From: Eledone cirrhosa | Taxonomy: Eukaryota | Reading direction: 5' to 3' | Assembly (NCBI GenBank): GCA_964016885.1 | Contig: OZ024741.1 | Location: 303,738,001 to 303,802,000, forward strand | Length of the DNA stretch: 64,000 nucleotides | Part shown: positions 1 through 64,000 of the stretch, in pieces | Position numbering within the stretch: the first letter of the stretch is position 1 | Layout: each line of letters starts with the position of its first letter | Notes under the pieces: generated by a model | Told to the model about the DNA's origin: nothing | Databases searched by the model: none | Seen by the model: the letters and a program-made list of their open reading frames with translations, nothing else | Made by a program: the position numbers and the translations under genes

Positions 1-495
1 TTTAGATATTATTCTAATTTCTATGTTGTCTATGTTACCGTCATGTTGTTGTCTAGCGTGTTCGTATAGTACTGGCCCGTTTTTTCGTCCTTTTAGTTCC
101 CCCAGTGTTGGTCTATCCTTTCACCTATGCTACGAGCTGTCTCACCTATGTATGTTGTTGTCATGTTTCTGCAAGTACCCTCTGTACATCTTATGCTATA
201 GACTACGTTTCTAGTTTTACAGTTTATCCGGGGGTTCACCTTACATATGATACATTTCCTATTGGTACAGTGGGTTTTCTTAAAAGGGTAGGTTTTGCTG
301 ATCAGGGATTTTATGGTGGTTCCTGGCTTTTCTACCACCTTTATTTTTAAGTGGGTCTTTCTCAGGGCCTTTCTACACTGGTTAGCTAATTTCCCTCCAG
401 GGGTGGCGTCCACAAACATGACACTCTGATATCTCTGGTTGTCGTACCATGATGTGGCCTTCCCTATCTTATGTCTAGCCCTATCTAAGCTATTC
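1..495 (-). mobile_element. Penelope-like element fragment (GIY-YIG endonuclease region), cut by window edge
   Basis: ORF 93-419 has a Cys linker and RNVVYSIRC...YIGETARSIGERIDQH (GIY-YIG); the sequence matches 38930-39425. Confidence 0.85.
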
Positions 496-1065
496 TGTTT
501 CGATCTACTCTCCTACAACCACTATCTCTTTCTCTCTTTCTCTCTATATATTTATGAAGGTACCCGGAAAAAACCCTGTATCTCGGGAACCCGTGTTCCG
601 ATATATTCGAAGCTTGTTTTATTTCATTTGTTTCCCATTTCAGGGACAACTTCCTTTCAAAGTACTTTACCATTATGCACCGTTTTGGCTGTATTAAATA
701 ACTGGCAAACACACAATCACAGAGTTTTAGTAGTATATAGATAAGTCTTATGAATTATCGAAGCGCATAAAGGTTTTTAAATAGGAAAATGTGACAGTCT
801 CAAAGGCAGAATTTAACTTTAATAACAGTCGATCACTGTCGAAAATAATTGTGACGGAAAAAGGGAGCAGAGGTACATACGAGGAATCGAACCCTGTGTC
901 TCCCAAATAGCGTGTGAGTGTGTTACCCTTATGTATTTGAAAGATACGAGATTCGATTCCTCAAAGTTGCCTCTATCAACTTTTTCCCTATTTCTTGAGA
1001 TAATTTACTAGATATTCTCAACTATTATATAGTGACCGACTCTCACGACTTATTTCTTCATTTGG

Positions 1066-1107
<42 letters not shown>

Positions 1108-1199
1108 TTCTCTCTCTCTCTCTCTCTCCCCCTCTCTCTCTCTCTCTCTCTCTCTCGCTTTCTCTCTCTCTCACACACACACATATATATATATATGTA

Positions 1200-1246
<47 letters not shown>

Positions 1247-1267
1247 CTGTGTGTATCTGTGTGTGTT

Positions 1268-1301
<34 letters not shown>

Positions 1302-1359
1302 AGTTTAAAAGATATATAGAGAGAGGAGAAATGAGAAAGAGCATGTTGTACATATATAT

Positions 1360-1530
1360 AAGTTTCTACTTTTGGCACAAGGCCAGCGATTACCCCAGTG
1401 CATTACTGGTACTATATTTTATCGGCCCCGTAAGGTTGAAAGGCAAAGTTAACCTTGGCGGATTTGAACTCAGAACGCAAAGGGCCATAACTCTATGCTG
1501 CAAAGCATGGTGTCTGGCGACCCAAAAATA
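1360..1530 (-). mobile_element. SINE copy (abundant family ending ...ggccttgtgccaaaagtagaaac)
   Basis: Shares gttcaaatcccgccgaggttaactttgcctttcatcc...gataaaataaagtaccag with about 10 other copies in the window. Confidence 0.8.
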
Positions 1531-1644
1531 AGTAAGAAAATATACATATTTTAAGGTGGTACTATATATACATACATACATTCATACATACACACATGCA
1601 CACATACATTCATACGTTCACACATGCATACATAGGTGTGCAGT

Positions 1645-1718
<74 letters not shown>

Positions 1719-2149
1719 TGTGTGTCTGTGTGTGTGTGTCTGTGTGTGTCTGTGTCTGACTTCGCACCTCTACTCGATAGTATCATTGTTCTCATTTGGT
1801 TTTAAAAAAAGTTTTTATGCATTACAAAACCATACATACATACATACATACATACATACATACATACATACATACATACATACATACATGCATGCATAAT
1901 ACATCATACATAAATGCATACATACATAAATGCATACATAAATGCATAGATAGGCATATTCTTATACTTTTGTATGTGTGTATACCTGTACGATCTCTCT
2001 CTCCCTCTCGTTGCATATGTATATATATATAGAGAGAGAAATAGCCGTCGAAACGGCTTGAGCTCTGCCGTCGAGGTCACACTTTTTCCTATACATATAT
2101 ATATATATGTATATATATGTTATATATATATATAAACGAAGGTAAAATC

Positions 2150-2195
<46 letters not shown>

Positions 2196-2540
2196 AGAGA
2201 GAAAGAGTTTAGTAAGATTTATTTTAGTCATAATAGCCAACCCTCTACAACAGCGACACCAACACACTAAAAACACCACCAGTCAGAAAAAAACAATAGC
2301 AACACCATCAACAGAGCCACACGTCAAAATAACGGTGTTTTACAACGACATAAAACAACAGCAGTGAAAAGCAACGTTGACACCGCTAACAGTTATTTCA
2401 AGCGTAGCACTAACACTAGCCATAAACAATCGCAATAAAAGACCCTGAAGATTAACTTCCATTGTCAAATTTTCAGATCATTTCTCTGACACAGACACTG
2501 ATTGGATGGAATTAACGTCGCTTGCCCGAACGACTCGATT

Positions 2541-2615
<75 letters not shown>

Positions 2616-2652
2616 ATATATATATCTTATATATATATTATGAAGATATATT

Positions 2653-2704
<52 letters not shown>

Positions 2705-4599
2705 CGCTCAGCCATTACTCTACATTTAATATAGTAAATTGTCTGCGTCCGTGTGACAGTGGAGGTAGTGTAACGGTGCAAGGTGTAAAGGTGGTGTTAG
2801 AAAAAAAAGGTACTCATAAGCCAAGGAGTGAGAAAAAGTAAGTGGAATAGGGAGGAGAGAAAGATAGTGAAAGACCTGGTTGCGTGCGACATGAAGTTGG
2901 GGGGAAAAGTGGAAGTAATAAAGAGATAAGAAGGATAATGTTGAGGAGGACGGGTAGGGTGGGAGGAGAAGTAGGAGGATAAGGACGAGGGTGATGATTA
3001 GACGGAGAAGGAGGAAGACGAGGCGAAGGGGGAGATGGATTACAGGAAGTTGAGTAGATGAGGAGAGCAGGAGAGAGATGACGATGACGATGGAGACGAG
3101 AAGGTGGAGTAAGACAGGAGAATGGCGAAGGGAGGAGAGGAGAGGAAGGAGAGAAGGAGGAGGAGGAAAACACGAGTGTCGCCTGCTTGGTGAAATATGC
3201 TTAATGGCGATGACTTGCGACGGGAACGTTGACGACGATGATGTTTACAACGGTGTAGCTGTTGGTGGCGATGGCTATGACGATGTCGAGGCTCTGTTCT
3301 ATTCATTGAGAGGGTGATGGCGGTGGTGGTGGCAGCGGTGATGACGGTGGTGTCGAATGGCCGAAGTACAATTGGCGATACAGCCCGAGATAATATAAAT
3401 GTCTGCGGTGACCCGAGATAGGATTAAAGAAGAAAGGAAAGCCATTGCTAAATAAATGATAATAGCTGTCAAGTGGTTGTGGCGGCGTTTAGAGACGTTC
3501 TTATTTTTTTATTTATATATTTTTATTGCATTTTTTGTTTGTTTATTTTTGATTTTTTTTTTTCGTTTTTTTTCGTTTTATTTCATATATTTTGTTTCCG
3601 AAGAAGCAATTAGACCGAATCGCTGCAAGGGTCATAAACAATAGCCCAGGTCACGTGCGATATGTATGGATTAAGTCGAGTGGATTATGGATATATTAAA
3701 TCCTATTATTTATAGAAATGCATTGTTTCAATAGAAAATTTAACGCAACAATTGAAATGGAAAAACGACAAAATAGAAGACGAATCAAAGGAAAATAAAG
3801 AGAAGAAAAGAAAAGGCATCGTGTATCTTGCTGCCATCCAATCTCTTTTGTTATTTTTATTTTCGTTTTCTCAGCTGAAACTGAAACTGATCAACTTGTA
3901 GTAAATGTTTGACCGGTTGCAGCGCCGTTGTCTTTGCATGGATGAGCACGGCCAATGACAACAATTACTCCTTTTATATCAATATATGTAATAATACATA
4001 CATACAGAACTTCACACGTCTGACCCTCCTTCTTTATGGTGAAACAACGTCGTCATTCGTAAATATAACATTTTCAGTTTCGACTAACAGTACAAACTAT
4101 GACGCCATTCGTCCATTTTTTTGTTTCTGTTTTATTTTTACCAGTTAATTTTGTTCGCCTGCCTCTGTTTCTTTACGTGAAGCCACGCATAGAACAAACT
4201 CACACACGCAGACACTAAACATAAACATACATAATAAATGTACGCGCGCACACAAATATTCACGCACACGCACGCATGCACATACACACAAGAGGCACAC
4301 ACAGTACAGACTTATATATACATACACAGTATGTATATAGAGCGATGGGCTCTTTATTCTCAGACTATTCTGAAATACTCAGCGATGGTGCAATGTATTA
4401 CAGCGACTGCAGGGCGTGTTCGAATTCGTCGCGCCTAGATTTTCATAGTTTTTCAAAGTAGACGGCACCGCCTATATTTTGTGCGATGTATGTATTGTTT
4501 CTGTTAACCTTGCTCCACTGCACCACCACACATAGTTACTGCCACCGGTTATATTAAAGTATAATAATATAAAACTGATTATCAAGTAAACTAACATAA

Positions 4600-5030
4600 T
4601 TATTTCTAATATTAGTACGGGGCTAGCAATTTGGAGGCAGGGGAAAGTCGATTATATGAACCCCAGTATTCGACTAATATTTTATTTTATCGACTCCGGA
4701 AGGATGAAAGGCAAAATTGACCTTAGCGAGATTTTAACTCAGAGCGCAGTGAGCCTGAACATAAAGAGCCGGCAGAAATGCTATTAAACATTTGTCCGGC
4801 GTTCTAACGTATCTATCCACCACCCTTATTATTAATAAATTCGCATTTAGGCACAAGGCCAGCAATTTGTGGGGAAAAGAGAATATTTTAACCCTAATGT
4901 TTGACTGATAATTCTATTTTATCGACCTTGGAAAGATGAAAGACGAAGTTGACCTCGGCGAAATTTGAACTCTGAAAGTCAAGAGCCGAAAGAAGTACTG
5001 TTAAGCATATGTCCAACGCTCCACCACCTT
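4600..5030 (-). mobile_element. Two diverged tandem SINE copies
   Basis: Two occurrences of tttatcgac...gatgaaag(g/a)c...ttgacct...ttt(g)aactc. Confidence 0.7.
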
Positions 5031-5038
5031 CAAGTAAA

Positions 5039-5301
5039 CTAAGTCTATGTCTCGTCTGAAGTCTGTCTCAAGCCAGGAGGCTGATTTGGGCCGGTTTCGT
5101 GGAGTGAAGCGACTGGGAGTACAAGACTTCCCCATTGGATAGGACACCAGTCCATCGCAGGGTTAAACCCCTAGCTATTGCTGGTTTCATTCAGTTTCAG
5201 CTGAATATATTGGAGCAACGTGAAATGAAGTGTTTCGCTCAAGAACCCAGGAATCGAACCCATGAGACTATGTTCGTAAGTGCAACACCCTTACCACAAG
5301 G
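5039..5301 (-). mobile_element. tRNA-derived SINE with 15-bp target-site duplication
   Basis: B-box-like ggttcgattcc on the minus strand; direct repeat ccaccttcaagtaaa at 5024-5038 and 5302-5316. Confidence 0.7.
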
Positions 5302-5811
5302 CCACCTTCAAGTAAATTAACATAATGATAACTATTACATAAATCAAACTTGTTCTGAATAATACTTTTACTCAGATGTTTCATACAAGCTAGATTGTTT
5401 CTATCTAGATTTTTTCTTTACCGGGTGGTCAATGAGGATAGGGCAGTGTCCATAGCCGTCTTATTCTTTAGTGCCTTCGATATTGGTGCGTGGAAGATAT
5501 CCTCAAACCAGGGACCTAGCCCAAATGCTTGCAACAGAGTGGACTCCGCTAAAGGCACCCATAGACCAAGTGGCGGTACCTGTTGGAATATTTATATCAT
5601 TTTATATGTATTCTCCTTCTATGTAGAGAACAAAATGTTGTATCGTGCTGCTATTTTTTAGTAGCATGAAAAACAACAAGTCTATAATATTCCCGCTTTT
5701 ACTTGCGGCCTGTTTATGTGTGGGTCACTTTAACGGCCTGACCTCATACATCGAGCAGGAAGCGATATATTTACAAACTGTGAGGCTTTATGCCCTATAG
5801 AATGGAAATAT

Positions 5812-5889
5812 CTGTCTGAAGAACTGATTCTTTCCATTGGAAATTCTCTGAATTTCCAATCTTTTGATAAGCGAAACCGTCAGTAACAG
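5812..5889 (+). ncRNA. Type I hammerhead ribozyme-like motif with long stem II
   Basis: CTGT-CTGAAGA-[ttggaaatt/aatttccaa hairpin]-GAAAC-cgtca-GTA-ACAG; stem I CTGT/ACAG. Confidence 0.55.
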
Positions 5890-6071
5890 CATTAGAATGG
5901 GTGAATATTTAAATCGTATTTTAATTTATTTAAAAAATTGTTTAATGTTTACTTGTTCCGCTCATTTTTATAGTTCTGGTATCTCAAATTAGTACCATTC
6001 AACAACAATTATTATAGACACCGTATATATTTCCGTAGGTACTTAGTACCTGTTGGAATGTTTATATCATT

Positions 6072-6159
<88 letters not shown>

Positions 6160-6160
6160 T

Positions 6161-6365
6161 ATAGGAACGAGTAGGACCCCGACGGCTGAGCTCAAGCCGT
6201 TTCGACGGCTAATCTGGACTAAACTTAGTCCAGAATTACCCGTCGAAACGGCTTGAGCTCAGCCGTCGAGGTCCTACTCGTTCCTATTACCCACTCTACT
6301 ACCCTAAGTATTGAGTACTTTGGTGCGTTATGGTCCATCTGGTTCCTTACCACATTTCCTTCGTT
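6161..6365. mobile_element. ~205-bp fold-back element in (TA)n carrying two hammerhead 3' halves
   Basis: 6161-6287 is a near-perfect palindrome; each arm has GAAAC-GGCT-tgagctc-AGCC-GTC; a second copy lies at 41070-41263 in the opposite orientation. Confidence 0.75.
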
Positions 6366-6496
6366 ATATACATATATATATATATCAACAGTTTTGCAAG
6401 AGATGTCAACTTGAATGGACCTATTATTTTTATCTAAAGACATGTTTCCCAATTCCATCCCGCCCGTCCCCTTAATCTATTTTATTTCTCATTCTT

Positions 6497-6532
6497 TCTT
6501 CTGATGAAAGACTAGCGTCCGAAACGTTAAGA
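6497..6532 (+). ncRNA. Minimal type I hammerhead ribozyme motif
   Basis: TCTT-CTGATGA-a-AGAC-tagc-GTCC-GAAAC-GTT-AAGA; the first stem II pair is mismatched. Confidence 0.65.
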
Positions 6533-6625
6533 CCCTCTTCCTGCTATATCAAGCGTTAACCTAATATATACTTTCCATATACTGTACCGATTGTGTCGTT
6601 ATTTCTGTTTACCTTTTACACACAC

Positions 6626-6679
<54 letters not shown>

Positions 6680-6973
6680 CAGTATCTATATCAGCGTCAA
6701 AAAGAAAGCTATATAACTTTTCTCTCTAAATAAGATATCAGTGGTAATACGTATTTTAAGTACCGTGGTATAGTGTGCATGTGTATGTAAATACATACAT
6801 ACGTACATACATACATATGTATATACATATGTACATACATATATATGTGTGTGTGAGAAGGAGAGAGTGCGTGCGCGTGTATACACGTAAGCTGGGCCAC
6901 CCATATAAACAGCAAAGTTGACATGGCTGCTGTATGTGTTCCTAGATTCTGAGAACCTTCCATAACAACAACG

Positions 6974-7021
<48 letters not shown>

Positions 7022-7035
7022 TCACCACCAGCACC

Positions 7036-7067
<32 letters not shown>

Positions 7068-7134
7068 CAAATCCTTCTCTTCTCTACATTTGCCCGACCG
7101 CACCTTGGTTGTCCGCTGTGGCCTCCCTAATGAA

Positions 7135-7675
7135 ACAAAGTATTATGAAAATTGAAGCACCTCAAAAGTCAATCACAAAAAAAGATAGACGACATGACAG
7201 GCCTTCATATTGGGGTCGATTACAAAAGCTCAAACTTTATTCTCTCCAACGCCATCGTGAGCATTACATAATCTGCATGACGTAGAAAATATTCCATCAA
7301 CATTGCCCTAATGATGTTGGTATCATCTTTAAAGCACACCTAAGGCTTGGGCCCCGCCTACAACAGAAATCAAACTCGCACCTCATGACAACATTACAAC
7401 ACAATTATTTCACCTCAATTGACCCCACTCTTTAACATTACACCAAAACACATTAAAACAAAAATAGACCCCATAAAATTCAAAACGTCTTTGAACAAAT
7501 TCCTTCAAGAAATCCCTGACAAAGCTCCTACACCCGGATATGTCTCCGTAAACAATAACACTCTACTTGAATGGGCCTTGGCGTCCAAATCCTTATTTGA
7601 AAGACTTCGCCAGGTGGTGCTATTAAGCCTGGGCCAATACTGACCGAAACCTATCAAAGTTATCAAAGTTAAGTT
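7135..7675 (+). mobile_element. 3' fragment of CR1/L2-group LINE
   Basis: Decayed frame SYWGRLQKLKLYSLQRHREHYII... and FKTSLNKFLQEIPD; short tandem tail (atcaaagtt)2. Confidence 0.7.
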
Positions 7676-7787
7676 ATATATTCCTCAAAATAGCTGAATA
7701 TACACGTTCTACCCCCAGCCCATTTGTTTCTCTTCTTTCCTCTTCTCACTCTCTATCTTTCTATTTCATCTTTTATTTCACATTCTA

Positions 7788-7823
7788 TCTTCTGATGAAG
7801 GACTAGTGTCCGAAACGTAAAGA
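7788..7823 (+). ncRNA. Minimal type I hammerhead ribozyme motif
   Basis: TCTT-CTGATGA-a-GGAC-tagt-GTCC-GAAAC-GTA-AAGA; intact core, stem I TCTT/AAGA, palindromic ACGT stem III. Confidence 0.8.
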
Positions 7824-8021
7824 ATTGTTTCCTACTATATATTTCTTCATTGTACTGTGTTGTTTCCTTTGTTATTTCCGTTTACTTTTTGCATATACAC
7901 ACACGCACACACACACATACTCACACACACAAAGTAAACGGAAACATATATATATATGAGTGTGCTGGGGGGGTATCTATAGGTATATATATATATATAT
8001 ATATGCGAATGTTTGAGTGAT

Positions 8022-8117
<96 letters not shown>

Positions 8118-8344
8118 ATGTGTTTATTTGTGAGCGGTATATATTGCAGGAACGCGTGCCGTGTATCACCACTGGGGACAGTAATAGGTAGATGTGGGTA
8201 GATGTGGGTGTATGGTATAAATGGAGTAGGGTGTGGGGTAGATGTAACGGAACTCGGTAAATATGTTACAGCTGTGTCAATAATTACGTCACATGACAGA
8301 AGAAATGTTCGATAAGACACGCCCACTTACATCTGATGCCATTT

Positions 8345-8670
8345 AAAAAGCTCCGTTCGTTCGCCATGTTAGAATACGTTCTTGTTAATGTTGTTGTTGT
8401 TGTTGTTGTTGTAATGTTGGGGGATTGTTATTGCGTTGTTATTGTTGTTCGCGTTGTTGTTGTTGTTGTTGATGTTGCTATTGTACTATTTGGAAATTGT
8501 TATTGTTGTTGTTGTTGTTGTTGTTGTTGTACTGTTGTGGAATTGTTATTGTTGTTGTCGTTGTTGTTGTACTATTGGGGAATTGTTACTGTTGCTGACG
8601 TTGTTGTTGCTGCTGTCGTTGTTGTTGCTGTAATGTTAGGGTGGTCTTCTTGCGTTGTTATTGCTGCTGT
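8345..8670. repeat. (GTT)n-rich low-complexity repeat
   Basis: Direct inspection. Confidence 0.9.
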
Positions 8671-8679
8671 TAAGGTGAC

Positions 8680-8822
8680 GAATTGGCCGAGTCGATAGAA
8701 CGGCGGATAGAATGCTTTGTGGCATTTGTTCCGGCTCTCTGTGTTCAAATCCCGCCGAGGTCAACTTTGCCTTCCATTCTTTCTAGGTCATAAACAAAGT
8801 ACCAGTCAAGTACTGGGGTCTA
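8680..8822 (+). mobile_element. SINE copy
   Basis: gttcaaatcccgccgaggtcaactttgcc...aagtaccagtc. Confidence 0.75.
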
Positions 8823-9379
8823 TTCTTCCTCTATATCTCTTTCTCACTTCCTCTTTCTCACTTTCTATCCTTCTCTAGAAGAAATCTGCTGTGTTCAGAA
8901 CTGGAGAGGAATGGGCTCCGCCAGGCTTAAAATGCCCAAGAAACGCTGTATGTCACTACAGCGCCACTACCACTCCACCAGGAGTTACGGGACTTTACCA
9001 TACCATACTATACTATTGTTACTGTTCTTGTAGTCTTTGTTACGAGCATTATTGTTTTTGCCTTTGTTATGGTTGACGCAGCATAACCGAAGGAATTCGC
9101 TTCGCAATCATTAGGTCCCGTGTTCGATCCCACTGTGTGGCATATAGATCTCTGGAACTAATTCTACCAAACTCGTCCTATGGACTTAGTGCTCTACTAC
9201 TACGGATATAACCCACCAGTGCTCTTCTATTACATATATATATATATATATATGAGAAAAACCACAAACCCTCCATCTTAATTCTACTTTTGAAAAGCAT
9301 AAGAACTGCGAAACCGGTAAAGGAACCAAATAAATATTCTTAAAAAGACTCCAATTGCATTTTCGATTTCATCTTTTTT

Positions 9380-9421
<42 letters not shown>

Positions 9422-9692
9422 TTTTTTTCTTTATTTCCATTCCGAGTGGTGCTGTACATTAGTCCATTATTAGACATTTCACCGGGAGTTAAAATACTTA
9501 TGAGACGAAGCAAGTCGAATTGAACAGCCATAACTTCGGTCGTTTCCCTCACTTACTCGGTGGACAACTAAGTTGAAATGATTATAATTCGAACTCAGCT
9601 AGCCCGAGTACATACTTTCGTTAATCAGTGACGAAGGCGACTTCGTGAGGGTAAAATGGTGCTGTACCCGGACTGCTATAACAGTTTCCACG

Positions 9693-9756
<64 letters not shown>

Positions 9757-9758
<2 letters not shown>

Positions 9759-10080
9759 CGGCGCATGGCTTAGTGGTTAGGGTATCGGGCTTACAATCGT
9801 GAGGCTGTGAGTTTTATTCTTGAGCAAGACACTATATTTCACGTTGCTCCAGTTCACTCATCTGTAGAAATGAGTTGCGATTTCACTGGTGTCAAGCTGT
9901 ATCAGCCTTTGCCTGTCCCTTGGACAATATTAGTGCCGTGGAGAGGGGAGACTAGTATGCACGAGCAACTGCCGATCTTCCACAAACAACCTTGTCCGGT
10001 CTTGTGCCTCAGAGGGTAACTTTCTAGGTGCAAATCCCATGGTCATTCATGACTGAAGGGTGTCTTTACCCTTTACCCTT
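9757..10080 (+). mobile_element. tRNA-derived SINE (second family)
   Basis: A-box-like ggcgcatggcttagtggttagggt head, ttgagcaagacact core, (taccctt)n tail; relatives at 34030-34290, 43095-43240 and 46520-46760. Confidence 0.7.
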
Positions 10081-10313
10081 ATATATATATAATAGGTGGT
10101 TGAATAGGTTCGTGGTTTACTGAGGAGGGTACCAAAATCAGCACTCTGTGCTAAGAGAGAGTGTATATATTGAAAACATAGCAAGGTTTCACATTAAGGT
10201 GTTTATTGATTATACACAGTTAAGACCGTTTCGGGATCTGTATAAAGGTTATAAATTAGACTCCAGCTTGATCTGCTCATCAAGAAAAGCCAAAATCTCA
10301 TCTCTGAGTAGGG

Positions 10314-10401
<88 letters not shown>

Positions 10402-10694
10402 TCTCTATTTCTTTTTTTACTCCTATCAACGCGTTTTAATTTTTTACACTACATTTGACAAGATGGACTTTAATACATCGAAACCGATAATTTTCTCATA
10501 TACTTTTTTAAAGAATTGTTCCTCTCTTTTTTTAATAACATTATCTTTTTAATAACATTATCTTTTTAATAACATTATCTTTTCAATAATGTCACTTTGA
10601 CGAATCAAAACAGAAAAACAGACCCTTAAATATATCTCCCGTGCTATTTCCAACTTCATCTTTTCTCACTGTTTTGTATAGAACATCACTTCCC

Positions 10695-10736
<42 letters not shown>

Positions 10737-10891
10737 AATGACCAAGCTAACTTGGTCATTTGCAATACAAACACTTATATACTTGTATTAGTGTTTATCA
10801 TATATTCATTTGTATTTCATGGCTCAGAAATATCTCTTTCTTTGAGCTATTTAATTGTAAAAGACTGTTTGAGTTTATAACTCTATATATA

Positions 10892-10965
<74 letters not shown>

Positions 10966-11153
10966 GTCTACTATCTATATGTCTATGTATTCCCACAACG
11001 CTTTACTGTCTCAATTTTCCTTTTTCTTTCAATTAGATATTTTGTTGTTGTAGTTATAAGATTATATTTTCATTTGTACACTTTTTTTTATTACTAATTT
11101 TTCAAATTACTTATTCAAACACACGATTTTTCTCTCTCTCTCCTCTTTCTCTT

Positions 11154-11184
<31 letters not shown>

Positions 11185-11216
11185 TTGTGTATATATAGAT
11201 ACATACACACATACAT

Positions 11217-11286
<70 letters not shown>

Positions 11287-11589
11287 GAAAGGTATAGAAA
11301 ACATATATATACACTCACACTCACACAGATGTACAAACATAACTACATAGAGATAAAATGCACTATTAACACCAATCCACAAGATTCCAAATGCAATTTC
11401 TATCTGTGTAAAAGAATAATAAAGAAGCATTCAAAAACTGGGCCTCTGAGTTCGTATGAGTTCCACCCCAGGCTGGGGTGTTACAGCAGTTTGGCCAGAT
11501 ATTAAGGACACGGGGCGTATTTTAAGCAATATCGGTTAACGGACGAACAAGATGGAAAGAAAAGTTGTTCACATCAACGAGAAAGTATG

Positions 11590-12430
11590 AAACAACTACA
11601 AACTTAACAAACACAATCAGTCCATCTATTCACTGGCCTACCTGTCGTATATGTCCCCGAACATGCTCCTCACCGAGGACAAGATAATACCATCCTCAAC
11701 CGGCGTCTAACAGAGGGGGTCAATTGAGCCCTCATCTCTTTGCTCTCGGAGTGAATCGTTCTTCTCAACGTCGGGTACATGGACGATGTCACGATAGGCG
11801 GGCCCGCAGAGAGCGTTTGTCAGGATCTCTAATCAGTCGTTCCCGCTCTGGCGAGGATCGGCCTCGAGGTCAACTCGTCTAAGTGAGAGGTTGTGAACGT
11901 CAATTACGACACAGAGGGCTTCGCGACCTCCGTCTTGGACGTGCGATCACTCCATGCTACTCCCAACGAGAACATGAAGTATGGCCTGGATGATGCAGGC
12001 TTCCATTCTCAGCTCGAGCTAGCAGGGTTGGACTGAGGGGACGACAAATGGCCAGACGGCATGACAATCTTCCTGTTCCACGGGGATAGGCCCTTTATCT
12101 AGGATGCCACATGCTGTTACACCTACTCAAGTGGCAACCTGGTTGCTTGGCTGGTTGCAAACTCACCAAGTATCGGCCAGTTTCTGATAGGTTTGTGTTA
12201 GAGCCTGTAGCAATGGAGACTTTCGGCGTTCTTGGGTTCCGGACCACATCCCTACACACTACTATCGGAGCGGAGTAGGCCGCTCGCAGGTGCAAGTCCC
12301 GCGAGGTGGAGTGACAGTTTCAGCGCGTCTCCTTTGCCGTCCTCAGGAGTAACGCATTCTTCATTCTGTCGGCCGGGACCCAGAGACGATGAGTAGGTTA
12401 GTAGGTAGCGGGGGACACTCGTTCGAACGT
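11590..12430 (+). mobile_element. Decayed CRE-like non-LTR retrotransposon fragment (RT + restriction-like endonuclease)
   Basis: Broken frames give GYMDDVTIGG, RIGLEVNSSK, PDGMTI...DATC, EPVAMETFGVLG and FQRVSFAVLRSNA. Confidence 0.7.
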
Positions 12431-13001
12431 CACTTTCACACAGGTATAAAGTGCCTTTTTTTTTTAACTGTTGTATTTATTTACTAGGAGACTGTCGCCT
12501 GCTTTATTTATTAGACTTTTCAACTGAAAGTAATGCAAGGAAGAATTATATCCTTTCTCCAAGCCAAATTTCAGACAATTTCATAAACTGGGATAGATAC
12601 ACACTTATAATGAAAAGATTTTCTTTTTCTTCCTTTCCTTTTTTATCAGAAAAAGGCAACAGCAATGAAAACATTTTCAACAAAACGGAAAAAAGTAGAA
12701 AAAAAAATTTTTTAATGTAAAAAAAGAAAAGAAAGAGTGAAAAAATGAATGAAAGCAAAAAAGAAAGAAAGAAAGAAAAAGAAGAAACGAAAAGAAAGAA
12801 GAAATAACGAATTAAAATGCCAATAAAGAAGAAATTATGTGGAAACACATCTCTTTATCGATCTGGGATCAAGATATTTTGGCGTCTTGCACACCTGGTC
12901 AAATTCAGTAAAAACACTGATATAAAGACATTTCCCCCATATATGTAGTATAAAATCTTTCAAAGTTGAAAGTTAAATCATTGGCGACTGGCGGTTGTTA
13001 C

Positions 13002-13227
13002 GGTAGTGGTGGTGGTGGTGGTGGTGGTAGTGGTGGTGGAGATGGTGGTGGTGGTGGTGGTGGTGGTAGTGGTGGTGATGGTGGTGGTGGTAGTGGTGGT
13101 GGTGGTGGTGGTAGTGGTGGTGGAGATGGTAGTGGTGGTGGTAGTGGTGGTGATGGTGGTGGTGGTGGTGGTGGTGGTGGTGGTGGTGGTGGTGATGGTG
13201 GTGGTGGTAGTGGTAGTGGTGGTGGTG
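13002..13227. repeat. (GGT)n microsatellite
   Basis: Direct inspection. Confidence 0.95.
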
Positions 13228-13474
13228 TGCGAGCAGATGTACCACAGCGATACGTTCTCACCACACATTGATATTTATATTATATATATATATATATGTG
13301 TGTGTGTGTCTGTTTGTTTGGGTGTATATATATATATATATATACAAACATGCATGTATATATGTATAAATGTATATATAATATATAATATATATAATAT
13401 ATATACAATTATTTACATGTGTGAATGTGTGTTTGTTTGAGTATGTGTGTATATATATATATACATATATATAT

Positions 13475-13565
<91 letters not shown>

Positions 13566-13619
13566 AATAAATATGTGTGTGTGTGTGTGTGTGAGTGTGT
13601 GTGTATGTGTGTGTGTGTG

Positions 13620-13702
<83 letters not shown>

Positions 13703-13845
13703 CAATGCAGTGTGCACTTGTACACATATATAGTACTAGAAATCGATTGTGTTTGTTTATGCGTTGTACATTATTTGTTTTGTTTTGCTTTTTTTTGTTT
13801 CTTTTTTATATCTGTCTGTGTGTCAGCTTTCTTTGACTAACTGAC

Positions 13846-13901
<56 letters not shown>

Positions 13902-14150
13902 TGACTGACAGACTGACTGACAGACTAATTTCTGTTTATTTGCCACTAGGGCACAAAAGAAAGGGACATGTACATGGGTGGGGGGAGTTTACATAAAAAT
14001 CGAGTAAGAAAAATATAACAAACAAAATAGTAACAAGAAAGTCCTCAATAGGGAGGGATCGTTTTGGGGTCACACACACACCCGAAAAAAAGTGTGCGAC
14101 CCTTCTCCACGGGAGCACAAAGAGAGGGTGCTCCCTTCTTCCTGTTCCAC

Positions 14151-17100
14151 CTACAGGCTGAGGTAGAGAGAAGGCCCATTCACACGGGCCATTCTCGCAA
14201 CTTTCACCCACCTTTCATAAAACTGGCTGGAGTGGAGCACCTCTCTCTCCATCCTGATCCTTCTTCCGAAATGGTATCGGAAAAAAAGGACCAGTTGTTG
14301 GCCGGAGAGAAAGATGTCCGACCTCAGCCCTTTCAGACGCGTCCACCATATAGCCTCTTTTACTATGGCTATTACACAGAGGAAGACCGCCTCTCCTTCA
14401 TTTGTGAAGTGGGGAGGCGGCTTGATCGTTACAATGGACTCGGTGGTCAACCTAATTGGTCCCACCCGTGACAGCAGTTGTTCGACATAGCCCCACAGAT
14501 CGGCAACGCCCGGGAAGTGCACCAATGCGTGCGCGACGGTTTCCTCATCGCGCACGCATCTGGGACAGATCTTTTTCGAGGGGTCCCTACCCGGGCACCC
14601 GTGTCTGTAGAGCTTATCCCGAACGGGCAGAGCCCCTCGGTAGCACTGCCAGGCCAAGGACTTCTGGAAGTTGTCCATAGGTCCCGGGCCGAAAGTCCTA
14701 CCGAATAGACTGGCCAGTTCGTCCTCCTCCATGCCTAGGGTTTCTCCGAGGGCGTCGTCGCACCCGCTAACCACCATCTCTCTATAGAATGACGAGGTGG
14801 AGTCTCCGTCGATAGCCGGGTCCGCCTGCCAGAGAGCCGTGAGCGCCTGGGCACACTCGGTGTGCCAGTCGCCCAGTTTTCTCGGTCTTTGCTTCACCCA
14901 GGACTGCAGCTCGGTGAGCGAGACGAGCCTCGGGAAGGCTCGCCTCACAAACGGGGCCCACACCGGTTGACCGGTGAGGAATACCTGGAGGTGCCTTAGC
15001 CTCAATGCGTGTTTACGCATTTTTAGCCACGGCATCCCCAGCCCTCCTTTCAAAGGGTGTTGACAGCAGATGGATCTCCTCACCAGAGGAGATCTCTTTT
15101 TCCAAAGGAAATAAAAGAGGGCGCGCTCCATTTTGGCGAGGATCTCACCCGGGCAAGGCACGACAGTCAAGCGGTAATAGATGACAGACGCTATGTAAGC
15201 GTTCGCCACCTCCGCCCGACCTTTCAGGGATAGTTTGCACTCGGCCCACTTCTGGGTCAGTGCAAACACCCTATTCGTCACCTCACCCCAGTTTTTCTCC
15301 ACCTGGAGGTCCGGTCCGAACCAGACCCCAAGCAACTTCACCGGGCCCTCCGTCCACCGTCCGACGATACCGTCGTACGACATCGCTTTGCCCCTCCACT
15401 CGCCGAGTTGCAAAGCGACTGACTTGTCCCGGTTCAGCTTAGCTCCTGTCAACCTTTCGTACTCCTCCAGTAAGGTGCCGATTGCCTCGATTTCCGAGGT
15501 GGTCGACACCATTACTGTTACGTCATCGGCATAGGCCGACACCACTTTGCGCAATCCCGGTTCCAAAGGGATGCCCTGCAACAACTCCAACTTCCGCAGT
15601 AGTGGCTCGAGAGCCAATACATACAGAAGGGAGGAGAGAGGGCATCCCTGTCGGATGGAGCGGGAGATTTCGAATTGCTCCGAAAGGTAGCCGTTCACCT
15701 TGACTCTAGAGCAGATGCGGCTGCTGTGCATGGCAGTGATCCAGCCCCTGAAAACGGGTCCGAACCCAGCCGCCGCTAGCACCGCATCCAGGTAACCATG
15801 GTCCACCCTATCGAACGCTTTAGACTGATCTAAATTTATCAGGGCCCCACCAAAGCCGGGTTCGTTCCCAACCCTCTCTATGATGTATCGCATGAGGTGG
15901 AGGTTGTCGTTGATGGACCTGGACGGGATAGCGCATGTCTGCGCATCTCCCACCAGGCCCCCCACGACAAGCGCCAACCTCTTCGCTAACACCTTGGCCA
16001 AAATCTTTAACTCTGCATTTAGCAGAGTTATGGGCCTAAAATTACTAATGTCATCCCCCTTGTTCTCGTCCTTCCTCACTAGCGAGACTACGCCCTTGGT
16101 CACAGAACAGGGAATTCTCCCGTTCTGTTGCCAGTTGCAGTAGACCGCCTCAAGGAGATCGGGGAACAAGTCCGGCATATTAATATATAGTTCGTAGGGC
16201 AGACCATCGAGCCCTGGAGATTTGCGTTTGCCGCATAGGCTCAGCACGTCCCCTATTTCAGCAGCCGAGATCGGCCCGTCGCAGGACCTCGCCTCCCTGT
16301 CCGAAAGACGCGGCAGGCCGTCGAGGTATGGACCGAAATCCACATCCCCAACCGGCCCCCCGCCCCTCCCAAACAATTGAGCAAAGTGCCTTTGAAAGGC
16401 CTCGCACATTTGCTTAGGTTCAAGGATCAACCGTCCATCCTGGTCTCGCAAAGACCGGATAGTGGATTTAATCCCACTTTTCGCTTCTGTCACGCGGGCC
16501 CAGCTAACAGCTTTGGTCCCCTCGTTTCCCAGAGCAGGTATTTTGCTTCGGACAACGCAGCCTTCGTGTTTCGCGTCGAAGAACTGGTTCAAGACCGTTC
16601 TCGACGCTTGCACTCTGGCCACGTTGCCGCTTCTCATTGCCTCTTCAACATTAACTACCAACTCCCTTTCCTTCCTATTTCTATCTGAGGCTAACTCCTT
16701 ACTAACTCCTATTGAAACTACTCTAATCTCTCTTTTTAGAGAGCCCCACCACCTGTTGTTGACGATGGCACCCGTCAACCGCTCCTTAACTAAGGTTCTA
16801 ATCCGGTCCCTGTAAGCTCTACTTGCCGGTAAGGACAAGTTGAGCTTCCAGTAACCGGGCCCCTGCCTATGCGTTCTATCAAGGTGGACTACGCAGGTCA
16901 CTAACTTGTGGTCTGAATAGCCCACCATGAGCATTTCTGGACAACTTAAAAAGTCCCTATCCTTAATTCTAACTAAGAACCTATCTAGGTACGATCTAGA
17001 TTGACCACTGTTATTTGACCAGGTCCAGGTTGGTACAGTCAGAAAATCTAGTCGGTATCTATCGGCCAGGTCAAATCGGCCGATTAACCCCTTAAGGCTG

Positions 17101-17588
17101 TTACACCCCCCTCTATCGGGACATGCCCTTACATAGTCCCAACGTGCATCTAGGATACCATTCCAGTCCCCCACTAAAAGCAAGGAGCGGGACGTCCCTA
17201 GAAAAGTCTCCAGACGATGGAAGAAGTCCGACCGCATTGCCCCAAAAGGGGCGTATACGGCGACAAGCCTAAAAGCTTCGCCTTCACCATTGCCAAGGTC
17301 CAGAACCACGAGTCAACCCTCCGGGTCCAAGTGTACCGTCTGTGTAGCGAGACCCAGATGTTTTTGCAGCAGAACGACAACCCCACCCCAACCTCCGGGC
17401 TGACAGAGAGATGCGTGCATCTCAAAGTCATCAAAGGTGGGGGCTAGCTGTCGCATGCTGCTGATCCGGGCCTCGCAAATAACCATCACATTTATACATT
17501 GTGACCTGAGGTCATTTAGAAGTTTAGCTTGCTTCCAAGGTGAGCCCAGGCCGAGTGCATTTAGACAACCTACTCTTAAGACAGCCAT
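14151..17588 (-). pseudogene. ORF2: apurinic endonuclease + reverse transcriptase, one in-frame stop at 17313-17315
   Basis: GCLNALGL, GDWN, SYLDRFL, SDH (APE); KSPGLDG, FRPITLLN, DQSKAFDRV, RQGCPLS, YADD (RT); ORFs 17313-17588 and 14151-17309 are in frame across PEG*LVVLD. Confidence 0.95.
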
Positions 17589-17611
17589 GTTAGTGGCAAA
17601 GAAAGAGGCAC

Positions 17612-19392
17612 TTACCTCTCTGCGTCCCGGGGTTCGGGCCGCTCAGTTTCCATGGGGCTGGTGGAGGGGTTGATGGGTGGGGTGGTGGTTTGTGGTGGTG
17701 TTGGGGTATTAGTGTGTGGAGGGGTTGGGATCTTTGGAGTTGTGTGGGTGTTTGAGGAGGGGAGGGGAAAACCTTTCAGGAGGACGCGGTTGAGTGGCCT
17801 GGTGCAGGGTGGGCCCACGTCCTCAGGGTAAATGTCTTTCAAAGTTTTGAAAATGTCAAGTGGGATTTTCACCATTTTCAGGTTAGGGAGTCCCATTGCC
17901 GTTACGAAATTCGGCACTTCGGTTTGTATCGAAGGGTTGTTTTCTATTTTTTCAGTTAGGTTTTTATTGTTTTTGTTTATGTATGTGTAGAGTTTTTGTG
18001 TTGTTGTGTTTGTTTTTGCTTGTTGTTGTTGAATGAGTTTGCGTTTTATTGTCTGTGTTGTGTTGTCAGGTGGGGTTATTTTTGTTTGTGTGGTGTGTGT
18101 ACGTTTTTTTCTTTTCACTTTTTGGAAGGGAGCCCCCTCGTCTTCCGACGATATGAGCTCCTCTTCCGTATTGGAGGGGAGGGGTATATCTCCGGGTTGT
18201 GTATGAACTGCGTGTGTTTTTGTATTTGTGTTCTGTGGGGTGGGGCTGGGTGGGACCGTGTTTTGGGTTGTTTTCTTGAGCTGTTGTTGATGTTGTTGTT
18301 GTGGTGGTGGTGGTGGTGTTGTTGGTTTTTGTTGTCGTTCTGGTGGTGATGGTAGTGTATTTTGTTGTTTTTGTGATGGTGGTGTTGGTTGTTTTTGTTG
18401 TTGTTGTGGTGTTTGTAGCAGTGGTTTTTTTGTTGTTAGTAGAGGGCAGGCCGTCCTCAGGTGACCTCTGCCAGCGCAGTGGTAACATGAGGGTCTCCTG
18501 CCTTCCACTGTGATATTTATGAAGGTTCGCTCATCCAGTAGCACTCGGTCGGGTATTCCGGAGATTCTCTCAGGTGTCATCTGTAAGAGAACCTCCAGAC
18601 TTTTCCCCCCGAACAGTCCACTGGTGGACTCCCCTGCTGAAATAAGTATATCCTTTTCTAGGTCGGTAAATCCTGTTAGGACGGACCAGATGTTAATTTC
18701 TGGCGTTGGGCTCCATATTCTTATTCTTTGTGTTCTTCTTCCTTTATATGTGGGGAAGAAGGTGTATTGTGGTGACACTATAGGTGCCACCGAATATTTT
18801 TGCGCCAGCATTTCGTCCTTCATTCGGACCATAATGCTGGCATACAGCTTTCCTCTTTGAATAAAGAGTATGTCGTTTTTAATGTCTTTCAGAACCAGCT
18901 CATTTGACTTTCGGTCAATTGAGCTGGCTTTCTTGTTGCGTTGGTTATGGTCCTGTAGGTTACGGTATTCTTATAAACATGTTGACGCACTTCTTCTGGG
19001 GAGTTGATCGTAAAAGAACCATCCTCCTCAAAAGATACGTATTTTCTAGCCTCTAGCAAATTTTCCTTAGCGTTCGTGATGTCTATGGGTTTGTATTCCG
19101 TGGCTTTCCTGAGTGTTTGGGCAAAAGAAATTTTGTTGTCTTTGTTTGTTGTTGTAATGTTGTTGGTTTCCTTATTTGTGGTGTTATTTTTTTCTTCAAA
19201 ATTAAGTTTTTCATTTGAATTAATATTCTTTTTTTTTTCATTGGAGAGGAGGGGCTGTTCAACAGTTTGAACTGTTGTTTCCTCTTTCCCGCTTATTTTT
19301 TTGGTAGGCGTGGCGTTCGCTTCCAATATGGCGATATCGTGTTCGACGATATCGTTATCAACGATATCGTTATCAACGATATCGATAAACAT
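17612..19392 (-). pseudogene. ORF1 (gag-like zinc-knuckle protein), frameshift near 18900
   Basis: CYHCAGRGHLRTAC knuckle; ORFs 18889-19392 and 17612-18832 are joined by a single frameshift. Confidence 0.8.
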
Positions 19393-19571
19393 TTTTGAAT
19401 TAATTATTTTTCCACCCCAAAAGGGGTGAAAATATATTTACCCTACGTCTATAGTCCCAGACTAGGGGTTAGAGTTAATAATACAAAAGAATTCAAATAA
19501 TTCACTCACAAATATAGCAGGTAAAAATCCCAAATCGCAGAGCCGATATGAAACACGTCTACTATCCTGAG

Positions 19572-19922
19572 ACTGACAGACAGACAGACTGACAGACAGA
19601 CAGACTGACTGACAGACTGACAGACTGACTGACTGACTGATTAACTGACTGATTGACTAACTGACTGACTAACTGACAGGCTGACTGACTGACAGGCTGG
19701 CTGACAGACAGACAGACTGACTGACTGACAGACTGACTAACAGACTGACTGACTGACTGACTGACTGACTGGCTGGCTGACTGACTTGCTGACTGACTGA
19801 CAGGCTGACTGACTGACAGACTGACACACTGACAGACTGACTGACTGACTAACTGACTGACTGACTGGCTGACTGGCTGACTGACTGACTGGCTGACTGA
19901 CTGACTGACTCACTCACTGACT

Positions 19923-19953
<31 letters not shown>

Positions 19954-20402
19954 ACACTGACAGACTGACTGACTGACTAACTGACTGACTGACTGGCTGA
20001 CTGGCTGACTGACTGACTGGCTGACTGACTGACTGACTCACTCACTGACTGACTGACTGACTGACTAACTGACTGACTGACTGACTGGCTGACTGGCTGA
20101 CTGACTGACTGGCTGACTGACTGACTGACTCACTGACTGACTCACTGACTGACTGACTGACTGGCTGACTGACTGACTGACTGACTGGCTGACTGACTGA
20201 CTGACTCACTCACTGACTGACTGACTGACTGGCTGACTGACACACTGACTGACACACTGACTGACAAACTGACAGACTGACTGACTGACAGACTGGCTGA
20301 CTGACAGACAGACTGACTGACTGACTGACTGGCTGACTGACACACTGACTGACACACTGACTGACAGAGTGACTGACAGACTGACTGATTAACTAACTTA
20401 CT
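19572..20402. repeat. (GACT)n/(GACA)n/(GGCT) compound tetranucleotide array
   Basis: Direct inspection. Confidence 0.95.
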
Positions 20403-20725
20403 GATACTAATTTCTAATTTTTGCTGGACCGGCAACTGCTCTGCTTAATCAGCTCTTAATCATCACTGGAATTCTATAAGAATCCAGCTTCGATAAGTCT
20501 CGACAGAAGCGAGGGGATAAGCAACCTTGATAACCGTTAACAAACGAGAAACAGCTGTTGGTTGCTTCCCTTTATTTTTGCCGAGACAAAGTAAGTGACA
20601 TAGTCACTACTTTAAAACTCATAGCGAATAGTCTTCAAAATGTTTTAAATAAACATACAGTATATTATCAAATATACTATACATACATTCATACATGCAT
20701 CGCTATTTCAGAGCACTGATACTAA

Positions 20726-20757
<32 letters not shown>

Positions 20758-20806
20758 TTACACATCCACATATATATGTGTGTGTATATATATATATATA
20801 TATATA

Positions 20807-21657
20807 GTAGAATAATCGAGAATCGGAAAATCAGCTTACGAAATCACGATAAACAATATCCGACATGTGTGGCAGAGGGCTCAATAATTTGGATAAATCA
20901 GAGCTATAACCATCGTTAAATTACCAACACATAGAGATTATGCCTAAAATCACCCGTGCAGCCGAAAAAGAACGACCAGGAAGATTCGGGTCACTCAAAT
21001 AAAATATCAATAAATCAATAAATTAAATGAATGTAAAAAACTCACCCGGACCCGCTAGAAGGGTGTTAAATCTAGCTTCTTGGGTTTCTGCAATTCCTTA
21101 ATCCAATCACTATCAGCCCACATAAAAGATATATAAGACTTCTAGAGAAGGGGTGGACGCGGAAGAGCTTTCTCAACGGGATTTCGTCCGACAATAAAGA
21201 GGAGACCTGTAGCCAAAAACGCACATGGTACTCAGCAAGGGAGATAACCTCTATATTAGCGAAAGATTTCGGTGATGTGCAAATTATGTAAGAATACAAA
21301 ATATCACATATCGAATCAGAGTGCTCAACAGACGTGTTAAAATAAACAGGAGCTATTCATCAGTCAATAAGATCGACCAAAAAAAATAATCAATAAAATT
21401 AACTGGTCAATAGCTAAGGTCTAGAGCTAAATATAGTAGAATAATCGAGAATCGGAAAATCAGCTTACGAAATCACGATAAACAGTATCCGACATGTGTG
21501 GCAGAGGGCTCAATGATTTGGATAAATCAGAGCTATAACCATCGTTAAATTACCAACACATAGAGATTATGCCTAAAATCACCCGTGCAGCCGAAAAAGA
21601 ACGACCAGGAAGATTCGGGTCACTCAAATAAAATATCAATAAATCAATAAATTAAAT
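20807..21657 (-). mobile_element. Non-coding element with 222-bp direct repeats (629-bp period) in (TA)n; pseudo-LTR/retrozyme-like
   Basis: 20807-21028 is nearly identical to 21436-21657; a diverged copy lies at 45695-46152 on the other strand; decayed hammerhead-like motif at ~21180-21240. Confidence 0.65.
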
Positions 21658-21670
21658 ATATATATATATA

Positions 21671-21721
<51 letters not shown>

Positions 21722-21733
21722 ATGTATGTATGT

Positions 21734-23088
21734 TTTCTCTTTCTCTTAATTTCGAGTATATTTTTTTGACCGGCCACCTTCCTGGTGGCAAGGTTGTAAA
21801 AGAAAAGAAATTGTCATCCCTTGAATCGCAAGAATGTTTTGCATATTTTGAAGGTGCCAGCTATCGCAGCCATTTGTAGACTATGAATTAGGGAGCTGCG
21901 CTTTTTGTCCGCAAATCCAAGTTCGGTCATACTTTGGTCCAAGCGGGTTGGTATATAACCCGTAGCACCAATAATGATGGGTATGAAGCTAAAGGTGTAT
22001 CTTGGATACTGGATTTGTAAGCTCCTCATCAATGGTCCGTAGATGTCCTCCTTCTCCTGTATTTTTCTGACAACGTTTACATCAAGTGGGCAGCTGACCT
22101 CCACAACAGAACACGTTTTCAATGTGTGGTCCCAAACTACAATATCAGGCCGGTTGTGCTTTAATTTGGTGGCAGTTTTTATTTTCAGGTTCCACCAGTA
22201 TTCCTTAGTGCCATCTGTCTCAATATATTCTTCCTCGTTTGTTGTTAATTTTGTTTTCCGAAGTGCGTTCCAGATAGTTCTAGCTATCCCATCGTGTCTC
22301 ATGGGGAGGTAGTAGCGAGATGACATTCTTTCGCAGCTGGCAACAATGTGGCTTACATCCTCGATCTTTGTTTTACATAGCCTACATTTATTGTCAGCTG
22401 CTGGCCCTCCTCTTTTGTGCAGCAGATATTTGGTAGGGAGTTCTTGTTCCTGTATTGCATAGAGATATCCCTCAAGGTGTGATGTCATAAACTTGTCGGA
22501 ACTCCATGCCAGGCTTTTTGAGTGGTTTATCCCCTCTATGGTCTGTGTTTTACGCCTCAAGTATCCATGCACAACTTTCTCTGTAAATTGGTCAATTTTT
22601 TTTTCTTGTTTGAACATTGAATAGGATCTTCCGATTTCTCTGGGTGAGAGATTTATATCAGGCTTTATTCCATATCTCTCCTCCAGATCAGTCGCTATTC
22701 TAATGATATTTCTTTTTTCATGCTCATAAACCTGAGCAAGATGGTCGCCAACCTTTTTCCTCTGTTGAAGGTGTTGCTTCAGTGTTACTATCCGGGTCTC
22801 ATATGTTGTTAATATTGATTTTAGAGCCCGGCCACCTTCCTTGCGTGAGAAGTATAGCCTATCCACATCACCATTGATGTTAAAGTTCCCAGTAACACTG
22901 AGAAGTTTACGAGTTCTAACATCCATCTCACTTAGTTCTTGCAATGACCAGTTCAGTAGGCCAAATGTTGGCGTTATAATTGGCACAGCATAGGTATTGT
23001 GGGCAATGTATTTGTTGTATGCTGACAGTTCTGATGACCATATTTTTTTTACTCTTCTGAGGTATTCAGTTCTGGTTCTCTCCTTATT
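21734..23088 (-). mobile_element. 5'-truncated R4/Dong-type (restriction-like endonuclease) non-LTR retrotransposon
   Basis: Open frame with CRLC..EDVSHIVASC, RHD and NRPDIVV...VVEVSCP...KEDIY (PD-D/ExK); (TATG)n on both sides. Confidence 0.9.
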
Positions 23089-23490
23089 TATGTATGTATG
23101 TATGTATGTATGTATGTATGTATGTATATAATGTATACATACATTATAGATATATATATATGTTGAAAAGTGTATACATTTTGGGGTCACCTATATAACT
23201 CATGTGTGTTGATTTTTGTAAACAGAAATCTAACCAACTAGTTTCAGTTCTTGTTAAAACATCAGGGATCGTTTACGTATTTCTGGCTACAAAAAAAAAA
23301 AAAAAAAAATTGATTGTGATTTATCTCCCATGTCTACGTTTTCACAGCAAGGTTAGATGTATGTTTACGAAAAACACATGTAGACACATTTACCTTACAT
23401 TTCTACTTAGAAATGGGAACGCCACTATTTTGACGTTCGACCAGCTACAATTAGCGGTTAAATATCCCTCATACATTATATATATATATT

Positions 23491-23888
23491 CACGAGGGCA
23501 ATCCCAAAAGTAAGGTCTCCTTCCAATATTGCAACTTTTCCGTTAAAATCCTGTGGATGGTGCTTCGGGAAACCTCAGGAACCAAAATGCAGAGAGCATC
23601 CAGAGTGATCCGCCGATCTTTACGCATGGTTTCCTCGGAAGGAGACCCTACTTTTGGGATTGCCCTCGTATATAATAACTGCGCGAAATTCACACTTGGC
23701 GGTAGCGTTCAACGGGAGCTCCATTCTCAACGGCTGCCAAGCCAAAATTGAGCATCCCAGCGAAGCGCGCGCATGCTTGTTTTGGAGTGATGGAAGCACC
23801 AATCACAACAGTGTTGCCAACAGCCGTACGAACAGTTTCTCTGCGTCCCCATCGCTTTGGAGACTTTACTTTTGGGATTACCCTCGTA
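23491..23888 (-). mobile_element. Rearranged mariner-type DNA transposon remnant with three TIRs
   Basis: TIR (t/c)acgaggg(c/t)aatcccaaaagta..gtctcc at 23491(+), 23670(-) and 23888(-); transposase pieces MELPLNATAKCEFRAVI and RKDRRITL...SRSTIHRILTEKL. Confidence 0.8.
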
Positions 23889-23922
23889 TATACATACATA
23901 CATACATACATACATACATACA

Positions 23923-23953
<31 letters not shown>

Positions 23954-24299
23954 GAGAAATACACATAAATATATATGTTCAAATTATAAGGGATATAAAC
24001 CCACCAGTGTGACGAACATATTAACTACGTATACTACAAAGTATGCAAACCGACCATGGTTGGTATGTGTGTGCTTTTTTATATATATTTGTAGGTATGC
24101 ATGTATATACATTCATCCGCGCATATACATATATGTGTGTGTTCGACGCTTGAAGCCAGAAAACTTTTCTTTCTTTGTACTCCAAATTTTAGTGTGTGTC
24201 TTTTTCACAAACCAGACCGCATTCTTCATGCAGAAACTGCATTCTTTTTACCTTCCCTTAGATCAGTTAGGTACTCAATCCTTGTGTTGACTTGACACC

Positions 24300-24560
24300 T
24301 GGTTTCTTTTTGACAGATTTTCCTCCATCTATTACGGTCAACAGCACATTCCTCAAATTCTGATGGTTGTATTCCAATATGCTTGATACTATTCTTCTAT
24401 CTAAGAAGAGGTTTTCCTATGTTTCGCACTCCCGCCTGAAGTTGTCCATAAGTGAGAATTCTCGTCAGTCTTTCATCAATCATCCTAGCACCATGGCCAG
24501 CATATTTTAATTATGACTTTATCAAGAAGGCCTCTGTACTTTGTATATCACAATTCTTCC
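24300..24560 (-). mobile_element. Decayed RTE-type LINE 3' fragment
   Basis: Minus-strand remnants LKYAGH and RNIGKP...W. Confidence 0.5.
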
Positions 24561-24581
24561 TCTATATCTTTTTCTCATTTC

Positions 24582-24638
<57 letters not shown>

Positions 24639-24646
24639 CTCTCTCT

Positions 24647-24736
<90 letters not shown>

Positions 24737-25016
24737 GCTCTCTCCGTCTGGAAGAAATCGACTGGGTTCAAACTTGTTGAAGAAAGGGCTCCACCCGGTT
24801 TAAAATACCCACGAAGCGCTGTATGTCTTCACGGTGCCACTACGACTCTACTACGAGTCACAGATCCATACTTACATACAAGATTTAATGAATATATATA
24901 GTTGCGCAAGCAATGACGAAATAACAGTATATATATTCCCCATAACCACCGTTGAGGTAGCTGGTGAAACAAACATTAGAATGAGACAATGAGACAGCCT
25001 TCTTCTCCTGCTCAAC

Positions 25017-28000
25017 TGTTGGTGTATCTAGTGGTTTCCTGGGTTGGTGTATCTAGTGGTTGCCTGGGTTGGTGTATCTAGTGGTTTCCTGGGTTGGTGT
25101 ATCTAGTGGTTGCCTGGGTTGGTGTATCTAGTAGTTGCCTGTGTTGGTATATCTAGTAGTTGCCTGTGTTGGTGTATCTAGTAGTTGCCTGTGTTGGTGT
25201 ATCTAGTGGTTTCCTGGGTTGGTGTATCTAGTGGTTTCCTGGGTTGGTGTATCTAGTGGTTGCCTGGGTTGGTGTATCTAGTAGTTGCCTGTGTTGGTGT
25301 ATCTAGTAGTTGCCTGTGTTGGTGTATCTAGTGGTTTCCTGGGTTGGTGTATCTAGTGGTTGCCTGGGTTGGTGTATCTAGTGGTTTCCTGGGTTGGTGT
25401 ATCTAGTGGTTGCCTGGGTTGGTGTATCTAGTGGTTGCCTGGGTTGGTGTATCTAGTAGTTGCCTGTGTTGGTGTATCTAGTGGTTGCCTGGGTTGGTGT
25501 ATCTAGTGGTTGCTGTGTTGGTGTATCTAGTGGTTGCCTGGGTTGGTGTATCTAGTAGTTGCCTGGGTTGATGTGACTAGTGGTTTCCTGGGTTGGTGTA
25601 TCTAGTGGTTGCCTGGGTTGGTGTATCTAGTAGTTGCCTGTGTTGGTGTATCTAGTGGTTGCCTGGGTTGGTGTATCTAGTGGTTGCTGTGTTGGTGTAT
25701 CTAGTGGTTGCCTGGGTTGGTGTATCTAGTAGTTGCCTGTGTTGGTGTATCTAGTGGTTGCCTGTGTTGGTGTATCTAGTGGTTGCCTGTGTTGGTGTAT
25801 CTAGTGGTTTCCTCGGTTGATGTGATTAGTGGTTGCCTGGGTTGATGTATCTAGTGGTTGCCTGGGTCGGTGTATCTATTGGTTGCCTGGGTTGATGTGA
25901 CTAGGGTTGCCTGTGTTGGTGTATCTAGTGGTTGCCTGTGTTGGTGTATCTAGTGGTTGCCTGCGTTGTTGTATCTAGTAGTTGCCTGTGTTGGTGTATC
26001 TAGTGGTTGCTTGGGTTGATGTGACTAATGGTTGCCTGTCTTGGTTTATCTAGTGGTTGCCTGTATTGGTGTATCTAGTGGTTGCCCGGGTTCATGTCAC
26101 TAGTGGTTGCCTGTGTTTGTGTATCTAGTGGTTGCCTGGGTTGGTGTATCTAGTGGTTGCCTGTGTTGGTGTATCTAGTGGTTGCCTGTGTTGGTGTGAC
26201 TAGTGGTTGCCTGTGTTGGTGTATCGAGTAGTTGCCTGTGTTGGTGTATCTAGTGGTTGCCTGTGTTGGTGTATCTAGTGGTTGCCTGGGTTGGTGTATC
26301 TAGTAGTTGCCTGTGTTGGTGTATCTAGTGGTTGCCTGTGTTGGTGTATCTAGTGGTTTCCTCGGTTGATGTGACTAGTGGTTGCCTGGGTTGATGTGAC
26401 TAGTGGTTGCCTGGGTTGGTGTATCTAGTGGTTGCCTCTGTTGGTGTATCTAGTGGTTGCCTGTGTTGGTGTATCTAGTGATTGCCTGTGTTGGTTTATC
26501 TAGTGGTTGCCTGGGTTGATGTGACTAGTGGTCGCCTGGGTTGATGATCTAGTGGTTGCCTGTGTTGGTTTATCTAGTGGTTACCTGGGTTGATGTGACT
26601 AGTGGTTGCCTGTGTTTGTGTATCTAGTGGTTGCCTGGGTTGGTGTATCTAGTGGTTGCCTGTGTTGGTGTATCTAGTGGTTGCCTGTGTTGGTGTGACT
26701 AGTGGTTGCCTGGGTTGGTGTATCTAGTGGTTACCTGGGTTGGTGTATCTAGTGGTTGCCTGTGTTGGTGTGACTAGTGGTTGCCTGTGTTGGTGTGACT
26801 AGTGGTTGCCTGGGTTGGTGTATCTAGTGGTTACCTGGGTTGGTGTATCTAGTGGTTGCCTGTGTTGGTGTGATTAGTGGTTGCCTGTGTTGGTGTATCT
26901 AGTAGTTGCCTGTGTTGGTGTATCTAGTGGTTGCCTGTGTTGCGGTATCTAGTGGTTGCCTGGGTTGGTGTATCTAGTAGTTGCCTGTGTTGGTGTATCT
27001 AGTGGTTGCCTGTGTTGGTGTATCTAGTGGTTTCCTCGGTTGATGTGACTAGTGGTTGCCTGGGTTGATGTGACTAGTGGTTGCCTGGGTTGGTGTATCT
27101 AGTGGTTGCCTCTGTTGGTGTATCTAGTGGTTGCCTGTGTTGGTTTATCTAGTGGTTGCCTGGGTTGGTGTATCCACTGGTTGCCTGTGTTGGTGTATCT
27201 AGTGGTTGCCTGTGTTGGTGTATCTAGTATTTGCCTGTGTTGGTGTATCTAGTGGTTGCCTGTGTTGGTGTATCTAGTGATTGCCTGTGTTGGTTTATCT
27301 AGTGGTTGCCTGTGTTGGTGTATCTAGTGGTTGCCTGTGTTGTTGTGACTAGTGGTCGCCTGGGTTGATGATCTAGTGGTTGCCTGTGTTGGTTTATCTA
27401 GTGGTTACCTGGGTTGATGTGACTAGTGGTTGCCTGGGTTGATGCATCTAGTGGTTGCCTGTGTTGGTGTATCTAGTGGTTGCCTGTGTTGGTGTATCTA
27501 GTGGTTGCTTGGGTTGATGTGACTAATGGTTGGCTGTGTTGGTGTATCTAGTGGTTGCCTGTGTTGGTGTATCTAGTGGTTGCCTGGGTTCATGTGACTA
27601 GTGTTTGCCTGTGTTTGTGTATCTAGTGGTTGCCTGGGTTAGTGTATCTAGTGGTTGCCTGTGTTGGTGTATCTAGTGGTTGCCTGGGTTGGTGTATCTA
27701 GTAGTTGCCTGTGTTGGTGTATCTAGTGGTTGCCTGTGTTGGTGTATCTAGTGGTTGCCTGTGTTGGTGTATCTAATGATTGCCTGTGTTGGTTTATCTA
27801 GTGGTTGCCTGTGTTGGTGTATCTAGTGATTGCCTGTGTTGGTTTATCTAGTGGTTGCCTGTGTTGGTGTATCTAGTGGTTGCCTGTGTTGGTGTATCTA
27901 GTGGTTTCCTCGGTTGATGTGACTAGTGGTTGCCTGGGTTGATGTGACTAGTGGTTGCCTGGGTTGGTGTATCTAGTGGTTGCCTCTGTTGGTGTATCTA

Positions 28001-31000
28001 GTGGTTGCCTGTGTTGGTGTATCTAGTGATTGCCTGTGTTGGTTTATCTAGTGGTTGCCTGGGTTGATGTGACTAGTGGTCGCCTGGGTTGATGATCTAG
28101 TGGTTGCCTGTGTTGGTTTATCTAGTGGTTACCTGGGTTGATGTGACTAGTGGTTGCCTGTGTTTGTGTATCTAGTGGTTGCCTGGGTTGGTGTATCTAG
28201 TGGTTGCCTGTGTTGGTGTATCTAGTGGTTGCCTGTGTTGGTGTGACTAGTGGTTGCCTGGGTTGGTGTATCTAGTGGTTACCTGGGTTGGTGTATCTAG
28301 TGGTTGCCTGTGTTGGTGTGACTAGTGGTTGCCTGTGTTGGTGTGACTAGTGGTTGCCTGGGTTGGTGTATCTAGTGGTTACCTGGGTTGGTGTATCTAG
28401 TGGTTGCCTGTGTTGGTGTGATTAGTGGTTGCCTGTGTTGGTGTATCTAGTAGTTGCCTGTGTTGGTGTATCTAGTGGTTGCCTGTGTTGCGGTATCTAG
28501 TGGTTGCCTGGGTTGGTGTATCTAGTAGTTGCCTGTGTTGGTGTATCTAGTGGTTGCCTGTGTTGGTGTATCTAGTGGTTTCCTCGGTTGATGTGACTAG
28601 TGGTTGCCTGGGTTGATGTGACTAGTGGTTGCCTGGGTTGGTGTATCTAGTGGTTGCCTCTGTTGGTGTATCTAGTGGTTGCCTGTGTTGGTTTATCTAG
28701 TGGTTGCCTGGGTTGGTGTATCCACTGGTTGCCTGTGTTGGTGTATCTAGTGGTTGCCTGTGTTGGTGTATCTAGTATTTGCCTGTGTTGGTGTATCTAG
28801 TGGTTGCCTGTGTTGGTGTATCTAGTGATTGCCTGTGTTGGTTTATCTAGTGGTTGCCTGTGTTGGTGTATCTAGTGGTTGCCTGTGTTGTTGTGACTAG
28901 TGGTCGCCTGGGTTGATGATCTAGTGGTTGCCTGTGTTGGTTTATCTAGTGGTTACCTGGGTTGATGTGACTAGTGGTTGCCTGGGTTGATGCATCTAGT
29001 GGTTGCCTGTGTTGGTGTATCTAGTGGTTGCCTGTGTTGGTGTATCTAGTGGTTGCTTGGGTTGATGTGACTAATGGTTGGCTGTGTTGGTGTATCTAGT
29101 GGTTGCCTGTGCTGGTGTATCTAGTGGTTGCCTGGGTTCATGTGACTAGTGTTTGCCTGTGTTTGTGTATCTAGTGGTTGCCTGGGTTAGTGTATCTAGT
29201 GGTTGCCTGTGTTGGTGTATCTAGTGGTTGCCTGGGTTGGTGTATCTAGTAGTTGCCTGTGTTGGTGTATCTAGTGGTTGCCTGTGTTGGTGTATCTAGT
29301 GGTTGCCTGTGTTGGTGTATCTAATGATTGCCTGTGTTGGTTTATCTAGTGGTTGCCTGTGTTGGTGTATCTAGTGATTGCCTGTGTTGGTTTATCTAGT
29401 GGTTGCCTGTGTTGGTGTATCTAGTGGTTGCCTGTGTTGGTGTATCTAGTGGTTTCCTCGGTTGATGTGACTAGTGGTTGCCTGGGTTGATGTGACTAGT
29501 GGTTGCCTGGGTTGGTGTATCTAGTGGTTGCCTCTGTTGGTGTATCTAGTGGTTGCCTGTGTTGGTGTATCTAATGATTGCCTGTGTTGGTTTATCTAGT
29601 GGTTGCCTGTGTTGGTGTGACTAGTGGTTGCCTGGGTTGGTTTATCTAGTGGTTGCCTTTGTTGGTGTATCTAGTGGTTACCTGGGTTGATGTGACTAGT
29701 GGTTGCCTGGGTTGATGTATCTAGTGGTTGCCTGTGTTGGTGTATCTAGTGGTTGCCTGTGTTGGTGTATCTAGTGGTTGCTTGGGTTGATGTGACTAAT
29801 GGTTGCCTGTGTTGGTGTATCTAGTGGTTGCCTGTGTTGGTGTATCTAGTGGTTGCCTGGGTTCATGTGACTAGTGGTTGCCTGTGTTTGTGTATCTAGT
29901 GGTTGCCTGGGTTGGTGTATCTAGTGGTTGCCTGTGTTGGTGTATCTAGTGGTTGCCTGTGTTGGTGTGACTAGTGGTTGCCTGGGTTGGTGTATCTAGT
30001 GGTTACCTGGGTTGGTGTATCTAGTGGTTGCCTGTGTTGGTGTGACTAGTGGTTGCCTGTGTTGGTGTATCTAGCGATTGTTTGTGTTGGTTTATCTAGT
30101 GGTTGCGTGTGTTGGTGTATCTAGTGGTTGCCTGTGTTGTTGTGACTAGTGGTCGCCTGGGTTGATGATCTAGTGGTTGCCTGTGTTGGTTTATCTAGTG
30201 GTTACCTGGGTTGATGTGACTAGTGGTTGCCTGGGTTGATGTATCTAGTGGTTGCCTGTGTTGGTGTATCTAGTGCTTGCTTGGGTTGATGTGACTAATG
30301 GTTGCCTGTGTTGGTGTATCTAGTGGTTGCCTGTGTTTTGTGTATCTAGTGGTTGCCTGGGTTCATGTGACTAGTGGTTGCCTGTGTTTGTGCATCTAGT
30401 GGTTGCTTGGGTTGGTGTATCTAGTGGTTGCCTGTGTTGGTGTATCTAGTGGTTGCCTGTGTTGGTGTGACTAGTGGTTGCCTGGGTTGGTGTATCTAGT
30501 GGTTACCTGGGTTGGTGTATCTAGTGGTTGCCTGTGTTGGTGTGACTAGTGGTTGCCTGCGTTGGTGTATCTAGTGGTTGCCTGTGTTGGTGTATCTAGT
30601 GGTTATCTGGGTTGATGTGACTAGTGGTTGCCTGGGTTGATGTATCTAGTGGTTACCTGGGTTGGTGTGACTAGTGGTTGCCTGGGTTGGTGTATCTAGT
30701 TGTTGCATGTGTTGGTGTATCTAGTGGTTGCATGTGTTGGTGTATGTAGTGGTTGCCTGGGTTGGTGTATCTAGTGGTTGCCTGTGTTGGTGTATCTAGT
30801 GGTTGCCTGTGTTGATGTATCTAGTGGTTGCCTTTGTTGGTGTGACTAGTGGTTGCCTGGGTTGGTGTATCTAGTGGTTGCCTCTGTTGGTGTGACTAGT
30901 GGTTGCCTGGGTTCGTTTATCTAGTGGTTGCCTTTGTTGGTGTATCTAGTGGTTGCCTGGGTTGATGTGATTAGTGGTTGCCTGGGTTGATGTATCTAGT

Positions 31001-32035
31001 GGTTGCCTGGGTTGGTGTATCTAGTGGTTACCTGGGTTGGTGTATCTAGTGGTTGCCTGTGTTGGTGTGACTAGTGGTTGCCTGGGTTGGTTTATCTAGT
31101 GGTTGCCTGTATTGGTGTATCTAGTGGTTGCCTGGGTTGGTGTATCTAGTGGTTGCCTGTGTTGGTTTATCTAGTGGTTGCCTGGGTTGGTGTATCTAGT
31201 GGTTGCCTGTGTTGGTGTAGCTAATGGTTGCTTGTGTTGGTGTATCTAGTGGTTGCCTGTGTTGGTTTATCTAGTGGTTGCCTGGGTTGGTGTATCTAAT
31301 GGTTGCCTGTGTTGATGTGACTAGTGGTTGTCTGTCTTGGTGTATCTAGTGGTTTCCCGGGTTGATGTGATTAGTGGTTGCCTGGGTTGGTGTGACTAGT
31401 GGTTGCCTGTGTTGGTGTATCTAGTGGTGGCCTATGTTGGTGTCTCTAGTGGTTGCCTGTGTTGATGTATCTAGTGGTTGCCTGGGTTTATGTGACTAGT
31501 GGTTGCCTGTGTTGGTGTATTTATAGTGGTTTGCCTGTGTGGGTGTATCTAGTGGTTGCCTTGGTTGGTGTATCTAGTGGTTGCCTGTGTTGGTGTGACT
31601 AGTGGTTGCCTGTGTTGATGTGACTAGTGGTTGCCTGGGTTGATGTGACTAGTGGTTGCCTGGGTTGGTGTATCTAGTGGTTGCCTGGGTTGGTGTATCT
31701 AATGGTTGCCTGGGTTGGTGTATCTAATGGTTGCCTGTGTTGGTGTATCTAGTGGTTGCCTGTGTTGGTGTATCTAGTGGTTGCCTGTGTTGGTGTATCT
31801 AGTGGTTGCCTGTGTTGATGTATCTAGTGGTTGCCTGTGTTGGTGTATCTCGTGGTTGCATGGGTTGGTGTATCTAGTAGTTGCCTGGGTTGATGTGACG
31901 AGTGTTTGCCTGGGTTGATGTGACTAGTGGTTACCTGGGTTGATGTGACTAGTGGTTACCTGAGTTGATGTATCTAGTGGTTGCATGTGTTGGTGTATCT
32001 AGTGGTTGCATGTGTTGGTGTATCTAGTGGTTGTC
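25017..32035. repeat. Satellite/minisatellite, 25-bp unit GGTGTATCTAGTGGTTGCCTG(T/G)GTT, about 280 copies
   Basis: Direct inspection; rare variants recur at 1548-bp spacing. Confidence 0.97.
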
Positions 32036-33525
32036 TATATTGAATCTAGTGGCAGTCTACGTTGATGGGTTTAGTGGTTGTCTATGTTGAGTCTAGTTGT
32101 GGCTTTCGTTGATGAGCCCAGTGGTGTTGTATATTGTGTCTAGTAGTGGTCTGTATTGAGGTTAGCGGTGGTCTGTTGAGGCTAGTGGTAGCGTTAGTTG
32201 ATGAGTCTATTAGTGGTTTATATTGAGTATAGTGGCGGTCTGTATTGAGTTTAGTGTTGGTCTATGTTGATTCTATTGCAGGTCTATATTGAGTTTAGTG
32301 TTGGTCTATGTTCTGTCTATTGCAGATCTATAGTGAGTTTAGTGGTGGTCTATGTTGAGTCTATTGCAGGTCTATATTGAGATTAGTGGTGGTCTATGTT
32401 GAGTCTATTGCTGGTCTATGTTGAGGCTAGTTTTGGTCTATGTTGAGTCTATTGCTGGTCTATGTTGAGTTCAGTGGTGGTCTATGTTGAGTCTATTGCT
32501 GGTCTATGTTGAGGCTAGTGGTGGTCCATGTTGAGTTTATTGCAGGTCTATATTGAGTTTAGTGGTAGTCTATGTTGAGTCTAGTGCTGGTCTATATTGA
32601 GTCCATTGCTGGTCTATGTTGAGTCTATTGCTGGTCTATATTGAGTTTAGTGGTGGTCTATGTTGAGTCTAGTGCTGGTCTATATTGAGTCTAGCGATGG
32701 TCTATGTTGAGTCTATCGCTGGTCTATATTGAGTTTAGTGGTGGTCTATGTTGAGTCTAGTGCTGGTCTATATTGAGTCTAGCGATGGTCTATGTTGAGT
32801 CTATTGCTGGTCTATATTGAGTTTAGTGGTGGTCTATGTTGAGTCTAGTGCTGGTCTATATTGAGTCCATTGCTGGTCTATGTTGAGTCTATTGCTGGTC
32901 TATATTGAGTTTAGTGGTGGTCTATGTTGAGTCTAGTGCTGGTCTATATTGAGTCTAGCGATGGTCTATGTTGAGTCTATTGCTGGTCTATATTGAGTTT
33001 AGTGGTGGTCTATGTTGAGTCTAGTGCTGGTCTATATTGAGTCTAGCGATGGTCTATGTTGAGTCTATTGCAGGTCTATATTGAGTTTAGTGGTGGTCTA
33101 TGTTGAGTCTATTGCTGGTCTATGTTGAGGCTAGTGGTGGTCTATGTTGAGTCTATTGCTGGTCTATGTTGAGTTCAGTGGTGGTCTATGTTGAGTCTAT
33201 TGCTGGTCTATGTTGAGGCTAGTGGTGGTCTATGTTGAGTCTAGTGCTGGTCTATATTGAGTTTAGTGGTGGTCTATGTTAAGTCGATTGCTGGTCTATA
33301 TTGAGTCTAGTGGTGGTCTATGTTGAGTCTATTGTTGGTCTATGTTGAGTCTATTGCTGGTCTATATCGAAGCTAGTGATGGTCTGTGCTGTGTCTAGTG
33401 ATGCTCTATGTTGAGTATAGTGGCGGTTTATATTGAGTCTAGTGATGGTCTATATTGAGTTTAGTGGTGGTCTATGTTGTATATAGTGGTGGGCTTGTTA
33501 ATGAGACTAATGCTGGTCTATATTG
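32036..33525. repeat. Satellite/minisatellite, 22-bp unit GGTCTAT(G/A)TTGAGT(C/T)TA(T/G)TG(C/G)T
   Basis: Direct inspection; contiguous with and alignable to the 25-mer. Confidence 0.95.
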
Positions 33526-34456
33526 AAGTGACGTATTGTGTCCTCAATTGTTCTAATTCAACGTTAGTGTTCTAGTAAAAAAAGAGAATTCTAACAAATT
33601 GATATCTTCTCATTCTCCATAACGTTAGAATATCCTGACTTTATAGCTCACAAATGTTATATAGTTTTGTCGTGTAACATTTGTCTGTATTCGTGACTAA
33701 TTTAAAGCTAGCTTCATCGAACATTTGATCCACTTCACAATTGTAGAGGTATGTTCTGTTATTTAATCGGAAAAGATTACCCACAGATGGTTGAATCGAT
33801 AAAGGTTCAGATTACTCGTTGAAGTGTCGAGCGTTCATACTTGTTTATCGATTCTGCCTACATTATATCTCCAAGTAGTTATGTAACTTAATGAGATTGT
33901 CCTTAACAGACGAATAAAAGCATCATATTTGACATGAGGTTCCTTTAGGGCTTTTTAATGAATATTAACCTCGGAATACACCAGAAGGTTTAAAAATATA
34001 TATTTAAAAAATAATGAAGACGAGTGACCTAGGATGTTCGGCACACCGTTGCAAGGTCGTGAGTTCGATACTCGGCAGCGTGTTTCCCTAGTCCACACAG
34101 CTGGCAAAAATCAGTTGTACCTGTAATTCGAAGGAGCCTTGCCACATTATGTGTCAAGCTGAATTTCCTTAATCACGTTAAGAATAGACGTGTCTGTGGA
34201 ATGCTCAGCCACGTGCACGTTAATTTCTCGGGCAGACTGCTCCGATTATCGAATCAACCGGAACATTAGTCATCGGAACCAACGGTGGTCCAATACACAA
34301 CATAAAAGAAAAAGAGAAGGAAAAAAACAAAAGCCAATATTTATTAAACAATTATCTACAGTATTTATTATAATATATCTACAGTCATTCGCGTTTTACA
34401 GACATAACTTTATTTTCAAACAAATAACTTCTATACAAACAATCTTGGTCCCTAAC

Positions 34457-34620
34457 CAAGTTAATGGTATTACTTTGTAATGTTTCTGTCACTAACACAT
34501 ACTTTGAAATATTCTGTGTAGAACAGTTACACTTGTTAAATGGTGAACTGTCCAGATTTACTTTGGCACACTTGTAGTTGTAACAGAGTCCTTGGCAGAA
34601 AGATTTAATTAGTCTCACAC
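34457..34620 (-). CDS. Possible Cys-rich host exon (unverified)
   Basis: Acceptor-like tatattgctgttAG, open frame VRLIKSFCQGLCYNYKCAKVNLDSSPFNKCNCSTQNISK, candidate donors GTATGT (34502) or GTTAGG (34456). Confidence 0.3.
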
Positions 34621-34894
34621 CTAACAGCAATATATAAATTTTAAGGGGTCCTCATGTCAAATATGGTGTTTTTACCGATAAGTAGTAGCCCTTTATGAAT
34701 TATAGCACTAAAGTGGATAACGAAAAATACGTAACACTCTCGCTGGTTTAATTCAATTTGTTAATAACGTGAAAGGGGTATAGCTTTCCAATCTACGTGG
34801 ATTGATATTTGCATAAGATGTTTTAATTTCTCGTTAACTTAATTCATGCTAAATATCAATTTAGTGTATAATTTAGTTCATACTAAGATCGACT

Positions 34895-35310
34895 TCTTTC
34901 TTCTTTAATTCCTTTTGCTCCCTATTGAGCACTGGGTGACGAGGTATCTTCATTCCACATGGTTGCAAGCTTTGTCATGGACCTATTCCCAGGCGAGGCC
35001 CATGCTTGCCTGGTCTTCCTCCACATACCTCAATCAGGTCTTGACGAGTCTGTATGGCTTCCATTCCAGGGAAGTCTCTTCATGGACTTGCGTAGAAAAT
35101 AGTCAATGTATCTTATGCCGTCGTACGGTATTCCGGAGATTACTCAGCCGGGCCCTTTCCGTAACCTTCTCGTTTATGATGTGGTCGCGCCAAGAAATCC
35201 TAAGTATGGTCTTAAGACATCGTTTATGGAAGACATCTGCAGTTCTGTAAACTCAACAGGTCTTTTCCATGTCTCGCAAGTGTATGTCGCCGCTGCCTTG
35301 TGAATGAATG
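34895..35310 (-). mobile_element. Decayed RTE-like LINE 3' fragment
   Basis: Higher-GC block ending in a (ttct)-type tail with remnants such as LRISWRDHI. Confidence 0.5.
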
Positions 35311-36137
35311 AATCATTAGATTTGTTTGTCGCTACTGTGGTTCATAGAAGTAAGGTGGCTAGCTTCGCGCTTCCTACCCCCTCCCTTCTCAACATAGTTT
35401 GAAACTAACCTAGAGTTTCGAAGTCAAGTGATAGGGTTCTATAATCCTTTATAACCCATTCTATAAAGTCAACAAATTTATTTGTTATGTTATGTAAGAC
35501 TGTGAGAGGATTTTTGGGGGGTCGCTTAGTGCTAAAACTACACCTCATGATCATTGGTTCTTCACAGATAGTTTAAATCTTACTTGAAAGCATATAATGT
35601 TGTACTGCTTAGAAGCTGACTGAGATCCACGTTAAAATCACAATGCTTCGGTTTCCATAACCGTATTATTAACATAAGGGATTTTAACCAAACAATTATA
35701 TGAGATGATTAAATATGGATATCTGAAGAATGTCCAGTTTGAATCCGGAACGAAGTTGGTTTGCTCACATATATAAACCAACTAAATCTCGAGGCGTTGT
35801 ATTATGAGAATGCCTCTCCATAAAATTTGTTAAAAAAGTAAGAGAGATTAAAGTTTTTAAAGTCAATAAAAATAGAGGGGTGGTAGAAAGAAGATAGTTA
35901 TATCTATTATTTTAGGTTCATCTCCTCGCTTTTGATGTATTGTTGATACAACGTTTGGCTTGATATAATTTTGAATAATCTTCAGGTGATATTCCTAAAT
36001 TATGACAAGAATGGAACCTAGAAATACTGGATCAGGAAATAATTGAAACCGATCACCAAAAAACTCATTTCTCAGAAATTCTTTAAGATCTAGTTAGAAT
36101 AGATTATTGTTAGATGCTTAAATTCTTCTATTGAATC

Positions 36138-36327
36138 AGCGGTTCCCAAACATAATATGCACACACTATTGGGTATCTATTTTTCTTTAAGTATAAACAC
36201 ATGTCTCTTTCAATTCTTATTCTCACCATATAACAACCTGAGAGGATAGTACTTGTAGGTGGGGGACCGTGGGAAAATTAATTTAAGCAAAAGATATCTT
36301 TGACAGTGAAAAGGTTTGGAACGACTG
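36138..36327. mobile_element. hAT-type MITE
   Basis: Imperfect TIRs cagcggttcccaaac / gtttggaacgactg. Confidence 0.55.
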
Positions 36328-36403
36328 ATCTAAATTGTACACTTATAAAATTTTGTAAAAAGTTCGAAGTTGGAGTTACATGGATAAGCTAAATGCACCA
36401 CTG

Positions 36404-36507
<104 letters not shown>

Positions 36508-36916
36508 ATTTCGTATACCTAAAGATATACGCTATGTTTAATAAATAAACATTTTGAAACCCCAGCTATATTTATTGAAAGGCTGACGTCGAGTACCGTC
36601 TAGTGGATTCCAGCAGGAGCAGCAAGAGACAACTGTCTGTGCGCATTTCGAGCTGCTGTCTTTCATCGAGACAGCTTCCCTACTCACTGTTAGAACTTGA
36701 AAACAGGCGAACATATATAGTATTTTCGCGTGTGTAGATGGACGGATTAGCCTGATTTGCATATGAAGCTGTATAAGTTGGCTAAACTTAAAAGCAGAAT
36801 TAAAATTTCGCTTCGGCGCAGCTGTTTACATATATGTATGTATATAGATATACGAAATTCACATACATATATGTTTTAATTCCACTTCTAGGCACATACA
36901 CACACACACACACACG

Positions 36917-36957
<41 letters not shown>

Positions 36958-37084
36958 ACACACACACACTCTCACACCACACACACACACACACGACGAG
37001 TTGTCGCCAATCAAACTTCACTCACAAGGTATTGATGTAGCCAAGGCTATAAGCAAGTGACATTTTCCCAACCACATACTTACG

Positions 37085-37430
37085 AAGTGAATTCTTTAGA
37101 TGTAGTTAAGACTGAGTTATATATTCTGATGAGAGACTTCAATGCACATGTTGGCACTGGTCACCTGACATGGAAAGGATTGAATGGAAAGAACGGCAAT
37201 CCCAATCTAAATACGACTGGAGTGGCCTTCTGGTTCAATCATGAGATCAAAGATGCCATCCAAGCAAAGAAGGTGGCCTCCAAATCTTAGCTTGGAAATA
37301 AGTTGTCCTTCTTGCATTTGTGGTACAAGCAGGCACGAAGAATTGCAACAGAGACAGTAAAGGTGTCTAAAGTTAAACATGGGAGGACTTTGGGGTTAAG
37401 CTGAAATCCAACTTCAGACCAACCATGTGT
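37085..37430 (+). mobile_element. Decayed RTE-type LINE internal fragment (APE region)
   Basis: ILMRDFNAHVG...WKGLNGKNG; WFNHEIKDAIQAKK. Confidence 0.65.
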
Positions 37431-37830
37431 GCTGGGTGGCCTGGATCTCTGGAAAGGCACATCGGGAGTGATAATCTCAATCGGGAGTGATAATCCCAAT
37501 TTCGAAAAAAGGGCGACAAGAGAGATTGTTCTGAGAGATTGTCAAGTAACCTCGTTGCAGTCTTTGCTAAAGTCTGGCAAAGAGATGTAGGGAGATTGTC
37601 GAGACCAAGCCAGCTGATAAACAGTGTGGTTTTCGCCTCGATGCAGCACAGCCGACAACATATTTAGCCATAATAAATGGATATTTAAACTCTACTTCGA
37701 TATTGAGAACTCTTTTCTATATATATGAAGTTAAAAGAGTTAAAGTCTGTCCCAGCCCAGGGGGCCATCAAGCCAATGCATATCCTCGGTTTGGCTTTAC
37801 ATCAGCGTTAAGCGACTCTGAGTTCAAGAC

Positions 37831-37890
<60 letters not shown>

Positions 37891-37943
37891 GAGGGGGGAG
37901 AAAGAGAGAGAGAGAGAGGGGGAGAGAGGGAGAGAGAGAGAGA

Positions 37944-37982
<39 letters not shown>

Positions 37983-38110
37983 AGAGAAAGAGAGAGAAAG
38001 AGAATCTACAATCTGGAGCGCTGAGACCAGGGAGATCACTAATGATGGAAGTACGCAATACATAAGGAGATGTAGAGTTGATATAAAGAAATGCAAACCG
38101 CGGTCAGGAT

Positions 38111-38192
<82 letters not shown>

Positions 38193-38195
<3 letters not shown>

Positions 38196-38268
38196 CTGCC
38201 ATCCATAATGAGGGACAGAGACCACTGGATGGAACTCGTTCATGGATCTCGGGAATTTTACCCGCCCA

Positions 38269-38270
<2 letters not shown>
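38193..38270 (+). mobile_element. Very short 3' end of the RTE family seen at 53.4-54.3 kb
   Basis: ataatgagggacagaga...catggatctc.ggaattttacccgccc.agatata matches 54189-54256. Confidence 0.8.
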
Positions 38271-38298
<28 letters not shown>

Positions 38299-38299
<1 letters not shown>

Positions 38300-38758
38300 C
38301 TTGGGGAGGGTCATATTGTTATAATAATATTGCCAGAATTAATAACAGAACACTCACTGTTTGGTTGGTTTTCGCTTCTGTATCTTTTATATCAGTTAAT
38401 TCATTCGGACCTCAATGTTTACCATTGACTGACCAACGGTAAAAAATACAGATATAATATAGATATAAACACATATACATAGTCGAACAAAGTTGTTTCG
38501 TTGCACATCTGCAACATCGTCAGTGGTGCTATTATGTTCCCCCTGTTGTATTGTATATCTACGCCATCATTATTTTATCTGTTTATTTATTTATTTATTT
38601 ATTTATTTTTGTCTTCTTCTCTACGCATGCGTTTGCGTGTGTGTATAGTATTTGGTGTGTGTTCGCGTTTGGGTGACTGTGTTTTGGTTATTGTATTCTA
38701 TCTTAGTTTACTAGTGTCTGCTTATATGTGTTTGTTGTTATTGTGTTTGTGTATATAT

Positions 38759-38801
<43 letters not shown>

Positions 38802-39693
38802 TATTTCTCTTAAGTCAGTATTGTTTGTTTGGGTGTTGTTATTCCATTCATTTTTTCTGTTTAGCTTTGGCCTTCTAAGTTCTGTTTCGCTTGCCTCTCT
38901 GATTTGCCTGTCTGCTGGGTCATTTCTATGTTTAGATATTATTTTAATTTCTATGTTGTCTATGTTACCGTCATGTTTTTGTCTGGCGTGTTCGTATAGT
39001 ACTGAACCATTTTTTCGTCCTTTTAGTTCCCCCTCAGTGTTGGTCTATCCTTTCACCTATTCTACGAGCTGTCTCGCCTATGTATGTTGTTGTCATGTTT
39101 CTGCAAGTACCCTCTGTACATCTTATGCTATAGACTACATTTCTAGTTTTACAGTTTATCTGGGTTTACTTTACATATGATACATTTCCTATTAGTACAG
39201 TGGGTTTTCTTAAAAGGGTATTTTTTGCTGATCAGGGATTTTATGGTAGTTCCTGGCTTTTCTACCACTTTAATATTTAAGTGGGTCTTTCTCGAGGCTT
39301 TTCTACACTGGTTAGCTAATTTCCCTCCAGGGGTAGCGTCCACTAACATGACACTCTGGTATCTCTGGTTGTCGTACCATGAGGTGGTTTTCCCTATCTT
39401 ATGTTTAGTCCTATCTAAGCTATTCCATGATTTGCTCCTGTATAATGGGCAAATTCCTTTCATGTCCAGTTCTATGAGGGTCTTATACTTCTCCGTGGCT
39501 CCTTTGTATACTCTGATTCTGTCTCTTTGGTTGTAGCCAGAGAACTGCATGCGGTTGATGAAGTGTTGGATGTCTCTTTCCATTTCAGTTGGATCGCACA
39601 TGCCGGACACGTTCTGCGATCAGAATATTAAACTTATAGAATATTAAGCACTACTGGACATTGCTGAGTTTTTGTGTATCAGGTATTTGGAGG
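38299..39693 (-). mobile_element. Penelope-like element, 5'-truncated, left arm of inverted pair
   Basis: FINRMQFSGY...PLYRSKSW...ATPGGKLA, frameshifted GIY-YIG, and a 3' region with a hammerhead motif. Confidence 0.85.
38479..38533 (-). ncRNA. Hammerhead ribozyme-like motif
   Basis: CTGACGA-t-GTTGCA-gatg-TGCAAC-GAAAC-aacttt-GTT; stem I imperfect. Confidence 0.6.
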
Positions 39694-40486
39694 CCAACAG
39701 AAATGGAAAGAGACATCCAACACTTCATCAACCGCATGCAGTTCTCTGGCTACAACCAGAGAGACAGAATAAGAGTATACGAAGGAGCCACGGAGAAGTA
39801 TAAGACCCTCATAGAACTGGACATGAAAGGAATTTTCCCATTATACAGGAGCAAATCATGGAATAGCTTAGATAGGACTAAACATAAGATAGGGAAAACC
39901 ACCTCATGGTACGACAACCAGAGATACCAGAGTGTCATGTTTATGGACACTAACACTGGAGGAAAATTAGCTAACCAGTGTAGAAAGGCCCCAAGAAAGA
40001 CCCACTTAAAGATTAAAGTGGTAGAAAAGCCAGGAACTACCATAAAATCCCTGATCAGCAAAACATACCCTTTTAAGAAAACCCACTGTACTAATACGAA
40101 ATGTATTTTATGTAAAGTAAACCAAGATAAACTGTAAAACTAGAAATGTAGTCTATAGCATAAAATGATGTACAGAGGGTACTTGCAGAAACATGACAAC
40201 AACATACATAGGCGAGACAGCTTGTAGAATAGGTGAAAGGATAGACCAACACTGAGGGGAACTAAAAGGACGAAAAAATGGTTCAGTACTATACGAACAC
40301 GCCAGACAACAACATGACGGTAACATAGACAACATAGAAATTAAAATAATATCTAAACATAGAAATGACCCAGCAGACAGGCAAATCAGAGAGTCAAGTG
40401 AAATAGAACTTAGAAGGCCAAAGCTAAACAGAAAAAATGAATGGAATAACAACACCCAAACAAACAATACTGACTTAAGAGAAATA

Positions 40487-40517
<31 letters not shown>

Positions 40518-40681
40518 ATATATACACAAGCTCAATAACAACAAACACATATAAGCAGACACTAGTAAACTAAGATAGAATACAATAACCAAAACACAGT
40601 CACCCAGACGCGAACACACACCAAATACTATACACACACGCAAACGCATGCGCAGAGAAGAAGACAAAAAAAAAAAAATAA

Positions 40682-40720
<39 letters not shown>

Positions 40721-41030
40721 ACAGATAAAATAAAGATGGCGTAGATATACAATACAACAGGAGGAACATAATAGCACCACTGACGATGTTGCAGATGTGC
40801 AACGAAAGAACTTTGTTCGACTATGTATATGTGTTTATATCTATATTATATCTGTATTTTTTACCGTTGGTCAGTCAATGGTAAACATTGAGGTCCGAAT
40901 GAATTAACTGATATAAAAGATACAGAAGCGAAAACCAACCGAACAGTGAGTGTTCTGTTATTAATTCTGGCAATATTATTATAACAATATTTGTTTCGAC
41001 ACACGATTTCATATCAAAAACGTCGCAAAG

Positions 41031-41034
<4 letters not shown>
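39694..41034 (+). mobile_element. Penelope-like element, right arm of inverted pair
   Basis: Reverse complement of 38313-39593 with scattered differences; ORF 39661-40137; YIGETA remnant near 40205. Confidence 0.85.
40771..40824 (+). ncRNA. Hammerhead ribozyme-like motif (mirror of 38479-38533)
   Basis: CTGACGA-t-GTTGCA-gatg-TGCAAC-GAAA; the stem III C is changed to G. Confidence 0.5.
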
Positions 41035-41069
<35 letters not shown>

Positions 41070-41071
<2 letters not shown>

Positions 41072-41259
41072 CGAAGGAAATGTGGTAAGGAACCAGGTGG
41101 ACCATAACGCACCAAAGTACTCAATACTTAGGGTAGTAGAGTGGGTAATAGGAACGAGGTAGACCCCGACGGCTGAGCTCAAGCCGTTTCGACGGCTAAT
41201 TCTAGTCCAGAATTAGCTGTCGAAACGGCTTGAGCTCAGTCGTCGGGGTCCTACTCGTT

Positions 41260-41263
<4 letters not shown>
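41070..41263. mobile_element. Second copy of ~200-bp fold-back element in (TA)n
   Basis: Reverse complement of 6161-6365 with the same ends and a shortened centre. Confidence 0.75.
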
Positions 41264-41320
<57 letters not shown>

Positions 41321-41463
41321 GCATATATGTATGTTTGTATGTATGTATATATGTGCCTATTCATGTATGTACGTACGCATGTATGTGTGCGTGTGTGTGT
41401 GAGTGTGCGTGTGTTGCGTGTATGTGTGTGTGTATGTATGTTTGTATGTATGTGTGTGTATGT

Positions 41464-41576
<113 letters not shown>

Positions 41577-41934
41577 TGCGTTTGAGTTTGTAAAGGTTTT
41601 TAAGCGCATGCATTTTTATCTGAAAAATACAGTACGCTTTAGCAAGCGGAATAATTGTGCAAGGGAAGTAACTTTTCAACATAATCTACTTATCTCCCGT
41701 CTGAATAATATTCTAAATTAGTTGCTAAATTAGTTGCTAAAGAAAATATGTATTTATAGTATCCACCACCATTTTTTTTTTTTATATATATTATCATACA
41801 TCGTATATCTGTCCTCATCAACTCAACTCTCTAATTAATGATTCAGCTGTGGCGTTCATGCTTATCCCAAACTTCAATGTGTCCTTTTCCTTTTTCTACT
41901 TCCTTATTACCAAATAACCAAATAACATTATTTA

Positions 41935-42245
41935 GGATTGGCAGTATCGGTAGAGAGTCGGACGCCATGCTTTGCAGCATAGTTACGTCCCTTTACGGTC
42001 TGAGTTCAACTCCCGCCGAGGTTAACTTTGCCTTTCATCTTTACGGGGTCGATAAAATAAAGTACCAGTAATGTACTGCGATAATTGCTGGCCTTGTGCC
42101 AAAAGTAGAAACAATTATTTCTTATCTGTTAACTTTGCCTTTCATCCTTACGGGGTAGATAAAATAAAGTACCAGTAATGTACTGGGATAATTGCTGCCT
42201 TGTGCCAAAAGTAGAAACAATTATTTCTTATCTGTTAACTTTGCT
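41935..42245 (+). mobile_element. SINE with tandem duplication of its 3' half
   Basis: gttaactttgcctttcatc...gtagaaacaattatttcttatctgttaac occurs twice. Confidence 0.8.
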
Positions 42246-42500
42246 CTTATTCCACAATGCTTCAAGCAATTTAAATGATTATGATACAGAAAATATGGAT
42301 TTTGTTTTTCAAAATATACGTGTAAGCACAGGCATGGCTATGTGATTATGGTGGTTGCTTTGTAATCATGTGTTTCTGGGTTCAGGCCCGCTGCCTAGCA
42401 TCTTGGGAAAGTGTCTCCTACTGTCTACTATAACCTTGGGTTCACCTAAGCCTTTTGAATGAAATTCAGTGGTGGACACTTACTAGAGAATCAGGTCTTG

Positions 42501-42556
<56 letters not shown>

Positions 42557-43512
42557 AAGCGCCTGTGTATATGTTTAGGTTTTCGTCAGATTGTATTTAT
42601 GTCCCGTAACTTAGCGGTTCGATAAAAAGAAAATGGAACGATAAAATAAATACCATCAGTAAAAAAATAAAAATAAATAAAATACTTTTCATTTCGATCA
42701 ATGTGAACCAATGATGAAGCTTCGAAAGGGATCGCTCGATCTGCAAGAAATAGCAATTATATCACCCTCAAAATATACAATACCCTCTTAAAAAGTCCAT
42801 GATTTACAAAATCAGGGGATGGTAAAGATAGGTCTATTCGATCAAGACTGACCTGGATGTAAACAACAACATCATTGCTAGCATTTTAAGTACTATATAT
42901 TTTACACACCAGTATACACTCTGTTTTTTGTCGATCGCCAGATCGAACCAAGGAAATAATGTTAGTATTGGTTTTTTCATTGCTGATACTGTCTGCATGA
43001 TGAGAGGAAGGGGTGAACGATACTCTTTATTGATATGTTGTGTGACTATACTTGTATAGCTGCTGTGTTCGTCAGTGTATTATGTTATGAGCGAACGTGC
43101 TTGACTTAGTGGTTAGGGCATTCGGCTAGTGATCGTGAGGTTATTAGTTCGATTCCCAGCGGCTCGTGGTGTTCTTCTCAAACAAGACACTGTATTTCAT
43201 GTTGCTCCAGTCTGTTCAGCTGAATAAAAATGAGTTGTACCAGTAACGGTTTCTAATTTAGACTCAAGGACAGCAATTGGGAGGGGGGGGCAGAAGTCGA
43301 TTATATCGATCCCAGTACTTAACTGAAGAATGAAAGACAAAGTTAAAATCGGTGGGATTTGAATTTAGAAAGTAAAGAGCCGAAACAAATACTACTTATC
43401 ATTTGCCTGACGCTCTAACGACTCTGCCAATCTACCGCCCATGTCGTACCTGTAATTCAAAAGCTCATCCTATTCACACAATGTGTCACACAGAATCTCT
43501 CTGAGAATTATA

Positions 43513-43738
43513 TTAACACTTTAGCATTTAAACTGGCCGTATCCGGCCAGAATTCTCTCACTTCTTTCTGTTAAAACTGGCCATAACCGGCTGCTAATAC
43601 TTATTGGTATTGTTCTCAAAATAAATAATATCAAGATCTCATAGGTTCGATATTATGTAAGATAATTATATGAGGTAAAGTTTTTACCGTGAAAATATAA
43701 TAGTAAATATAGAGTAATGTAAATGTTAAAGGTTTAAA
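43513..43738. mobile_element. TTAA-flanked MITE (piggyBac-like ends)
   Basis: ttaa-cactttagcattta ... taaatgttaaaggt-ttaa. Confidence 0.5.
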
Positions 43739-44782
43739 GGTATGGATGCAGGCATGGCTGAATAGCTAAGAAATTAATTCGACAATCATGAAGTTCCATG
43801 ATATTTTGGGCAAGTATAGTTTATCATATTCTCGGACGGACCCAGTATAAGTGCAATTTGGAAAACAGAAACTGTTTGGAAGTCCGTCAGATTATTTGTA
43901 CCTGTAATTCAAAAGTCCCACCTCGTCATACACTGTGTCACGCTGATTATGTTCAATGATTACGTTAAGGTTACACACTAGTGGAATACTTAACCACATG
44001 CCTATTCTGTTGATAGAGCAGCAAGAACATTTGTCGTCGGAACCGACGGAGGTCCAGCAACAACTATTTTGTTGATCCAGTTGTCATTATTCCTTAAAAG
44101 TCGGTGGAGTTTATGTGATGAGCAGTAAGTTTCTGTATGTTGTTATTGTTGCTGCTGTTGCTGCTGTTGCTGCTGCTGCTGCTATTTACTCTTGACCTAT
44201 GATCAAAGCTTCATCAACGATAGCCATTTCATCTTTTTCACGAGCATTGTGTATCTTGGACGATGTTATTCAGACTGTCCCTCATTTTTCAAGACGGTAA
44301 GATGTAGTTTGATGAAGATTTGGCTGCTCTTTCTAGCAGGTTGTTATTACGTAGAAGCGTCTTTGTGGACTTAGTATTGTCAGTAGAAGTGCAGCTGTGC
44401 AAGAGTTACTTCCCGTTGAACGCTTCACATTAACAGAAATTCTCTGCCGTTTTTAATTGTTCTTTTATTTACTTAGTTATTTCATTTATTTATTTATTAT
44501 TTATCTATCTATTTATTTGTTCATTGATTTAAAGGATATGATTAAAGCATGTATAATTTGCCTTTTCTCGTTGATAACTAGAATTTGATTGTTGTTGCTG
44601 TGATCGTTGTTGCTGCTTTTGTTTAACGCCAGATCAGTCTTAATCCAACTGACCTATTATCGAACACATTCCAACCATGACCATCCCGAGGTTTAAGATG
44701 TTGCGCTGAGATACACCCGCATTGGCTCGTCCAAAAATTTACTAAATATGAAAGAATCGTTGTAATAATTCAATAATAAATC

Positions 44783-44859
<77 letters not shown>

Positions 44860-44987
44860 GGGAGGAGAGAGAGAGAATGAAAGAGAGAGTAAATGACAGG
44901 TTGACTTTGCGGAATGACCAGTTCTATCCAGTGGTGAACCACTAAACCTAAATGTATATATATATATATATATATACATACACACAT

Positions 44988-45044
<57 letters not shown>

Positions 45045-45256
45045 AAAATGAATAAATGTAAGAGTCGCAAGTCGTTAGAACAAAAGCTTAAATATTTGTT
45101 CTAACGGCTTGCGACTCCTACATTTATTCATTTTGATTATACCTGCTCTGCTTGAGCACTCCACTAAATATTAACTCCTCTATAATATTTGACACTGCTA
45201 ACCCAAGCATTGAACCCACCTCGCTTCGGCTATCGGCATTTAGTATACTGTATCAC

Positions 45257-45319
<63 letters not shown>

Positions 45320-45474
45320 GCTCCTCCTCCTCTCTTATCTCCTCTCTTACGATACATATATCCTCTGTTCAAATCCCGCTGAGGTTAACTTTGCCTTTCA
45401 TCCTTACGGGGTCGATAAAATAAAGTACCAGTAATGTACTGGTTAATTGTTGGCCTTGTGCCAAAAGTAGAAAC

Positions 45475-45545
<71 letters not shown>

Positions 45546-45631
45546 GTATGAGGTGAGTTTTATTGTAGTACAATAAAGCAATGCAGATATCGGATAAGAA
45601 GCACTCTACAGTTTGTAGGACTGGAGTATAC

Positions 45632-45694
<63 letters not shown>

Positions 45695-45698
<4 letters not shown>

Positions 45699-46148
45699 TT
45701 TCGCGGATATAGAGGTTATCTCCCTTGATGGACTCCATGTGCGTCCCAGCTAGGGTTAGCTTCTTTATTCGTTTGGACATGACCCGTTGATAAAGTGTTC
45801 CGGTCCATCCGCTCTCTAGAAGTCTTATATATTTTTATGTGGGCTGATAGGGGGCGGATTAAGGAATTGCAGAAACCCAAGAAGCTAGATTTACCATCTT
45901 TCTAGTGGGTCCGGGTAAGTTTTTACATTCATATGAATTATTGATTTATTGATATTTTATCTGAGTGACCCGAATCTTCCTGGTCGTTATTTTTCGGCTG
46001 CATGGGTGATTTTAGGCATAATCTTTGTGTGTTGGTATTTTAACGATAGTTATAGCTCTGATTTATCTGAATTATTGAGCCTTCTGCCACTCATGTCGGA
46101 TTTGTTTATCGTAAACTCGTGAGCTGAATTTCCGATACTCGATTATTC

Positions 46149-46152
<4 letters not shown>
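45695..46152 (+). mobile_element. Diverged copy of the 20.8-21.7 kb non-coding element, in (TA)n
   Basis: Reverse complement of 20807-21265. Confidence 0.75.
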
Positions 46153-46212
<60 letters not shown>

Positions 46213-46352
46213 CCAAAAGTTTAACAAGGTTCAATGATTAATCAATGAATAAAGATTTACAATAGATTAGAAGCACTCAACAGTAGGGTTTTCTGGAGTT
46301 ATTAATATTACTTCAAAATATTAATAAATATAGACATTCATGTGATCAAATA

Positions 46353-46418
46353 TATTTTATTATATATATTTCAGAGGTACTGAGCTATTTCATCAGTACG
46401 TCCTCATCAGATAAAATA
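46353..46418 (-). ncRNA. Type I hammerhead ribozyme motif
   Basis: TATTTTAT-CTGATGA-GGAcGTACTGA-loop-TCAGTACcTCT-GAAA-TATATA-TA-ATAAAATA; 8-bp stem I. Confidence 0.7.
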
Positions 46419-46468
46419 AATTGATGTCTGACATACCTCAACTGTGCTGATGGTTCAATTCCAGTCTT

Positions 46469-46525
<57 letters not shown>

Positions 46526-47053
46526 TTGTTGGACCTCTGTTGGTTCCGACGATTAGTGCTGCAGTTAGTTCTATAAATGAAACTGCCTGCTCGTGAAATT
46601 AAAACGTAAGTAGCTGAACATTCCACAAACACCTAGTTTAAAAAATGATTAAACATAATAAATATGTGACATGGTGACCCCTTGAATTAGAGGTTTAACT
46701 CATTTTTGCCAGCTGAATGGACTGGATCGAAGTGAAGTAAAGTGTCTTGCTCAAGGAACACAATGCACCGGTATATGTATGTATGTGTGTATGTATGTAG
46801 GTGTGTGTTGGTTTGTGTGTGTGTATGTATATATGTGTGTATGTATGTAGGTGTGTGTTGGTTTATGTATGTGTATGTATATATGTGTTGCTTTCTGTGA
46901 GTGTGTGCGTGTGTGTGTGTATGTGTGTGTTGGTTTGTATGTGTGTCTGTGTGTGTGTGAGGGCGTGCGCGCGCGCGTGCGTATCATTACATTACTATTT
47001 CGCTCTGAAGATTATCAAACAAACTCATCATTTACGTTGAGTATATTCTCTCG

Positions 47054-47092
<39 letters not shown>

Positions 47093-47243
47093 ATACTTTG
47101 GGAGGGTCATGTTGCCAATAAGAAACACACGCACCAGTTGCTTTCACTTCAATTTAATTTAATATATATTTATAAATTTACAAATTTATAAATTTCTGGT
47201 TGGTTGGTTGGTTCCACAACCAGATAGTTGTTTATATATATAT

Positions 47244-47288
47244 AGTCATAGTTCTTTCGTCACACACTCTGTGACCTCTTCAGTGACT
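47244..47288 (-). ncRNA. Minimal type I hammerhead ribozyme motif
   Basis: AGTCA-CTGAAGA-g-GTCACA-gagtg-TGTGAC-GAAA-GAAC-TA-TGACT; lies within a Penelope-3'-end-like module at 47088-47670. Confidence 0.75.
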
Positions 47289-47805
47289 GGGGATTTCTTT
47301 CTTCGTTTCTGTGCCTTTCCTTTCTTCTATCCTACGCCATTTTGTTTGTGTGTGGGTTGCGTGCTCAGTTTGCGCATGCGCCACATCCGGGTGTCTGTGT
47401 GTGTTTGTGTTCATTTTTCTATTTTTCTATTTATATTTGTTTGTTTATTTATTTATTTATTGTTGGTTGGTTGTTTGTTCTATGTGTGTGTGTGTTTTCA
47501 TTTTGTCTTGTGTGTGTTTTCATTTTGTGTGTGTTTTCAATTGTAAGTTGTTTATATATGTGTGTGTGTGTTTTCATTTTGTCCTTAATTGTAAGTTGTG
47601 ATGTTGCTGTTCCACTCATATTTTCTATTTAATTTTGGTTTTAATTCTTTTATGCTTACTGCCTCTGTAATATATATAATCACATATATATACATTAATC
47701 ATGCAAGTACTCGATGTATAGGGAGATACAGAGAGGGTATAGAGCAAGTTTGACGCCGCGTTCGGGATTTTACATATCTCTTTCTCTCTCTTTCTCTCTC
47801 ACTCA

Positions 47806-47897
<92 letters not shown>

Positions 47898-47901
<4 letters not shown>

Positions 47902-48159
47902 GTAGAACACTGGAAGGTAATATCCGTAGTGGTAGAACACTCAGTCCATGGGACGAGTTAGGTAGAAGTGGTTACACAACAGTTAGTTCACCATACCAAG
48001 AACAATTGTTTCACCTTAGCGGATCCTCAGCTTGTAATCCGCTAAGGTGAAACAATTGTTCTTGGTATGGTGAACTAACTGTTGTGTAACCACTTCTACC
48101 TAACTCGTCCCATGGACTGAGTGCTCTACCACTACGGATATTACCTTCCAGTGTTCTAC

Positions 48160-48163
<4 letters not shown>
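47898..48163. mobile_element. 266-bp near-perfect palindromic element in (TA)n
   Basis: ~127-bp arms and a ~12-nt loop; each arm carries GAAAC-AATT-GTT; a diverged single tail lies at ~9155-9232. Confidence 0.8.
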
Positions 48164-48204
<41 letters not shown>

Positions 48205-49164
48205 TAAAGTGGTCCTTCATCAGTGATCTTCCAACCATCTTCAGTATTTCTTCGCTTTAAAGACCATATACCTCCGGTTGGTGCGAGCAACGACTAAAAA
48301 AAGTCGTTGGGATATGTAAATAAAGGGAACAGCGAGAGTGTAAACAAACAAAGATGGTGAAGCAACGAAAAGTGAGGAAGAGCGAGTCAAGTCCCAAAAT
48401 TTCCATGAATATAAGTTCGGTGAAATCGTGAACGAGAGGGAATAAAGACCATCAAACCTGGTTGAAATGTGAGCAAGGAAGGAATTTCGCACAGGTCTAA
48501 CGGAAGGAAGAAGGGGTCTAGTCTGTGAATTCGGTAAACATAAGTTCTGTGAAATCGTAGACGAGAGAGAGAAAAAATGCCGACCGGCCTGGCCAAGCGT
48601 GCGAAAGAAAAGAATTACGCACAGGTCAAACGGGAAGGAGGAGGAGGAGAGGTAGTAACAGATAGTGAGTGATTGAAGGTTGAGGAAGAGGCTAACAGAG
48701 AGAGTGACTGTTAGAGAGGGTAAAGATACAGAGAAAGATGAAGCAGTAAGAACGAAATAGACGGGTCACAGCGGGAGAAAAAATATGTGTAAATATGAGA
48801 ATAAACGTGCAGCACGTCTTCCTGACTTCCTAGCTACACTTGACTTCTATTTTTATTGTTCTAGTAATAGGTAGTAACTTAACCACTACTATGCTAATCG
48901 ATACATCAATCTCCATAGATCAATCGAAACGATCGTAACACAATGAACTAACCTGACTTATGTTTTTATTGTTCTATGCACAAACACATATATGTAAATG
49001 ACTCTGTAACCCGGACAGATTTTCTTCGAGGATACCGTAGGTGGTGATCATCTACCACAAAAACTACCGGTCACACTGCCGAATTTCGCTGCAACTATCT
49101 TTCCTAGGACACATTGAATTCTAACAACGTTATCAGCCCCACCTCAACCAGGTGGATTAGGATA

Positions 49165-49232
<68 letters not shown>

Positions 49233-49274
49233 AGAAAACGAAAAATCAGTGATGCATCTGGACTTAGATTATTT

Positions 49275-49365
49275 CGTGTTACAAATGTTTCGCCGGCATG
49301 CAGCTCGAGTCATGGTCCTTGTATGGATCTGGCTGATTCTACTTCTGCGGGTTCTTTCAGACACG
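49275..49365 (-). ncRNA. Hammerhead ribozyme-like motif (one extra base in core)
   Basis: CGTGT-CTGAAAGA-...-GAAAC-ATTT-GTA-ACACG; stem I CGTGT/ACACG. Confidence 0.5.
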
Positions 49366-49918
49366 GGTGTTACATCCGGAGCAAATTTTATCACTGGGGT
49401 GTTATCATCAAAAAAACACCCTCAAAAAACCCTATTTCCACTCTTGTCATGCCATTGGCTGTTTTTGCTCCACGTCATCACAAGTTCTGGTCAGTATCTG
49501 CTGCCAGACGGTTCATCAACCATTTTCCGTCCGACACATTTCAATGGAGTCATGCTGGGTTCAGTATTTCACACGTCTGCTCACACTTCAGGGTAGGCAC
49601 CCACACATACTAGAATACACACATAAAAACACACACACATGCAGACACATACCTATCTATGCATTCACACTCGTCCGCCTTCATGCGCAGACGCCCCCCT
49701 CCCCATATACATACATCGCAGTATATATACTCACACCCCCTCTCCCCCTCACTTCCACGGACCCAGTCACACCCACTTGTTGATACATATCGCCACAAGC
49801 CTTCTGACGGTTATTTACTTCGCGCTCTGTATCAATTAGGATAAGCATATCCTACTCAAACGTACACATATATACACATATGCGCGCACATACACATACG
49901 CCCAACCTTCTATACATT

Positions 49919-49979
<61 letters not shown>

Positions 49980-50042
49980 TCATACACACACATATATACA
50001 TACACACATACATACACATACATACATATATACACACGTGTG

Positions 50043-50080
<38 letters not shown>

Positions 50081-50532
50081 TACATACATACACACACATA
50101 TATATATATAAATGCATACTCACACATGTCCACACATACATAAGAATACACATACGTACATAAACATTACCTACACACGTACATACACACACACGCATAT
50201 ATATATATTATATATATATATATATATATACATATATACACACAAAAGAAAAGGGACAACTTAACATGCGTACGCACATCCACACATATACATACTTATA
50301 CCCACGCATATGCCGATATACATACATCTACACATACATACGCATACGTGTTGTCACATGCATACACCTGCACGCATACACATCTGCCTACATACACAAA
50401 AGTGCCACCACATATACATATATAAACACACCTGTAAGTGAACAGTTAAAAATACATTATGCAATAAAAACAGTACAATAACGGTAAATTATCGTAACAT
50501 AAAAAATATACAATGTAATATAATATACATTA

Positions 50533-50635
<103 letters not shown>

Positions 50636-50638
50636 ATT

Positions 50639-50670
<32 letters not shown>

Positions 50671-50794
50671 CCATATATATATACACACACACACATACAC
50701 ACACACACGTACACGGACTCATACATACATATACGGATATATACGGATATATATAGAGAATATGTGATAAAATAATACAACAAGAATAATAGTA

Positions 50795-50955
50795 ATAATT
50801 GTTTCTACTTTTGGCACAAGGCCAGCAATTACCCAGTACATTACTGGTACTTTATTTTATCGACCTCGTAAGGATGAAAGGCAAAGTTAACCTCGCCGGG
50901 ATTTGAACTCAGATCGTAAAGGGAAGTAACTATGCTGGAAAGCATGTCCGACAAA
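50795..50955 (-). mobile_element. SINE copy (further copies at 43255-43440, 45365-45480 and 52945-53050)
   Basis: Family consensus match. Confidence 0.8.
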
Positions 50956-52262
50956 GCATATATAGTCCATATATAAACATCCGCACACATTCCTATGAGA
51001 TGCACATAAACACATACTTGTATGCACAAATACATATACACACATATAGAGGCCCGCAAATGCATGCACCTGCACCCACATACACATCCACATATATACA
51101 CATACACACACACATATATATACGCACACTTACCCACCCGCACACACACACACACCTACTTATACGTGGCTATACGTACATACTCACACACACACATATA
51201 GACACACATATATATATATATATATATATATGCTCGTATATAGACACACACATACACATATACACACACCCACACACACATACACCCACATTCCGCCACA
51301 TATGTATATATATGCACATGTCTGCACATACAGGCGCGTATAAGCTCGTGCACACACGCACCCATGCCCATACACACTCCCCGACACCCACCCACGTGTA
51401 TATATATACATACGCATCTACTCACACACACACGCACATATCACACACACATGTCCACACATAAAAACCCGTGAACATAAACACAATATGATAATAAAAT
51501 AAAATAAATAAATAAATTTACAATATTTTAGGGTACATTAAAATCTGTATGTAACTGCATAAATAGGTACAAGAAAAGAAGGGGCAAAATAAAGGAACGG
51601 GTAAAATCAAAAATAAAAAACGGGGGGGGGGGTACAGGAGAAGGTGCGTGCGTCCATACGATATACTACACACAGGTATTATGAGATGCAAACTTGTGTC
51701 CGTGTATAGAACAGGTAACAGTAACAGAACAATGATATAACAATATTAACACTTACTGTTCCAAGGTGGAACAGGTGTAGAGTATATAGTCACGATTGAC
51801 GGTGTACACATTCAATGTGACGCCCGCCACGGTCGCCATGGGGCATGGCACCGTGGCTGGGGTGTGATGTTCTAAACGTTTAGTGCACAGGTCCGGGCGG
51901 CAGTGGGCCCCGTGTCAGCCGGTCCCGGCCCATGCGGTGTATCTTCCAATGGTGTGTGCCCGGTCACGTGCGCACCCGGTTTACATATGATTGCCCCACG
52001 GGTCGGACATCGTCATCAATATATATATACATACTTATACATATATATATATATACATACTTCGTTCCTGCACCAGCCACAGGATACCACATCTTCGATG
52101 GTTGATTTGCATGACGTCGAGTGCTATAATTTATTACATCATTATTTGCTAACTGGAATGATCAATCGATCAATTGTCCCTCTGTAACGATGGTAAAACA
52201 ATAAACTATCTACCTACACCTGTCTTCTGTTTTTATTGTTCTACACACAAACACACACACAT

Positions 52263-52790
<528 letters not shown>

Positions 52791-53426
52791 CACATGCGCG
52801 CGCGCGCGCGTGTGTGTGTGTGTTTGTGTGTGTGTATGTATTTGTGTGTGCGTATGTATATGTATGTGTCTGTCCGTCGGCGCATACGTATGTACTGGCC
52901 TAAATCTTCACTATTTACTTTTACTATTTTAAGGCAAAATTAAAATCCCGTCGAGGTTAACTTTGCCTTTCATCCTTACGGGGTCGATAAAATAAAGTAC
53001 CAGTAATGTACTGGGTCATTGCTGGCCTTGTGCCAAAAGTAGAAACAACTATTTTAATAACCTCTGTCATTTTAGTTTACAATTTTATTTGCATCATTCT
53101 TAAACTCCGAGGCTGGAAATCATTCGGTTATTTTAAATAGAATATTAGTCTAACGACTCCATTTATACCATAAACTTGGTCTTGTATTTGCATGAAATTG
53201 TTCTTCTCGGTCCACATAACGACATATTATCCTCGCTTTTTTTCCGTTCATTTCCAGGGAACTTCTTCACGAACCAAAATATCGTCTTCCTGTTTTCCTT
53301 CGGTTGCAACGTTTCTCGAACTATTTACTTCTGCGTTCACAGATTGAATTTTTTAGTTTCAGAATATCCCGTTAATGTTGAAAGCAGCGATACTTTGCTT
53401 AAACTTTAATCTGTTCTTATAACAAA

Positions 53427-54252
53427 GACTCTGGCTTTACTGTAACACCGGCTCAGAGCAGGAGAGTTAAGGCGAAAAAGGTATCAGATGCTGAATTTGC
53501 CGACGACATAGTTTTGGTGACAAATACAGTGAAGGAGGCAGAGGATTTGATGCGGGAAGTTGAGACTGTGTCGATGAGTGTGGGGCTGAGAATGAATGAG
53601 ACTAAAACAAAATATCTGGTAGAGAATGTTGAGAAGCCAGAGGGGATCACTAATGTAGGCGGGAAGCCGCTAGAATTGGTTGAGGGCTTCCTGTATTTGG
53701 GAGCAAAGATTTGGAATACGAAAGATGATGTGGTTGAGAGGAAGAGCAAAGCTTGGGCGGCGTGCCACAGCTTGAGATCGGTGTGGAAGTCGGACCTTCG
53801 TAAAGACCTGAAAATCCGCCTCTTCATTGCTGTAGTGGAGTCTGTGCTGCTGTACAGGTCTGAGACTTGGACACTGACCAATAAACTCACTCAGATGGTG
53901 GATGGGTGCTACACGAGAATGCTGAGGATGGCTCTGAACATTAAACAGTATACACTGAGGATGAAAAACTCTGAACTGTATGGGAGCCTCCCAAAAGTCA
54001 ACTCAAATGTGACACAGAGGAGACTGAGGTTAGCTGGACATGCTCACCGACATCTAGAGTTGACATTGCACTCAGTGCTCTTGTGGGAGCCCCTACATGG
54101 ACATACTGGAAGAGGAAGACCAATGTTAACGTACGTTGATGCCCTAAGGACAGACACTGGTCTGTTGGAGACGCAGGACATGGCAGCGATAATGAGGGAC
54201 AGAGATCGCTGGAGAGAACTCGTCCATGGATCTCAGGAATTTTACCCGCCCT

Positions 54253-54256
<4 letters not shown>
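53427..54256 (+). mobile_element. 5'-truncated RTE-clade LINE (RT C-terminus) with (TA)n tail
   Basis: EFADDIVL, GLRMNETKTK, FLYLG, ESVLLY.SETW, RRLRLAGH, GRGRP; 27-bp direct repeat at 53400-53426 and 55092-55118. Confidence 0.9.
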
Positions 54257-54337
<81 letters not shown>

Positions 54338-55037
54338 TATGAATTATAAGAATCAAAGAACTGTTCAAAACATTTTTATGCTTACAACTGTTTCCTCCAA
54401 ACATAGGTTTGGATTCTTCGGAGCAATTTATTATTGAATGAACACTTATATGACCTCCTTTTCACCCAAGAGACATACAGATACATATGCAAATATTGTG
54501 GGTCAACATTCATTACAGTATTTAGAGTGGGAGTACACACTTAGAGATTACATTCATATTAAAAGATACAGTGGTTCGTATATTTTCTGTTACCTTATTG
54601 CTATCACCCCTTCTCTCTCCTTCGCCTCTTGCTTTCCTCAATTCCTGTTACTGGTCACTCACCCTCAGCTGGTCCTTCCTCCCACTTTCACTCACTCCCT
54701 CTCTGCTCCCCCCCCCCTCTCACTTCCTCCCGTCTGACCTGCTTGAATTTCTTTCCTCTCTCAATCTTCTCCCGGCTCGGACGTGTCTATTTCTTCTCGT
54801 CAATTTGATATGTCGGGCTTATGCCCACGTGAGTCATTGACTTGTCTCTAATTTTCCTCTCTTTTCGTTGCATATCACCATATGTTTGTTTTCTTCCCTC
54901 CGTTTTCCCTCTGTCCCGATAACTTAATTGAGTTATCGCTCGCACTGATTTTAGGTATATAGTCTTTAATGCGCCGAAATACCAACGATAAATCAGAAGA
55001 CTACTGAAGAGGACATTTTAACCCTTGTCTATTTTTA

Positions 55038-55097
<60 letters not shown>

Positions 55098-55592
55098 TTA
55101 ATCTGTTCTTATAACAAATATATATATATTTATATAATATTATATATAATATTTCCTTTGTTAACACCACTTTGAATCTACCCGCCTTGTTGGAAATAAC
55201 ACGTGACAAATAAATGTACGTTAGCTTGCTTATAGCAGCAGGATTTAGCCCGTCCACTCCGATTTTTAGCATAACGGAATCCCTGTTGATGAAATGAATC
55301 CTCTGTTCGATCATGGAATACCACGAGCGTGCCTGTTACGTAAGTCGGATATTTGATTTCGATTTCACAGAAACACTTTAAATGTATATCGTTTAATTTG
55401 TCCTGTTAGTTTTTTCGTTACTTTGGTATTGTGTGTTAGGTTTTGCCTACCACAATGTTCAATTTGTCAAGCTATTTAAACGTATGTTATTACTCTAAGG
55501 ACCTACCCTTATTGAGTGCTTTGCTAACTGATTCATATTGTAGGTCGACTTTGCTTGCCCACAGCCAAAGCTTCGATTTTACTAAATTTCCA

Positions 55593-55689
<97 letters not shown>

Positions 55690-55927
55690 GTCTTTTTGTG
55701 TGTGTGTGTGTGTGTGCGGACATAAATATATATAACAGACGCAGTCACAGTACGTCTTGTGTGCAAGAGAGAAAGAGACGTTAGGTTGAGGAAAGGGGAG
55801 AGTTGAACAGTGTGTAAAGAATTGATAAATAAATAAAAGTTAAAATTCCTCACTCTCTTTCTTTCTTTCTCAAACCCTCTCCCTTTTTTCTCATACCCTC
55901 TCTTTCTCTCTTTCTCTCTCACTCATA

Positions 55928-55967
<40 letters not shown>

Positions 55968-56119
55968 TCTACAGAATGGAGAACAATAAAGAACGCACAG
56001 ATCTCTCACTCTCTCTCTCTCTTACTCATACCCCCTCTCTCTCTCTTACTCATACCCCTCTCTCTCTCTCTCTGTCTTTATATATATGTGTGTGTGTGTG
56101 AACCACCGTTCGTCGCCAT

Positions 56120-56160
<41 letters not shown>

Positions 56161-56810
56161 CTGATTATCTTGTACCTCTCTCTGTATAACGAGCTATCTC
56201 ACTCTCCCTCTCTCTACGTTTCCCTTTCTCTCTTTAGATGTATATGTGTGTGTGTGTGATATATATATAGAGAGATTTGCAATTGAGGGTAGTAGAGAGA
56301 GGGATTAAGCGTGTAAGAGAGAGGGTTACAGCATGTATTTAGTTTTATCGATTTTTTCATAGAAGCAGGAAATTTCTGGCAAAGTTTATTACACGTTGAC
56401 CATCGTTGGTAAATTTGGAGCACATTGGAAAAAGAATCATCAAAATCGGTAGAGAAATGTGGAAATGCATAAACATCATACACACACACAGACAGACATC
56501 TACCGTTTTATATATATATATAGATCACGATAAATTAACGGAGCCATAGACTCTCGTTATTCCCTGTAAATAATGTGCTCAAAGGAAAAGGAATCCTGAG
56601 CTCTTTAAAATACAATATGTTGAAAAGGTAACACACAAGAGAGAGAGAGTGTGCCATCAATAAAACGGGGAAAACCACCAGTGTATGGAATCTATAATCT
56701 ATGGAAGGCAGGGTAGACACACAATACTTAAAAATATAAATTAAAATGTATATACGCACCTCTATAACTATATAACACACGCGTACAAATCCAAAGAGAT
56801 CTGTTTCGCC

Positions 56811-56899
<89 letters not shown>

Positions 56900-56903
56900 G
56901 AGA

Positions 56904-56947
<44 letters not shown>

Positions 56948-56974
56948 TGAGAGAGAGAGAGAGTGAGAGAGAAG

Positions 56975-57046
<72 letters not shown>

Positions 57047-57156
57047 TAAAATCCCGACCGCGGCGTCAAACTTGCTCTATATCCACTCTGTATCTCCCTA
57101 TGCATAGAGTACTCGCATCATTAATGGTCTCCTCGGTGACAATACCGCAAACTTTC

Positions 57157-57204
<48 letters not shown>

Positions 57205-57223
57205 TCTCTCTTTCTATATATTT

Positions 57224-57327
<104 letters not shown>

Positions 57328-57555
57328 AGTGTGTGTTAAGTATGGTGTGGAAAGAAGAGTGCTCTATGTATTGTGAACGGACTGGACGTTTCTGTAAGAT
57401 TTATCTAGTTTCTTGAAACCTTTGGTAATGGAATAATTATATTATGTTGTTTATTATGTAAATAATATATATATATATATTATACGCACAAACATTCGCA
57501 TACAAAAATATATATATGTATATATATACTGTATATATATATGTATATATATATA

Positions 57556-57677
<122 letters not shown>

Positions 57678-57897
57678 CTGTATATATATATATATATATA
57701 TACTGTATATATATATATATACAAACTGAACAAAAGGAAAAAACGAACACAGACATATATATATATGTGTTCAAATCTTAATGGACCAAAGTCGCTAAGG
57801 TGAAAAAAAGACTAACTACAGACAATAGCGTTTGCTGGACTCAATTTAAGAATAAATTAAGAAAAATAAATACAAACCAGTATTGTGGTAACTACCA

Positions 57898-57980
57898 TCA
57901 CCCAGACGGTCTTTGATAGAACCGTTTCGCAATATTATTTGCGAAGAGATATACCAAATTCCAGGCTCATCAGTGGATGA
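57898..57980 (-). ncRNA. Type I hammerhead ribozyme motif with full stem III
   Basis: TCATCCA-CTGATGA-GC...GC-GAAAC-GGT-tctatcaaag-ACC-GTC-TGGGTGA. Confidence 0.75.
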
Positions 57981-58072
57981 AGAAATTAGTATACTCCTCA
58001 CTTCTAAATCAAATAGAAAACTGGAAAATGTGTGTATATATATATAACGCACATGGTTCCCGAATATATGTA

Positions 58073-58157
<85 letters not shown>

Positions 58158-58354
58158 TATATATATGTAGATAAATCTACCAAAATATACTGTATTGTCC
58201 AATCCGTATGAAGAACTCAATGTAATCCAAATATCATGAAAAGAGAAGATGTATTCAAAAGTTTTTTCGATGAAAATCACAGGAAAACAGAGTCAAGATA
58301 AATTAATAAAAACAATGAATAAAAACAAAGAAACAGTTCCTTATATTAAAAAAT

Positions 58355-58490
58355 TCATCATTTTACGATCGTTTCTAGGATATATGTGTGTGTGTTGGTA
58401 TGTATATCATATAGTTCTATGTAAACATTTTACAAACTATCAGAGGAAATATACATACTTACACATATATATGCTGTCTTCAGAAATAAT
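58355..58490 (-). ncRNA. Hammerhead ribozyme-like motif with ~100-nt stem II
   Basis: ATTATTT-CTGAAGA-[long AT-rich hairpin]-GAAAC-GATC-GTA-AAATGAT. Confidence 0.6.
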
Positions 58491-58628
58491 TGTTTCTACT
58501 TTAGGCACAAGGCCAGCAATTACCCAGTGCATTACTGGTACTTTATTTTATCGACCCCGTAAGGATGAAAGGCAAAGTCAACCTCGGCGGGATTTGAACT
58601 CCGCCGAGGTTGACTTTGCCTTTCATCC
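58491..58628 (-). mobile_element. SINE with inverted 5' segment and 17-bp TSD
   Basis: TSD ctgtcttcagaaataat at 58474 and 58628; internal hairpin aggatgaaaggcaaagtcaacctcggcgg/ccgccgaggttgactttgcctttcatcct. Confidence 0.8.
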
Positions 58629-61600
58629 TGTCTTCAGAAATAATGATATTTGTTTATTGAAAAGAACCAACAAAGATTTAATATAATAGCTCTGTTTGGG
58701 AGCAGGTTTTGAATTGACCAATAGAAAAGTAGTAAGTGGTCAAGTTGATAGAATAGTAGTAGTAGAAATTTAATTTAGGGGTAGTGGAATTCAGACTTAA
58801 GTTTTGAATAGAAAGAATACTTTGAATGAAAAGATTACTTTGAGGATGAAAAGAGGTCAAACCGGTGAAAGGTACACGAAAATCTGATGTTATTAAAGAA
58901 TAATGCTAATGTTAAAATCGAAGGAGAATAAAATTTTAGGGTAAATGTGTTAGTGAGAAATACCAATCTTATTTAAAACACAAGGAATTTAGATCTATAA
59001 CAAGAAATTAAATTAATTTAATTGATAGGTATACTTATAGGGATAAATTTATATTAATTCATATAGATGTGATAAATAAGAGTTAGATGTTATTAAAGAA
59101 TGTTGTTAAAAACGAATGAAAAAATTTGTTGGGGATAAATGTATTAGTGAGAAATAACAAACTTATATAGACTACAAGGAATTTAGATTCATAACAGGAA
59201 ATTAAAATAGTTTATATGTATACTTATAGGTATTAATTTTAGGAAAAGAGAGCTCTAAAAGGGAAATAAAATTATGAAGTTCTCAGTAGTAAAATACTAA
59301 TTATATGTTAACTAAATTAAAAAAACTAATTATAATAATTTGTAAAATATAAGTGAAGGTGTATATTAATTAGGTTTATAATATTTGAAAGTTCTTCTAA
59401 TTCTATGATTGCACGATATAATTAATTCTTGTCGCTTATTTAATAGGATATCCTTAGATTTCATTATTTCAAAAAGTTCCTGGGAACATAATCTACACTC
59501 ATATATGTTATTTTGATAAGGGGTGGCCCTTTTGAGCACACTCCAGGTCAGGTTATAATCGATATTCTTTTTTCTATAATTATTAATTATTTCAACCAAG
59601 GATGTTGTATTAGCTAATGCAGCATTTTTAAAACTATGTTTGTGGGTATTAAATCTTACTTTAAATTGGTTAGAAGTAGCACCTATATATGAATAAGTTG
59701 AGTCCTTAGTGCTAATTTTACATTTATATACTATGTTATTAATAAGACAATTTCCTTTTAATGGGCAATTTCCTTTGTTTCTACAGTTACAACCATTCGT
59801 GAATAATATATCAGAGGAGTTAGTCAAATTTGGTGTGGAATTTACTCGACTTGTTATATGTGAAGGAGATGGTGGTTTGTTGCGGTTTATTTTAGTATTA
59901 TGGTTAGTTTGATGTGTTGGTGGTATATTCATGGTTTTTTTTACATTTATATGCATTGTAGGCACTTATATTCTGTTGTATATTTTTGGTAGTGGAGTAG
60001 GAAAATTTGACCGTTGATCTATTTAAAACTTGATGGTATTTATGGTTTGGCGGGAAGATTTTCTCTAGGATGGTAAAAATCTTTTAGGGATATTATCTTT
60101 AATTTGTAGATTAAATGGAGGATTATACCAAGTAACTCGTCTATTACGGTTTCGATGTTGTTTTTTATATTTATACGATGTATCAGGATGTTTACTAAGA
60201 GAGTTAGTGTTAGTGAATTTATTATATATAGGTTTAGTTAGATTAACTGATTTAGGTGTTTTAGTCTGATTATTAGGAATTTTGTTAGTAATGTTATTAA
60301 CGTATATTGGAGTATTAGGATGAATGGTTTTTTGAAAGTTATTATATTTTATGTGAGAAGAGGTAGAGAAATTAAGTTTTAAGTTGGTATTTTGGGGTAT
60401 AGTGTGAGTGGAATTTAGGTGTGTGTTTTTCATTTGGTGTTTGTTGGTAATATTGGGTTGTATGTTTGAAGTATTATTGGTACAAGGTATATAAACTAAT
60501 TTGTTTTTGTGGCCGCTTCTAGCTAAAGCTTCGTTATAAAAGGTCGCATTTTTATCGAATACATCCTGGTTAGATGAAAGGTTAAAAATTCTGAGTGAGA
60601 TATTATATGCTAGGTTTTTAAGGATAGATCTAGGGTGATTGGATTGTGAGTGTATGTAATGTAAGTTTTGGTTAGGTTTATGGTAAGGTTGGTAGATACC
60701 CGTAGATAAGTCTAAAGTTAAATCAAGGAAATTAACTACTTTACTGGTGTTTTCAAATGTAATAATGAGACTATAATAGTCTTGGAGGAAAGTTCTAATA
60801 AGTTTTTTTATTTTTTTCAATTTCTGATAGGATAAGGTTAGTGGAAAGAAGAAGACAGTCGTCACGATATAAACCCTCTTTAAGGTGGGGAAAAGAAGCA
60901 TTTATTTTAAATAGAAGAAATAGGCCCACCAGATCGGTAATTTGGGCAGAATCACTAGAGCCCATAGCAATGTCGAATAGATTACTATATGTATTTCTGG
61001 TCCAGTATTCCTTCTGAAATTCCAGTAGTGTTTGTCTAGCGTGCGTGATAATATTAATGTCATCCATAGTTAAGTTTGATCTATTTTTGGTAAATATCAA
61101 GGCTTTGTTCAGGAGTATAGGTGATATAGAAGGATAATAAGCAGCTATATCGAATTGTAGAAATGAAGCAGATGATTTATTTCTAATATTGGTAAACCAG
61201 TTAATTACCTGGGATGTGTTTTCCCAGAGTGCAACTCTAATCCTTCTATAAGACTTATATGCCCTTCCAAATCTGACATTGGCATCATTAGTAAAAAGAT
61301 TTTAGACAGAGTCATTCCACATTTAAGAAAACATGTTAATTTACCACTCTGGGAAAACAACATCTCCATTTAATCTAGAAATTAAAGATAATAGCCCTAA
61401 AAAATGTTTAACTGTCCTAGAAAAAAAACCATGAATATACCACCAACACATCAAACTAACCATAATACTAAAATAAACCGCAACAAACCACCATCTCCTT
61501 CACATATAACAAGTCGAGTAAATTCCACACCAAATTTGACTAATTCCCTTGATATATTATTCACGAATGGTTGTAACTGTAGAAACAATGGAAATTGCCC

Positions 61601-62732
61601 ATTAAAAGGAAATTGTCTTATTAATAACATAGTATATAAATGTAAAATTAGCACTAAGGACTCAACTTATTCATATATAGTTGCTACTTCTAACCAATTT
61701 AAAGTAAGATTTAATACCCACAAACATAGTTTTAAAAATGCTGCATTAGCTAATACAACATCCTTGGTTGAAATAATTAATAATTATAGAAAAAAGAATA
61801 TCGATTATAACCTGACCTGGAGTGTGCTCAAAAGGGCCACCCCTTATCAAAATAACATATATGAGTGTAGATTATGTTCCCAGGAACTTTTTGAAATAAT
61901 GAAATCTAAGGATATCCTATTAAATAAGCGACAAGAATTAATTATATCGTGCAATCATAGAATTAGAAGAACTTTCAAATATTATAAACTTAATTAATGT
62001 ACACCTTACACTTATATTTTACAAATTATTATAATTAGTCTTTTTTATTTAGTTAACATATAATTAGTATTTTACTACTGAGAACTTCATAATTTTATTT
62101 CCCTTTTGCAGCTCTCTTTTCCTAAAATTAGTACCTATAAGTATACATATAAACTATTTTAATTTCCTGTTATGAATCTAAATTCCTTGTAGTCTATATA
62201 AGTTTGTTATTTCTCACTAATACATTTATCCCCAACAAATTTTTTCATTCGTTTTTAACAACATTCTTTAATAACATCTAACTCTTATTTATCACATCTA
62301 TATGAATTAATATAAATTTATCCCTATAAGTATACCTATCAATTAAATTAATTTAATTTCTTGTTATAGATCTAAATTCCTTGTGTTTTAAATAAGATTG
62401 GTATTTCTCACTAACACATTTACCCTAAAATTTTATTCTCCTTCGATTTTAACATTAGCATTATTCTTTAATAACATCAAATTTTCGTGTACCTTTCACC
62501 GGTTTGACCTCTTTTCAACCCCAAGGTAATCTTTTCATTCAAAGTATTCTTTCTATTCAAAACTTAAGTCTGCATTCCTCTACCCCTAAATTAAATTTCT
62601 ATTACTACTATTCTATCAACTTGACCACTTACTACTTTTCTATTGGTCAATTCAAAACCTGTTCCCAGACAGAGCTATTATATTAAATCTTTGTTGATTT
62701 TTTTTCAATAAACAAATATCATCATTTCTGAA

Positions 62733-62908
62733 GGCAGTATCAGTAGAGGGTCGGACGCCATGCTTTCCAGCATAGTTACGTCCCTTTACGATCTGAGTTC
62801 AAATCCCGCCGAGGTTGACTTTGCCTTTCATCCTTACGGGGTCGATAAAATAAAGTACCAGTAATGCACTGGGTAATTGCTGGCCTTGTGCCTAAAGTAG
62901 AAACAATT
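62733..62908 (+). mobile_element. SINE inserted at the hammerhead core of the right arm
   Basis: Family consensus; atttctgaag duplicated on both sides. Confidence 0.8.
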
Positions 62909-63042
62909 ATTTCTGAAGACAGCATATATATGTGTAAGTATGTATATTTCCTCTGATAGTTTGTAAAATGTTTACATAGAACTATATGATATACATACCA
63001 ACACACACGCATATATATCCTAGAAACGATCGTAAAATGATG
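62906..63042 (+). ncRNA. Hammerhead ribozyme-like motif (mirror of 58355-58490)
   Basis: ATTATTT-CTGAAGA...GAAACGATCGTA-AAATGAT. Confidence 0.6.
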
Positions 63043-63094
63043 AATTTTTTAATATAAGGAACTGTTTCTTTGTTTTTATTCATTGTTTTTATTA

Positions 63095-63131
<37 letters not shown>

Positions 63132-63217
63132 AAACTTGGACGGGAACAAAAACAGAGAAGCAGTACAAACGAAGGTTTATTAGGTTCACGCTCTTGAGAG
63201 TGGGAGTGGTGGGGAAC

Positions 63218-63246
63218 GACGTTTCGGGCATAAGCCCTTCTTCAGG
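63218..63246 (-). ncRNA. Minimal hammerhead core in a Penelope-3'-end-like module (63128-63480)
   Basis: CTGAAGA-a-GGGC-ttat-GCCC-GAAAC-GTC; stem I weak; the tail resembles the 6.5 kb and 7.8 kb modules. Confidence 0.6.
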
Positions 63247-64000
63247 AGAAAAGTGGGTGGGAAGAGCTTCCGAGGGTGGGGGGAGGGGGGAGAGACATTT
63301 AGAAAACGGTGGGGCGAGAAAAGGGAGGAAAAACGGTGGAAGGGGTACAAATAAAAATAAAAATAAACATAAAGATAAACAAGCGGTGGAAGGGTGTGGG
63401 GCGTGTAGGGGATATATATATATACTCAATGGGAACGTAAGAAAGCCGAATTCCAATATCCCCCTTTAATGTTGTATAATTACGTAATACCTATTTCTGT
63501 GGTCGACTTACATCATCAGACTATTACATAAGACAAACGGCAACGACATCAAATGTTATGAACATAAACGATTTAGTTAAGTAAGCTTTAATGTGTTACA
63601 GCAAACTTTATACTAAGTGGAGTTTCATAGTGATATCGGTTTTTCGGTCTATTTCCTCGCATTTCATGTGTTATTGACACACCTTTTTAGTAAGTATACT
63701 CTATAGAATGGTTACCCAACCTGGGCGATACGCCCATCGGTGGGGGGAGATTGGAAATGTTGAGTATTAAGAAAGAATTTTAACATATACTACCCGAAAT
63801 AAATATTTAAGGGATATATGCAAAGAACTTGTATTAAAAAAAAACAAGAGGCTAAATGGGAATAACTGGACCTCGTTCTTAGATGATACAAATATCCCCG
63901 CAAATAATGAACATTTTAGTGTTTTCTGTAGATTTGAGAAGGGTCATTAACATTCAAATAGTTCTTAGGTCGAAATAATATTTTTTACGGATATATATCA

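What the first reader, a model, noticed from the sequence alone, without database searches (positions are those of the whole stretch)
6161..6365. Fold-back hairpin element whose symmetry axis sits at hammerhead stem II, present twice with the same ends
Seen: each arm reads outward GAAAC-GGCT-tgagctc-AGCC-GTC-g(a/g)ggtcct. This is the 3' half of a hammerhead (GAAA, stem III, GUC site, stem I strand), and the CUGANGA half is replaced by the mirror copy. The same asymmetric unit (short arm ending ttcctat, long arm ending ccttcgtt) recurs inverted at 41070-41263 with a shortened centre, and a half copy lies at 2040-2092. Inference: cDNA snapped back on the stem II hairpin during reverse transcription. 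The resulting two-3'-end unit may now move as a MITE-like Penelope parasite, and a partner RNA might supply the missing catalytic half in trans.
Basis: partly seen in the sequence, partly recalled or inferred. Interest (0 to 1): 0.8.

Follow-up and report, generated by a model that had tools for sequence, protein, structure and literature searches.

The report
Head-to-head stubs of a Penelope retrotransposon
The 207-base hairpin is two short end-pieces of a Penelope-type retrotransposon joined head to head inside a TA repeat; about 21,000 such stubs almost always pair one long end with one short end, which likely records how these elements copy their RNA onto both cut DNA strands at once.

Summary
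The hairpin is real and is no independent element. It is the shortest class of insertion of a young, (TA)n-targeting, Hydra-type Penelope-like element (PLE): 3,531-bp unit, intact 717-aa RT + GIY-YIG frame, tandem copies about 98-100% identical. The parent carries a full type I hammerhead with a U3-A8 core (UUGANAA; 0 of 97 arms read CUGANGA) and three compensatory pairs in stem II. Each stub is two 5'-truncated 3' ends joined head to head: 20,975 pair a short end with a long end (80-nt tail), against at most 255 short-short and 252 long-long. 95 of 108 sampled arms stop 8-18 nt upstream of GUC-GAAAC, at the far edge of stem II; centres differ copy by copy. Either arm can be the longer, and in kb-long versions each arm can hold sequence the other lacks, so one snapped-back cDNA cannot explain them. 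Best model (inferred): two cDNAs primed on opposite strands from two fixed RNA start sites, stalled at stem II, end-joined. Inverted truncated copies with a one-sided tail are known for PLEs; the strict long/short coupling and the stall were not found in print. No earlier scan note bore on it.

The parts
6063..6160 (.). (TA)n target repeat, left side
6161..6223 (-). Short arm: inverted, 5'-truncated 3' end of the parent PLE (subfamily A1), ending at the short start site, no tail
   Evidence: matches the parent unit at 93.8% over 64 nt
6221..6226 (.). Head-to-head joint; both arms break off in the 3' part of hammerhead loop II
6225..6367 (+). Long arm: 5'-truncated 3' end of the parent PLE with tail
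   Evidence: 97.2% to A1 parent L209 and 96.5% to L199 over 143 nt
6233..6244 (+). 3' strand of hammerhead stem II (one private change in this copy), ending in C11.1
6245..6267 (+). G12-A13-A14, stem III with the palindromic loop GAGCUC, and the GUC cleavage triplet (C17 = 6267)
6268..6272 (+). 3' strand of stem I
6288..6367 (+). 80-nt tail between the short and the long start site; present on one arm only
   Evidence: short end at 3451 of a 3,531-nt unit
6368..6386 (.). (TA)n target repeat, right side
41068..41264 (-). Second stub of the same subfamily, with its own joint, in (TA)n; long arm 41068-41203, short arm 41203-41264
2037..2092 (+). Single short-ended arm of subfamily C, truncated at the same stem II edge

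Best explanation
The hairpin is two 5'-truncated 3' ends of a Hydra-type Penelope-like retrotransposon joined head to head in a TA repeat, likely made when the element's protein primes one DNA copy on each cut strand from two fixed start sites 80 bases apart on the RNA, both copies likely stall just past hammerhead stem II, and host end-joining likely links them. Shown: the parent (RT + C-terminal GIY-YIG, hammerhead, tail, tandem units), the identity of both arms with its 3' end, the (TA)n target, the long/short pairing, the narrow truncation window, and copy-specific joints with blunt, microhomology or locally templated sequence. Inferred: cleavage and extension of both strands by a dimer (by analogy with the anole PLE PAc in vitro); that uncleaved RNA is the template (arms read through GUC); that re-forming stem II strips the cDNA off the RNA; Pol-theta-like joining with brief snap-back (pathway recalled); that the stubs are dead on arrival because they lack the RNA downstream of the long start site.
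For: Parent with the same tail and diagnostic bases, collinear RT-EN-3'UTR-hammerhead-tail-(TA)n: L209, L211; intact 717-aa frames in units 98.4-99.9% identical to L244, period 3,531 nt. Gradient of 5' truncation: 16,809 exact palindromic cores, 2,282 A/C arms reaching further into loop II (the pattern misses A2), 1,328 and 195 first-look candidates further upstream in subfamily B. Pairing: 20,975 short-long, at most 255 short-short, at most 252 long-long; 10 of 10 longer head-to-head insertions with both ends in view are short-long (L238, L239, L240, L241/242, L249, L209, L195, L198, L199, L203). Short ends also finish near full-length single copies (L211, L246, L247, L252, L254), so the short end is a start site. 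95 of 108 arm ends at 8-18 nt, long arm longer 24, short arm longer 22, tie 8; joints: 15 microhomology, 18 blunt, 21 with insertions, 2 of them poly(A/T). Arms of one stub differ by 1.44 bases against 4.92 between stubs (n = 55). Hammerhead precedes the ATG in tandems, so the starts are internal, as for PAc, which cleaves and extends both strands from two start sites (PMC11167929).
Against: No biochemistry and no RNA data. PAc in vitro showed no difference in start site between top and bottom strands, which does not by itself predict strict long/short pairing. The 76 copies with centre AAAA-TGA-TTTT carry a mirrored base absent from 51 of 51 long A-type arms, so some joint sequence is copied from the other arm. 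The stub sample was picked by patterns that need both GUC-GAAAC motifs within about 60 nt and comes from the start of contig C1, so it cannot show longer arms. Later shrinking of long palindromes could add to the short class. Whether one RNA or two serve as template is not resolved.
Confidence: 0.75

Rival explanations
1. One cDNA, primed at the long end, snaps back on itself near stem II, copies itself as far as the short end and jumps to the target TA repeat.
For: Arms of one stub nearly always share subfamily bases; explains long/short pairing directly; mirrored non-parental base in 76 centres; the short end resembles the TA target.
Against: The short-ended arm is the longer in 22 of 54 stubs and by hundreds to thousands of bases in L238, L241/242 and L195; short ends finish near full-length single copies; the shared centre lies in both polarities, about 13 and 13 by eye among 30; ties in arm length are not above chance (8 seen, 5.2 expected, P = 0.13).
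Confidence: 0.1
2. The 200-bp unit is itself a mobile non-autonomous element, re-copied whole by the PLE protein or a transposase (MITE-like).
For: Very high copy number with the same outer ends; one centre recurs 76 times, mostly in subfamily A1.
Against: 50 distinct oriented centres in 55 copies; one joint recurs in subfamilies A1, A2, A3 and C; the 76-copy centre occurs in A1, A2 and A3 and in both polarities; every subfamily but two minor ones (A3, A4; barely sampled as long arms) has long parents; the right inverted repeat lies 80 bp inside the end; stubs lack the sequence that follows the long start in tandems, and PAc needs RNA beyond its start sites.
Confidence: 0.07
3. Stubs are left over from longer head-to-head insertions whose unstable palindromic middle was deleted after insertion.
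For: Multi-kb perfect head-to-head insertions exist; joints look like end-joining scars; long palindromes are known to be unstable (recalled).
Against: Single, non-palindromic arms stop in the same window (window 2037, L063, L068, L097, L098); ends cluster in 11 nt in two diverged subfamilies; the youngest subfamily already has many stubs while its multi-kb palindromes persist.
Confidence: 0.08

Closest known systems
Hydra clade of EN+ Penelope-like elements (Craig et al. 2021, PMC8557442; e.g. Hydra-1_Obim, Penelope-13_HM)
   Same: Single ORF with RT and C-terminal GIY-YIG, DKT, CxCx5C linker, CxxC and CxH, (TA)n target; inverted 5'-truncated copy at the 5' end; tail at one end only. N-terminus visibly homologous to Hydra-1_Obim in the supplement (compared by eye).
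   Different: Another family: hammerhead core U3-A8 (none such in their File S2), long stems II and III, RWR for RWK, 3.53-kb unit, 80-nt tail (30-40 described for PLEs), intact young tandem copies, and about 21,000 minimal head-to-head stubs.
Poseidon element PAc of Anolis carolinensis in vitro (Frangieh et al. 2024, PMC11167929)
   Same: Hammerhead near the pLTR-ORF junction, two internal RT start sites that define the tail, cleavage and extension of both strands, AT-rich targets, uncleaved RNA as template.
   Different: Other clade; no strand bias in start site seen in vitro; joining of the two cDNAs and the inverted product were not shown. Here the genomic products pair one long with one short start in 97.6% of stubs.
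Minimal and variant hammerheads of PLEs (Cervera and de la Pena 2014, PMC4209133; Perreault et al. 2011, PMC3088659)
   Same: Type I topology, G10.1-C11.1, palindromic loop III, U3-A8 covariation (seen in Schistosoma Cercyon; reported active in vitro); dual motifs on opposite strands 100-700 bp apart were noted.
   Different: Here stem III is 5-6 bp and loop II about 33 nt; the stub keeps only the 3' half, twice; no Rfam hammerhead model matches the parent.
Microsatellite-targeting MITEs and non-LTR retrozymes
   Same: Short, non-coding, high copy, self-complementary, in (TA)n (MITEs); PLE-derived hammerhead sequence (retrozymes; bioRxiv 10.64898/2026.07.22.740005).
   Different: No inverted repeats at both termini, no fixed middle, direct derivation from a retroelement 3' end; no tandem units and no complete ribozyme.

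Membership tests
Penelope-like elements (parent) | Single ORF with PLE-type RT and GIY-YIG endonuclease | tested here: met
   717-aa frame with RT motifs and C-terminal GIY-YIG-like domain read by eye; 2,049 homologues at E <= 1e-20, many with PF26215, the best with PF01541. Pfam and PDB give no direct hit.
Penelope-like elements (parent) | Tandem or partial-tandem copies forming pLTRs, with a hammerhead in the pLTR | tested here: met
   3,531-nt tandem units with the hammerhead upstream of the ATG
Penelope-like elements (parent) | Inverted 5'-truncated copy and a tail at one end | tested here: met
   tail is 80 nt, longer than the 30-40 described
Hydra clade | DKT for DKG; CxCx5C linker; CxxC and CxH around the catalytic E/N; no CCHH finger; C-terminal EN | tested here: met
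   SDKT, CNCPDRSIC, CNLC, CKH in P0002; one cysteine only between the GIY- and YIG-like strands (against section 11, and Fig. S2 rows)
Hydra clade | N-terminal RWK motif | tested here: inconclusive
   RWR at the matching place
Hydra clade | Insertion into (TA)n | tested here: met
   30 of 30 best copies flanked by TA runs; 145 of 156 long ends classed as followed by TA
Hydra clade | Canonical hammerhead core; unit generally under 3 kb | tested here: not met
   0 of 97 long arms read CUGANGA; unit 3,531 nt. Filed therefore as a Hydra-type variant, not a plain member.
Hydra clade | Placement inside the clade on an RT tree | not tested
   Reference Hydra proteins were seen only in the paper's supplement and were not available to the tree tools
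Type I hammerhead ribozyme (parent) | Three stems around the core with paired 3-8, U4, G5, A6, free N7, A9, G12-A14, A15.1-U16.1, H17, G10.1-C11.1 | tested here: met
   RNAalifold gives the three-way junction on 18 arms; 95% of cells paired, 3 compensatory pairs in stem II, slid controls 27-50%. In 97 arms positions 4, 5, 6, 8, 9 are kept in 90-96, position 7 takes all four bases, position 3 is U in 80 and C in 16. The covariation comes from few subfamily-level events.
Type I hammerhead ribozyme (parent) | Self-cleavage after GUC | not testable with these tools
   No RNA holder listed; U3-A8 cores reported active in vitro (PMC3088659)
Type I hammerhead ribozyme (the stub itself) | 5' core half and stem I 5' strand present | tested here: not met
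   Replaced by the mirror arm; of 47 CUGANGA-plus-arm matches, the 30 read showed no recurring parent with that core
MITE | Terminal inverted repeats at both ends and a fixed internal sequence | tested here: not met
   Right repeat ends 80 bp inside; 50 centres in 55 copies
MITE | Target-site duplication and a matching DNA transposase | not testable with these tools
   A duplication cannot be read inside (TA)n; no transposase search was run once the retroelement parent was found
Naiad clade | N-terminal GIY-YIG before the RT | tested here: not met
   EN is C-terminal; five 13-base motifs of the stub were not found in the Craig supplement (line breaks could hide a match)
Non-LTR retrozyme | Tandem non-coding units each with a complete type I hammerhead | tested here: not met
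   Stubs are single, inverted and lack the 5' core

The most novel reading that the evidence does not exclude
PLE integration is an obligately two-ended reaction: one protein dimer primes both strands of a palindromic (TA)n target from two fixed, unequal start sites on the RNA, and the hammerhead's stem II acts as a built-in terminator of reverse transcription rather than (only) as a ribozyme, so that most events abort into 200-bp perfect hairpins. Many PLE families in this genome doing the same would make them a main source of double-stranded RNA for editing and silencing.
Probability: 0.35. Interest if true: 0.78.

Novelty: new variant of a known kind. Interest (0 to 1): 0.52.

Why it matters
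How PLEs form their inverted ends and one-sided tail is named as an open question by Craig et al. 2021, and the one in vitro study stops before the two cDNAs are joined. Here a natural data set of about 21,000 events gives a sharp rule (97.6% long-short), a sharp stall site, and an intact, near-identical 717-aa protein with a simple target, so the question can be tested directly. It also warns repeat annotation: such stubs look like MITEs. If the host is a cephalopod (recalled resemblance of genome size and repeat load; not tested), the unexplained high double-stranded RNA potential reported for octopus (PMC5625713) could come partly from such fold-backs.

Tried and rejected
CUGANGA parent: 47 matches; the 30 read were centre variants of stubs or single arms fused to unrelated sequence, some to other PLE hammerheads; the real parent was missed because its core is UUGANAA. 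Naiad as partner: suggested by (TA)n targeting and an 'HHR_half_core' note, rejected by domain order and sequence. R4/Dong-like frame in the window as partner: its 3' end is unrelated. A-to-I editing as source of the A/G variant: rejected, the variant is rare and on either arm. Trans-complementation: the parent's 5' half gains only 3-6 kcal/mol on the stub and leaves the -125.6 kcal/mol hairpin closed. Rfam: no hammerhead hit in the window or on four parent loci. Pfam and PDB: no hit on the 717-aa protein. Expression and cleavage ends: no RNA holder listed. Presence/absence: contigs of three runs did not span one test locus, no verdict; contigs laid on the parent hammerhead added nothing decisive. 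Excess of symmetric centres: not significant. Long-long pairs mixed two subfamilies in 4 of 17, short-long in 1-2 of 55, short-short in 0-1 of 21 (by eye): a hint that odd pairs use two templates, too few to rest on. Free folding gave the hammerhead shape for L125, L166 and L245 but not for L104, L114 or L199. Three look-ups of earlier scan notes gave nothing relevant.

Full report
OBSERVATION. The fold-back lies at 6161-6367 between TA runs, with an inverted copy at 41068-41264 and a single short arm at 2037-2092. It folds into a 63-bp hairpin, z = -19. The window lies in a 3.0-Gb genome, G000, at C2:303,738,001 onward.

A LARGE FAMILY WITH COPY-SPECIFIC CENTRES. The unit drew 2,833 first-look candidates; all 40 scored were full length, and the 30 fetched were flanked by TA on both sides. 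An exact two-motif pattern found 16,809 palindromic cores. Outer ends are constant, centres are not: 50 distinct oriented centres among 55 stubs from the start of contig C1. Subfamily-diagnostic bases are mirrored in both arms (1.44 differences between arms of one stub, 4.92 between stubs), while a rare variant sat on both arms of one insertion in only 1 case among the 100 matches listed, so arms are not homogenised after insertion.

THE PARENT. A CUGANGA search gave 47 matches and no recurring parent among the 30 read. A copy with a 300-bp centre (L066) led upstream: 1,328 then 195 candidates, ending in RT and GIY-YIG frames. For the stub's own subfamily (A1), L209 and L211 show RT, EN, 3' UTR, hammerhead and end on one strand; the window's long arm is 97.2% identical to L209. 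The youngest subfamily (A2) has intact 717-aa frames in tandem units of 3,531 nt, 98.4-99.9% identical to L244 in the 10 loci compared. The protein has DKT, CxCx5C, CxxC and CxH and lacks CCHH, the marks of the Hydra clade (PMC8557442 section 11), and differs in RWR, unit length and ribozyme core, so I call it Hydra-type. In tandems the hammerhead and tail lie just upstream of the ATG, so copying starts inside the RNA.

THE RIBOZYME. On 18 long arms from subfamilies A, B and C, RNAalifold returns the three-way junction with three compensatory pairs in stem II; these reflect a few subfamily-level changes, not many independent events. In 97 long arms none reads CUGANGA; position 7 takes all four bases, positions 4, 5, 6, 8 and 9 are nearly fixed, position 3 is U in 80 and C in 16. 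U3-A8 is a known covariant, seen in Schistosoma PLEs (PMC4209133) and reported active in vitro (PMC3088659). It is not among the Hydra hammerheads tabulated by Craig et al.. Activity here is untested, and many A1 parents carry an unpaired C3.A8.

ANATOMY OF THE STUB. Both arms are the parent's 3' end read outward, each cut at its 5' side. One ends at a short site, the other 80 nt further on. Genome-wide patterns give 20,975 short-long, at most 255 short-short (some matches are unrelated TA-rich DNA) and at most 252 long-long: 97.6% short-long where free choice would give 50%. These are exact-match lower bounds. Ten of ten longer head-to-head insertions with both ends in view, with arms from 0.1 to about 6.8 kb, are also short-long. 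In 54 A/C stubs, 95 of 108 arm ends lie 8-18 nt upstream of GUC-GAAAC, the far edge of the stem II 3' strand and the adjoining loop; the long arm is longer in 24, the short in 22, equal in 8; joints are 15 microhomology, 18 blunt, 21 with insertions, mostly local arm sequence, two poly(A/T) (one B-type stub left out). Unpaired single arms stop in the same place. The sample could not show arms longer than about 50 nt; genome-wide, 2,282 A1/C arms go further (A2 missed), about a twentieth of the stub arms.

MECHANISM. Shown: parent, target, pairing, truncation window, variable joints. Simple snap-back fails because neither arm need contain the other: in L238 the short-ended arm holds unit positions 1-583 missing from the long-ended arm, which alone has the outer tail, and short ends finish near full-length single copies. 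The anole PLE protein cleaves and extends both strands, starts at two internal sites that delimit the tail, is predicted to be a dimer, and uses uncleaved RNA (PMC11167929). I infer the same here: a symmetric (TA)n site is cut on both strands, one cDNA starts at each site, both usually stop after copying the stem II 3' strand (perhaps because the re-forming stem displaces the cDNA), and end-joining links them. A mirrored extra base in 76 centres, absent from 51 long arms, in both polarities and three subfamilies, suggests brief snap-back at the joint, as in synthesis-dependent end-joining (recalled). Stubs lack the sequence downstream of the long start and are probably dead. Against: PAc showed no strand bias of start site; there are no RNA or biochemical data; one versus two RNA templates is open.

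GENERALITY. A scan of TA-flanked inserts in the loci held showed fold-backs of many other families, several with hammerhead motifs and unequal ends (output partly cut, not counted). The window's 58380-63016 insertion is another Hydra-type family with one arm about 165 bp longer.

COMPARISON WITH PRINT. Inverted 5'-truncated copies, a one-sided tail and (TA)n bias are described for PLEs, and their origin is called unresolved (PMC8557442). Searches found no account of this family, of strict long/short pairing, or of a stall at stem II; the library lacks most subscription papers, Repbase and Dfam. Papers seen: PMC4209133 parts 1-2 of 4; PMC11167929 parts 1-2 of 4; PMC8557442 passages, sections 6, 7, 11, supplement parts 2 and 24 of 59 and term searches; bioRxiv 10.64898/2026.07.22.740005 part 1 of 5; passages only of PMC3088659, PMC5625713, PMC7151607, PMC3884650; others as listings.

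VERDICT. Observation confirmed; interpretation partly supported. An abortive insertion product of a new Hydra-type PLE, not a new kind of mobile unit (origin from this PLE about 0.97; two-primer mechanism about 0.75). Its value is as a large, clean natural record of PLE integration with an intact protein at hand. Interest 0.52.

Noticed in passing
window 6501-6524, 7792-7815, 47255-47283 (-), 63222-63245 (-), 38496-38523 (-), 40780-40807: Minimal hammerhead-like motifs with canonical CUGANGA cores, unrelated to the stub; 13 pattern matches in the window against 2.9 expected.
   Followed up: partly
window 58380-63016 (outer ends about 58167 and 63100): Long head-to-head insertion of another Hydra-type PLE (32-58% identity to the 717-aa protein); one arm runs about 165 bp further, both end in TA.
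   Followed up: partly
window 38313-40990 and 47855-48206: Two more PLE-like fold-backs in TA repeats; the second is long-long here while relatives in L106, L113 and L138 are short-long.
   Followed up: partly
L092, L093, L036, L136, L154, L037, L199 and others: Another TA-targeting family folds back just upstream of a complete canonical hammerhead and has unequal ends; its tail shares an 11-base motif (GTATTGAGTAC) with the tail studied here, a candidate protein-binding hairpin.
   Followed up: no
L198, L200, L201, L206, L208-L213: Many A1 parents have C3 opposite A8 in the core (13 of 97 arms read CUGAGAA), predicted to be unpaired; the family spread anyway, a hint that cleavage is dispensable.
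   Followed up: partly
L031, L049, L057; L034, L042; L051; L048; L053: Single arms fused to pieces of other PLE families, some at the same spot in independent loci and some inside the other family's stem II loop; selected by a CUGANGA pattern, so enrichment is unknown.
   Followed up: no
PMC8557442 supplement part 24 (Naiad_Ovul, Naiad_Obim 3' ends): These Naiad 3' ends also read hairpin, GUC-GAAAC, then a hairpin with a palindromic six-base loop and a G run, loosely like the arm here (by eye).
   Followed up: no
window 14151-18970 (-) and 21814-23190 (-): A two-frame non-LTR element (Tx1-like, label recalled) and an R4/Dong-like frame (label recalled; zf-RVT hit) interrupted or flanked by microsatellites.
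   Followed up: no
window 25017-32033 and 32023-33526: A 25-bp satellite of about 280 copies followed by a 44-bp array.
   Followed up: no
L236:8171-9494: The 5' end of a four-unit tandem insertion ends in at least 24 repeats of a 55-nt piece of the element, suggesting repeated slippage of the RT at that point.
   Followed up: no

Follow-up and report, generated by a model that had tools for sequence, protein, structure and literature searches.

Why a near-perfect palindrome lies between two (TA)n tracts in the 3.0-Gb genome of Eledone cirrhosa, and what its centre marks, is the question raised by positions 47898-48163 of the window, the 64-kb stretch of DNA analysed here. The palindrome spans 266 bp and consists of two 127-bp arms (47898-48024 and 48037-48163) that enclose a 12-nt loop, CCTCAGCTTGTA. 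Two of the 127 pairs are mismatched (47901/48160 and 47937/48124), and the computed odds of 125 of 127 pairs matching by chance are about 1e-67. The flanking tracts measure 78 and 38 nt, and GAAAC-AATT-GTT stands next to the centre on both strands (48049, plus; 48012, minus). A sequence-only reading of this DNA had described these features correctly and had taken the central hairpin for stem II of a hammerhead ribozyme, the place of a recurrent snap-back. We find that two 5'-truncated ends of a Hydra-clade Penelope-like retroelement (PLE), set head to head in a TA repeat, make up the palindrome, and that its centre likely marks the capped RNA start of that element, not a fold-back in a ribozyme stem. 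The object in the window is itself an ordinary dead stub. Its parts are given below, in an element numbering whose 0 is the C of CTGAGGA (48030, minus strand).

47821-47898, no strand: left (TA)n target tract, 78 nt, from the sequence.
48163-48200, no strand: right (TA)n target tract, 38 nt, from the sequence.
47899-48038, minus: arm 1, -8 to +131, with the entire hammerhead-like motif and the tail; it begins at the modal 5' end of the family.
48037-48162, plus: arm 2, +6 to +131, lacking the CTGAGG half of the core; its tail is present, which is rare in the family.
48037-48038, no strand: junction, with AT common to both arms (3 nt counting the extra G).
47899-47962, minus: 64-nt tail (+68 to +131), between the two fixed 3' ends of the family.
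48103-48122, plus: bulged hairpin ACTC-GTCC/GGAC-T-GAGT (+72 to +91), a predicted fold that lies 5 nt past the short 3' end and is mirrored in arm 1.
48031-48038, minus: 5' strand of stem I, from the sequence; the A at 48038 is -8.
48024-48030, minus: hammerhead core CTGAGGA (CUGANGA), within the palindrome loop.
48013-48023, minus: true stem II region, TCCGCTAAGGT, 2 bp (CC/GG) and no G10.1-C11.1 pair.
48001-48012, minus: GAAAC, the palindromic AATT loop III and GUU, with a putative cleavage site predicted between 48001 and 48000 (+29/+30).
9153-9225, plus: older, solitary piece of this family's tail, identical at 60 of 73 columns, with a TA tract close to its end.

The identity of the arms can be observed directly in sister copies, which continue beyond the palindrome centre into a retroelement. 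The longer natural copies encode a reverse transcriptase (RT) followed C-terminally by a GIY-YIG-type nuclease (VIY...YVG), as EN+ PLEs do, within a parent unit of about 2.5 kb that has one open reading frame (ORF) and occurs in partial tandems. The repeat of the arms also precedes the ORF start, a pseudo-LTR layout present in L203, L206-L208, L213-L215 and L219-L221, and an ATG lies at +288 in the five copies, of nine, in which the core was located. The Hydra clade is defined by a DKT motif, an RWK motif, a CxCx5C linker, CxxC and CxH motifs around E and N, a length below 3 kb and (TA)n targets (PMC8557442). The present copies show SDKT (L203, L083, L114, L116 and L198; SEKT in L122), the linker CSCRKPEAC and the series CGLCIDE...NE...CPH, and have a unit below 3 kb with TA flanks; at the RWK position, aligned by eye, eight of nine copies read RWR and one RWP. 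The N-terminus and the RT core also align by eye with Hydra-1_Obim from the supplement of PMC8557442, and it is by motifs and by-eye comparison with the supplement sequences that the clade was assigned. Pfam returned no family for any of three protein fragments. Atlas matches stood at 0.96-0.97, and PF01541 is carried by 19% of the members in one set of 5 of 30. Like the Hydra clade as PMC8557442 presents it, with Hydra-1_Obim as an example, the parent has a short unit, a single ORF, DKT, RW(R/K), the cysteine motifs, (TA)n targets and a hammerhead near the element end, but it differs in having RWR for RWK, a different hammerhead (2-bp stem II, GUU), a 64-nt tail and partial tandems. Judged by its sequence, the parent is best placed as a distinct family inside the Hydra clade.

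The family is abundant, with 5,300 arms, 2,605 intact hammerhead cores and 217 short-loop palindromes genome-wide by exact pattern counts, and one arm used as query gave at least 52 matches at 94-100% identity among the best 40 of 2,221 candidates scored. Most sampled loci lie in the first part of contig C1 and were picked by exact-match patterns. Their 3' ends are observed at two fixed places, since 50 of the 90 arms recovered from the first 100 matches end near +131 (tailed), 39 near +67 (short) and one elsewhere. Head-to-head junctions numbered 109 in the fetched loci; both arms reach a 3' end in 82 of these, and 73 of the 82 pairs combine one tailed with one short arm. The remainder comprises four two-tailed pairs (the window copy, L171, L185 and the diverged, doubtful L028), two pairs that are short on both sides and three others. 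The same pairing rule is observed in the least biased set, 24 pairs from L136-L203 picked on a motif downstream of the ribozyme, of which 21 are one tailed and one short (p=1e-4 against independent ends). ACCAC stands just before both 3' ends, and loose ends also appear at 48098 and 48160 in the raw reads of two further samples (380 and 223 in X7, 347 and 304 in X8). The predicted fold of the tail hairpin has -8.4 kcal/mol, a value given without a shuffle control; at each of its positions, the commonest pair is present in 165-175 of 182 arms, and no second such hairpin appeared in +132 to +200 of four copies. The tail relative that the sequence-only reading had placed near 9155-9232 does exist, as a lone tail fragment at about 9153-9225 that aligns to element positions +54 to +127 (60 of 73 columns by alignment count). 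Within the TA tracts, target-site duplications are unreadable.

Paired arms have a shared source. They have 62 non-majority bases in common in 5,274 sites (0.0118 per site), against a mean of 0.0015 and a maximum of 0.0046 in 500 shuffles, and both arms of the window copy carry a minority variant at +32 that is present in 17 of 267 arms of the family. Pairs also resemble each other in length: both arms are long in 13 pairs (2.9 expected), and the arm starts lie within 4 nt of each other in 21 of 73 pairs (7.3 expected). The 5'-longer arm is the tailed one in 33 pairs and the short one in 22, with the starts within 3 nt in the other 18.

The 5' ends themselves are not scattered evenly. Of 67 arms at risk, 25 stop in -14 to 0, whereas the rate in the body is more than 10-fold lower, at about 0.1-0.2% per base. 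Among 30 sampled loci per position, true starts were found in 23 at -8 (409 matches; about 314 genome-wide), 14 at -14 (148 matches; about 69), 10 at +30 (202 matches; about 67) and 3 at +1 (281 matches; about 28); a looser start rule gave 24 of 30 at -8 and 7 of 30 at +1. In the window copy, -8 is preceded by an extra G (48039, minus strand, before the A at 48038) that the parent lacks. Such a G, absent from the parent, is observed before 14 of the 23 true starts at -8 and before 7 of 27 at three control positions (p=0.013), an excess that is weak when -8 is compared with -14 alone (14/23 versus 4/14, p=0.058). At loci not picked on that base, G precedes -8 in 8 of 11 against 28 of 100 (p=0.005), but in three of the 11, one of them the window copy, the G could have come from the partner arm. 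The raw share of G among pattern matches (46 of 100 at -8, 36 of 100 at +1) is uninformative because most +1 matches are substitutions, and hence only true starts were compared. The context of -8, TCCATT, fits BBCABW, which we take to be the initiator pattern, one of low information. The extra G is likely a copied RNA cap. At the analogous CATT position of a sibling family described below, the excess did not recur, with G in 8 of the first 100 matches; most of these CATT matches have A, from AATT joints, and the RNA of that family may start elsewhere.

How, then, could two arms from one source meet head to head? We consider it probable that a single capped element RNA had its front copied twice into DNA and that end-to-end joining of the two copies made the palindrome. 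The transcript would begin at -8 in the upstream repeat, and the enzyme, probably a dimer, would cut both strands of the (TA)n tract, each of which would prime one cDNA, the usual starting points being +67 and +131. A cDNA begun so near the front of the RNA would run off after 75-140 nt and copy the cap as C, and the two cDNA 3' ends would then be joined, with 0-4 bases in common or a few extra bases at the joint. In the window copy both cDNAs would have started from +131, with the joint at ATC/GAT, including the cap-derived base. The one-sided tails, the shared variants and the loop-less pairs together favour two cDNAs from one RNA. Loop-less pairs in which both arms start from -8 with one base between them (L255, L259, L279/L280 and L283) need two molecules, since self fold-back cannot make them. 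More tentatively, and with slightly less than even confidence, it is appealing to propose that the mini-palindromes at large are fossils of a dimeric enzyme that makes two copies of one capped RNA on both strands of a TA break, starting at two fixed internal sites, the G at -8 being the cap; the cap, the dimer and the order of events are what we infer from the ends and their pairing. If this is true, the first base of hammerhead stem I is where transcription starts, and a ribozyme active in cutting would strip the cap from its own mRNA.

It is also conceivable, if unlikely, that the window copy arose by self fold-back, a cDNA from +131 having run off at -8, gained a C, folded its ATC onto its own GAT, leaving the 12-nt loop, and been copied back to +131. 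Both arms of the window copy are tailed and share the minority variant at +32, the extra G sits on the arm that reaches farther 5', and self-priming has been proposed for Penelope palindromes (PMC3846280). As self fold-back predicts, the window copy is two-tailed, which holds for only 4 of the 82 pairs (one doubtful) and counts against two cDNAs. The exact junction of the window copy was found eight times: in the window with two tails, twice with the tail on the -8 arm, twice with the tail on the +6 arm, twice with the loop segment only on one side and once in a complex arrangement. Such reciprocal placement of the tail at one junction favours the joining of two cDNAs, and a short -8 arm with a tailed +6 arm (L338 and L340; also L060) cannot come from a short template without later trimming. 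Trimming after a fold-back could, however, also put the tail on either arm. The loop-only relatives speak for the fold-back (L335, L337 and L176), and L335 and L337, which keep only a 16-nt loop segment on one side, fit a nicked hairpin or a later deletion. Together with the two tails of the window copy, these two loci make fold-back a possible route for a minority of copies. The partner arm could moreover have supplied the G in a few cases, the window copy included, and the G excess is subject to the limits given above for -14 and for the sibling position tried. Against self fold-back stand the two-tailed L171, which has no loop and indicates that two tails need no fold-back, and the stem that would have been used, which would be just 3 bp, made with the extra G and outside stem II.

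A further, improbable scenario is that an ordinary pair of one tailed and one short arm, the norm of the family, had its short arm lengthened later by copying the other arm in hairpin-driven homogenisation. Near-perfect palindromes can homogenise their arms. However, the two arm differences both fall in the tail (+93 and +129) and none in the part that is older and shared, and each arm has a clean end at +131.

The remaining mechanistic possibility is the one that the sequence-only reading had favoured, a recurrent mechanism in which the cDNA snaps back within stem II of the hammerhead, and we regard it as very improbable. A hammerhead-like motif, a putative ribozyme by its sequence, is present, since the minus arm has both boxes (CUGANGA and GAAA), stems I and III and an NUH site. 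The core CTGAGGA, however, lies in the palindrome loop, and the true stem II is 2 bp long and inside each arm. The central hairpin is thus not stem II: its 12-bp stem is where the duplication begins, and only arm 1 has the part of the element that forms the loop. The position of the G10.1-C11.1 pair, called highly conserved in minimal hammerheads (PMC4209133), is T.T in 142 of 147 arms, followed by 2 bp. Like the minimal type I PLE hammerheads in that account, the motif has the core boxes, a small palindromic helix III and an extra base after A9, but its helix II is much shorter and the G10.1-C11.1 pair is absent. Common variants among the 147 arms fall at N7, in loop II and on or immediately upstream of the 5' strand of stem I, and spare the core positions, in a survey in which many loci had been picked on an exact core. 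The A-U pair at -3/+32 of the window copy occurs in 1 of 147 arms, each single change having also been seen alone 10 times; it looks like a compensatory change, but the pattern is consistent with independent CpG decay. Folding of the monomer motif was not better than that of shuffles (z=-0.08 and -0.68), and Rfam at gathering thresholds gave no match in the window. About 67 arms begin at the predicted cut (+30), against about 28 and 69 at the control positions +1 and -14, and these counts do not show an enrichment of 5' starts at the cut. As individual observations, both arms of L359/L360 (G000:C2:17171063-17171104) begin exactly at the predicted cut; L339 (G000:C8:44590007) has at least three tandem 41-nt repeats of -8 to +33, each with a hammerhead core, beside its junction; and in L048 and L054 the stem I complementarity (-10 to -1 with +30 to +39) serves as a 10-nt junction overlap.

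What did recur from that reading is the pattern. In the three small palindromes of two families in the window, both of Hydra type, the distance from the centre to GAAA is 15-20 nt, and the 217 short-loop palindromes could be counted in favour of a snap-back as well. Both arms begin in stem II, however, in just 2 of 82 pairs, and of the 24 least biased pairs 1 does so while 21 keep the full core in one arm; 50 listed loci among the 217 have varied joints, many at GGATCC. A class with its centre fixed in stem II and the 5' core lost from both arms is accordingly not what the junction census contains. GAAAC stands near the palindrome centres because the 5' ends cluster there; in four other palindromes of the window the first GAAA lies 41-380 nt away.

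The second of these families, the sibling, occupies 6075-6363 and 41050-41263 of the window (copies at 6224 and 41206). The two had been called unrelated, which holds at the DNA level, but the sibling too is the end of a Hydra-type element. It has 25,039 exact arms genome-wide, joins a Hydra-type nuclease end, with the nuclease about 1.2 kb upstream in some parents, and has its 3' ends at +42 and +116 from GAAAC. One tailed and one short arm were found in 17 of 17 rows, some of which are the same locus or a short overlap. CTGANGA was absent upstream in 10 of 10 parent copies checked, and so no stem II can be defined there, which also weighs against a snap-back in it; the joints are variable, mostly 11-27 nt before GAAAC. 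Some parents (L244) lie behind a different ORF end, and the end may have been captured or swapped.

Other repeats of the window were seen in passing. A 2.7-kb head-to-head Penelope-like pair (38298-41035) has a full hammerhead on both arms (38523, minus; 40780, plus), and its arms end differently. A 4-kb inverted Hydra-type pair at 58620-62735 (CNCRNKGNC, RT fragments) has another repeat on both sides, and no CTGANGA-GAAA motif was found at its right end, which was scanned. A small palindrome beside a TA tract (45044-45135) lacks GAAA in the vicinity of its centre. Other families contribute more hammerhead-like motifs, which at 7792 (plus), 47283, 63245 and 63519 (all minus), adjoin TA or CT tracts, and the region at about 24000-33000 (GC skew about +0.5, AT skew about -0.6) is probably a tandem repeat. 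Next to the palindrome itself, a CTGATGA box is cut off by the right TA tract (48201-48230, minus strand), and the right flank resembles the flank of locus L335. The palindrome may have been inserted into the end of another repeat. A transcript across it, if made, is predicted to form a 127-bp hairpin.

That the palindrome is an artefact of assembly or of fold-back reads is scarcely credible: no read or contig piece crosses the junction in four runs, in which the raw reads were reduced-representation and from other samples, but the arms differ at two sites, the flanks past the TA tracts are unlike each other, the same junction occurs at seven other loci and the palindromes of the family are asymmetric in a rule-like way.

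Among known systems, L1 twin priming uses two primers at one break and yields an inversion. Its two pieces cover different parts of the RNA, whereas both arms here cover the same part, which gives a palindrome. A head-to-head layout, a one-sided tail and the (TA)n bias are themselves already published. PLE insertions have an adjacent inverted 5'-truncated copy, a one-sided tail of 30-40 bp and a (TA)n bias, and the origin of their inverted repeats and one-sided tails is called an open question (PMC8557442). The present pairs resemble those published (PMC8557442; PMC3846280) in being head to head, with a variable junction and a one-sided tail as the family rule, but the tail here has 64 nt and is found on both arms of the window copy. 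The G added before -8 recalls L1 and SVA, where an extra 5' G has been read as a copied cap (PMC4859970). Neither a cap-derived G nor two-cDNA joining was found reported for Penelope-like elements in mainly non-subscription literature (with the supplement of PMC8557442), and a retrozyme preprint (10.64898/2026.07.22.740005), in the portion used here, has no bearing on inversions.

A close biochemical counterpart is the Poseidon PAc of Anolis, whose protein in vitro cuts and extends both strands, with two internal sites bounding the tail, is a predicted dimer and uses uncleaved RNA as the main template (Frangieh et al., 2024; PMC11167929). The likeness extends to the two internal start sites that bound the tail, an AC-rich context and an AT-rich target, and the two fixed 3' ends and one-sided tails of the present family fit this behaviour in vitro. 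PAc belongs to a different clade, and the account of it drawn on here does not deal with inverted pairs or 5' ends (PMC11167929). For Penelope palindromes, self-priming on an antisense template was proposed in 2013 (PMC3846280); the present census instead favours two cDNAs from sense RNA. The family bears on the origin of the inverted repeats and one-sided tails of Penelope-like elements. Its copies predict that the RNA begins at -8, that copying sets out from +67 and from +131, with one of these on each target strand, and that two cDNAs are joined, in place of self-priming.
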